In this document: positions 1-45,869 of the stretch, one piece after another | How the letters are laid out: every line of letters starts with the position of its first letter | Numbering within the stretch: the stretch's first letter is position 1 | From: an uncultured candidatus Brocadiaceae bacterium | Lineage (GTDB): Bacteria; Planctomycetota; Brocadiia; SM23-32 | Assembly (NCBI GenBank): GCA_964644705.1 | Contig: CAZXYF010000001.1 | Location: forward strand, 1 to 45,869 | Length of the DNA: 45,869 nt | Direction of reading: 5' to 3' | The notes under the pieces: generated by a model | Databases searched by the model: none | The model's input: only the letters and a program-made list of their open reading frames with translations | What the model was told of the DNA's origin: nothing | Program-made: the position numbers and the translations under genes

Positions 1-186
1 TATTCCCAGCTATTTTGCGAATTGGGGTTCACTGTATTTTCCAACGGATCAGGAGATCTGGGGCTACTCGAGCTGAGACCGCCAAAGAACAGCGGAAGAT
101 TTTTGATAAAGACCAGGGTGAACACAAAGATCTATACATCCCGAATTGGTGTTTTGGACGGGCCTGGGCCGCGTATTTGCTTGAGT

Positions 187-1851
187 TTATTTCCGGCCCC
201 GGTGTAGTGGTCGGCGGGGATCTTCCGGGTTGAACCACTGCTCCCAGGTCGGCGCAAGGTAGGGCGGAACCCCTTTCAGTTCCACCGTCATCGGCGACTG
301 CTGGTAGCGAAATGGTGGACCGGTCTGCGTTATTCGTGAGGCCTCACCGATTTTTGGTCGGATATGCCATATCTTGCCGTCCATGCCCGGCGGGACATTA
401 ATCGTGGTTTTTGCGCTGTTTGCATACAGACGATCCACCGCACGGTTCGGCGCGCAGACCTGCATGTGAATCACATCGGAATCGTAGTGGGCGTCGTAAC
501 GGAGTTGGAAGCGGGATGTGCCCTCCGGCACGTAGAAATACCAGTTGCGGGCCACGCCAGCCGTAAATCGAAAGGAGGACCATTCGCCCACGGCCGTCGT
601 GCCGTTTCGGGGCGTCATAACCAGCGGGGTGGCCGGATAGGTGAAGAGGAACCATCGCATCCCACCGGTGACCGTTCCCCGCGCCACGCCCTTCCCGGTC
701 TCGAGTGTCACATCGGGTTGTTCACCTTTGTTGTGCACGTGAGTCAGTTGACGCTTTTTATCGACAATGGTTTTGCCGTGGGGCCCGGTGATCCTCACGC
801 GCGCCACGGGAAGTTTCCCGTCCTCTTTCCGCGGCAGGTAGGTGCCGATACGAAAATTGAGTTTCCGGCCATCGGGATTCCAGAGTGCGAAACGTCCCTT
901 TCCCCGCATCATGATGCCATCCGGGTCCCCGAGAGAGGGGGCGGGCGAGAAGTGCTGGAGGTTCGGCCACCGTTTGTTCATCATCTGTTTTTTCGGTGCC
1001 GCCTGGATGAACGGCGTTTCATCGTACAGTGGAATGTCGGGAGGACCGTTTGTTCCCGGGTTAAACCATTCCTCCGGGCTGCGAGCGATGTACTGCGGAA
1101 TGCCCTTGAATGCCAGATTGACATTCGAATAATTATGGGAGTCTCCATAAGCAACGCGCACCGACCAGAACCGGCCGGCCGTGCCGGGTTCTACGGGAAC
1201 TGTCACTTCCTGATCCTGCTGATACGGGCCGCTGCGGTATGGAGGTTGTCCGACGAGGGCCCGTATCCTTTGTCCGCGAGGGGAGTAGATAAAGAAGGCC
1301 CAGTCCTCCCGCTGAGACATGTATCGACCGGCTCTCTGAGCCTTCACGGTGAACTCATTGACGTCCTCCGGTACCCAGAACCACCAGCGCCGCGGGACTG
1401 TTGGTCCGAAGACCACCCGACGCCCGTCGATCGCGTGGGCATCGGGATCTCCCGTCCAGACCACCGAGTGATCGAGGGAGGATTCCAGATATCCCCCGCC
1501 CGAGGGTTCCACGGTATAGACGCCTTTCGGGCCCGAGGCAGCTTTATAGGTCCAGCTGCCGTTCGTCAGTTTATGCTTTCCGTTCGTTAGAACCTTCCCG
1601 TTTGGATCAGTGATTTTTACTTTGTACTGTGATTTGTTCCAGGTTCCATGGCCCCAGCGCATTCGGCGCAGGGTAACGGTGAATGCTTGTCCGGTGGGGT
1701 TGTACAGATGAATGCGGGGTTTATACCAGATGTAGTGACCGGCGTCACCAATTTTTGTGCCTCCCGTGGCGGAACTGCATACGAAAGCCACGATGATAAG
1801 TGCGAAGGGGATGAGGATTCGTTTCGTGGAAATTTGGCGAACGGACGTCAT
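187..1851 (-). CDS. secreted hypothetical protein built from two homologous ~240-aa modules
   Basis: 554-aa ORF. A GGAGGG Shine-Dalgarno-like motif lies upstream of the ATG at 1849-1851. The N-terminus has a hydrophobic signal-like segment (ILIPFALIIVAFVCSSA). The two halves share ordered motifs: L(Y/W)NPxG, (K/R)ITxPxGK, W(W/Y)F(W/Y)VPE, G(R/K)xWxxR and KG(I/V)PxYxA..(E/Q)WFNP. No family recognised. Confidence 0.7.
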   Translation of the reverse strand: MTSVRQISTKRILIPFALIIVAFVCSSATGGTKIGDAGHYIWYKPRIHLYNPTGQAFTVTLRRMRWGHGTWNKSQYKVKITDPNGKVLTNGKHKLTNGSWTYKAASGPKGVYTVEPSGGGYLESSLDHSVVWTGDPDAHAIDGRRVVFGPTVPRRWWFWVPEDVNEFTVKAQRAGRYMSQREDWAFFIYSPRGQRIRALVGQPPYRSGPYQQDQEVTVPVEPGTAGRFWSVRVAYGDSHNYSNVNLAFKGIPQYIARSPEEWFNPGTNGPPDIPLYDETPFIQAAPKKQMMNKRWPNLQHFSPAPSLGDPDGIMMRGKGRFALWNPDGRKLNFRIGTYLPRKEDGKLPVARVRITGPHGKTIVDKKRQLTHVHNKGEQPDVTLETGKGVARGTVTGGMRWFLFTYPATPLVMTPRNGTTAVGEWSSFRFTAGVARNWYFYVPEGTSRFQLRYDAHYDSDVIHMQVCAPNRAVDRLYANSAKTTINVPPGMDGKIWHIRPKIGEASRITQTGPPFRYQQSPMTVELKGVPPYLAPTWEQWFNPEDPRRPLHRGRK

Positions 1852-2058
1852 CTGTTCTTCCCTCCGATCATAAAGATGGTTTGATATGGGGCTTTAGGTG
1901 GCCTGGTCCTTTTGATGTTCACTGACGGCCGGGGCGAGCAGTACAATTATATCCAGCCACCAGTGCGATCACAAAATAGCTGCGCTCAGCGACGTTCTGC
2001 TGCCGCGGTGGCAAAACGTCCCTCACCTCGCAAGCCTATTTTGGGCAGACCGGACTGA

Positions 2059-2087
2059 TTGACATGTGGACCGAAGGGGCTGATAAT
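2059..2087 (+). promoter_or_regulatory. sigma70-type promoter (TTGACA-N17-GATAAT)
   Basis: TTGACA at 2059-2064, a 17-nt spacer, then GATAAT at 2082-2087. It lies about 60 nt upstream of the ATG at 2147. Confidence 0.45.
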
Positions 2088-2146
2088 ATACTATTCGGGG
2101 GATGGAGGGCGGAGGATGGAATTTCTTTTTGATTTCGGAGAGGATT

Positions 2147-2803
2147 ATGCAAACACCTGAACTGTTTTCGAAAGTTTGTTTGGTACTGCTGGCAACTCTT
2201 TCTGTGAGTGTTCCCGTTCACGCGCAACAGGGCAACGAAACATCGGGCGAGAAGAAAGCTCGGAAAGCCCTTATAGAGATCGGAAAATATAAGGCGGACA
2301 TAATCATTATTAAAAAGAGGATTGAGGATCTTCCCGATAATGATCGGAATGGATGGAATCAGGGATATCAAGAAATAAAAAGGATGTATAACAAGGCTAA
2401 AAATAGCCTGCAGGAAACAGAATCGGCCGAGAGAGAGTTGCCGCGGAAAAAACAAAATAAGGAGCTTCTGGAACGGACACGAGAAAAAAAGAAGGAGCTC
2501 CATAACGCTTTCAATTATTACCGACACAGCCGGCGGGACGAAGTACAGGTCATGCTGGAAGATGCTCAACGGGCGCGGAGTCGAGCGCTTAAGATGTATA
2601 ATACGCTGAGAGAACTGGAGCGGAAATGGATTAAAGCGGACGCGGATCTGACGGTTCTGGTTCCACCTTATAAGGAATGTCTCAATCGGCTCAAAAACGC
2701 CGAGGAACTGTACAGGTCCTATAAAGGGGCTCTCGCGAAGGATCGGCGAAAGTGGAAAGAACGAGTGCGTGACATTCTTGGGCCGGGTTACTTCATGAAA
2801 TGA
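2147..2803 (+). CDS. secreted K/E/R-rich coiled-coil protein, function unknown
   Basis: The ORF track gives 2102..2803. I prefer the internal ATG at 2147 because it is preceded by GGAGAGG and followed by a signal-peptide-like MQTPELFSKVCLVLLATLSVSVPVHAQQ. The rest is a charged, heptad-like sequence. Confidence 0.6.
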   Translation: MQTPELFSKVCLVLLATLSVSVPVHAQQGNETSGEKKARKALIEIGKYKADIIIIKKRIEDLPDNDRNGWNQGYQEIKRMYNKAKNSLQETESAERELPRKKQNKELLERTREKKKELHNAFNYYRHSRRDEVQVMLEDAQRARSRALKMYNTLRELERKWIKADADLTVLVPPYKECLNRLKNAEELYRSYKGALAKDRRKWKERVRDILGPGYFMK

Positions 2804-2911
2804 TGTTGTCCCCTGATGCCGAGATCCCATACAACGGTGTCTTGGTCATAGGACCGTAAGGACCCCATAAATGAAGTTACTGATACGATTATATACACAC
2901 AGGAGGCGGTT

Positions 2912-3895
2912 GTGACAGGATTCAGGGCAAAGATAATTGCATGCGTTCTCTTTGGTATGGCGCTAATGCTCGGTTCCTGCGGGGAGGAGGGAACGGGGAA
3001 GGGGAATGCTCTGAAAGAACGGGGGAATAGGGTCAAGGAAAAAGACTCAGCGACAGGGGAAAGTGAGAAGTCTGAGGCAAACGGGGGAAAAGTGCAGAAA
3101 AAGGACGGGTCGAAATCAACCGGCAATACGAAAGAATCAGATGAGCGGAAACACGTGGTCCTGGATCTGGGGAAGGAGACCACTATGAAGCTCGTCTATA
3201 TCGAACCGGGTAAGTTTCTGATGGGAAGCAAGATGTCGCGGGAAGAGGTGACTGAGCGTTTCGGTGAGGAAGTGACTTATTTTGTCAGTGAACATCCCCA
3301 GCACCGTGTGCATATTACGAGGGGATTTTATATGGGAGTCACGGAGGTGACGCAGCAACAATATGAAGCGGTCATGGGGGAAACCACCACGTGTTTCGAC
3401 GGTAAAAAGAATCCCGTGGAAATGGTAAGCTGGAAAGATGCCCGTCGATTTTGTCGGAAACTCCGGAGGAAAACGGGAAAAAACGTACGCCTGCCGACCG
3501 AAGCCGAGTGGGAGTATGCCTGCCGGGCCGGCAGCACCACGCTGTATCACTTCGGCGATGATCCGACGCAACTGGAGCAATACGCCTGGTATAAGGCGAA
3601 CAGTGGAGGCAAGACGCATCCGGTAGGGGAGAAAAAGCCCAATGCGTGGGGATTATACGATATGCATGGGAACGTATGGGAATGGTGTCGTAATCGCTAT
3701 GGTCCCAAGTTTTACGAAAAAAGCCGTTTCAAAGATCCGACGGGACCCAATCGATGGCACTCCTCAACCCGCGTGCTGCGCGGAGGATCATGGAACTTTT
3801 CGGCATACCTCGCGCGAGCAGCAACGCGATTGGATGACGAACCCAATCTGGGCAGCATCATGTATGGTTTCCGGGTGATAATGAGACCGGAGTAG
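2912..3895 (+). CDS. formylglycine-generating enzyme (SUMF1/FGE-sulfatase) family lipoprotein
   Basis: GTG start 6 nt after AGGAGG. Lipobox LGSC sits in the N-terminal signal, followed by a K/E/G-rich linker. The C-terminal domain carries FGE-family motifs (WEYACRAG, HGNVWEWC, RVLRGGSWN). Confidence 0.85.
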   Translation: MTGFRAKIIACVLFGMALMLGSCGEEGTGKGNALKERGNRVKEKDSATGESEKSEANGGKVQKKDGSKSTGNTKESDERKHVVLDLGKETTMKLVYIEPGKFLMGSKMSREEVTERFGEEVTYFVSEHPQHRVHITRGFYMGVTEVTQQQYEAVMGETTTCFDGKKNPVEMVSWKDARRFCRKLRRKTGKNVRLPTEAEWEYACRAGSTTLYHFGDDPTQLEQYAWYKANSGGKTHPVGEKKPNAWGLYDMHGNVWEWCRNRYGPKFYEKSRFKDPTGPNRWHSSTRVLRGGSWNFSAYLARAATRLDDEPNLGSIMYGFRVIMRPE

Positions 3896-4004
3896 AAGTA
3901 GCGTGTTCGGCGTGTGGACTGGTTTGATCGGAGCGCAACGGTGGATGTTTTGGTTGCAGGTGGAATTGTAGCGGGGTAGGTGCGGGGGTGTGACCGGCCA
4001 GAAG

Positions 4005-4033
4005 TTGACAAAAATGGGCACATAACGTATTAT
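4005..4033 (+). promoter_or_regulatory. sigma70-type promoter for tRNA-Ser (TTGACA-N17-TATTAT)
   Basis: TTGACA at 4005-4010, a 17-nt spacer, then TATTAT at 4028-4033. It lies about 30 nt upstream of the tRNA 5' end. Confidence 0.55.
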
Positions 4034-4064
4034 CTTAATTCGCAATGATAGCTATTTATGTCGC

Positions 4065-4159
<95 letters not shown>

Positions 4160-4168
4160 AAACTTCTG

Positions 4169-4205
4169 GGCCTGGAATGAAACGTTCCGGGCCTTTTTCT
4201 TTTTA
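4169..4205 (+). terminator. rho-independent terminator after tRNA-Ser
   Basis: Stem GGCCTGGAA/TTCCGGGCC (one G-U pair) with a 7-nt loop, followed by TTTTTCTTTTT. Confidence 0.7.
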
Positions 4206-4416
4206 ATGGCGCCGGTGTTTGAGCTTCGGGTGAGAAGCATTGTCCGGGGAGAGATGCATCCTTGCGCCCCGAATTTCCGTAAGCGGCAAGCAGGGGGAAT
4301 ACAGTCCGTTCACGTGGTCGTTACCATGCGCTCCAGGGGGACAGATTTGGCACTGGCCTTATACAACAGCTAAGTCATGTCTGTCCAAAACAGCGAATTG
4401 GCGGGAGGGATTCGGT

Positions 4417-6486
4417 TTATTGATCGTCCGCCGGGACTTCATCGGTTTCGGACTGCCGTTCTGTTTGTTCCGGAGTCTGCTCAGCTGTTTCCTCCTCCTC
4501 CTCCGGTTTCTCGTCTTTTTCCCCCTCTTCCTCTCCGTCTTCCAGAAGTGCGCGGTGGTGTTCCACTTCGATACCATACGGTTCGAGGATGTTTCTGAGC
4601 TCATCCTCTTCAAGCACCTCTTTTTCGGTCAGTGCTTCCGCAACGGCGTCAAGTGCTTCACGATGTTCGGACAGCAGGGAATATGCTCGGTCATGCGCCT
4701 GGCAGACAATTTCTTTGACCGCCTGATCCATTTTGCGATTGGTTTCTTCGCTCCACGGTTTCCCCAGGAATGCCTGTTGCCCATCCTGATCGCCGCGGTC
4801 TCGTGGGTAGCTTACAGGGCCGATATCTTCGCTCATCCCGTAATCCTGCACCATTTGGCGGGCCATATCGGTGGCCTTGGCCAGATCGTCGGAGGCGCCG
4901 GTTGAGATCTCATCGAAAACGACTTCCTCGGCGCACCGCCCACCCAGCATGACGGCGAGGCGGTCGATGAGCTCGTGTTTACGCAGCAGATATCGATCTT
5001 CCTGCGGCATCTGCATTGTGAAGCCCAGCCCTGCGACGCCCCGGGCCACCATACTCACTTTACGTACTGGATCTGCGCCGGGAACGAGAGAGGCAATCAG
5101 GGCATGTCCGGTTTCATGGTGCGCAACAATCTCTTTCTCCTCGTCGTTCATGAGGCGATTGCTGCGTTCCAATCCCGCCACGACCCGTTCTATCGAATCC
5201 TGCAGCTCCCGGGTCTCAACGGCGTCTTTATCCCGACGCGCCGCCAGCAAAGCCGCTTCATTCACGAGATTGGCCAGGTCGGAGCCGACAAAGCCAGATG
5301 TCATGGCAGCGATCTTATGCAGGTCCACCTCGTCGGCCAGCTTTACCTCTTTGGTGTGAAGTTTGAGGATCTCCTCCCGTCCCTTCAGGTCGGGTCGTGG
5401 AACGCTTATTTGTCGATCAAAACGGCCTGCACGAAGCAGGGCGGGGTCCAGCATTCCCGGCCGGTTGGTTGCTCCAAGGAGGATGATACCTTTTGTCGGT
5501 TCGAAGCCGTCCATTTGTACCAGCAGGGCATTGAGGGTTTGTTCACGTTCTTCATGTCCGCCCATCATCCCGCCGCCCCTGGCTTTTCCGAGTGCATCGA
5601 GTTCATCGATGAAGATGATGCAGGGCGCCTGTTGGTCGGCTTGTTTGAACAGATCGCGCACTCGTGCGGCCCCCACACCAACGAACATCTCGACGAAGTC
5701 AGATCCGCTGAGGCTGAAGAAGGGAACGTCGGCCTCACCGGCCACGGCTCGCGCCAGCAGGGTTTTTCCGGTTCCAGGTTCTCCGACAAGAAGAACCCCT
5801 TTGGGGATGCTGCCACCCAGCCGCGTGAACTTTTTGGGGTTTTGCAAAAATTCCACGACCTCCTGGAGCTCTTCTTTACATTCCTCAATTCCCGCAACGT
5901 CGTCAAAAGTGGCGTCCCCCTCTTTTTTGACGAACATTTTGGCCTGCGACTGAGCAAAGTTCATCATGCCACCGGCATTGCTCATCCGTGAAAATAAAAA
6001 CCTCCACAGCAGGAAAATACCAACGATGGGGAGTATCCAGAAGAAGATCAGAGTCTGCCACTGATCCGAATCCTCCCGGTATTGTACGTCCGCATCGTCC
6101 AACAATTTATAAATCTGATCATCTTTATGTGACCATACGGTATGGAACTTAATGGTGGAGGCTTTACTGACCTGGACTTTGCGACTTTGTGTTGTCGTTA
6201 CCTTGACCGGCGTACCGTCGGGTCGATGTTGCTTCAATACGCCATAGATCTCATCAGGTTTCAGGACACATTTTTGGACGCTGCTGTTTTTAACGAGCCG
6301 CCTGAATTCGCCGTAGCCAATCTGCAGGCGATCCTCTCGTGTGGCCGCCCAATAAATAACGGCGACCAGAAGTGCACCCAGGAGGATATACCAGAACGGG
6401 AACGACTTTTGCTGCTGATCCTGCGGAGGGGGCTCGTTGGGGCCGCCCGGAGTGTTTGGGCCACCGCCTCGGGGATTTGGAGACAT
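4417..6486 (-). CDS. ftsH: ATP-dependent zinc metalloprotease FtsH
   Basis: 689-aa ORF with Walker A GEPGTGKT, Walker B IIFIDELD and zinc motif HETGHAL. Two N-terminal TM segments. Pro/Gly-rich N-terminus and a strongly acidic C-terminal tail. Confidence 0.97.
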
Positions 6487-6692
6487 CGGATATGGTTCCT
6501 TTCAGCTAAGCTCTATCAAAGTAGAAGTTTACTGCTGGCAGGTTGGTGCGTTTTACGCTTCCCCCGCGCCGTGAAATCAAAATCGTCTCGTGCCGGATAC
6601 CGGCGACATAGTTCCGGAAGCGGGATCGCAATATTTTGCCAGAGCGGGAAACAAACAGGGGAGGAATAATTGCATCATCCTGACCTGCATAC

Positions 6693-6721
6693 ATTATACA
6701 TGCACGTGCCCGGCTGACCAA
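6693..6721 (-). promoter_or_regulatory. sigma70-type promoter for ftsH (TTGGTC-N17-TATAAT on the minus strand)
   Basis: The reverse complement reads TTGGTC (6721-6716), a 17-nt spacer, then TATAAT (6698-6693). It lies about 200 nt upstream of the ftsH start. Confidence 0.4.
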
Positions 6722-6783
6722 TCGAGAGCGCCTGTGGTATAAGATTTGTCACGAATCAGGTCCTTGCAAAGGCGTTTTCCGGG

Positions 6784-6811
6784 TTGACAGATCCGGACGC
6801 GTGGGTATTCT
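6784..6811 (+). promoter_or_regulatory. sigma70-type promoter (TTGACA-N16-TATTCT)
   Basis: TTGACA at 6784-6789, a 16-nt spacer, then TATTCT at 6806-6811, upstream of the CDS at 6869. Confidence 0.4.
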
Positions 6812-6868
6812 GAAAATAGTAATGATGCATGTATTATTACTTTTCTTCTGTTATGGGAGAGTGGTCTT

Positions 6869-7561
6869 ATGCGTTATCGTTTCACTCTGGTGGAGTTGTT
6901 AGTTGTAATCTCTATTATATCTATTCTCGCTGCAATGTTGATGCCCGCCCTGCAGGGCGCGCGCAAGAGAGCCTACCAGGCCAGTTGCCAAAGCAACGTT
7001 CGGCAGGTGGGTATTGGTATGACCTCTTACCGTACTGATCACAATCAGAATTGGCCATCGGGCAGTACATCCGGAGATTGGGACGTGCAGAGTCAGGAGG
7101 CTCTGAACGAAATCAGCTCCGATTACGTGAACAGTGGAGAAGTATTTAATTGTCCGGCAAAAAGCCGTGGTGATGCCGTGGGAAGTAGTGATAATCTGCA
7201 GACGGATAACATCGACTACGTCTACGGTACCAATGGCTCGAACCTCGCCCAGATGAGCGTGATTTACGCCGATGCCGTTGGGGGGAGTAACTACAATGAC
7301 GGAACCACGCCGCTAGACGGCAGCGGCAATCTTGACTGGAGTCTCGTCACCAATGGGAACGCGAGGCAATACATCAACCACGTGACCGGGGCGAACGCTT
7401 TGTTCGTCGATACCCATGTTGAATATCTGACGGTCGTGGATGATGGATCCGGTGATCCGGCGGGGGTCAGTAACGCTGACCTGATTGCCAGTGACACCGA
7501 TATCTACACGGTGAACCCCGGAGCTAATTCACTGGATGACGCCCGTCTGGAAACCAACTAA
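6869..7561 (+). CDS. prepilin-type N-terminal cleavage/methylation domain protein (H-X9-DG-like family)
   Basis: The N-terminus RFTLVELLVVISIISILAAMLMPAL is the type IV pilin-like leader and hydrophobic helix. The C-terminal HVTGANALFVDTHVEYL resembles the H-X9-DG signature, with DT in place of DG. Confidence 0.85.
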   Translation: MRYRFTLVELLVVISIISILAAMLMPALQGARKRAYQASCQSNVRQVGIGMTSYRTDHNQNWPSGSTSGDWDVQSQEALNEISSDYVNSGEVFNCPAKSRGDAVGSSDNLQTDNIDYVYGTNGSNLAQMSVIYADAVGGSNYNDGTTPLDGSGNLDWSLVTNGNARQYINHVTGANALFVDTHVEYLTVVDDGSGDPAGVSNADLIASDTDIYTVNPGANSLDDARLETN

Positions 7562-7583
7562 TTAGATTCCTCGCGCAGTAACC

Positions 7584-7624
7584 AGGTGGTTGCGGGTTAC
7601 AGATGCCTGCAACCACCTTTTTTG
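7584..7624 (+). terminator. rho-independent terminator
   Basis: Perfect 10-bp stem AGGTGGTTGC/GCAACCACCT followed by a T6 run, directly after the stop at 7561. Confidence 0.8.
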
Positions 7625-7725
7625 CGTTGGCGGGGAACACGAGAGTCCGTTCAGTTACCGGGAATCTCGTCCGTATCCGTTAAATGCCGCAAAACGATGT
7701 TAAATGATGTTGCGACCGTATCTGT

Positions 7726-7756
7726 TTGAAAAGGATACCGGAATTAGCCCTTCCGG
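7726..7756 (-). terminator. possible terminator of the ABC importer operon
   Basis: On the minus strand, CCGGAA-loop-TTCCGG is followed by TATCCTTTTC. It starts 20 nt after the permease stop. Short stem and a weak U-tract. Confidence 0.3.
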
Positions 7757-7775
7757 ATGCGGGTTACGCCCGGGA

Positions 7776-8792
7776 TCAAAATTCCCGTCGTGCCAGTAAA
7801 AACAGAAAAAACGGTCCACCGAGCATCGCCGTCAGCACTCCGACCGGCAACTCGGCCGGGGAAAGTATAGTGCGCGCAAACGTGTCGGCTATTACGAGAA
7901 ACGTGCCACCGCCGAAGAAGGAACTGATAAACAGGGGACGATGGTCGGGGCCCAACAGGAGCCGGAACGCATGGGGCACGATGAGGCCGACAAATCCAAT
8001 GGGTCCGGCAACGGAAACAACCGCGGCTGTCAGAGCGGAACCACCGATGAAGGCCGTGATTTGCACTTGAGTGACGTTGATGCCACGACCGCGCGCCAGT
8101 TCATCTCCGAAGGAGAGGTGATTGAGTTTTTCAACCTGGCACAGCAGAAGCGCAAGGGCCGGAAGCATGATCGGCAATACCGATGAAAGACTCCGATAAC
8201 CCCGGATATCCAGCCCGCCCATCAACCACCTGTCCAGAGTGACCAATTTGCGAGGCGCAGCCATATAACGCACGAACATGATGAGCGCGGAGCTGATCAG
8301 GGCCATCGTCACGCCGGCTAACAGCAGCTTCATGGTGGAGAAGTTTTCACGACGACGGGCAAGCAGGTAGATAACCCCCATCGCACACATAGATCCGATG
8401 AGGGCAAAAATCTGGACTGAGCTGAAACTGCCGATGCGGAACAGGCTGATGTCGAAAAAAATAGCTGTTGCTGCCCCCAACGCTCCGCCGGCGGAAACCC
8501 CGAGCGTGTGGGGGGTTGCCAGTGGATTGCGCAGAAGTGCCTGAAACACCGCTCCGGCGATCGCCAGTGAGCCACCCGCAAGAAAGGCGAGAAGGATTCG
8601 TGGTGTACGTTGGTTCACCACTATCTCATAGCTGACGGGTGCGCCTTCCGCTCCAGCGCCAAATGCCATCAGGATGTCCCGCAGATTCAATTGAACCGCG
8701 CCAAAAAGAAGGCAAACGCATGCTGCAAGCACGCTGCCCACAAGGAACACGGTCGTGAGTCCGATCAGTTTTTTTATGTTGAATGATGCCAT
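7776..8792 (-). CDS. FecCD/BtuC-family ABC importer permease (iron-chelate or cobalamin type)
   Basis: 338-aa polytopic membrane ORF. The motif NPLATPHTLGVSAGGALGA and the overall layout are typical of the BtuC/FepD/FhuB family. Confidence 0.9.
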   Translation of the reverse strand: MASFNIKKLIGLTTVFLVGSVLAACVCLLFGAVQLNLRDILMAFGAGAEGAPVSYEIVVNQRTPRILLAFLAGGSLAIAGAVFQALLRNPLATPHTLGVSAGGALGAATAIFFDISLFRIGSFSSVQIFALIGSMCAMGVIYLLARRRENFSTMKLLLAGVTMALISSALIMFVRYMAAPRKLVTLDRWLMGGLDIRGYRSLSSVLPIMLPALALLLCQVEKLNHLSFGDELARGRGINVTQVQITAFIGGSALTAAVVSVAGPIGFVGLIVPHAFRLLLGPDHRPLFISSFFGGGTFLVIADTFARTILSPAELPVGVLTAMLGGPFFLFLLARREF

Positions 8793-8857
8793 AAAAACCG
8801 CAAAATAAAACTATGGAGAGCAATACTTCGTCCGCCGTTGCACGTCCCAATTTATCC

Positions 8858-9721
8858 TCATCCCTTCGGCGCTGTCGAATCACCACCAGCAGTCGGGCGG
8901 GTATCTGATTCAGACGGTGGATTTTTAACGGCGCGCGTTTTTCGCCCCAGGACCAGAACCATGGGATGTTCCGTGACCGGGTGGGGGACAATCCGCACGG
9001 ACGTGCCGTACGTTTCGCCGATCAGTGTTTCGTCCATCACTTCCGACGGAGGCCCGGCGCACGCCAGTGTTCCGTCGCTCAGTAAGGCGAGCCTGTCGCA
9101 GAATTGACTCGCCATGTTGAGATCGTGAGTCACTACAACAACGGCGATATTCCGCCGCGACAGCGACCACAGAAGGTCCGCGATATGCGATTTGTGGTGG
9201 ATGTCCAGTGCTGCGCTGGGCTCATCAAGCAACATTACATCGGGTTCCTGAGCCAGGACGCTGGCCACCAGCACGCGTTGTTTTTCGCCACCGGAGAGGG
9301 TGGAGAAATATCGATCGGCCAGCTCATCACATTCGGTTTCGTGCAGCACATTATTTACCACCTGTTCATCCGTGTCGCTGAGCAATCCGAACGCTCCCTG
9401 GTATGGGAATCGACCCTGGGCCACCACTTCATGCACTTTATACTGAAAAGAAGATTCGGGGTTCTGCGGCAGAAAGGCAATTTTGCGGGCCAGTTCGCGT
9501 CGTCGATAGTTCTGAAGATCCCGTCCCGACACCCGGATTGTGCCCTCACCGGGCTGGAGGATACCGGCCATCAGACGCAGAAGCGTACTCTTACCCGAGC
9601 CGTTCGGTCCCACGATCCCCAGCATTGTTCCTTCCCGCGCCTGCAGACTGATATCATGCAGCTGAAAATCATCGTCGTCATATTGAAAACAGCACTGTTG
9701 AACGGAGAGGTTGTTAGGCAT
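8858..9721 (-). CDS. ABC transporter ATP-binding protein (FecE/BtuD-like)
   Basis: Walker A GPNGSGKST, signature LSGGEKQR, Walker B MLLDEPSAALD and H-loop VVVVTHD. The start lies 7 nt after the stop of the upstream binding-protein gene. Confidence 0.92.
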   Translation of the reverse strand: MPNNLSVQQCCFQYDDDDFQLHDISLQAREGTMLGIVGPNGSGKSTLLRLMAGILQPGEGTIRVSGRDLQNYRRRELARKIAFLPQNPESSFQYKVHEVVAQGRFPYQGAFGLLSDTDEQVVNNVLHETECDELADRYFSTLSGGEKQRVLVASVLAQEPDVMLLDEPSAALDIHHKSHIADLLWSLSRRNIAVVVVTHDLNMASQFCDRLALLSDGTLACAGPPSEVMDETLIGETYGTSVRIVPHPVTEHPMVLVLGRKTRAVKNPPSESDTRPTAGGDSTAPKG

Positions 9722-9728
9722 GATTCAC

Positions 9729-10652
9729 TTATTTTGTGTTTTCAGGTGGATGGAGTTTCTTGGCGATAGCCCGGGCAAGTTCCGTTATGCGGGATCCCGG
9801 TATCAGCGCGTAGTCTTTGCTGATGACGTGGATGCGATCCCGTTTAACGGCGGGGAGAACCGACATCTGCGACCAGGTTCGACGGATGCGTTCACGTTTC
9901 GCGGGGCCCATCATTCCCTTTCCACGTAGCTCCAGAATAGCCTCAGGACGTCGTTCGGCCAGGATTTCCTTGTTGATTGTTCTATAATCCTCCGAGAGAT
10001 CACTGAACACATTCTTGCCGCCGGCGATTCGTAAAATGTCCGCCAGAAAGGTGTCCGGTCCAATGGTGGTGAGATTTTGCAGGCTGCCGGGGGCCCGCCC
10101 GATTACAACGAAAGTTTCTACGCGGGGGCGGGATTGCACTCGCGTATGGATTGCACGCAACCTGTTTTTGATCCGTTGTTTGAGTGCCTGAGCCCTACCG
10201 GGGCAGCCAAATACGTCGCCGAGTCGATCCAGGGCTGAATAGATGGCTTCGAGATCGGCGAGATTGAGTGTTATGCAGGGAATGTCTTTAGCCCTGGCAA
10301 ACGACTGCACCTTTTTGGCCAGCCCCTGGGTCACGATCAGATCCGGTTGCAGTTGGGCAATGCGCTCAAAATTGGGGTTTACAAACCCGCCGCATCGGGG
10401 CAGATCCTGCGCTTCGAGCGGAAAGACAGTATGGTGACTGACCCCCACGACCCGATTACCCGCCCCCAGGGCAAAGGTCCATTCCGTAACGGAGGGGGAC
10501 ATGCAGATGATGCGTTTTGGCCCTCTGCTGCTTCCCGCATCCTGTTCCGGGCCCTTCCTTTCAGCTTTTGGGCCAATGAGCAAAGACAGGCTTATACCGA
10601 GGGCCCCGGCCACAATCATCATAGCAACGGTTTTCCACGGGAGGTTCTTCAT
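9729..10652 (-). CDS. class III periplasmic substrate-binding protein (BtuF/FhuD-like)
   Basis: The ORF track extends to 10694. I prefer the ATG at 10650-10652 (MKNLPWKTVAMMIVAGALG), which follows GGGAGTGAGGGG and sits 4 nt after the stop of the upstream gene. ICMSPSVTEWTFALGAGNRVVGVS is typical of this family. Confidence 0.85.
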   Translation of the reverse strand: MKNLPWKTVAMMIVAGALGISLSLLIGPKAERKGPEQDAGSSRGPKRIICMSPSVTEWTFALGAGNRVVGVSHHTVFPLEAQDLPRCGGFVNPNFERIAQLQPDLIVTQGLAKKVQSFARAKDIPCITLNLADLEAIYSALDRLGDVFGCPGRAQALKQRIKNRLRAIHTRVQSRPRVETFVVIGRAPGSLQNLTTIGPDTFLADILRIAGGKNVFSDLSEDYRTINKEILAERRPEAILELRGKGMMGPAKRERIRRTWSQMSVLPAVKRDRIHVISKDYALIPGSRITELARAIAKKLHPPENTK

Positions 10653-10656
10653 CCCC

Positions 10657-12957
10657 TCACTCCCGCAGATCTTCATCGATGGCGTGAGCGGCATCTTTTC
10701 CGGCCCCCATGGCCTGGATGACCGTCGCCGCCCCCGTCACGATATCGCCGCCCGCATAGACTCTGTCCAGGCTGGTCCGGCCCGTCCCCGGTTCGGTGGC
10801 AATAGTTCCCCAGTCGGTGACTTCCAATCCGTCCGTTGTCTGAGGAATGAGGGGGTGGGGACGATTCCCAAAAGCGACGATAACCATATCGACATCCATT
10901 TCAAACTCAGAATCATCGATGGGAATGGGGCGGGGCCGTCCGTCGGACCCGGGTTCGCCCAGTTCCATATTGATGCATTCCATGCCCGTAACCCAGCGAT
11001 CCTCATCGCCCAGGATACGCGTTGGATTGGTCAACCATTTGAACTCGATGCCTTCCTCCACGGCATGTTCCAGTTCCGCGTCCCGCGCGGGAGATTCGTT
11101 TTCGGAGCGGCGATACACGATCGTCACTTCCTCGGCCCCGAGACGTTTGGCCGTGCGGGCGGAGTCCATGGCGACATTGCCTCCGCCCAGCACCGCAACG
11201 CGCGGTTTTATCATGACCGGCGTTTTATACTGATCATCGTAGGCTTTCATCAGATTGACCCGTGTGAGGTATTCGTTTGCACTGAATACGCCGTTCAAGT
11301 TTTCACCGGGAATGTTGGCCATCCGTGGTAGGCCCGCTCCTGACCCGATGAAGACCGCTTCGAACCCTTCGTCGAAGAGGTCGTCAATGGTGGCTGTCTT
11401 TCCAACCACAAAATTCAACCGCAATTCAGCTCCCAGAGATTTCACAAATTCCACTTCCTGAGAGACAATTTCTTTCGGGAGCCGGAATTCCGGGATGCCA
11501 TACGATAGAACGCCTCCCGGTTTATGCAGCGCCTCATGAATGACGGGTTTGTAGCCCAACCGGGCCAACTCGCCTGCTGCACTGAGTCCCGCGGGACCGC
11601 TTCCCACGATAGCTATGCTTTTGTTTTTAGTGGTGTCACAGACGGGTTGTTCCGACGGGCCGGACTCGCGATCATAATCGGCCACGAAACGTTCCAGGTT
11701 GCCGATGGCGACGGGGTCGCCTTTCCTTCCCACCACGCAGTTCGCCTCGCACTGTTCCTCCTGCGGGCACACCCGGCCGCAGACGGCCGGTAAGGCGTTA
11801 TCTTCTTTGATCAGTTCGGCGGCGCTGTGGAATTTCCGATCGGCGACTAACTGGATAAACTCGGGAATCTTTATCCCCACGGGGCAGCCGTCCACGCATT
11901 TGGGGTTCCTGCATTGCAGGCATCGTTCGGCCTCCATGACGGCCTGATCCTCTTCCAACCCCAGCGGCACTTCTTCAAAGTTGCGTATTCGACCCTCAGC
12001 CGGTTGTTGTGGCATCACCTGGCGGGGAATGTCCATGGCGGAATCGGCTTCACGTCCGGCTTCAAGTTGTGCCTCCATCAGATCGGTGTGTTGCCGATCA
12101 CATCCGTGAGCGGATTCATATTCAGGTATATCGCGTGCCTTCGGATCGTGCACGTACTGACCCAAACGCGCGGTCAATTCCTCGAAATCCACTTTATGGG
12201 CATCAAATTCGGGCCCATCCACACACGCAAACTTTGTTTCCCCGTCCACCGTGACACGGCATCCTCCGCACATTCCTGTCCCGTCAAGCATGATGGGATT
12301 CAGGCTCACGATGGTTTTTATACCATCCGGACGGGTTAGATTCCCGACCGCTTTCATCAGCGGGACGGGGCCCACGGCATATACGCCGTCAATATCGCTA
12401 TCAGCACCGATGATGTCTTCCAGAACTTCCGTTGGAAACCCCGGGTGTCCTCGCGAGCCGTCATCCGTGGCTATTTTGAGCTCATCACAGGCTTCCTGCA
12501 GCTCATCTTCCAGGATGAGCCTGTCGGCCGTTCGGGCGCTGATAATGCCGGTAACGTGGTTGGAGAGGGGGTGGAGTGCCTTAGCGAGCGGCAGAATGAG
12601 AGCGATCCCCAGGCCACCTCCCAGACACACCACATGCTCGTATTCATGCAGTTCAGTGGGATTCCCCAGCGGCCCAACCACATCCGGTATTTCATCGCCG
12701 GGTTCAAATTCCGCGAGATGTTCCGATGTTTCACCGACAACCTGATAAACGACGGTGATCGTCAGGTTGTCCCGGTCCGCTCCGGCGATAGTCAACGGTA
12801 CTCTTTCGCCCGTTTCACTCAGACGCAAAACGACGAACTGACCGGGGCGTCGTTTCTGGCATATGCGGGGGGCATGAATACGGATACGATAAACATCGGC
12901 GGCGAGCTGTTCCTTCGTCACAATTTCATACATCTGTGCCATCGTACATTCCACCAT
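10657..12957 (-). CDS. fused NfnA/NfnB-like (SudB-SudA, PyrK-like + GltD-like) iron-sulfur flavoprotein
   Basis: 766-aa ORF. The N-terminal ~280 aa form a ferredoxin-NADP reductase/PyrK-like module with a 2Fe-2S site (DGTGMCGGCRV...FACVDGP). The C-terminal ~470 aa form a GltD/NfnB-like module with Cys clusters (CLQCRNPKCVDGCP, CGRVCPQEEQCEANC) and two dinucleotide folds (IAIVGSGPAGLSAA, VAVLGGGNVAMDSA). The true start may be the ATG at 12939, which follows GGTGGA. Confidence 0.85.
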   Translation of the reverse strand: MVECTMAQMYEIVTKEQLAADVYRIRIHAPRICQKRRPGQFVVLRLSETGERVPLTIAGADRDNLTITVVYQVVGETSEHLAEFEPGDEIPDVVGPLGNPTELHEYEHVVCLGGGLGIALILPLAKALHPLSNHVTGIISARTADRLILEDELQEACDELKIATDDGSRGHPGFPTEVLEDIIGADSDIDGVYAVGPVPLMKAVGNLTRPDGIKTIVSLNPIMLDGTGMCGGCRVTVDGETKFACVDGPEFDAHKVDFEELTARLGQYVHDPKARDIPEYESAHGCDRQHTDLMEAQLEAGREADSAMDIPRQVMPQQPAEGRIRNFEEVPLGLEEDQAVMEAERCLQCRNPKCVDGCPVGIKIPEFIQLVADRKFHSAAELIKEDNALPAVCGRVCPQEEQCEANCVVGRKGDPVAIGNLERFVADYDRESGPSEQPVCDTTKNKSIAIVGSGPAGLSAAGELARLGYKPVIHEALHKPGGVLSYGIPEFRLPKEIVSQEVEFVKSLGAELRLNFVVGKTATIDDLFDEGFEAVFIGSGAGLPRMANIPGENLNGVFSANEYLTRVNLMKAYDDQYKTPVMIKPRVAVLGGGNVAMDSARTAKRLGAEEVTIVYRRSENESPARDAELEHAVEEGIEFKWLTNPTRILGDEDRWVTGMECINMELGEPGSDGRPRPIPIDDSEFEMDVDMVIVAFGNRPHPLIPQTTDGLEVTDWGTIATEPGTGRTSLDRVYAGGDIVTGAATVIQAMGAGKDAAHAIDEDLRE

Positions 12958-13003
12958 GCTACGGAGTTAAAGTCTGATCAGACTGAACATTATCATGCGG
13001 ACA

Positions 13004-13933
13004 CTATGAAGCATACAGATCCCCATCCCCGTCGCTCGCTGGCTCAAGATGCACTATTGCATCGATAACGTCGGGCCCCTCATCCAAAAGACGCTGTTTG
13101 ACGGTTTCGGCGATTTCATGGCCGCGTGCCACGGGCAATTCATCATCGACGAGAACGTGTAATGTCACAATGATGTGTCCTGCCAGGTATCGCGTTCGTA
13201 CTCCGTGCACCTCATTCACGCCGGATGTCTGGCGAGCAATCTCTCGGATGGCCTCCAGCTCCCGTTCGCTGGCTCCAGCGTCCATGAGCTCCTTCAGAGC
13301 CGGCCAGACCACCGTCCAGCCGGACCACAGGATAAAAATAGATACGAACATGCCAGCCAGGTGATCCAGGAAGGCCCATTCCGGTAGCAGACGGGCAACC
13401 AGAACCGCCACAGCCACGGGCACGGAACTCAGGGCGTCCGTCCGGTGATGCAGGGCGTTAGCGACGACGGCCGAAGATTGAATGCGTTTCCCAACCTTCC
13501 GAGTCCATACGTAAAGCCCTTCTTTGCTGACGATGGACAGAACGGCCGCAGCCAGCGGAATCCAGCCGGGGGCCGTGTGATGGGGAATCTGCAGCGTTGA
13601 CAGAGCATGATATGCAATACCGGCTCCCGCTGCAAGCAGGGCTACGCCTATCCCCGTCGTGACCAGTGTTTCGATACGCTGGTGACCGTAGGGGTGGGAG
13701 GAATCGGGCGGTTTTGACCAGTATTGTGACCCCAGAAGGATTGAAACATCCGTTCCGGTATCGGACAGGCTGTGCACGCCATCGGCAAGAACCGCCTGGC
13801 TGTGACCGAGAGCCCCCGCCGCTATTTTTATCCCCGACAGTAGCAGGTTGGCACACAATCCCCACAGAGTAATCCGCCGGGTGTCTTCAATAACGGAATT
13901 GTCGGTATGTGGTGAACGCATGACTTGTCCCAT
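13004..13933 (-). CDS. cation diffusion facilitator (CDF) family metal efflux transporter
   Basis: Six predicted TM helices. Metal-site motifs HSQAVLADGVHSLSD and HHRTDALSS. C-terminal cytoplasmic domain present. The ORF opens at TTG 13945; the first ATG is at 13933, so the start is uncertain. Confidence 0.88.
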   Translation of the reverse strand: MGQVMRSPHTDNSVIEDTRRITLWGLCANLLLSGIKIAAGALGHSQAVLADGVHSLSDTGTDVSILLGSQYWSKPPDSSHPYGHQRIETLVTTGIGVALLAAGAGIAYHALSTLQIPHHTAPGWIPLAAAVLSIVSKEGLYVWTRKVGKRIQSSAVVANALHHRTDALSSVPVAVAVLVARLLPEWAFLDHLAGMFVSIFILWSGWTVVWPALKELMDAGASERELEAIREIARQTSGVNEVHGVRTRYLAGHIIVTLHVLVDDELPVARGHEIAETVKQRLLDEGPDVIDAIVHLEPASDGDGDLYAS

Positions 13934-13983
13934 GACATCCAGCAAGAAATATGACTGGCAACCCCAAAAATGGACGAGTGTGT

Positions 13984-14012
13984 ATTGTAAGACTCAGAGC
14001 ACACCGCGACAA
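13984..14012 (-). promoter_or_regulatory. possible sigma70-type promoter for the CDF gene (TTGTCG-N17-TACAAT)
   Basis: The minus strand reads TTGTCG (14012-14007), a 17-nt spacer, then TACAAT (13989-13984). The -35 overlaps an imperfect inverted repeat at 14009-14052. Confidence 0.3.
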
Positions 14013-14601
14013 CAGGACAACACAGCATAGGAATTGGGTTGTGTTGCGTTGTGCCGCCGGTCTTGATCCCCCGTCATGTAAAAGACTGATTGTGTCCTTT
14101 CACAATCCGCTTCTTGCAATCGTAGTTTTTTGCATGGCACCACGCGTGTGAGAATGGCTCAATCCATTTTGACGTTTGAGATCTCTCGTATTATTTACTG
14201 TTGAAGCTCCGAGAATTATATGCCGGGCCTTCAACCCTGTGGAATTGTTTCAGAGCCAACGGCCGGGCATATATTTGCCCAGACAGCACTGGCCTGCAGG
14301 TCCACGGAGGTCTGGATTGCGGGTTAGTAACAAAGAGGTGGAGGGTCGAAAGCCCAGCATATACTGGTACGTATGGCGGGCCTAACAGCCTAAAATGCCT
14401 CTGTTAAAATATGTTCGGCGGCGCGGGCAAAGAGCCATGTATTTCAAATCGCTGTTTTGGGTAGGCCTGGATTGGCCGCTTATGGCTCCGCGTGTTGTCG
14501 GGCATATTTGGAAAAGTTGCCGTTGAATCGGTAATTTCGCAGATATCCGCCCGCGGCGATGTCGGAATGATTGGGATCTTCCCCGTGGAAACCCCTGGAC
14601 T

Positions 14602-15483
14602 TCACCTTTTTCCGAGAAACCCATCGTGCGGAACCGTCATAAGCCCAGGCGTTGACCCCCTCCGCGCCATGGGATGTGTTGTATGGGTACTGCAGCTCAC
14701 CGTCAGGTATCTCCTGCAGGGCGAGGCCCCGTCGTTCATGTATTCAATGGGGTCGCACTGCGCGCAGGAGAATAGAAATGGCGAGACGTCGTTTGACTGC
14801 CAATTCCGGGCATAGGTGTTCAACTGCGGTCGGTAGTTCAAGTCGTCATCCCCGGTGTACATGAGAGTCGACACGCCGAGGTGAGCTTCACCGTTGTTGG
14901 ACTCATACGGTGCTCCCTGATGGTATAAGCTTGGACCCCACTCGTCGCCGTTGGTGAGGCATTCCCACAACGGCAGATCACCGCCTTCGGATGAATCGTG
15001 GCCGCATGTATAGGAGTAATCGTCCCAGTACCACGTCCACCTGGCCTCGGGGATATCCCCGAAGTATTGCCCGTGACACCGCTGGAACGAGGGGCAGTAG
15101 AGCAGCGAGGGATCGTCCACATATCCCCGGATGCCAAGGGTGGCGAAGGGATGCATGTCGTTGTGTGTCCGACTCACCATCAACCCGTTATAAGGCCTCC
15201 CACTGGAGGGTCTTGCGCCGACGTAGTCGTCCATGGGTTGTTGGGGATCGTCGATGCCGCCGGCTTTTCGGATGTAATCATTCATCCAGCGGGGCACATT
15301 GCCGTCAGTGTCGTGCGCGAACATGGTGAGATCAAGACCGAGCTGTCTGTGCTGGCTGAGGCAGGAGATCCGGCGGGCCTGCTCTCGTGCCGATTCCAGC
15401 GCAGGCAGGAGCATTGCCGCCAGGACGGAGATAATAGCGATGACCACAAGCAGTTCGATCAGGGTGAAATCATTGCGTTTCAT
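14602..15483 (-). CDS. prepilin-type N-terminal cleavage/methylation domain protein, apparently frameshifted (the H-X9-DG tail lies in the -1 frame down to 14480)
   Basis: ATG at 15481-15483 follows GAGGG. The N-terminus is [29 protein letters not shown]. The annotated frame ends in the atypical ...[11 protein letters not shown]. The -1 frame from about 14743 to 14480 encodes [19 protein letters not shown], the family signature. Confidence 0.75.
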
Positions 15484-15747
15484 TGACCCAACCCTCGGTA
15501 TATAGGAGGAGAACAACGCTTATTAGTCAGAGAATACCGTATGGATAAGGTTTCGGCAAACCTCGTTACGTTTTTGTGCCGTGCATTGGGGTAAGTTGTG
15601 TTTCCCCCTACACGAAGGCTCTACGACAAAACGGGACATCTCCAGCGTTCGTCCGGGGAAAATTCGCGTCGTTTACACAAGGGTTCGGGTATTGCTCGCA
15701 AGCAATTTGTGCTTTATTTCCACCCCACAGTGGACGGACGAGCAGTA

Positions 15748-16482
15748 TCAGTAGGCATACAGGCGCCCATAGGGGCGGGCGGTTACGGGAATGAGTTTGG
15801 TGAACTGGTCGGGGGCGAACTGGTTCTCATCCTCTCCGAACTCGTTACAGAATTCGGCGATGAGCGGTTGCAGGCGTTCCCAGTCATCATCCTCCATATC
15901 CGGCAGTCCCACCTCGGCGCCGGTTTGCCACGGTTCCAGCTCCCCGCGGATATAGATCGTGCCGCCGTGCATGCCGGTGCCCACGTACTCGTTGACCGGG
16001 GCAACGCCGTCGTGACCTATCCCCAGCACCACCATGATGCCGCCGGCCATGTATTCTCCCAGATAATCGTCCGCCGTCCCGCCCACGACCACTTCTGGCA
16101 TCTTCTCCTGGTAGGCCTTCATGTGAATACCGGCCCGGTATCCCACGTTATCGCGGATGAACACCTTTCCGCCACGTTGACTGTAGCCCATAATGTCGCC
16201 GGCACTTCCATGCACGACGATTTTCCCGGCGTTCATGGTGTTCGCCATGGCCGCCTGGGCGTTGCCGTTCACCGTGATATCCGCGCCATTCATCAGGGCC
16301 GCAAGATCGGCCCCGGCGGTCCCATTGATGGTTATATGAACGGGGTTCTGCAAACCGGTGCCGATGTATCGGTGGCCCATCACGTTGTCCAGCACGACTT
16401 CCTTTTCGCCATCGGCGATCACAGCATTGATCTTTTCGTTCAATGCGCGGTAATGAACGTCTTCAGCATCTATAGTTGTCAT
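15748..16482 (-). CDS. glutamate synthase GXGXG-repeat domain protein (GltB C-terminal domain-like)
   Basis: 244-aa ORF with the repeated beta-helix pattern ITINGTAGADLAALMNGADITVNGNAQAAMANTMNAGKIVVHGSAGDIMGYSQRGGKVFIRDNVGYRAG. Confidence 0.9.
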   Translation of the reverse strand: MTTIDAEDVHYRALNEKINAVIADGEKEVVLDNVMGHRYIGTGLQNPVHITINGTAGADLAALMNGADITVNGNAQAAMANTMNAGKIVVHGSAGDIMGYSQRGGKVFIRDNVGYRAGIHMKAYQEKMPEVVVGGTADDYLGEYMAGGIMVVLGIGHDGVAPVNEYVGTGMHGGTIYIRGELEPWQTGAEVGLPDMEDDDWERLQPLIAEFCNEFGEDENQFAPDQFTKLIPVTARPYGRLYAY

Positions 16483-16517
16483 TGTTAGTTCTCCTGTTGT
16501 TTTTCAGGGCCACTCGC

Positions 16518-17810
16518 TCACACTTCGAGTGGCTGGCCGCTCACCACTTTTTCGCGGTAATCTTCGGGAAGCGCGATCAAACCAAAATCGTCGGTCAGCA
16601 ACCGATCTTTGAAATCGGTAACGTCGATCTGCTGCCGGGCCAGCCCGGTGATAATACCCGCCCGGTCGATGTCACCGATGAATATCGCACCCACGATACG
16701 GTTATCGCGCAGTACAATTTTGCGGTAGATCGGTTTTTCAGTATCCATGTCCGTCATGATTTCGTAGTTTTCGGGATCGTCCGGCGCCGTGACTCCGATG
16801 CTTATTGTGGGGAGTCCGAACACATCCACGGAATTCATAGCCAGCCCGCCTTCGTACTCCCGGGATCCGTCCGCCATATTCATTCCCGCAATCAGACCCT
16901 GGCGGTAGGCGTTGGGCAGGATGGGAATGGCGCGTTTTTCACCGGAGAACAGTTCCCGCGCCTGGGCGACGTCCCCGGCGGCATATACGTCATCAAGTGA
17001 ACTCTCCATGCGGTCATCCACGATGATTCCGCGATCAACTTCAGCCTCAGTTCCCTCCAGAAGATCCGTGTTGGGCAGAACGCCGATGGCGAAAATCACC
17101 AGAGAACAGGGGACATCCGTTCCGCACCGGAGGGTGGCTCCGTCCACTTTCCCGTTTTTCTGATTGATGCTCTGGACGGTTGTTGAACACCGAACGTCAA
17201 CCCCGGCGGCCTCCATTGCCTCCTGTGCCATCTCCGAAGCGGTTTCATCAAAGGTGGAGTTCAGCACCTGATCTGCCAGCTCCACCAGCGTCGTGTGGAT
17301 GTCCCTGTTGACCAGGGCTTCCATTGACTTCAGCCCGATGAGACCGCCGCCGACAACCACGGCGTTTTCCACCCCTTCAGCTTCGATGAACTCCTCAATC
17401 TCGTTCGCGTCTTCCCAGGTGGTGAAGGTGAAGACGCCATTTGCATCCATTCCTTCCACTTTCGGCGGAAGAATCGGGCTTCCACCGGTGGCAACGAGCA
17501 GATTTTCATACGCCAGTTCTTCACCGGTGTCGGTTCCCACGATTTTTCTGTCCGAATCCACATCCTCGGCGGTGACACCCAGAAGGGGGGTGACGTTGTT
17601 TTTTTTATAAAAATTCTCGGGGCGATACATCATCTGTTCCTCGTCCACTTCCCCGGCGAGCAGGTAGGAAATGAGCGGACGAGAGTAGGTGTGGTGGGGT
17701 TCCCGTGCCACGACGGTGATGGGGCGGTCGGGGTCGTTGCGTCGTATTCCCTCCACCGCCCCCATGGCGGCGGCGGAATTACCGATGATAAGGTATGGAA
17801 TGCGGTTCAT
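16518..17810 (-). CDS. FAD/NAD(P)-dependent pyridine nucleotide-disulfide-family oxidoreductase
   Basis: 430-aa ORF with an N-terminal FAD fold (YLIIGNSAAAMGAVEG), a second dinucleotide fold (AVVVGGGLIGLKSMEA) and the AAGDVA motif. There is no obvious redox-active Cys pair. Confidence 0.88.
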   Translation of the reverse strand: MNRIPYLIIGNSAAAMGAVEGIRRNDPDRPITVVAREPHHTYSRPLISYLLAGEVDEEQMMYRPENFYKKNNVTPLLGVTAEDVDSDRKIVGTDTGEELAYENLLVATGGSPILPPKVEGMDANGVFTFTTWEDANEIEEFIEAEGVENAVVVGGGLIGLKSMEALVNRDIHTTLVELADQVLNSTFDETASEMAQEAMEAAGVDVRCSTTVQSINQKNGKVDGATLRCGTDVPCSLVIFAIGVLPNTDLLEGTEAEVDRGIIVDDRMESSLDDVYAAGDVAQARELFSGEKRAIPILPNAYRQGLIAGMNMADGSREYEGGLAMNSVDVFGLPTISIGVTAPDDPENYEIMTDMDTEKPIYRKIVLRDNRIVGAIFIGDIDRAGIITGLARQQIDVTDFKDRLLTDDFGLIALPEDYREKVVSGQPLEV

Positions 17811-17867
17811 TGTTCTCCTCGCAATCTTTGATGTTTTGATTGATTGACCGTTTTGGTTGGGGCGTCG

Positions 17868-18326
17868 TTATTCATCGGATGCCTCCTCATCGATTTCCTC
17901 CAGAACAATCGCCTTATTCGGGCAGTTCGCGACGCAGGCCGGGAATTCCTCGTCGATGCACAGGTCACACTTTGAGGCGGCCGTATCGTCGTTGCCGCGA
18001 TGAATGGCGCCTGCGGGGCAGACCATGATGCACATCCAGCATCCGACGCATTTGTCCTCATCGTTCAGCACGGCGCCGGTTTCGGGGTCGCGATGCATGG
18101 CCCCGGTCATGCAGGCTTCAATGCATGGGGCGTCCTTGCAGTGGCGGCACTGAAGCGCGAACGAGACATACCCGGATTCCTCCACCTGAACGCGGGGCGA
18201 GAGGTCCTCCTTTTCCTCCCGGAATGCTTTGATGATATGTTTGGATTCAGAGTGCTGGACCTGGCAGTGAATCTCACAGAGTTTGCATCCGATACAGTAT
18301 TTTTCTCTGGCCACAATCTTTTTCAT
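17868..18326 (-). CDS. multi-cluster 4Fe-4S ferredoxin-domain protein
   Basis: 152-aa ORF with four Cys groups: CIGCKLCEIHC, CRHCKDAPCIEAC, CVGCWMCIMVC and CDLC..C...C. Confidence 0.9.
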   Translation of the reverse strand: MKKIVAREKYCIGCKLCEIHCQVQHSESKHIIKAFREEKEDLSPRVQVEESGYVSFALQCRHCKDAPCIEACMTGAMHRDPETGAVLNDEDKCVGCWMCIMVCPAGAIHRGNDDTAASKCDLCIDEEFPACVANCPNKAIVLEEIDEEASDE

Positions 18327-18355
18327 TGTGTCGTCCTCTATTGAAAATTTATGTT

Positions 18356-19939
18356 TTACTCACCGGCGGCCTTCACATCGAAAATCGACAGTTCCCGGTC
18401 GGTCAGTCCGACACCCCGGAGGTGTTCGCGGTTTCCGCGCAGACTCTCGATGGAGTTGATACCCATGCCGCCCATCATTTCCTTGATTTCAAGCGACCAA
18501 CCGCGCAGCAGGTTGGTCAGACGTCGGACGGCGATGTCGGGGTTGAGGCGGCGCGTAAGATCGGGATCCTGCGTCGCGATACCCCAGTTACACTTGCCGG
18601 TGTAGCATTTCTGGCACATGTGACAGCCCATCGATACGAGTGCGGCGGTACCGATGTAAACGGCGTCGGCGCCCAGTGCGATGGCCTTGACCACATCGGC
18701 GCTGCAGCGGATTCCGCCGCCGGCGACCACGCTGGCCTGATTGCGGATACCTTCCTCGCGCAGGCGGGAATCGACGGCCGCCAGGGCAAATTCGGTGGGC
18801 ATGCCCACATTGTTTCGGATCATCGTGGGCGCGGCACCCGTTCCGCCGCGGTAACCGTCTATCGCCACAATATCGGCTCCTGCCCGAACGCATCCGCTGG
18901 CGATCGGTGCCACATTGTGCACGGCGGATATCTTGACCGAGACGGGCTTTTCGTAGCGCGTGGCTTCCTTGATAGCGTAGATTAGCTGCCGCAAATCCTC
19001 GATGGAATAGATATCGTGGTGTGGAGCGGGAGACAGGGCGTCGGTTCCTTCGGGGATCATCCGCGTCTGGGAAACCTCGGCGTCCACCTTTTCACCGGGC
19101 AGATGCCCACCGATACCCGGTTTGGCTCCCTGCCCGATTTTGATCTCCACGGCCGACGCCGAATTGAGGTATTCAGGATCGACTCCGAAACGTCCGGACG
19201 CCACCTGCACGATCATATTGTCGCCGTAAGGGCGTATGTCCTTATGCAGGCCACCTTCGCCACTGTTGGCGAATGTGCCACTATCTCTGGCCGCCCGGGC
19301 CAGGGCAATCGAGGCGTTGTAGCTGATGGATCCGTAGCTCATGGCGCTGAACATGATGGGGGTTTCGAGTTTCAGCTGTGGGGGAACCTCGGTTTTCAGC
19401 TCGGTTTCGCCGTCGCCGTTTTGCTCCAGCTCCACAGCGTTTGGCTTGCGGCCAAGATACGTCGTCAGTTCCATCGGCTCGCGCAGGGGATCGATCGAGG
19501 GGTTGGTGACCTGGCTCGCGTTGAGGATCAGTTTCTCCCAGTAAATGGTATCCTCCGAGTCGTTCCCCATACCCGAGAGCAGGACGCCGCCGGTTTCCGC
19601 CTGTTTGTACACGTTGCGCAGGGCGTCGGAGTCCCAGTTGCCATTGGGTCGGAACTCCCGTTCGCTCTTCTTGATATCAATGGCGTCGGTGGGGCAGAGG
19701 GTGGCACACCGATGGCATCCCACGCAGGAGGCGTTCTCGCTCTGCATCTGATCTGTGTCCGCGTCATACTCATGCACTTCGTTGCTGCACTGCTGGGCAC
19801 AGACCTCACACTGGATGCAGCGTTCCGGATCGCGTTCGATGCGGAAATCCGGGTCGATTAGCCATTGTTTGGGGTTGGGTATTTGACAGCGGGTATTCTG
19901 GCCGTCGTCAGGTGTTTGTTGGTTTTGTTGGTCTGTCAT
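18356..19939 (-). CDS. glutamate synthase FMN-binding domain protein with N-terminal 2x[4Fe-4S] ferredoxin domain (GltB domain 2-like)
   Basis: 527-aa ORF. The N-terminus carries CIQCEVCAQQC and CVGCHRCATLCP. The TIM-barrel region carries KIGQGAKPGIGGHLPG and GGTGAAP, plus the 3Fe-4S/4Fe-4S-type Cys cluster CHMCQKCYTGKC. Confidence 0.92.
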   Translation of the reverse strand: MTDQQNQQTPDDGQNTRCQIPNPKQWLIDPDFRIERDPERCIQCEVCAQQCSNEVHEYDADTDQMQSENASCVGCHRCATLCPTDAIDIKKSEREFRPNGNWDSDALRNVYKQAETGGVLLSGMGNDSEDTIYWEKLILNASQVTNPSIDPLREPMELTTYLGRKPNAVELEQNGDGETELKTEVPPQLKLETPIMFSAMSYGSISYNASIALARAARDSGTFANSGEGGLHKDIRPYGDNMIVQVASGRFGVDPEYLNSASAVEIKIGQGAKPGIGGHLPGEKVDAEVSQTRMIPEGTDALSPAPHHDIYSIEDLRQLIYAIKEATRYEKPVSVKISAVHNVAPIASGCVRAGADIVAIDGYRGGTGAAPTMIRNNVGMPTEFALAAVDSRLREEGIRNQASVVAGGGIRCSADVVKAIALGADAVYIGTAALVSMGCHMCQKCYTGKCNWGIATQDPDLTRRLNPDIAVRRLTNLLRGWSLEIKEMMGGMGINSIESLRGNREHLRGVGLTDRELSIFDVKAAGE

Positions 19940-19975
19940 TGCTTTACCTCTTTTCGGAAGGGTAATGGAAGCATA

Positions 19976-21088
19976 TCAGGCGCATTCATCGGTCGCGGAA
20001 TCCGTCGTCTGGAGCCGGCCGATGACCGGCTCCCCGCCCGCCGGTCGCCAGAGTTGGTCGGGGGACTGACAGATGGTACGGATGGCTGATTCTTCACTGG
20101 CCACATACAGCTTATCCGCTTTTCGTGCAGCCACCATGGGGCGCAGCTTGATCCGATCATTGAACCCGATCATGCCTCCGCTGTGACCGACAAGCACGGA
20201 GAAGGGGCCGTTGAGCAGAGCGCCACCGTAAACCGTGCGAATTGTGCGCGCCAGTTCTGCCTCATCGTCCGGCATCCGATCGATCTGTTCCCAGAATGGA
20301 GGCGCCAGGGCGGTGCAGGCATGCTCCACCGGCAGGCCGTGTTTTCGGATCAGCAGGTCAAACATGTAGGTGATGACTTCCGTATCGGTGTGGAACGCGC
20401 AGTGATAACCGAAGTTGTCGAGGTATCTTCTGTTGATGCCGTAGGAGGAGATTTCGCCGTTGTGGACGACCGACCAATCCAGCAGCCCAAACGGATGCGC
20501 GCCGCCCCACCATCCGGTGGTGTTTGTGGGGAACCGGCCGTGCGCCGTCCAGATGTAGGCCTCGTATTCATCCAGCCGGAAAAACTCCCCGATCTCCTCA
20601 GGGTAACCCAGGCCTTTGAACACACCCATGTTTTTCCCGCTGGAGAACACGAAAGTCCCGTCGATGGTCGTGTTGAGTTCCATCACCAGGTCCACCATCA
20701 CATCTTTCTCCGTTTTATCGTACTTCCGGGTCAACTCCTCTTCCCGCAGGTCCAGAAAATAGCGGTGGAGGAGGGGACGCTGCTTGATGGCATCCAGTTG
20801 CCGGATGGGGATCGGTTCCTGATGCCGGACCTCACATCGGTCGGCCAGAAATTCTTCAGCCTTTTGCTTGCTGGCATCATCGTCGAACATGATGTGCAGG
20901 GCATAACTGTCTCTGTGTTCGGGATATATTCCGTATGCCGCGAACCCACCACCCAGTCCGTTGGCGCGTTCGTGCATATTGGCGATGGAGCGGATGATCA
21001 GTTCGCCGCTGAGTAGCTCACCGCTCTCGGACATGAGGCCGCTGATGGAGCAACCGCTGATATCTTTATGGGGCAGGGGATTCTGCAT
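19976..21088 (-). CDS. class II (Ntn-type) glutamine amidotransferase domain protein (GltB domain 1-like)
   Basis: 370-aa ORF. The catalytic-type Cys sits in the context ISGCSISGL at residue 13. RANGLGGGFA and HGRFPTNT are typical of GATase-2 domains. Confidence 0.88.
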   Translation of the reverse strand: MQNPLPHKDISGCSISGLMSESGELLSGELIIRSIANMHERANGLGGGFAAYGIYPEHRDSYALHIMFDDDASKQKAEEFLADRCEVRHQEPIPIRQLDAIKQRPLLHRYFLDLREEELTRKYDKTEKDVMVDLVMELNTTIDGTFVFSSGKNMGVFKGLGYPEEIGEFFRLDEYEAYIWTAHGRFPTNTTGWWGGAHPFGLLDWSVVHNGEISSYGINRRYLDNFGYHCAFHTDTEVITYMFDLLIRKHGLPVEHACTALAPPFWEQIDRMPDDEAELARTIRTVYGGALLNGPFSVLVGHSGGMIGFNDRIKLRPMVAARKADKLYVASEESAIRTICQSPDQLWRPAGGEPVIGRLQTTDSATDECA

Positions 21089-21343
21089 TATTATTCCTCC
21101 TGGCTGTTGGTGAGTGTGGTCAACTCTTTTCTCAATTCTGGAGCCCCATCCACTTTCCGGGGTGCCAGCACTGAGAAAAAAGTGGCCATCAGAAGCTATT
21201 CTCAGAGATAGATCAGGCGAGGACGGTCCGTGCTCCGCCCTCGCCCGTACCCAGCAGCCGAATGCCGGGTGTAAACGACTATCTGGTGTTGGATCAGCCC
21301 GATATCACGGTTATCGGGGCAACACCGCTACTTTTTGTGTTGA

Positions 21344-21376
21344 GTTGGGCGTGCACCGGGTGGTCACACGCCCAAC
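21344..21376 (-). terminator. GC-rich hairpin after glnA (possible weak terminator or processing site)
   Basis: Perfect 10-bp stem GTTGGGCGTG/CACGCCCAAC beginning 12 nt after the glnA stop. No U-tract follows on the minus strand. Confidence 0.3.
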
Positions 21377-21387
21377 GCCAACATCAG

Positions 21388-22725
21388 TTAGAGGATTGAC
21401 AGGTAATTGTCGAGCTCATAGTTGCTCACGTGGGTGCGGTACCCATCCCATTCGATCTTTTTGTTCTCGATGAACTTCTCGAAAACGTGGTCACCCAGCG
21501 CCTCGCGGACCAGTTCGCTGTCCTCGGTCGCTTCGATGGCCTCGCCGAGGTTTCCGGGCAGGGCTGTAATACCATGTTCCGCTCGCTCCTCCTCGGACAT
21601 CTCAAAGATGTCGGACTCGACCGGATCACAGAGTTCATATCCCTCTTCCACGCCTTTGAGGCCGGCCGCAAGCATCACGGCGAAAGCCAGATAAGGATTG
21701 CACGCGGGATCGGGACAGCGCACTTCCATGCGAGTTGCCTTCTCGTTGCCCGGTTTGTACATCGGCACTCGGACCAGGGCGGACCGATTCCGCCGCGCCC
21801 ACGACACATACACCGGTGCTTCGTAGCCGGGTACCAGACGCTTGTAGGAGTTAACCCACTGGGCGATGACCGAGCAGATCTCACGGGAATGTTTAAGAAT
21901 ACCGGCGATGTAGGAGCGCGCCAGATCCGACAGATGATAGGGCGCATCGGCATCAAAAAACGCGTTCCGGTCGCCTTCAAACAGGGACATGTGGGTGTGC
22001 ATGCCGCTGCCGTTTTCCCCGAATATGGGCTTGGGCATGAAGGTGGCATAAGCGTCGTGGGACATGGCAATTTCTTTGACCGTCAGCCGGTATGTCATGG
22101 CGTAATCGGCCATTTTGAGCGCCTCAGCATAACGAAGATCAATTTCATGCTGGCTGGGCGCAACCTCGTGATGGCTGTATTCCACCGGAATGTCCATCTG
22201 TTCCAGAGTGAGAATGGTATCACGACGGAGGTCACTGGCCACGTCCAACGGCGTCAGGTCGAAATAGCCGCCGGCATCGAGCTCCTGGGTGGACTCATCG
22301 TCCTCGAAGTAGAAAAATTCGAGTTCCGGGCCCACGAACAGGTCGTATCCCATGTCCTTTGCTTTTTGGAGATTGCGTTTGAGCACGTAGCGAGGATCCC
22401 CCTCATAGGGAGTGCCATCCGGTTTAAGGATGTCGCAGAACATCCGGCCGACGGCTCCACCCTCGGTGGGGCGCCATGGCAGAATGGTGAATGTTGATGG
22501 ATCGGGCATAGCGATCATGTCGCTTTCTTCGATCCGCGCATATCCCTCGATGGATGAACCGTCGAAGCCCATTCCATCCTCGAGAGCGCCTTCGAGTTCA
22601 TCGGCCGTAATCGCGAAGCTTTTCAGCGATCCCAGCACATCGGTGAACCAGAACCGGATAAACTTCACATCCTCCTCCATCACTTTCCGCAAAACGTCTT
22701 CTTTGTCCATATCGCAGTTGGACAT
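21388..22725 (-). CDS. glnA: glutamine synthetase type I (alpha-like, no adenylylation-loop motif seen)
   Basis: The ORF track opens at 22833. I prefer the ATG at 22723-22725 (MSNCDMDKEDVLRK...), which follows GGGAG. Motifs FDGSSIEG and KPIFGENGSGMHTHMSLF are present. Length is about 445 aa. Confidence 0.95.
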   Translation of the reverse strand: MSNCDMDKEDVLRKVMEEDVKFIRFWFTDVLGSLKSFAITADELEGALEDGMGFDGSSIEGYARIEESDMIAMPDPSTFTILPWRPTEGGAVGRMFCDILKPDGTPYEGDPRYVLKRNLQKAKDMGYDLFVGPELEFFYFEDDESTQELDAGGYFDLTPLDVASDLRRDTILTLEQMDIPVEYSHHEVAPSQHEIDLRYAEALKMADYAMTYRLTVKEIAMSHDAYATFMPKPIFGENGSGMHTHMSLFEGDRNAFFDADAPYHLSDLARSYIAGILKHSREICSVIAQWVNSYKRLVPGYEAPVYVSWARRNRSALVRVPMYKPGNEKATRMEVRCPDPACNPYLAFAVMLAAGLKGVEEGYELCDPVESDIFEMSEEERAEHGITALPGNLGEAIEATEDSELVREALGDHVFEKFIENKKIEWDGYRTHVSNYELDNYLSIL

Positions 22726-22821
22726 TGTCGTGACTCCCAACACAAAGTAAAAACTATAACCGTGCGAACCAGAGATTTTCTGTCGGTGGCCGGCGCGCAC
22801 CGGCCGTTCACCCAAACATTG

Positions 22822-22837
22822 CGCAACTACCATGCCA
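22822..22837 (-). promoter_or_regulatory. sigma54 (-24/-12) promoter of glnA
   Basis: The minus strand reads TGGCATG-GTAG-TTGCG, against the consensus TGGCACG-N4-TTGCW. The GG and GC are correctly spaced. It lies about 85-100 nt upstream of the glnA ATG. Confidence 0.75.
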
Positions 22838-22925
22838 CGACGTCTGGCAAACCTGTAACGTTATGCGCAGGAATAAGATAACAGGTATATGCGAATATAG
22901 ACCATGCCGAATCGTGCTTGTGGGC

Positions 22926-22984
22926 TGCACAAGGGTGGTGCATGTCGGAGTTGGTGCATTGTTGTTGGGCACCACAGGGGGGCA
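22926..22984. promoter_or_regulatory. two NtrC-type dyads (candidate enhancer/UAS for the glnA sigma54 promoter)
   Basis: TGCACA-AGGGT-GGTGCA at 22926-22942 matches TGCACC-N5-GGTGCA at 11 of 12 half-site positions. GGCACC-ACAGG-GGGGCA at 22968-22984 matches at 10 of 12. The centres are 42 bp apart and lie roughly 100-170 bp upstream of the -24/-12 element. Confidence 0.55.
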
Positions 22985-23126
22985 TTTGGTGGGGAAGTGA
23001 CTGATAATTTTGTGTGGGGCGGAAGAATGCTGAGATGGTGAGATCGGATCGCCAGTTCTATTCAGTGGGTTCTGGGATTGGGCAGCGTGGCTCTGGTGGC
23101 TGTCGCGAGTGTTTTGTCGGGGGCAC

Positions 23127-23155
23127 TTGACATCTGTGACGCTGTTGCGTATATT
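23127..23155 (+). promoter_or_regulatory. sigma70-type promoter of rpsB-tsf (TTGACA-N17-TATATT)
   Basis: TTGACA at 23127-23132, a 17-nt spacer, then TATATT at 23150-23155. This implies a 5' leader of about 250 nt. Confidence 0.6.
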
Positions 23156-23412
23156 ATCGTTCCACTTCGACGCTGTTTTGCGGGGCTTTAAATCCTTGAA
23201 ACTAGGGATGGGAAACCATTCCAACTTATTGGCAACGCGAAACAGGTCACGTCTTCCAATCAAGACGATTCCGGAGTGCCTTCATCTGGCGGATAATTCC
23301 CCTGACGTCAAGCGATATCAATGTGCCCCGCTGCGTTACCGGATTATCTGACCATTCTTTACATAAGAGAACTTTAAGGGCGCATGTATCCAGAGGAGCG
23401 ATCGAACAAGTT

Positions 23413-24171
23413 ATGGATATCGATGTAAAAGATCTGATTCAGGCTGGCGTCCATTTTGGTCACCGTAGCAGCAGATGGAATCCCAAGATGGAACCCTATA
23501 TATACAAGAAACGTAATCTGATACACATAATTGACCTGGAAAAGACGCTTTACGGCCTGGTTGCCGGTAAAAAAGTGGCGGCCGCGGTGGCGGAGCGTGG
23601 TGAATATGTTTTGTTTGCCGGAACGAAACGCCAGGCGGAACCGATCATTGAACGTGAAGCGGAACGGTGTGGAATGCCATATGTGGCTGAACGCTGGCCG
23701 GGCGGGTTGCTGACCAATTATGTCACCATCCGCAAACGATTGGACCGCCTCGATGAGCTGGAGGATCTGGAAAGAACCGGTCGAATCGAACAGTACAGTA
23801 AGAAAATGATTTCCTCTCTGCGCCGGGAAAAGCAAAAGATTCTGCGAAACCTCGGTGGCGTGCGCGACATGGACCGGTTGCCGGGGCTGGTTGTGATAGT
23901 CGATCCTGCGCGTGAGTCCATTGCAGTTCGTGAGGCCGTAAAACTGGGGATTCCCACCATTGCCTGGATGGATACCAATGGGGATCCAGAAGACATTGAT
24001 ATAGTGGTTCCCGCGAACGACGACGCTATCGGCTCGATTGAGATTTTTGCGCGCACAATGGCTGATGGCGTTCTTGAAGGGCGTGAACGCGCTGAAGTCG
24101 GCAAAGAGGAATCCAAAAAGCAAGAAGAAGACAAGGAACAGGCGGAGTCAGGGGAACAGGATAAAGAATGA
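23413..24171 (+). CDS. rpsB: 30S ribosomal protein S2
   Basis: ATG at 23413 follows GAGGAG. The N-terminus MDIDVKDLIQAGVHFGHRSSRWNPKM is the conserved S2 start. Acidic C-terminal tail. Confidence 0.96.
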   Translation: MDIDVKDLIQAGVHFGHRSSRWNPKMEPYIYKKRNLIHIIDLEKTLYGLVAGKKVAAAVAERGEYVLFAGTKRQAEPIIEREAERCGMPYVAERWPGGLLTNYVTIRKRLDRLDELEDLERTGRIEQYSKKMISSLRREKQKILRNLGGVRDMDRLPGLVVIVDPARESIAVREAVKLGIPTIAWMDTNGDPEDIDIVVPANDDAIGSIEIFARTMADGVLEGRERAEVGKEESKKQEEDKEQAESGEQDKE

Positions 24172-24238
24172 TCTGCTGGCTGTCTGCGCTGAAGCATAGA
24201 GGAAATTATCGACTTTTGAACCTCAGGAGAAAAAAACG

Positions 24239-24868
24239 ATGGGTGTGTCTGCACAGGAAGTAAAGGAATTGCGGGATAAAACGGGTGCCGGGATGATGGA
24301 TTGCAAGGAGGCTCTGGTCGAGGCGGATGGTGATCAGGACCAGGCAATGACTGTTTTGCGCGAGAAGGGCAAGGCCGATGCTGAGGAACGTAGCGCGCGT
24401 TCGGCTGATGAGGGCATTATCGCGCACTATGTGCATGGGAACAACAAAATTGGAGTCCTCATTGAGTTCAATTGCGAAACGGACTTTGTTGCCCGAAACG
24501 AGGATTTCCAGGAACTCGGCGAGGAAATGGCAATGCAAATTGCCGCGATGGATCCTATGGCCATACGTCGGGAGGATATTCCGGACGAAGTTGTTGAACG
24601 CGAGCGCCAGATTTATGCCAAGCATGCAGCCGATAAACCCGATCACGTCGTGGAGCAAATTGTCGATGGCAAAATGGAAAAATTCTTTTCCAAGGCGTGT
24701 TTAATGGAACAGGAATACATCCGCGACAACGACAAGACCATTCAAGATCTCGTTGATGAAATGGTCAGTGTGGTGGGGGAGAAGATTCGCGTATCGCGCT
24801 TCGAGCGGATGGAAGTGGGCGGTGCCGGTGAATCTGAGGATACCGGAGACGAAACCTCCGAAGAATAG
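24239..24868 (+). CDS. tsf: elongation factor Ts (short form)
   Basis: The N-terminal UBA-like motif is VKELRDKTGAGMMDCKEALVEADGD. 209 aa with an acidic tail. Directly downstream of rpsB. Confidence 0.93.
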   Translation: MGVSAQEVKELRDKTGAGMMDCKEALVEADGDQDQAMTVLREKGKADAEERSARSADEGIIAHYVHGNNKIGVLIEFNCETDFVARNEDFQELGEEMAMQIAAMDPMAIRREDIPDEVVERERQIYAKHAADKPDHVVEQIVDGKMEKFFSKACLMEQEYIRDNDKTIQDLVDEMVSVVGEKIRVSRFERMEVGGAGESEDTGDETSEE

Positions 24869-24918
24869 CCCCCGTATGTTGCCCACTTTTTGTGCGCGCT
24901 GGCTCCGGGAGACCTACT

Positions 24919-25656
24919 ATGACCCCACAATCCACCCATGAACAAGCTCTGTTGAAACTCAGTGGCAGCGCTCTCGGGCCCGAGGGCGCCATGGGGATTG
25001 ATGAGGAACAAGTTGAGTATATCAGTTCGGAGATCGTGTCCGCCCGGGAGGTCTGTTCGCGGCTTGCCGTGGTGATTGGCGGCGGAAATATCATGCGCGG
25101 TGCCAGCTTCTGCCCCGACGGGGAGGGGAGATTACGGGCGGATCATGCCGGCATGCTTGCGACTTCCGTCAATGCTCTTGTTCTTCAGGACAGTCTGGAA
25201 GCCCGCGGTATTACTACTGCCATCTATAGTGGGCTGGCGGTGGAGGAAGCCATACCGCCATTTGAGAGGGAGAAAGCCCGTGAAGATCTGCACGCGCAGC
25301 GCGTGGTTATTCTGTCAGGCGGTACGGGTAATCCGCTCTTCACCACGGACACGGCGGCCGCTCTGCGTGGGATCCAACTCGGAGTGGATGTCGTGTTGAA
25401 AGCCACTCGCGTGGATGGTGTTTTCAGCTCGGACCCGGAACAATCCGATGATGCAGAATTTTTTGATCGTCTGGGATATCACGAAGTACTGTCGCGTCGA
25501 TTGGGAGTGATGGATTTATGTGCCGTCTCCCTCTGTATGGAGCATGCAATGCCCGTGCGAGTTTTCAACTATAAGCAGAAAGATAATATTCGCCGCGCAC
25601 TGGCCGGGCAAAATATTGGGACTCTTATAGGAACCGAAAGCCATGGATATGGATGA
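24919..25656 (+). CDS. pyrH: UMP kinase
   Basis: Motifs LLKLSGSAL, VVIGGGNIMRG and ILSGGTGNPLFTTDTAAALR. The start is taken at ATG 24919; the ORF opens at 24892. Confidence 0.93.
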   Translation: MTPQSTHEQALLKLSGSALGPEGAMGIDEEQVEYISSEIVSAREVCSRLAVVIGGGNIMRGASFCPDGEGRLRADHAGMLATSVNALVLQDSLEARGITTAIYSGLAVEEAIPPFEREKAREDLHAQRVVILSGGTGNPLFTTDTAAALRGIQLGVDVVLKATRVDGVFSSDPEQSDDAEFFDRLGYHEVLSRRLGVMDLCAVSLCMEHAMPVRVFNYKQKDNIRRALAGQNIGTLIGTESHGYG

Positions 25657-26203
25657 GACTCTTCTTGATGCCGAGCAACGGATGGAAAAAGCCGTAAGTG
25701 TTTTTGCCGACGAACTGAAGGGGATACGAGCCGGTACGGCCAACCCCGGATTGGTTGAAAATATACGAGTTGATTATTACGGATCAAAAACCCCGCTCAA
25801 ACAGATAGCTAATATAGGCGTGCCCGACCCGCAGCTGATTGTCATCAAGCCCTACGATCCCAGCTGCATCGAGGATGTGGCGAAGGCTATTCAGAAGAGT
25901 GATCTTGGCATACATCCTCAGAATGACGGAAAAGTGATCAGACTGGCGGTGCCCGGGCTGAGCGAAGAACGGCGAGATCAGCTTGTGAATCGGGTGAAGG
26001 AATCGGCAGAGGATGCCCGGGTGGCCATTCGCAATATACGTCGGGATGCCAACAAACAATTGGATAAGTTGGAAGACAAATCAGAAATTAGTGAAGATGA
26101 TTGCCGGCGTGGACAGGAACACATCCAGGAGCTTACTGACGAATATACGCAGGAAGTTGACGATATGCTGGAGAGAAAGACCGAGGATATCCGTAAAGTT
26201 TGA
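25643..26203 (+). CDS. frr: ribosome recycling factor
   Basis: 186 aa. Motifs IRAGTANPGLVENIRVDYYGSKTPLKQIA and IRNIRRDANK. Overlaps the pyrH 3' end by 14 nt. Confidence 0.95.
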   Translation: MDMDETLLDAEQRMEKAVSVFADELKGIRAGTANPGLVENIRVDYYGSKTPLKQIANIGVPDPQLIVIKPYDPSCIEDVAKAIQKSDLGIHPQNDGKVIRLAVPGLSEERRDQLVNRVKESAEDARVAIRNIRRDANKQLDKLEDKSEISEDDCRRGQEHIQELTDEYTQEVDDMLERKTEDIRKV

Positions 26204-26227
26204 ATTCTGATTGACACGCGACGGCGG

Positions 26228-26265
26228 CCGGATGTGGCGCAATTGAAAGCCACATCCGGTCTTTC
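26228..26265 (+). terminator. rho-independent terminator after frr
   Basis: Perfect 11-bp stem CCGGATGTGGC/GCCACATCCGG followed by TCTTTC. Confidence 0.65.
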
Positions 26266-26315
26266 GCATTGATGTATCGCGGTATTGGTTCCCTCACCGG
26301 AGGAGGAAAGAGCGG

Positions 26316-26909
26316 ATGACTATACCCAATTATCTCACCCTTGCCCGTCTGGCCCTGGCCCCGGTTTTTATCGGGTTATACGTATCGGATGGGACCACGG
26401 CAGCGGTGGCAGCGCTGGTGGTTGCCGTCACATTTGAGATTACGGACCTGCTGGATGGCTACATCGCCCGTTCCTACGATCAGGTGAGCTCGATTGGCAA
26501 ACTGATCGACCCAATGGCCGACAGTATATCCAGATTCAGCGTATTTCTGGCCTTTGTCACCGAAAGTTCCGTTCGGTCGGATCCCTGGCCTGTACTGCTG
26601 GTGGCCATGATCTTCTACCGTGATGCCATCGTTGCCTACATCCGCATATTTGCCGCCTCAACCGGTATGGTTCTGGCGGCTCGAACGAGCGGCAAGGTGA
26701 AGGCAGTGGTTCAGGGCACGGGTATCGCCATTTTTCTCACCGTACGAATGCTGGCGCATTTCTATTCCTCGCTGCAACCGTATCTGCAAATGGTCTTTTA
26801 TGGTGTTATGTGCCCGATAGTGGTGATAACTATCTGGTCAGCAATCGATTACGTAACGTCCAACCGAAGCGCAATACAGGCCATGACGGAGCACGATAAC
26901 GTTGCATGA
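26316..26909 (+). CDS. pgsA: CDP-alcohol phosphatidyltransferase (PgsA-like)
   Basis: The family motif D-x2-DG-x2-AR...G-x3-D-x3-D is present as DLLDGYIARSYDQVSSIGKLIDPMAD. 197-aa multi-TM protein. The specific substrate is not determinable from sequence. Confidence 0.8.
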   Translation: MTIPNYLTLARLALAPVFIGLYVSDGTTAAVAALVVAVTFEITDLLDGYIARSYDQVSSIGKLIDPMADSISRFSVFLAFVTESSVRSDPWPVLLVAMIFYRDAIVAYIRIFAASTGMVLAARTSGKVKAVVQGTGIAIFLTVRMLAHFYSSLQPYLQMVFYGVMCPIVVITIWSAIDYVTSNRSAIQAMTEHDNVA

Positions 26910-26934
26910 GGGGATGTGGATCTCGGTCGTTAAG

Positions 26935-26963
26935 TTGAATGGAAGACGTTGTACCTGTATAAT
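26935..26963 (+). promoter_or_regulatory. sigma70-type promoter of hppA (TTGAAT-N17-TATAAT)
   Basis: TTGAAT at 26935-26940, a 17-nt spacer, then TATAAT at 26958-26963. Confidence 0.5.
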
Positions 26964-27096
26964 CCCTGCCTATTCTGAAAGTCCATATTGAGTTGTTTCA
27001 CGACTCGTCCTCACTTTTTCCATCCGGGTCCGGGGTACGACTGTACCCGCATTACCCGGAGAATCTTTGTTTACGTCAGAGGCTGGAGGATCGTTG

Positions 27097-29670
27097 ATGT
27101 CCGCGAGCGCTAAAAGTACGAGTAAGTTCAGTATTGGTAAGATTGCATTGGTTTTTCTGGGCATTTGCCTGGCTGCTGGTACGGGAGCAGCTGCAGAGCC
27201 GGGTGCCGGAGAAGTTACGACCCTTATTCCCGGCGTGCCGGCACTATGGTTGGTGGCGCCGGTTGCGGCCGTGATTGGGCTGATTTTTTCCTACATGTTC
27301 TTCAATCAGTTCATGAAGGTCGATGAGGGAACCGATATGATGAAGGAGATTGCTCAACATATTCGGGAAGGCGCTAACGCATACCTTCGCCGTCAGTACG
27401 CGGTGGTGGCGGTAGTGTTCGCCATCCTGTTCGTCATCTTTCTGGTACTGGCACTGCTGGGCGTTCAGAATCCCTTCACCCCGCCAGCGTTCATTGCCGG
27501 AGGCTTCTTCAGTGGTCTGTGCGGTTTTCTGGGCATGAGATCAGCAACCCAGGCTTCGGCGCGCACGGCGAATAAAGCACGCGAGTCGCTGAATGGGGGA
27601 CTGATGGTTGCGTTTCGCAGTGGATCGGTTATGGGTCTGAGCGTGGTCGGTTTCGGCCTGATTAACGTGGCGGTGTGGTATTTTGCCATGGTCGTGATCT
27701 ACCACCAGAACATGTGGGGTATTGCCGAAAGCCTCGCGGTCAAAAATGGGTTTACATGGTCCCAGGATATCTGGAGCAATCCGCAGTATATCCATACCAT
27801 GCTCGGGGAAATCACCTCGACCATGCTGACCTTTGGTATTGGGGCATCAACGATGGCTCTGTTTGCCCGCGTGGGCGGCGGAATTTACACGAAAGCCGCC
27901 GATGTCGGCGCTGACCTGGTGGGGAAAGTTGAAGCGGGTATCCCCGAAGACGATCCCCGGAATCCCGCGACAATCGCGGACAATGTCGGCGATAACGTCG
28001 GCGATGTTGCTGGTATGGGCGCGGATCTGTATGAATCTTACGTGGGATCCATCCTGGCCACCAGCGCACTGGGGGCTGCCATTCCTCTTGCAGTCGGGGC
28101 TATGTCGCCCGCCATGTACACGACCCTGCCGATGATTGTGGCCGGGCTCGGGATTCTGTTCAGTATTGCCAGTATTTACCTGGTTCGCTGTAAGGAGGAC
28201 GCGACGCAGAAGAACCTTTTGAGAGCGCTTTTGATTGGAACTTTCAGCAGCACGATTCTCGTTGTTGGTGCGCTTGCAGCAATGTCGTGGGTGGGCTTGT
28301 TCCAGTGGGGCATCTTTGGGTCCGTTGTCGCGGGTCTGATTGCTGGATTCATCATCGGACAGAGCACCGAGTGGTTCACCGCGGACGAATATAGCTGGAC
28401 GCGAGGTGTGGCCAAGCAGGCCCCCATGGGGAGTGCGCCGACCATCATTGAGGGTATTGCCGTTGGCATGCTTTCAAGTGCTATTCCGGTTATTACCATA
28501 GTTGCAGCGATCATCGCCGCATTCGGACTGGCTGGTGGTTTTGCTGAAGGCGGCATAAACCAGGGATTGTATGGAGTGGCGTTTGCTGCTGTTGGTATGT
28601 TGTCCACGCTGGGCATTACGCTGGCCACCGATGCTTATGGTCCGGTCGCGGACAATGCCGGTGGAAACGCCGAAATGAGTGGTCTTGATCCGGAGGTCCG
28701 GGAGCGGACCGACGCCCTTGATGCGCTGGGTAACACTACGGCCGCCACGGGTAAAGGATTCGCGATTGGTTCGGCAGCCCTGACGGCTATGGCTCTGCTG
28801 GCGGCTTACATCGCGCAGCTGCCCACCATGATTCGTAGCGCACTGGAAAACGCGGATGTGTATAAGGTGGCCAGCAGCAACACCGCGTTCTATCTTGGAG
28901 AAAAAACCGAGGTGGTACAGTCGCTGGAATCAGCGGGTTGGACGGTGATAGATGCTGCCAACGCCGAGGCAATGGGTATTACCAACCTCGTCGCCTATTT
29001 TGGACTGAATCTTCTGAACCCGAATCTTCTGGGAGGTCTTTTCCTGGGTGCCATGCTCGGTTTCGTCTTCTGCGGTCTCACGATGCGGGCGGTGAGTCGT
29101 TCCGCCGGTGATATGGTGGAAGAAGCCCGTCGACAGTTTGCCAAGTTGCGTGAGGCCCTGGTGGCTGACGGCATGAGCGAAGAGGAAGCTGAAGACCCCG
29201 ACAACTGGCCGGGTCGCACGGAGGTAAAAGATGGTGAATCCATCCCGAATTACGCACACTGTGTGGAAATCGCCACAATTGGCGCACAGAAGGAAATGGT
29301 CATTCCCTCGCTGCTGGCAATTGTCGCCCCGGTGGCAGTGGGCCTGATTCTGGGGGTTGCCGGAGTGCTGGGCCTGCTGGCCGGTGCACTGGTTTCGGGC
29401 CTGTCTCTGGCCTGTCTGCTGAACAACGGCGGTGGGTCGTGGGATAACGCCAAGAAATGGATTGAAAAGGGCAATCTTGGAGGCAAAAACTCCGAAGCGC
29501 ACAAAGCCAGCGTTGTGGGGGATACCGTAGGTGATCCGTTCAAGGATACCTCCGGACCATCGCTCAACATCCTGATCAAGCTGATGTCGATGACCTCAGT
29601 TGCTTTTGCGGGATTGGTCGTCTCCTGGTCTCCGGTTGTTCGCTCTTTCCTGCATCTTGGAGGAAACTAA
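27097..29670 (+). CDS. hppA: membrane-integral pyrophosphatase, K+-dependent type (ion specificity H+ or Na+ unresolved)
   Basis: ATG at 27097 lies 6 nt after GGAGGA. Motifs GGGIYTKAADVGADLVGKVE, DNVGDNVGDVAGMGADLYESY and DTVGDPFKDTSGPSLNILIKLM. GNTTAATGKGFAIGSAAL has Ala at the position where K+-independent enzymes have Lys. Confidence 0.95.
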   Translation: MSASAKSTSKFSIGKIALVFLGICLAAGTGAAAEPGAGEVTTLIPGVPALWLVAPVAAVIGLIFSYMFFNQFMKVDEGTDMMKEIAQHIREGANAYLRRQYAVVAVVFAILFVIFLVLALLGVQNPFTPPAFIAGGFFSGLCGFLGMRSATQASARTANKARESLNGGLMVAFRSGSVMGLSVVGFGLINVAVWYFAMVVIYHQNMWGIAESLAVKNGFTWSQDIWSNPQYIHTMLGEITSTMLTFGIGASTMALFARVGGGIYTKAADVGADLVGKVEAGIPEDDPRNPATIADNVGDNVGDVAGMGADLYESYVGSILATSALGAAIPLAVGAMSPAMYTTLPMIVAGLGILFSIASIYLVRCKEDATQKNLLRALLIGTFSSTILVVGALAAMSWVGLFQWGIFGSVVAGLIAGFIIGQSTEWFTADEYSWTRGVAKQAPMGSAPTIIEGIAVGMLSSAIPVITIVAAIIAAFGLAGGFAEGGINQGLYGVAFAAVGMLSTLGITLATDAYGPVADNAGGNAEMSGLDPEVRERTDALDALGNTTAATGKGFAIGSAALTAMALLAAYIAQLPTMIRSALENADVYKVASSNTAFYLGEKTEVVQSLESAGWTVIDAANAEAMGITNLVAYFGLNLLNPNLLGGLFLGAMLGFVFCGLTMRAVSRSAGDMVEEARRQFAKLREALVADGMSEEEAEDPDNWPGRTEVKDGESIPNYAHCVEIATIGAQKEMVIPSLLAIVAPVAVGLILGVAGVLGLLAGALVSGLSLACLLNNGGGSWDNAKKWIEKGNLGGKNSEAHKASVVGDTVGDPFKDTSGPSLNILIKLMSMTSVAFAGLVVSWSPVVRSFLHLGGN

Positions 29671-30075
29671 TTGGGCAGAGTAGAACCGGACAGATTAGCT
29701 GCTACGTGTGCAGCGCTACTCGATGAGAAGCGGGCGGACGACATTGTTATGATGCACGTTCGCCCACTCACTTCCATCGGTGAGTATTTTCTCGTTGCTA
29801 CTGCTCGTAACCCCCGACACCTGCGCGCTCTTGCGCGGGATCTTGAGGACGCCATGGAAGATCTGGGGAAAGAGCCTCTGGGCATCGAGGGTGTACCGGA
29901 ATCCGGCTGGATACTCGTTGATCTCGGCGACGTTGTCATACATTTGTTTGACGCGGAACGTCGGGAGTTGTATCAGCTGGAACTCTTGTGGGGAGACGCG
30001 GAGCGTGAGGATTGGCGCACAATCGAGGCGCTACCGAACGTGTCCATATCTCGCGAAACAACGCTCGAACAGTGA
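29671..30075 (+). CDS. rsfS: ribosome silencing factor RsfS (Iojap family)
   Basis: TTG start immediately after the hppA stop and 6 nt after GGAGGA. Motifs EYFLVATARNPRHLRALARDL and WILVDLGDVVIHLFDAERRELYQLELLW. Confidence 0.88.
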   Translation: MGRVEPDRLAATCAALLDEKRADDIVMMHVRPLTSIGEYFLVATARNPRHLRALARDLEDAMEDLGKEPLGIEGVPESGWILVDLGDVVIHLFDAERRELYQLELLWGDAEREDWRTIEALPNVSISRETTLEQ

Positions 30076-30100
30076 TAAATTGCACCCTATGAAAATAAGA

Positions 30101-30132
30101 AAGCCCTGCGGGCCAGGCGGCCCGCAGGGCTT
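30101..30132. terminator. bidirectional terminator between rsfS and the J-domain gene
   Basis: 14-bp stem AAGCCCTGCGGGCC/GGCCCGCAGGGCTT. It is flanked by an A-rich run upstream and TCTTTATGTT downstream, between convergent genes. Confidence 0.7.
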
Positions 30133-30163
30133 TCTTTATGTTCGGGGGAGTTTTGTGTGGCAA

Positions 30164-30967
30164 TCAAGCCGGTTCAAACCCGAGTTTCTCGCGAATCGTC
30201 GCGGTTCCTTTCAAACCGGGCTTAAGATCCAGAGCCGCCGTAAACACCTCGCGAGCCTTTTCTTCTTTATCCATTTTGAGGTGAACTTCAGCAATCTTTT
30301 TGAGGATAAAGGCTTTTTCACTTCGGTCAACGTCGAATTCAAGAATACGTTCGTAGCAGGCTATTTCCTCTTCCGGGTCGGTGGCATCGCGGGGAAGCTT
30401 ACGACTGTATAATTTTTTGAGTCGCACTTCCACTTCCTCAAAGAAGTACCGATGGCGGGGCGGTTCTTTTTCGCGTTCGAACAGTTCTTCATACAGATCC
30501 GCCGCCTCTTTGTTACGTTCAACCTCTTCCATCTCCTCAGCCAGAAGGAACAGGCAATCCAAGTAATCGCGTGTCTCAAGATAATCTGCCAGGACGAAAT
30601 CAGGGTCTTCGTTCAAACTGTCCCATATTTCCAGTGCGCTTTCACCGTCCTTGTTGAGTAGATCATCAAGCATCTGCTCAACACGCGATTCGATGGTTTC
30701 GTCACGTCTGCTCGTGTCGGCGTCCCGAAACGCTGGACTGGTCTGGAGCAAGACGTCGTATCGCGCGCGTTCCCGCTCATTGCTTAAGACCCGATAGGCG
30801 GCCATAATTTGCTTCATACGACGCGATGCCGCTGGTTTGTCGTCGCCCTGCTTGGTATCAGGGTGGTGCTTTTTGGCCAGTTTGCGGAAGGCTTTTTTGA
30901 TATCCTCCTGCGAGGCCGAGCGGTCAACGTCAAGAACATCGTAATAGCTTTCCTTTTGGGTTTGCAT
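30164..30967 (-). CDS. J-domain (DnaJ-like) protein with helical repeat C-terminus
   Basis: YYDVLDVDRSASQEDIKKAFRKLAKKHHPD contains the HPD tripeptide. The ORF opens with TTG at 30985; I prefer the ATG at 30967, which puts the J-domain at the N-terminus. Confidence 0.85.
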   Translation of the reverse strand: MQTQKESYYDVLDVDRSASQEDIKKAFRKLAKKHHPDTKQGDDKPAASRRMKQIMAAYRVLSNERERARYDVLLQTSPAFRDADTSRRDETIESRVEQMLDDLLNKDGESALEIWDSLNEDPDFVLADYLETRDYLDCLFLLAEEMEEVERNKEAADLYEELFEREKEPPRHRYFFEEVEVRLKKLYSRKLPRDATDPEEEIACYERILEFDVDRSEKAFILKKIAEVHLKMDKEEKAREVFTAALDLKPGLKGTATIREKLGFEPA

Positions 30968-31379
30968 TGTTTTATGGTCGTTCAAAAAGTGAAAGCAATA
31001 AGTTTATAGGGCTCAGTGGGACCTTATATGCGAAAAACAGGAACGCTGGTAAGTGTTGCCCCCAGCAGATCATTGGAGTCTATGCCTCAGCGGCACACCA
31101 AGAGAATCACCTGGTAAATGAGTTTTCATCTCTGATCATCCCCCAGAGCCCCCGACACGTGAGGAATATAGCTCTGAAACGCAATATAAAGATAGCAAGA
31201 AAAGTGTGTTTTGTCAACATTAAAAACGTTTTTTGGCATCAGGAGCGGGCTGAGCTGTTGAATATGCCATTCCGGAGGTTTTCACTGCAAGTATCTTTTC
31301 AGCTGGGATCACGGCCCCGGAATTGTCCGGTGGCCTGTCCCTGAAGTCTATTCCGGACAGCGCGCAGACATAAGTCAGA

Positions 31380-31407
31380 TTGCAAAGCTTCAGTTTGAAA
31401 CTATAAT
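31380..31407 (+). promoter_or_regulatory. sigma70-type promoter upstream of argC (TTGCAA-N16-TATAAT)
   Basis: TTGCAA at 31380-31385, a 16-nt spacer, then TATAAT at 31402-31407. Confidence 0.45.
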
Positions 31408-31544
31408 GCAGATGTGATGAGATCAGTTTTGACCAAAATATTCAGAAGCGAAATATGGGATTGGCTCAGTGGGAGGGCTGATCGTACCGTTGGAATATAG
31501 ATGCCGATGAAACATGAATTGATTTTGACAAGGATCACACATCA

Positions 31545-32564
31545 ATGAAAATCAGTATTGTAGGCGCCACAGCTTATACCAGCCAGGAGCTAATCCACTA
31601 TCTACTGAGGCATCCCGCTGCAGAAATTGTGCATCTGGGAGGACGTCGGGAGGGTAACCCGGCCATTTCGGATATTTTTCCGGCGCTTCGGGGCAGATGT
31701 GATCTGCCTGTAAGGGGGCTGAAGCCAAATGAGATACAGGACAAGCCGGACATCGCCTTCTTCACGCTGCCTCATCAGGTGAGTCACCAGTATGTTCCGC
31801 TGTATCTGGAGGAGGACATTCGCTGCATCGATTTCAGTGCTGATTATCGTTTTCAGTCGCGGGCGGTGTATGAGACTCATTACGGGAGTCATGGGAATGC
31901 AAATAACCTGGATAGAGCCGTGTATGGCATTCCCGAATTGTTCCGAGAGAAGATCGCGGAAGCGCAATTAATCGCGAATCCGGGTTGTTATCCAACCTCC
32001 GTGATCCTCGGGCTTGGTCCGCTGGTCAAAGGGGAAATGATCAACCTGAGTGATATTGTCGTTGACGCCAAGAGCGGCGTTAGCGGCCGGGGCAATAAAC
32101 CCAGCCCGGGGTCGATGTATTGCGAATGCAATGAGAACTTTTCCCCTTACAAAGTGGGAGCCCACCGGCATGCACCGGAAATGGAGCAGGGAGTCGAGCT
32201 GCTAGGGGAGATGGAAGATAGTGACGTCAATGTGCTTTTTGTGCCGCATCTGGCCCCGATGGACCGGGGGATTCTCTCTACAATATATGTGCGACTGACC
32301 GGTGACGGGGCGAGTGATTTACAGGAAGTTTATCGCGAAGAGTACGGGGAGGAGCATTTCGTGCGTGTGTTGCCGGAGGGGGAATTTCCGTCGACAAAAA
32401 ATGTTGTTAGGACTAATTACTGCGATATAGCAGTCAGAGTGGTTGAGAAGAATCGGGCTGTCATCACCGTTGCAATCGACAATCTGGCCCGGGGGGCGGC
32501 GTCGCAGGCGGTACAAAACATGAATGCTTCATTACGCCTGGAGGAAACACTCGGGATAGAATAG
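31545..32564 (+). CDS. argC: N-acetyl-gamma-glutamyl-phosphate reductase
   Basis: 339 aa. N-terminal Rossmann fold KISIVGATAYTSQEL and active-site motif ANPGCYPTS. Confidence 0.93.
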   Translation: MKISIVGATAYTSQELIHYLLRHPAAEIVHLGGRREGNPAISDIFPALRGRCDLPVRGLKPNEIQDKPDIAFFTLPHQVSHQYVPLYLEEDIRCIDFSADYRFQSRAVYETHYGSHGNANNLDRAVYGIPELFREKIAEAQLIANPGCYPTSVILGLGPLVKGEMINLSDIVVDAKSGVSGRGNKPSPGSMYCECNENFSPYKVGAHRHAPEMEQGVELLGEMEDSDVNVLFVPHLAPMDRGILSTIYVRLTGDGASDLQEVYREEYGEEHFVRVLPEGEFPSTKNVVRTNYCDIAVRVVEKNRAVITVAIDNLARGAASQAVQNMNASLRLEETLGIE

Positions 32565-32610
32565 ACGACACACGCAGGTGGGGAAGATGCCGTGTGACGT
32601 AGCGAATCGG

Positions 32611-34167
32611 TCACTTTTTCGCCACTGTGGGGGATCGAAACAACTGGGGATCCATCCCGAGCTGTTTTATGTTATATCGGATTTGTCGTGGGGAGATTCC
32701 ACGCTGACGGGCCGCTGCCGCCCTGTTCCTATCGGAGCGTTTCAACGCCTCCCTTATCATGTCCCGCGCCAGGGCTTCAACCTGAGTTTCCAGAGCGCCG
32801 GTGTCCGTGCCACCGCCGTCCTCCGGCAGCTGCAATGTGGGCGGGAGATGATGGGCATGTATTGCTTCGTCGGTGCTGAGCAGAACTGCTCGTTCAATAC
32901 AGTTCTCCAGTTCCCTTACGTTACCGGGCCAGTGATAGGCCATCATGGCATTGATGGCCTGGGTGGTAATGCGACTTATGTTTTTGCCCATCCGGTCTGA
33001 AAATCTATCCGCAAAATGATCGGCCAGCAGCAGGATATCTTCCCGTCGGTCCCGTAGGGGAGGCAGATAAATGGGTAAAACATTTATTCGGTAGTATAGA
33101 TCCTCCCGAAAATCTCCCCTTTCCACGGCTTTTTCCAGATCACAATTGGTTGCCGTTATTATGCGAACATCCGCGTGTTTTGTTTCGTTGCTACCGACCG
33201 GTTCGTACTCTCGTTCCTGGAGAATTCTGAGTAGTTTGACCTGTATGGTGGGCGAGAAATCGCCAATTTCATCCAGAAACAGGGTTCCGCCATCGGCCTG
33301 TTCTATGCGACCGCGTCGTTGAGATGTGGCGCCGGTGAAAGCTCCTTTTTCATGTCCGAACAGCTCGCTTTCGATGAGGTTTTCCGAGAGGGCGGCACAG
33401 TTCACCGTCACCATTGGATTGCTGCTCCGCGCGCTCTGATAGTGAATCGCCGAAGCGACCAGTTCCTTTCCCGTACCGGATTCGCCCCGGATGAGAACGG
33501 TGGTGTCGGAAGGGGCCACCTGTTGGATCAAACGGTAAACCTCCTGCATCGGATCAGAATTCCCGATGATGTTTTCCGGGCGCAGTTGTTCGCCCAGTTT
33601 ATTTCTCAGACGCAGGTTTTCGGCTTCATAAGATCGTTTTTGAAGGGCGGCGTCCCGGCGAGCGCGTACGTCCCCGCCGACCATGTTTGCCACGATGTCT
33701 AAGATGCGTTGTTGTTCTTCCAGCTCGTCGCGTGAGGTGCATGGGACGTCGACTGACAGAGTGCCCGTGACTTCATTGTTGAGGACAATAGGGACGCACA
33801 GAAAACTGAGCTGTTCTCCTGCGCTTTCCCGCCTTTTATGGATTCGGTTGCAGAATCGAGGCTCATCGGAGATGCGTGGTATTACTTCGGCTTCACCCGT
33901 TTCCATGACGCGTCCCACAATTCCTTCGCCTTTTTTATACCGGACGCTTTTTTGGTCTGATGACTGAATATTGGGAGCTGCTTCCACCACCAGATCCTTT
34001 TTGGACGGGGACACGAGCATGATAGTTCCCCGGTGCATATCGAGTTTTTCCCGGAGCGTTTTCAATACCTGTTCCAGCATCTGCCGTTGGCCGCTGTGCC
34101 GGTGCAGTATCCGCGTTATTTTTTTCAAACCGTCAAAAATATGAGCGTATCGGCTGTTGTCGGACAT
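32611..34167 (-). CDS. sigma54-dependent transcriptional activator with N-terminal GAF-like domain (NifA-type architecture, no receiver domain)
   Basis: ATG at 34165-34167 follows GGAGGA. AAA+ motifs [23 protein letters not shown] and [10 protein letters not shown]-terminal Fis-type HTH ([17 protein letters not shown]). The ~170-aa N-terminal sensor region is GAF-like. Confidence 0.9.
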
Positions 34168-34702
34168 ATGGTTCCTCCGCACTGGACCACGGTATCGGTA
34201 GTGAAATCGACTGTTAACAGTACATAACGCAAATGAGATACCGTCTAAAAAGCTGTGCAGTTGCGGCTGGATCAGTACCAGTATCATTTTTTACCTCACG
34301 GCGGGGCTTACCAAAATCTTTACCTTCGTCTTTATCAAACATCTGCCGTTGTTTTCTGGAGACCTCAGCCCGAACAGAAAGGCAGACGAAGGCAAGAACA
34401 AAGAGAGTTGTCCATGTCAAATCGCTGTTTTGGAGGGACCTGACCGCACGGGCTCCCAGCTTGTGGCACTGTTCTCTTTCATGTATGGTCTTAAATGCGC
34501 CTTAAACAGATGTCTCAGCCTCATCGGATGTTTTTGGGCGGACGAATATGGGTACAATCCAAAGGTGCTGCAGAAGACACACGAATAGTAAGATACGGAT
34601 GGGGGAATGTGTTTACTTTTCAGGCAGTGCATCATTTATGACCGCTCGAGGGCGGATACGCTTTTAGAAACAATCATTTAGTTTTTGTGATGGAGTTGCG
34701 TG

Positions 34703-35209
34703 ATGGAAGCTATACCGGAATCAGTTGTTAACTCTGTTCATCAAGAGTTCAGTGGCGTTCAAACAGAGGAACTCCGTGATAAAGCCAGTGATCTGCACGA
34801 TGCCCAGCCGGAATTGATGGCTTTTGTGCAGGCATCGACAAGCCAGGTGGAAGGAGATGCTGCGGATCTATGCGTCTATCTGTTTTTTATGACCTGTCGG
34901 ATGTATGAGGAAACTTATGGGGACGATGTAGGATTGGCCGAATCCGATGATATCATGCGGCGATACAGGGAAAACGAAAAACAAATCGAACAACTGACCG
35001 CAGAAGAGAAAGAAAAGTGGGATGACCAATCTTTTGGGATGGATACGCAGCAGCCGCATCTGATCGATTATTTGATGGAGGTTCTGAAAGAAGCTCGGGA
35101 CGAGGAAAAAGAAAACCTGACAGCTGGCGAACAGGCATATATATTTCTGATATTAAGTACCGTGATGACGGTCCTCAATGATGCAGTGAACCGGTCGCAG
35201 GAAGGATAG
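34703..35209 (+). CDS. acidic hypothetical protein
   Basis: 168-aa ORF from the ATG at 34703, with GGAG 8 nt upstream. Acidic and helical-looking. No family recognised. Confidence 0.55.
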   Translation: MEAIPESVVNSVHQEFSGVQTEELRDKASDLHDAQPELMAFVQASTSQVEGDAADLCVYLFFMTCRMYEETYGDDVGLAESDDIMRRYRENEKQIEQLTAEEKEKWDDQSFGMDTQQPHLIDYLMEVLKEARDEEKENLTAGEQAYIFLILSTVMTVLNDAVNRSQEG

Positions 35210-35313
35210 AATGCTGTGGATGGGGGTGCATGAACTGCGATACACAGGGAGGAGGGCGGCGGGGGAAACCATGCCAATCTTGTGTAATGTATTCATCCAG
35301 CTTTAAATATATA

Positions 35314-35342
35314 GGCCGCCGGCGAGCATTCCACCGGCGGCC
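35314..35342 (-). terminator. terminator-like hairpin after glnK
   Basis: 9-bp GC stem GGCCGCCGG/CCGGCGGCC. On the minus strand it is followed by TATATATTTAAAG. It sits between convergent genes. Confidence 0.5.
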
Positions 35343-35376
35343 CCTGTATAACGGCATTCCGTAGCAACAGGCAGAA

Positions 35377-35718
35377 TCATCCAATCGCTTCAGATCCGGT
35401 TTCTCCTGTCCGTATTCGGACGCAATCCGCAAGATCGAGGACGAAGATCTTTCCGTCGCCAATCTCACCGGTTCGGGCACCCGCGACAATGGCATCGATG
35501 GTGGGATCCAGATAGTTGTCATTGACCGCTATCTCAAGGCGGACCTTTTTGAGCAGGTTCACCTCCGTGACCACCCCGCGGTAGGCCTCGGTGTAGCCCT
35601 TTTGCTGGCCACAGCCCTTCGCGGTAGTTACGGACATTTTGTGTACGTCCGAATCGAACAGCGACGCTTTGACGTCGTTTAGTTTTTCCGGCTGTATGTA
35701 GGCGATAATGAGTTTCAT
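35377..35718 (-). CDS. glnK: P-II nitrogen regulatory protein (amtB-linked GlnK type)
   Basis: 113 aa with [13 protein letters not shown]..., T-loop [17 protein letters not shown] and C-terminal [13 protein letters not shown]-loop position 51 is Thr, not Tyr. Confidence 0.93.
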
Positions 35719-35790
35719 CGCATTACTCCTTTTTGGCTGGTGCGAATTGTGGATTAAAATGAGCTGGTCCGGGGCTTCCGGTCCCCGGGA

Positions 35791-35830
35791 CCGTCGGCGA
35801 ACCCGCGAAGCAGGAAGTCATCGCCGACGG
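35791..35830 (-). other. intercistronic hairpin between amtB and glnK
   Basis: Perfect 10-bp inverted repeat CCGTCGGCGA/TCGCCGACGG with a 20-nt loop, in the 125-nt amtB-glnK spacer. Confidence 0.5.
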
Positions 35831-35843
35831 GGGAGAAGTGGAG

Positions 35844-37205
35844 TTACTCGGTGGTGAATATCTGAAAGCCGGCGTAGGCCTCCATGCCGTGTTCGCCGAT
35901 GTCCAGGCCACGCAACTCTTCGTCGCGGGAAACCCGCAGGCCGATCGTGGCCTTGATGGCGAGGAACATCACCGTGCCGGTCACCACGACCCAGCCCATT
36001 ACGCTGAGCACGCCGATGGCCTGTATGCCAAGCAGCTCGAAGCCGCCACCGTAGAACAGGCCCGCCACATCGCCCATACCCGCCGAACTGGCGTAAGCCG
36101 GACTGGCGAACAGCCCAACGCACAGGGTGCCCAGGGCGCCGCAAATGCCGTGGACGGAGACCGCACCGACGGGATCATCGATGTGTAGGGTTTGGTCGAT
36201 GAAAAGCACCGAGAGAACAACGACGATACCGGACAGCAAGCCGATGATGATCGCCCCGCCGGGGGAAACTACAGAGCAACCCGCTGTGATCCCGACCAGG
36301 CCGGCCAGGCCACCGTTGAGCGCCATACTGGCGTCCGGCTTACCCTCCACACCCCAGATCGTAAACATAGCGCTGATAGCGCCGGCGGCAGCCGCCAGGT
36401 TTGTGGTGACGGCAATGGTACCAATGGCGAGATTGGTGCCGCTGGTGGTACTGCCCGCGTTGAAACCGAACCACCCGAACCACAATATAAATACTCCGAG
36501 CGCGGCCAGTGGAATGTTGTGACCGGGCAGGGCTCTGGAGGTGGTTTCGTTGCCGTGTTGCGAGTATTTGCCCTCTCTCGGGCCCAACACTATTGCGCCA
36601 ACCAGGGCCGCCCAGCCGCCCACACTGTGGACAACGGTGGAACCGGCAAAATCAACCATTCCGAGCTCCGCCAGAAAACCTCCGCCCCAGATCCAGTGCC
36701 CGACGACCGGATAGATAACCGCCGAGAGGACAACGCTGTAGGCGAGGTAGCCGACGAACTTCGTGCGCTCGGCCATCGCACCGCTCACGATTGTTGCGGC
36801 GGTGGCGGCGAAGACCACCTGGAACATCCAGAAGGCGATCTGCCACAGACCCTCGGTTGTGGCCGGATCACCGACGGAGAGAAAAAAACCATCGGTGCCG
36901 AACAGTCCCATGCTGTCCGCGCCAAACATAATCCCGAAACCAACGGCCCAGTAGGCGATGGATCCGACGGAAAAGTCCATCAGGTTCTTCATGATGATGT
37001 TGCAGGCGTTCTTGGCGCGGGTGAAGCCAGCCTCGACCATGGCAAAGCCGGGCTGCATGAAAAAGACCATGAATGCCGCCACAAGCATCCAGACGGTGTC
37101 AATAGCATGAGCGTTTTCGCCACCCGTGGGTTCACCCGCCAGGGCCGTACCACCGACGCCTGACAGCAATAACAAAGCCAGCAATATGCGCGTTTTCGTG
37201 TTCAT
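35844..37205 (-). CDS. amtB: ammonium transporter (Amt family)
   Basis: 453 aa. Signal peptide followed by 11 TM segments. Amt motifs are present (DFAGSTVVHSVGGWAAL, FGWFGFNAGS, VHGICGALGTL). AAGGAG precedes the ATG. Confidence 0.95.
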   Translation of the reverse strand: MNTKTRILLALLLLSGVGGTALAGEPTGGENAHAIDTVWMLVAAFMVFFMQPGFAMVEAGFTRAKNACNIIMKNLMDFSVGSIAYWAVGFGIMFGADSMGLFGTDGFFLSVGDPATTEGLWQIAFWMFQVVFAATAATIVSGAMAERTKFVGYLAYSVVLSAVIYPVVGHWIWGGGFLAELGMVDFAGSTVVHSVGGWAALVGAIVLGPREGKYSQHGNETTSRALPGHNIPLAALGVFILWFGWFGFNAGSTTSGTNLAIGTIAVTTNLAAAAGAISAMFTIWGVEGKPDASMALNGGLAGLVGITAGCSVVSPGGAIIIGLLSGIVVVLSVLFIDQTLHIDDPVGAVSVHGICGALGTLCVGLFASPAYASSAGMGDVAGLFYGGGFELLGIQAIGVLSVMGWVVVTGTVMFLAIKATIGLRVSRDEELRGLDIGEHGMEAYAGFQIFTTE

Positions 37206-37255
37206 CGTGTGCTCCTTTTTGGAAGAGAATTAAGTGTGTGATTTTGAAAGCAGAA

Positions 37256-37286
37256 GTTGGGGCTTGTTAGAAGACGGAGCCCCAAC
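37256..37286 (-). other. intercistronic hairpin between the porin gene and amtB
   Basis: 9-bp stem GTTGGGGCT/AGCCCCAAC. On the minus strand it is followed by TTCTGCTTTC. This is a possible attenuator or partial terminator. Confidence 0.45.
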
Positions 37287-37300
37287 TCACTTCCGGGGCG

Positions 37301-38098
37301 TCAGAAGGCCCAGGAAATCGTTATTCCCGCCCACAGGTTGTCGTCATCGGACATGTTGTCTCTGATGTCCTCGTCCAGCAAACTGGAGTAGTTGACGGCC
37401 GGGGTGAGAGAAACATTTTCGCCCAGAGAGACGGGAAACGAGAGACTCAGCAGCGCATCGGTGAGCGCGCCGGAATCCTCACCATAGTAGTAGTCGTTGT
37501 AGTGGGAAGTCCCGTAGGCCACGGAACCATCCACTGCCGCGGATACGCTGACCCCCCTGGCGGGTGTCCAAATGTCCTCCAGAGAGTGTCCCGCTGAGAG
37601 GGAGATGTAGGAGCCATCCGCCTCATCGACATCCTGATAAACCGTGATGCCAGGGGACAGGGGCAGGTCCAGAGTGGCCCCGGCGTAGAGTTCAGTGGTC
37701 GATGGAGCGCTGCTGTGGGGGAATGTGTAGTAAATGGCGCCGACGCTGAGATCCACAGTATCCCACGTCCAGGAGTAGTCCAGAGTTAGATCATATTCGG
37801 TGAAATCGCCGGATTGTCCGTTGGCGTCGTCCAGGTCCATGTTGCCCCAGACGTTGAATGAAAGCCCGTCGTATCCTATTGTGGCGGACGGCTGAAACAC
37901 GTCCCCATCCACGGTGTTGATCCCGCGCCAGACGTATTTGCCGTTGTAGGTCAGATCGAGCTCAAACCAGAGCTCCGGCGTTTCGGGTTCCGGGACTGGC
38001 TCATTTCCTGCAGATTCCGCTGCGTGCAGGATTCCTGCGGTTACTGCTGTCAGCATTACACAGACTACTACCCACCTGATCGACTTCCTCCAAAACAT
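37301..38098 (-). CDS. outer-membrane beta-barrel protein (TorF/Gcw_chp-like putative porin)
   Basis: Signal peptide. YNGKYVWRGINTVDGDVFQPS resembles the TorF-family N-terminal motif. Alternating beta-strand pattern with C-terminal ...ITISWAF. AGGAGG precedes the ATG. Confidence 0.8.
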   Translation of the reverse strand: MFWRKSIRWVVVCVMLTAVTAGILHAAESAGNEPVPEPETPELWFELDLTYNGKYVWRGINTVDGDVFQPSATIGYDGLSFNVWGNMDLDDANGQSGDFTEYDLTLDYSWTWDTVDLSVGAIYYTFPHSSAPSTTELYAGATLDLPLSPGITVYQDVDEADGSYISLSAGHSLEDIWTPARGVSVSAAVDGSVAYGTSHYNDYYYGEDSGALTDALLSLSFPVSLGENVSLTPAVNYSSLLDEDIRDNMSDDDNLWAGITISWAF

Positions 38099-38169
38099 CT
38101 TCCTTCCTCCTTTTCGGGAGAGACTTAAACCGAGCCGGGCGAACCATTCGTCCGGTCACCCTCTGTATG

Positions 38170-38185
38170 TGCATATGGCGTGCCA
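38170..38185 (-). promoter_or_regulatory. sigma54 (-24/-12) promoter of the porin-amtB-glnK operon
   Basis: The minus strand reads TGGCACG-CCAT-ATGCA. The GG and GC are correctly spaced. It lies about 60-85 nt upstream of the ATG at 38098. Confidence 0.75.
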
Positions 38186-38285
38186 TGAGGCGCCCGAAAA
38201 GCAATAAATGCCTCTAAGTGCCTTCTGGGAAAGGGCATACAATGTGATGGTGGGTGGAGGGCAGAGCTGCAGTGGTATCGGGAAT

Positions 38286-38330
38286 CCTACATTATTGTGG
38301 TTCGCATTCTGGCACCTACATTTTTGTAGG
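38286..38330. promoter_or_regulatory. two related palindromic boxes (candidate enhancer sites for the amtB-operon sigma54 promoter)
   Basis: CCTACATTATTGTGG at 38286-38300 and CCTACATTTTTGTAGG at 38315-38330. The shared core is an ACA-N4-TGT dyad. The boxes are 29 nt apart and lie roughly 100-145 bp upstream of the -24/-12 element. They are not NtrC-like. Confidence 0.4.
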
Positions 38331-38388
38331 ATCCAAAGCGGTTTTGTGTAAGTTTTCCATGTCGGATCTTGCTGTATCGTATAGTGAG

Positions 38389-38563
38389 AATCCCCCGCGC
38401 TTGCCACGGGGATCCTTAGGTTTCAACCTACCAACCCAGGATGAAAACCCAATAAATCCCCCGCGCTTGTCGCGGGGATCCTTAGGTTTCAACCTACACA
38501 GAAGGCCGAACAATCAAGTAAATCCGCCGGGCTTGCTTCGGCGGTTGTTAGGTTTTTTGCTCT
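38389..38563. repeat. three tandem 43-nt hairpin-containing units at exact 66-nt period (candidate modular ncRNA; strand unresolved)
   Basis: Units start at 38389, 38455 and 38521. Units 1 and 2 match at 41 of 43 positions (AATCCCCCGCGCTTGYCRCGGGGATCCTTAGGTTTCAACCTAC). Unit 3 matches unit 2 at 28 of 43 positions, yet keeps the hairpin through paired changes, keeps the CTTGY loop and keeps TTAGGTTT. It ends in a T6 run. The spacers are 23 nt and unrelated to each other. Confidence 0.8.
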
Positions 38564-38681
38564 TCTGACTCCCAAAAACGTTAGAACATTTTTGCAAGAG
38601 CGTTTAGTTTGGGAGGGGCGGGCGTCATGGGGTAGGGAGGAGACAGTATGATGTTATGATGGCATCTTGAAGATTCGGATC

Positions 38682-38718
38682 AAAAAAAAAGACACTCCTG
38701 CGGGGTAACAGGAGTGTC
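38682..38718 (-). terminator. rho-independent terminator of the sensor kinase gene
   Basis: The minus strand reads GACACTCCTG-TTACCCCG-CAGGAGTGTC followed by T9. It starts 32 nt after the stop at 38750. Confidence 0.85.
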
Positions 38719-38749
38719 CGATCAGTGATGATTGGCAGCGTGTCTTATT

Positions 38750-40774
38750 TTACGACGTGTCTGGTGACGCTCTACCCGGCTGGCTGTTTTCCACCGGCAG
38801 GGTGACAATAAATGTTGTCCCTTTACCCGGTGTGCTCTCGGCGGTTATTTCACCGTTATGTCTGTTCACAATTTTCTGGCACAGGGCCAGACCGATGCCC
38901 GTACCTTTGTACTCCCCCCGTGGGTAGAGGCGCTGGAAAATTGTGAAGATACGATCCAGGTATTGTTCATCGAAGCCAATGCCGTTGTCGCTCACCGTGA
39001 GACGACAGAAGGTTCGCTCATCTTGCATTTCTTCTGTAGCGTCAATTTCAACGACAGGGGGGACACCTTCTCTGTGAAACTTCAGTGCGTTCGAGATCAG
39101 GTTCTGCAGAAGTTGTCTCATCTGCGTGGCGTCGGCCTCGATCTCCGGCAGCCCACCGATTTCTACCGTTCCGTCAACATCTTCGATTTGCATTTCCAGA
39201 TCGGACACCACTTCCCGGGCGACGGATTCGAGGTCGGTTTCTTCAAACTCTTTTCCGCGGGTGGTAATGCGCGAGAGGGTAAGGAGGTCATTGATGAGCT
39301 GTTTCATCCGCGCTGCGGCATCAGTTATGCGTTCAAGGTATTCTCGCTCCCGTCCTTCAAATTTATCCAGGCACTTCTCTTCTATTCGCTCACCGAATGC
39401 CATAATCTTACGGACGGGCTCCTGGAGGTCGTGGGAGGCCACGTAGGCGAAATGCTCAAGTTCCTGGTTTGACTGTTCGAGTTCGCTCAAGGTTTCCTTG
39501 AGCTGTTTTTCAGTGCGTTTGCGGCGTTCAATCTCCCGATCCAATTCGTCTCGCGACGCGGTCACATTCTGGAGATTTCGCGCCATTTCCTGGACATCCC
39601 GGGATAGGGCGCCGATTTCGTCACCACTGTCTGTGGCAATCTGACAGGTGAAATCGCCCGCTCCAACTCGTTCAACACATCGACGCAACCGGCTCACACG
39701 TCGTCCAAGTGAGCGGGCCATCAACATGCCTATGCCCAGCCCGACGACGACAAAACCGCCGAATATCATCCATATTTTCTGAACCAGCTGATCAACAGGA
39801 GCATAGATCACATCCGTAGATTGTTGAAGCAAAAGAACCCACCCCATACCGGGAAAATTCCGGTATCCTTCCGAAACCGCGTGCGTGCACAGCAGGTTTT
39901 CCCCGGTCTTCGATTCAATGGTGTAAGCGCCGTTTGAAGCAATATTATCGGGAGAAGCAGGAAGCAGACGGGAAGGGGGACGCCGCCCGGTCGTTATTTT
40001 GCTCTTCCTGGAACTGTAAATCACCCTGTTGTTGCTACTGAGCAGATACAGATTGCCCAGATCTTTTTCCTTTTCCCGGGCTTTCTGGTCCAGCTCGCTT
40101 ATAACTCGAACAACTTCTTTCAAACTGACCACGGCCTTGGTTACTCCCATGAACTTCCCGGTTTCCGGGTCGAGTACGCTGACAGCAACCGTGACGCTGT
40201 CCATGTTCGCGCTTCGATCAAATTCGACAGAACTGACATAAACACCGTTCTCACGGGTGCGCTGCCACCACTGTTCGTCGGCCTGGGCAAAATCTGAAGG
40301 TCTTCCAGAAGCCCCCACAAGGGCCCCGAATTTATTGGTGATAAAAATTTCTCCCAGCACGGGATAATCATACTCCCGATTCAAATGCGCGCTGAATTGC
40401 TGAAGCTTCATGCTAATGTCCGATGAAAGCACTTCTTTGACCGGCCGCGGTTGGGGGGGCTCAGTTCGGTCAATCCACAACTTATCCTGTTGTTGGATAT
40501 AGTTCGCACTGTCATCCATTCTGGAATACCGATTATTCGATGCCTCGAGTGCCTTGCGAACCGATTTCATCCCGCTCAAAAGGCGAAATTGTTCCATGCG
40601 GCCGTGGAGATGACGGTCCAGCTTGTTCATCACCTCGCCCACCAGCAACATGTTGGTGGATCTGACGCTACGCCTCATGGCTCGCCGACTTTCATCCGCT
40701 GCGAAGTAGGCCAGCACCAGTATGGTACAGGCCACAACAAAAACGGCCAGGGCTAATTTCGTAAAAATTTTCAC
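38750..40774 (-). CDS. sensor histidine kinase (large extracytoplasmic domain, HAMP, coiled coil, HisKA, HATPase_c)
   Basis: GTG start. Two TM segments flank a ~300-aa external domain. H-box FAYVASHDLQEPVRKI. ATPase boxes NLISNALKF, DNGIGF and GTGIGLALC. No adjacent response regulator. Confidence 0.92.
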   Translation of the reverse strand: MKIFTKLALAVFVVACTILVLAYFAADESRRAMRRSVRSTNMLLVGEVMNKLDRHLHGRMEQFRLLSGMKSVRKALEASNNRYSRMDDSANYIQQQDKLWIDRTEPPQPRPVKEVLSSDISMKLQQFSAHLNREYDYPVLGEIFITNKFGALVGASGRPSDFAQADEQWWQRTRENGVYVSSVEFDRSANMDSVTVAVSVLDPETGKFMGVTKAVVSLKEVVRVISELDQKAREKEKDLGNLYLLSSNNRVIYSSRKSKITTGRRPPSRLLPASPDNIASNGAYTIESKTGENLLCTHAVSEGYRNFPGMGWVLLLQQSTDVIYAPVDQLVQKIWMIFGGFVVVGLGIGMLMARSLGRRVSRLRRCVERVGAGDFTCQIATDSGDEIGALSRDVQEMARNLQNVTASRDELDREIERRKRTEKQLKETLSELEQSNQELEHFAYVASHDLQEPVRKIMAFGERIEEKCLDKFEGREREYLERITDAAARMKQLINDLLTLSRITTRGKEFEETDLESVAREVVSDLEMQIEDVDGTVEIGGLPEIEADATQMRQLLQNLISNALKFHREGVPPVVEIDATEEMQDERTFCRLTVSDNGIGFDEQYLDRIFTIFQRLYPRGEYKGTGIGLALCQKIVNRHNGEITAESTPGKGTTFIVTLPVENSQPGRASPDTS

Positions 40775-40871
40775 TTCTTGACCCTCTGCAGTGAACCGAG
40801 ACTCAACCGTGCAAGCGTAATAGAACTATACCGGCCAACCATCCCGCGCGCAAAACCAAAAAACGGCTAAT

Positions 40872-40904
40872 ATATGTTGACATATCATGAGTTGGCGATA
40901 TAAT
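40872..40904 (+). promoter_or_regulatory. consensus sigma70 promoter (TTGACA-N16-TATAAT) with overlapping 6-2-6 palindrome (candidate ArsR-family operator)
   Basis: TTGACA at 40877-40882 and TATAAT at 40899-40904. The palindrome ATATGT-TG-ACATAT at 40872-40885 spans the -35 hexamer. Confidence 0.6.
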
Positions 40905-40944
40905 GGACCTTGTGCATTGCTCACATAGGCCAGGAGGATGAAAG

Positions 40945-41277
40945 ATGAGTTGTGACCTGTCGTTGATTCCGATGGATGAACTCGAAAAAGCCGCTGACTG
41001 CCTCAGGGTGATGGGGCATCCGATGCGGTTGCGCATAGTCAATATTCTGACGCAGGGCGAGTTTCCGGTAGGGGAGATCGCCGAGATCTGCGAGCTCCGC
41101 CCGAATCATGCCTGCGAGCATCTGCGATTACTGCAGGGGCGCGGATTGCTCGACAGCGAGCGTCGTGGGCGCGAGGTTTACTACAGCATTGCTGACCCAC
41201 GATTGGCGTCGTTGATCGAGTGCGTGCAGAAAAGTTGCGGGCTGTGTGACGACGAAGAGGCCCCGGTAAGTGAATAA
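40945..41277 (+). CDS. ArsR/SmtB-family transcriptional regulator
   Basis: AGGAGG precedes the ATG. Winged-helix core HPMRLRIVNILTQGEFPVGEIAEICELRPNHACEHLRLLQGRGLL. C-terminal Cys cluster CVQKSCGLC. Confidence 0.88.
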   Translation: MSCDLSLIPMDELEKAADCLRVMGHPMRLRIVNILTQGEFPVGEIAEICELRPNHACEHLRLLQGRGLLDSERRGREVYYSIADPRLASLIECVQKSCGLCDDEEAPVSE

Positions 41278-41323
41278 GTTGTTGAGATAAAGATATAAAA
41301 CCGATTACTGTCAGGAGGCAATT

Positions 41324-41839
41324 ATGGGAGAAGAAATGAGCGAGGAGTCGTCCGTGCAGACAAAAAAGAGTCTTATGTCCGCGCTTGGTGGATTCATCGC
41401 GGGAATGGTGGTAACTGCCGTTCTCGTGGTGACGTTTATGCCGAGTATGATGATTATAAAACACCGGAGCAAATACGATGTTGAGAAAACCGTGCAGGAG
41501 CTGACAGCAGCCATAGAGGAACAGGGATGGGTTCATTCGGGAACAAAAAACATGAATAAAGGCCTGGCCAAGCAGGGGAAGACGTTAAAACCGCTCGTTC
41601 GCCTCGTAGCGCTCTGCCACCCCGAGTACGCCAAAAGTGTTCTGTCCACTGATCGGTACGTCTCCTGCCTGATGCCGTGCAAAATAGCGGTTTACGAAGG
41701 AGATGATGGGCAAGTGTACATATCGAAAATGAACACGGGCCTTATGGGCAAGCTTTTTGGCGGCAATATTGCGCGCGTCATGGGCGGATCCGTCGCGCAA
41801 GATGAACATGAAATTCTCAAAAGCGTTATCAAACCATAG
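41324..41839 (+). CDS. DUF302 domain protein with N-terminal TM anchor
   Basis: GGAGG lies 5 nt upstream of the ATG. One TM segment (GGFIAGMVVTAVLVVTF). The core RLVALCHPEYAKSVL...CLMPCKIAVYEGDDGQVYISKMN is typical of DUF302. Confidence 0.78.
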   Translation: MGEEMSEESSVQTKKSLMSALGGFIAGMVVTAVLVVTFMPSMMIIKHRSKYDVEKTVQELTAAIEEQGWVHSGTKNMNKGLAKQGKTLKPLVRLVALCHPEYAKSVLSTDRYVSCLMPCKIAVYEGDDGQVYISKMNTGLMGKLFGGNIARVMGGSVAQDEHEILKSVIKP

Positions 41840-41890
41840 TTTCGAGATGGACATATGATTTTTCCAGACCTGTAAATATGGAGGTTGTCG

Positions 41891-44782
41891 ATGGACCTGG
41901 GCAAAAAAATGACAAACTTTTCGATTCATCGTCCCAAGGCGCTTATTGCTATAGTAGTGAGCGTTACTGTATTCCTTGCTCTATTGGGGGGATTGCCAAG
42001 CCTGTGGCCGGAGGTGTTCAAACCACTCCCGACCCTCAAAGTCGATACGGATCCGGAAAACATGCTCCCGGATGATGCCGAAGTGCGGCTGTTTGATCAT
42101 CGCATGAAAAAGAAGATGGATTTGCACGATATGATCGTTGTCGGGGTGGTGAATAGCCAGCATCCAAATGGGGTTTATAATCCGGAGACTTTGCGTAAGG
42201 TGTATGAACTGACGGAATACGCCAAGACCCTGCGGTGGAAAAAAGAAGGATCCACGCGTAAAGAGGGAGTTATCCGGCAGGACATGATTGCTCCGTCGAC
42301 GGTGGATAATGTGGAATCAGGGGGAGGGGGCGTGGTCCGTTTTGAATGGTTGATGCCGCAACCACCTCAAACTGAGCAAGAAGCGCTGGATGTATGGCGC
42401 AAAGCCCGGAAAATTCCGTTTTTAAACGGCACGGTCGTTCCAGCGGATAAAGAAGCCGTCGCTATATACCTTCCGATCACGTCAAAGGATCTGAGCGCGC
42501 ACATATACGACAAACTTCAGGCGAAAATCGCTGAGTTTGATGGGGCGGAGGAGTTCCATATCACGGGGTTGCCCGTCGCGGAAGACGTTTTTGGCGTCCA
42601 GATGTTCAAACAAATGGCCATTTCCGCGCCGCTTGCTATGCTGATCATCTTCGTTCTCATGTGGATCTTTTTCCATAAACCGACCCTTGTGTTTTCGGCC
42701 ATTCTGGGGGCCATGATATCGACAATATGTACGATGGGGTTGCTTGTGGCCACTGGGAATACGGTGCACATCATGAGTTCCATGATACCCATCTTCATCG
42801 TGCCTATCGCCGTTCTCGATGACGTGCATGTATTGAGCGAATTCTTTGACAGATATCAGCGCACACAGGATCGCGTGCAAACGCTCAAGGACGTTATGGG
42901 TGAGCTGTTCGTGCCCATGCTTTACACTTCGCTAACTACAGCCGTGGGGTTCGCATCGTTAGCACTGGCGCCGATTCCTCCCGTCCAGGTGTTTGGTTTG
43001 TTCGTTGCGTTTGGTGTCATGGTGGCGTGGCTCAAATCGGTGATGTTCGTTCCTGCGTTCATTATGCTGTTGCCCGCCAGCGTTCTGGAAGGATATGGGG
43101 CTCAACACGATGAAGACAACGAACATTCGACCACATTTTTGGGACGACTCCTTCAGAAAACGGGACAATTTACGTATCGATATGGAAAAGTAATTCTCGT
43201 GGTAATGGTTGTTGCGATCGGCATATCCATTTACGGAATTCAACTTATTCAGGTGAATGATAACCCGATAAAATGGTTCGACGAGTCGCATCCTATCCGT
43301 GTGGCGGACAGGGTGATGAATGAGCATCTGGCGGGCACTTACATGGCCTACCTTGCTCTGCGGCCCCCGGAGGAAGTGGGAGAGTCCGAGTCGGAGGAAC
43401 AGGAATCAACATCTGCGTCGAAAACAACCCCGCCCGGACGGGAAACGAATGAATCTGAGGGGGGCGAGCCCAGCTTGCCCGCCGGCATAGGCGGGATGGA
43501 AGAGGGCAAGGACAGTGGGCCCCGGCTTCCATCGGGCCTGGGCGGCACTCCGGCTGAGTCTGAAGGCGAGTCAGCTGAAGAGCCCGAAACGCCTCCAGAA
43601 GAAGATCGCCCTGCTATTTTCAAAAAGCCGGAAGTTTTGCGCTGGATTGGACGGCTGCAAACCCATTTGAATGAAAACCCAGACATTAAAGTGGGTAAGA
43701 GCAACTCTTTGGGAGATATTGTAAAAACGGTTCACCGCGAACTCATGGTGGGCACCGAACGCGACGGACAAAAAATCACATCGGAGCAGGCGTTCCGGAT
43801 TCCCGATTCCGTGCCAGCTGTCGCCCAATGTCTGCTGCAGTATCAAAATAGCCATCGGCCGCAAGATCTGTGGCATTTTACCACTCCCGATTATCGTGAA
43901 GGAGTGATATGGCTGCAGCTGAGCAGTGGCGACAACAAGGATATGTTGAAAGTGGTCGAGGCAGTCGACAATTATGTCAAAAACAATCCGCCACCTGTGA
44001 AGTTGCAGCACGACTGGTTTGGGCTCACGTACATCAACGTGGTATGGCAACAGGAAATGGTAGTGGGTATGCTCAAAGCATTCCTGGGAAGTTTTCTGTG
44101 CGTGTTCCTCATGATGACGTTGCTGTATCGGTCGGCTTTATGGGGAGCCTTGAGCATGGTTCCATTGACGGTTACTGTTGGATTTATCTACGGTGTCGTT
44201 GGTTTGGTGGGGAAGGATTATGACATGCCTATTGCGGTTCTGAGCTCTCTGAGTTTGGGGCTTGCGGTTGACTATGCTATCCACTTTCTGACGCGAAGCC
44301 GTATGTTGTATATGAAAAAGAAGTCATGGGCGGAAACGGCAGGGCCGGTCTTTGGAGAGCCCGCTCGGGCAATCACCCGCAACGCGATCGTCGTAGCGGT
44401 TGGTTTTCTGCCGCTTCTGGCCGCACCGCTGGTTCCATATCAGACGGTTGGGATCTTCATTGCCGCTATACTGGCCGTAGCCGGTGTGGCCACTCTGTTG
44501 ATCCTCCCGGCATTGATTGCACCGCTGGAAAAGCGATTGTTCCCGCGTTCGAGGATGTGTTGTTTGGTATGTAATTGTGCCAGCTGCATAGCCTCGGCCG
44601 TTGCGGCCGTGGCACTCGTTGCGGTCAATGTCCAAGAGTTTTTGGAAGTGGGCTGGAATACGCTCACGTGGGTTAGTATACCAGTCGTTATACTGCTCGC
44701 GGGGGCGTGTGCCTGGATGTCACGGAGAGAAAAATGCACAACCGAAACATTTGTTCCTCAAGAGGAAGGAGAAGGAAAATGA
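41891..44782 (+). CDS. RND-superfamily MMPL-type transporter with acidic periplasmic insert and C-terminal Cys-rich extension
   Basis: ATG at 41891 lies 6 nt after GGAGG. Two 6-TM bundles, each preceded by a large soluble loop. Low-complexity E/S/G/P insert at about 43361-43620. CCLVCNCASC lies at 44558-44587, followed by extra TM segments. Confidence 0.85.
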   Translation: MDLGKKMTNFSIHRPKALIAIVVSVTVFLALLGGLPSLWPEVFKPLPTLKVDTDPENMLPDDAEVRLFDHRMKKKMDLHDMIVVGVVNSQHPNGVYNPETLRKVYELTEYAKTLRWKKEGSTRKEGVIRQDMIAPSTVDNVESGGGGVVRFEWLMPQPPQTEQEALDVWRKARKIPFLNGTVVPADKEAVAIYLPITSKDLSAHIYDKLQAKIAEFDGAEEFHITGLPVAEDVFGVQMFKQMAISAPLAMLIIFVLMWIFFHKPTLVFSAILGAMISTICTMGLLVATGNTVHIMSSMIPIFIVPIAVLDDVHVLSEFFDRYQRTQDRVQTLKDVMGELFVPMLYTSLTTAVGFASLALAPIPPVQVFGLFVAFGVMVAWLKSVMFVPAFIMLLPASVLEGYGAQHDEDNEHSTTFLGRLLQKTGQFTYRYGKVILVVMVVAIGISIYGIQLIQVNDNPIKWFDESHPIRVADRVMNEHLAGTYMAYLALRPPEEVGESESEEQESTSASKTTPPGRETNESEGGEPSLPAGIGGMEEGKDSGPRLPSGLGGTPAESEGESAEEPETPPEEDRPAIFKKPEVLRWIGRLQTHLNENPDIKVGKSNSLGDIVKTVHRELMVGTERDGQKITSEQAFRIPDSVPAVAQCLLQYQNSHRPQDLWHFTTPDYREGVIWLQLSSGDNKDMLKVVEAVDNYVKNNPPPVKLQHDWFGLTYINVVWQQEMVVGMLKAFLGSFLCVFLMMTLLYRSALWGALSMVPLTVTVGFIYGVVGLVGKDYDMPIAVLSSLSLGLAVDYAIHFLTRSRMLYMKKKSWAETAGPVFGEPARAITRNAIVVAVGFLPLLAAPLVPYQTVGIFIAAILAVAGVATLLILPALIAPLEKRLFPRSRMCCLVCNCASCIASAVAAVALVAVNVQEFLEVGWNTLTWVSIPVVILLAGACAWMSRREKCTTETFVPQEEGEGK

Positions 44783-45654
44783 GAAAGTTAGTGTCTGAAA
44801 TGCGAATGATTGTTGTCATCATGTCGATTTTCTCCGTTTTCACCGTTAGTTCTGCCGTGGCAGATGACGCTGAAATGTCGGCAGAGGAAATCGTCCGGAA
44901 ATCAAACAATGTCGCCTATTACCAGGGCCGGGATGGCCGGGCCAGGGTGACCATGAAAATTGTGGACTCGCAGGGACGGAAACGGTATCGAGAATTGATT
45001 ATTCTGCGACGCGACGACCGACCGGATGAAGACAACAAACAGGCAATGAAGGAGTTTAAAAACGACACATACACGGGTGATCAGCGATTCTACGTCTATT
45101 TCCAGAAGCCATCGGATTGGGAAAAAACTGTTTTTCTCGTGTGGAAACACGTCAAACTGGCCAAGGATGATGACCGATGGCTTTATCTGCCCGCTCTCGA
45201 TCTGGTCAAGCGGATATCGGCTGGAGACGAGCGGACGAGTTTTGCGGGCTCCAATTTTTACTACGAAGATATATCGGGACGTAACACGAACGAGGATCAC
45301 CATGAGCTGGTGAATACGACGAAGCAGTATTACGTCCTCAAAAACACCCCCAAAAAACCCGACCTCGTACGCTTCAAATACTACAAAATGTACATTCACA
45401 AAGCCACATTCCTGCCTGTCCAGGTCGAATACTACGACGAACAGGGAGAAAAATACCGTCAATACAAGGTTGAAGGGGTCGAAAAAATTCAGGGTTATTG
45501 GACTGTTACAAAGTCAAGCATGAAAAACACCGACACTGGTGGCTATACCGAGATAACTTACAACGACGTCGAATATGACGTTGATTTGCCCAAGGATATT
45601 TTCACGAAGAGGTATTTGCGGAAAGCGCCAGCAAGATACTTGAAGCTTGATTAA
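44779..45654 (+). CDS. LolA-like outer-membrane lipoprotein-sorting family protein
   Basis: The ATG at 44779 overlaps the MMPL stop (ATGA). Signal peptide MRKLVSEMRMIVVIMSIFSVFTVSSAVADD. The pattern AYYQGRDGRARVTMKIVDSQGRKRYRELIILRRD is typical of LolA-like partners of MMPL exporters. Confidence 0.75.
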   Translation: MRKLVSEMRMIVVIMSIFSVFTVSSAVADDAEMSAEEIVRKSNNVAYYQGRDGRARVTMKIVDSQGRKRYRELIILRRDDRPDEDNKQAMKEFKNDTYTGDQRFYVYFQKPSDWEKTVFLVWKHVKLAKDDDRWLYLPALDLVKRISAGDERTSFAGSNFYYEDISGRNTNEDHHELVNTTKQYYVLKNTPKKPDLVRFKYYKMYIHKATFLPVQVEYYDEQGEKYRQYKVEGVEKIQGYWTVTKSSMKNTDTGGYTEITYNDVEYDVDLPKDIFTKRYLRKAPARYLKLD

Positions 45655-45700
45655 ATTGTTATTAGTGAGCTACCCGGGAGCTGACGCAAAAAACGGAAAG

Positions 45701-45869
45701 GTGAGAATACAGTTGTCAAAATACACCAGGCCAAACAGATTGATACCATCCGCTGTGTTCTGTCTCATGCTTGTGGCAACCTGGGGGCTGCCTGCAAGCG
45801 CGGAGGACGCCTCTGGCTTATCGAATCGTGACAATAAGGCAGAGGAAAATCCGAGTCCGGAGCTCCCCA
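45701..45869 (+). CDS. 5' part of a secreted protein (runs off the window)
   Basis: The frame stays open from GTG 45701 (or TTG 45713, 7 nt after AAGGTGAG) to the window end. It encodes a signal peptide ...SAVFCLMLVATWGLPASA/EDA. It is not in the ORF track because no stop is reached. Confidence 0.45.
   Translation, partial: MRIQLSKYTRPNRLIPSAVFCLMLVATWGLPASAEDASGLSNRDNKAEENPSPELP

Follow-up and report, generated by a model that had tools for sequence, protein, structure and literature searches.

To our knowledge, almost nothing is known about the noncoding RNAs and repeat elements of Planctomycetota and Verrucomicrobiota, and our literature search turned up no description, from either group, of an element like the one reported here. 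Among the closest described systems are the pneumococcal BOX elements, which have a boxA-boxB(n)-boxC architecture with a 45-nt module, are dispersed between genes, and are predicted to form stable hairpins. REP sequences are short, G+C-rich intergenic stem-loops tagged with GTAG/CGTC and dispersed in several copies per genome, as single units, as dimers, or in clusters whose spacers have a typical length; often they are transcribed and resemble terminators, their distribution across the phylogeny is patchy and includes reports from PVC bacteria, and they are associated with RAYT genes, with head-to-head or tail-to-tail dimers predominating and head-to-tail dimers rare (Di Nocera et al. 2013, PMC3733652). 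The Pseudomonas RNA NrsZ is built of one to six similar tandem stem-loop modules, with a spacer length that is constant within a species and varies between species; it is encoded at a single syntenic locus downstream of ntrC, has a consensus sigma54 promoter, and carries a ACAGGCAG motif in a large loop (PMC4253122).

Here, we analyzed a tandem array of three hairpin units in a 45.9-kb window, by which we mean the whole stretch of 45,869 nucleotides of Brocadiaceae DNA. A sequence-only reading had described the units beside the sigma54-controlled amtB operon and likened them to NrsZ. We find that the array belongs to a structured, modular, and dispersed family that spans at least two PVC phyla, conserves its pairing while varying in module number, is absent from syntenic amtB loci, and has no tie to amtB. 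The array and its surroundings comprise the following features.

32611-34287, minus strand: gene of a GAF sigma54 activator
35377-35718, minus strand: glnK
35844-37205, minus strand: amtB
37301-38098, minus strand: porin gene, encoding a 265-aa outer-membrane protein whose homologues carry Pfam Gcw_chp
38170-38185, minus strand: sigma54 promoter of porin-amtB-glnK, TGGCACGCCATATGCA, one mismatch to consensus
38286-38300 and 38315-38330, no strand assigned: two enhancer-like palindromes, CCTACA-N4-TGTRG, upstream of the porin gene
38336-38388, plus strand: leader of ~52 nt that travels with unit 1 to a metagenome contig (L021)
38389-38431, plus strand: unit 1, A-type module; hairpin 38390-38413, tail ATCCTTAGGTTTCAACCTAC
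38432-38454, plus strand: linker 1, 23 nt, A/C-rich, unpaired in the predicted family consensus
38455-38497, plus strand: unit 2, A-type module; hairpin 38456-38479, tail as in unit 1
38498-38520, plus strand: linker 2, also 23 nt, with no sequence relation to linker 1
38521-38563, plus strand: unit 3, B-type terminal module; hairpin 38522-38545, tail TTGTTAGG, T6 run
about 38681-38719, minus strand: intrinsic terminator of the kinase gene, a 12-bp stem followed by a T9 run
38750-40774, minus strand: dCache-HAMP histidine kinase gene, to the right of the array

As the sequence-only reading had stated, the units start at 38389, 38455, and 38521, with a period of exactly 66 nt. TRF recovers this period across 38389-38536 (score, 189), and a repeat search of the window returns three 43-nt copies with identities of 100%, 95%, and 67% and a spacing of 66 + 66. 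A 19-base degenerate pattern from the three units matches only these three sites in the 45.9 kb (chance expectation, 0.01), and a covariance model of the unit (R1) scores units 1, 2, and 3 at 58.6, 62.5, and 55.9 bits. The cores of units 1 and 2 are nearly identical, with mismatches at 2 of 43 positions versus 14 of 23 in the linkers (Fisher p = 9e-7), and linkers 1 and 2 align no better than 22% of shuffles, so that their earlier description as unrelated spacers is correct. The loop CTTGY, the downstream TTAGGTTT, and the T6 run of unit 3 are likewise all present as described, the first two in every unit, including unit 3. The hairpin of unit 1 has the loop CTTGC and one C-A mismatch, that of unit 2 the loop CTTGT on a 7-bp stem without mismatch, and that of unit 3 two G-U pairs. 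The T6 run (38553-38558) begins 8 nt past the unit 3 stem and was not called a plus-strand terminator; a terminator-like call was made on the minus strand at unit 2, and in every unit the tail is of the AUUU type when read on the minus strand and contains U when read on the plus strand. Within the leader, a -10-like TATAGT (38380-38385) ends 3 nt 5' of the AATCC motif; the -35 region is poor, and a promoter scan called no sigma70-type promoter in the leader.

The named homologues of the ArgC encoded in the window all come from Planctomycetota or Candidatus Brocadiia. The array locus was also found in the metagenome-assembled genomes (MAGs) GCA_905333755.1 and GCA_905333615.1 (L008 for the latter). 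L008 is the same as the window to the left of ~38517, apart from a 2-nt indel near the porin start, and is ~10% divergent to the right of it (compared over ~38517-38612), a pattern suggesting that recombination has joined two stretches between units 2 and 3. Just 3' of unit 3, we noted by eye an inverted repeat, CTCCCAAA...TTTGGGAG, at 38569-38614 on the plus strand; strain L008 is divergent there, and its contig ends within the repeat.

Unit 3 has diverged from the other units at about one-third of its positions (67% identity), with stem pairing kept, as had been claimed: C:G becomes G:C at columns 9/25, C:G becomes G-U at 13/21, G:C becomes G-U at 14/20, and a new C:G pair appears at the stem foot. 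L008 has G-C in place of a unit 3 G-U pair, and L021 has a C-G pair in place of the unit 1 C-A mismatch. Over 15 distinct family units, 94% of stem cells are paired, compensatory double changes occur at 4 of 9 stem pairs (11 cells), and none of 500 shuffles reached the covariation score; in a control in which the pairing partner was slid by 1 to 3 columns, pairing fell to 36 to 64%. The covariation supports the proposal, already made from the three units, that the hairpins are under selection for pairing. RNAalifold, applied to dimers, predicted only two hairpins, with tail and linker unpaired. By folding energy, the minus-strand hairpins are equally or slightly more stable (mean, 1.4 kcal/mol), and stable folding on both strands fits a DNA-level or bidirectional element. 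T-runs after the terminal modules of the window, L008, and a Brocadiia contig (L001), together with a terminator in a second metagenome contig (L022), favor the plus strand. No Rfam family matched the array at gathering score, and matches at E values up to 10 were at chance level only (E, 3 to 10).

The kinase terminator, confirmed at 38690-38719, and the sigma54 promoter on either side of the array are as the sequence-only reading had placed them, but the DNA between them is not "empty," given that the ~52-nt leader (38336-38388) travels with unit 1. We retrieved syntenic porin-amtB-glnK loci via porin homologues. In two of these, L014 and L015 (porin identities of 75% and 74%), the sigma54 promoter and the two palindromes are retained, so that the palindromes probably serve as the enhancer at which the nearby GAF-domain activator acts. 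Past the second palindrome, their sequence is unrelated to the window and the neighboring gene is a different one, and covariance model R1 found no unit in L014 to L020, among them the syntenic loci L014 to L018 and L020. On the plus strand, the best sigma54 site (38310-38325, TGGCACCTACATTTTT) carries TTTT where the -12 element should read TTGC and thus lacks the -12 GC; its TGGCAC at 38310, the only one on the plus strand, shares positions with an enhancer palindrome belonging to the divergent operon. Sigma54 matches with two mismatches number 26 in the window, versus 22.9 expected by chance, and the window scan gave no credible plus-strand sigma54 promoter for the array. Complementarity between the linkers and the translation-initiation regions of 34 window genes, including porin, amtB, and glnK, was no better than that of shuffles. 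Of the analogy to NrsZ, then, the modular layout with a near-constant period stands, but the sigma54/nitrogen link is not supported: the array has no plus-strand promoter of this type, and syntenic loci lack the units. Since units are dispersed in unrelated intergenic regions elsewhere, the position of the array next to the sigma54-dependent porin-amtB-glnK operon looks incidental.

Other features of the window concern its nitrogen genes and intergenic gaps. A cluster of glutamine synthetase and split, archaeal-type glutamate synthase genes lies at 16518-22833 on the minus strand, 15 kb from amtB; in the relatives L016 to L020, glnA is directly 3' of glnK, an adjacency which indicates that nitrogen-assimilation genes have been rearranged in the lineage of the window. 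Another short motif, AATYGSTGTTTTGGRSRGRCMTG, occurs in four intergenic gaps (138-166, 14441-14469, and 34414-34442 on the plus strand and 4376-4401 on the minus strand), and a 55-nt inverted pair with 78% identity (68-122 with 34319-34373) links the start of the window to sequence lying 5' of the sigma54 activator gene. No cas, transposase, or HUH/Y1 gene was found in the 45.9-kb window.

Our genome and metagenome scans required an exact match at the 19 specified bases and therefore missed diverged family members; the source species was itself unmatched in the scan of species-representative genomes. That scan returned four contigs of one Candidatus Moanabacter (Verrucomicrobiota) MAG (CBDCEW01) and one contig of a Brocadiia MAG (JBKHIT01), and all true matches have AATCC in common, although it lies outside the search pattern. 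A Roizmanbacteria match (L004) is probably due to chance, as are two matches without AATCC in the metagenome scan. Scanning viral sequences with the pattern gave no matches, and neither did blastn against plasmids and phages.

The four Moanabacter contigs hold at least nine units; the 45.9-kb window holds one cluster only. On L003, model R1 identifies two convergent head-to-tail dimers in one intergenic region, with periods of 67 and 68 nt, and a TACAAT precedes the first hairpin at the distance of the window TATAGT; no -10-like box is present before L003 A', L002, L006, or L022. Moanabacter contigs L002 and L006 share a 132-nt composite of 94% identity with sharp edges and unrelated flanks, and Moanabacter linkers are conserved between dispersed loci. 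The Brocadiia contig (L001) carries a lone module 86 nt past a gene stop, between convergent genes, with a T7 run and a stem-loop nearly identical to that of unit 3. In Moanabacter contig L005, as in the window, no co-oriented gene precedes the modules. The genes next to family copies are unrelated (acetolactate synthase/beta-lactamase-like, IS + DruA-like/sulfatase, GH38, Sel1, and IS), and those of the Moanabacter modules have no relation to nitrogen metabolism.

The two metagenome copies came from searches with the spurious translation of the array. A protein-database search led to L021, where the match takes in the ~52-nt leader together with unit 1 and linker 1 and extends 9 nt into unit 2 before the sequences diverge; by blastn, 103 nt align at 91% identity. 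The window leader aligns to L021 640-705, where the 28 nt ahead of the final three leader bases are 100% identical; the L021 linker is roughly 75 to 80% identical to linker 1 (by eye), with a 1-nt indel, so that leader and core are better conserved with the window than the linker is. This copy sits between an ORF of unknown kind and a sulfatase gene, and the leader is preceded by a terminator-like hairpin that belongs to the gene upstream. An exhaustive HMMER search gave one further true array (P0200, on L022) and two chance repeat proteins that we rejected, one of them (P0201) from a 110-Mb eukaryotic scaffold. The L022 array is a 69-nt × 2.4 repeat of 96% identity with linkers identical between units, followed by a canonical plus-strand terminator (hairpin + T8) and adjoined by an IS transposase gene. 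Copies in L021 and L022 are truncated or mosaic, and modules adjoin other repeat families and IS genes.

Aligned dimers from the two phyla share, from 5' to 3', hairpin A, T(T/G)AGG(T/A)T, CTAC 12 nt further on, an A/C-rich linker, AATCC, hairpin B, and T(T/C)AGGTTT. Loops in the family are CTTGC, CTTGT, or CTCGC, 4 to 5 nt in length, and conservation is asymmetric, extending ~20 nt beyond the 3' side of each hairpin. Copies dispersed in unrelated intergenic regions (Moanabacter, L021, L022, and L001), and homologous amtB loci without the element, partly undercut the functional RNA that the sequence-only reading had proposed for this site.

Several further observations concern the DNA around the family copies. 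Sulfatase genes lie 3' of copies at three loci (L005 4363-5898; L003, reverse-complement, 5699-7186; L021 1059-1268), which may be a chance association, given that sulfatase genes abound in PVC genomes; a sulfatase-maturing FGE protein is also encoded in the window, at 2912-3895. Moanabacter also has a second, unrelated repeat family of ~85 to 180 nt in both orientations that sometimes abuts modules (L002 731-913 and 5828-5932; L003, reverse-complement, 4907-5089 and 7184-7216; L005 4150-4234), and L003 contains a ~100-nt tandem repeat at 7244-7570. Directly after a Sel1-repeat gene on L022 (3834-3924, minus strand), two CCGCCGGG-CTCG-CCCCGGCGG hairpins stand 69 nt apart; they have a family-like stem and period without the AATCC and TTAGG flanks and may be a diverged subfamily.

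Like REP and BIME elements, the modules are short, G+C-rich intergenic stem-loops, dispersed as single copies, dimers, or clusters. However, the stem is flanked by AATCC and GATC rather than GTAG/CGTC, an invariant CTAC, which reads GTAG on the opposite strand, is set 17 nt away from the hairpin on its 3' side, the 3' tail is conserved over ~20 nt, arrays run head to tail, copy number is low so far, and the 45.9-kb window has no RAYT gene (Y1/HUH). We therefore rejected assignment to canonical REPs because of the missing stem-foot tag and the head-to-tail order. BOX offers a likeness in that one module is reiterated head to tail in variable number between distinct first and last modules, but the sequences are unrelated, the phylum is another, and the module here is 66 to 69 nt long and present two or three times per array. 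With NrsZ, the family has in common tandem modules of near-constant period (66 nt in the window, 67 to 68 nt in Moanabacter, and 69 nt in L022). Its loops, in contrast, are of 4 to 5 nt (CUUGY), without ACAGGCAG in a large loop, and its loci are dispersed and nonsyntenic, while the array in the window has no consensus RpoN promoter (TGGCAC-N5-TTGCW) immediately 5' of it on the plus strand; we rejected membership in NrsZ on all three counts, the promoter, the loop motif, and synteny.

The reading that we tentatively put foremost, at somewhat less than even confidence, is that the units form one local cluster, arranged head to tail, of a new, low-copy, REP/BOX-like family of dispersed stem-loops in PVC bacteria. 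A module consists of an AATCC 5' flank, a G+C-rich stem of 7 to 9 bp that drifts via compensatory change, a CTTGY loop, and a 3' tail of GAT-N-TTAGGTT, followed in nonterminal modules by ...CTAC and the A/C-rich linker. The modules lie in unrelated intergenic regions, in either orientation relative to neighboring genes, and stand alone or are repeated head to tail two or three times with a period of 66 to 69 nt. They may have spread and been homogenized as REP, BIME, or BOX-type repeats are, by an enzyme or by recombination, with arrays growing by unequal exchange between modules. Once transcribed, they could form stable RNA hairpins, and a terminal module with its T-run might act as a terminator or 3'-end stabilizer. 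This reading is favored by the sharp-edged dispersal, the mosaic and truncated copies, the occurrence in both orientations, lone modules after genes, IS neighbors, absence at syntenic loci, and folding on both strands. Against it stand the single cluster and the lack of a transposase gene in the 45.9-kb window, and the lack of a GTAG/CGTC tag at the stem foot and of head-to-head or tail-to-tail dimers; by eye, moreover, we saw no target-site duplication. Cores that are 95% identical next to unrelated linkers, together with the same contrast in L021, point to selection or conversion on function and not to neutral selfish DNA. In two contexts that lack a plus-strand gene, plus-strand terminator signals follow the array (T6 in the window and a canonical terminator in L022), which favors a discrete transcript.

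That last point leads to the possibility, plausible but in our judgment not probable, that the array is a multicopy modular small RNA (sRNA) with its own plus-strand transcription. An RNA of ~170 nt would start a few bases past TATAGT (38380-38385), at the foot of hairpin 1, pass through the two A modules, and end at the T-run of the B module; each hairpin with its single-stranded UUAGGUU...CUAC would be a repeated binding or processing module, serving as a protein sponge or for NrsZ-like cutting, and paralogous genes would exist elsewhere in the genome. The TATAGT leader is kept with unit 1 in L021, behind the terminator-like hairpin of the upstream gene, and the TACAAT of L003 lies at the matching distance; arrays located among minus-strand genes only still end in plus-strand terminator signals (T6 here; hairpin + T8 in L022). 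The consensus fold of two hairpins around an unpaired, motif-bearing segment is a usual sRNA layout, the CUUG loop and tail are conserved as stems covary, cores and linkers differ sharply in conservation (p = 9e-7), and module number varies as in NrsZ (PMC4253122). These points must be set against the uncalled promoter and poor -35 region, the missing -10-like box before L003 A', L002, L006, and L022, hairpins that are no more stable on the plus strand, a unit 3 T-run 8 nt past the stem without a terminator call, linkers without target complementarity among the 34 window translation-initiation regions, and syntenic loci of close relatives without the element; lone and truncated modules, both orientations, sharp-edged copies of 94% identity, and IS neighbors are, moreover, the behavior of a repeat. 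The wider proposal, of a new sRNA family common to Planctomycetota and Verrucomicrobiota, with one to three CUUG-loop hairpins, UUAGGUU...CUAC platforms, its own promoter, and several paralogues per genome acting as sponges or processed units for a conserved RNA-binding protein, is slightly less likely. The repeat-element and sRNA-gene readings are not mutually exclusive and can both hold.

Other readings attribute the array to its position or to its repetition. A stack of bidirectional terminator or insulator hairpins, stopping read-through from the kinase gene into the porin-amtB-glnK enhancer and sigma54 promoter, would account for the terminator-like minus-strand call at unit 2, the AUUU-type and U-containing tails on the two strands, good folding on both, and the L001 module 86 nt past a stop between convergent genes. 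Yet the kinase gene already has a strong terminator (12-bp stem, T9), termination needs no conserved loop, tail, or CTAC motif, relatives have the same operon without the stack, and the modules of L005 and the window lie behind no co-oriented gene, all of which makes this reading improbable. It is more improbable again that the units are phased palindromic sites for a DNA-binding regulator, adding upstream sites to the amtB enhancer region; palindromic units 66 bp apart upstream of the enhancer palindromes would suit such a role, but stem bases vary in compensatory fashion instead of being fixed, conservation is asymmetric with ~20 nt on the 3' side, modules lie beside unrelated genes in other genomes, and syntenic loci lack them. 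A degenerate mini-CRISPR array, which the sequence-only reading had raised, has in its favor hairpin direct repeats with a regular period, equal-length unrelated linkers, and a degenerate last repeat. CRISPR spacers are about 26 nt or more, however, and the 23-nt linkers fall below this usual length; linkers are also conserved between Moanabacter loci and identical between L022 units, the 19-base pattern has no viral match, lone modules and convergent dimers occur in the family, and the window has no cas gene, so that we rejected this reading as scarcely credible. A terminator after the array recalls ToxI-like type III antitoxins as well, but no toxin ORF lies downstream, there being no plus-strand ORF between 38563 and the convergent kinase gene, and this candidate was rejected. 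Equally hard to credit is a repeat microprotein from the 69-codon ORF at 38359-38568 (MSDLAVSYSENPPRLPRGSLGFNL...), the other alternative raised earlier. The frame is indeed open through all three units, and L021 has the ATG and first 24 codons too, with a single substitution, but in L021 the linker has a 1-nt indel that puts unit 2 out of frame, the 67- to 68-nt periods of Moanabacter break it, and stop codons interrupt it. Substitutions instead track pairing (CCA to CCG restores a C-G pair), the translation has no Pfam match, and the Shine-Dalgarno sequence is poor by eye; we rejected the coding reading on the basis of the L021 frameshift and the Moanabacter periods and stop codons.

For the window, these results remove a tempting but unsupported sigma54/nitrogen link to amtB. 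For Planctomycetota and Verrucomicrobiota, the compensatory hairpin, the single-stranded motifs common to two phyla, and the variable module number make the family a concrete starting point for studying what would be either a new multicopy regulatory RNA or mobile stem-loop repeats of a new class.
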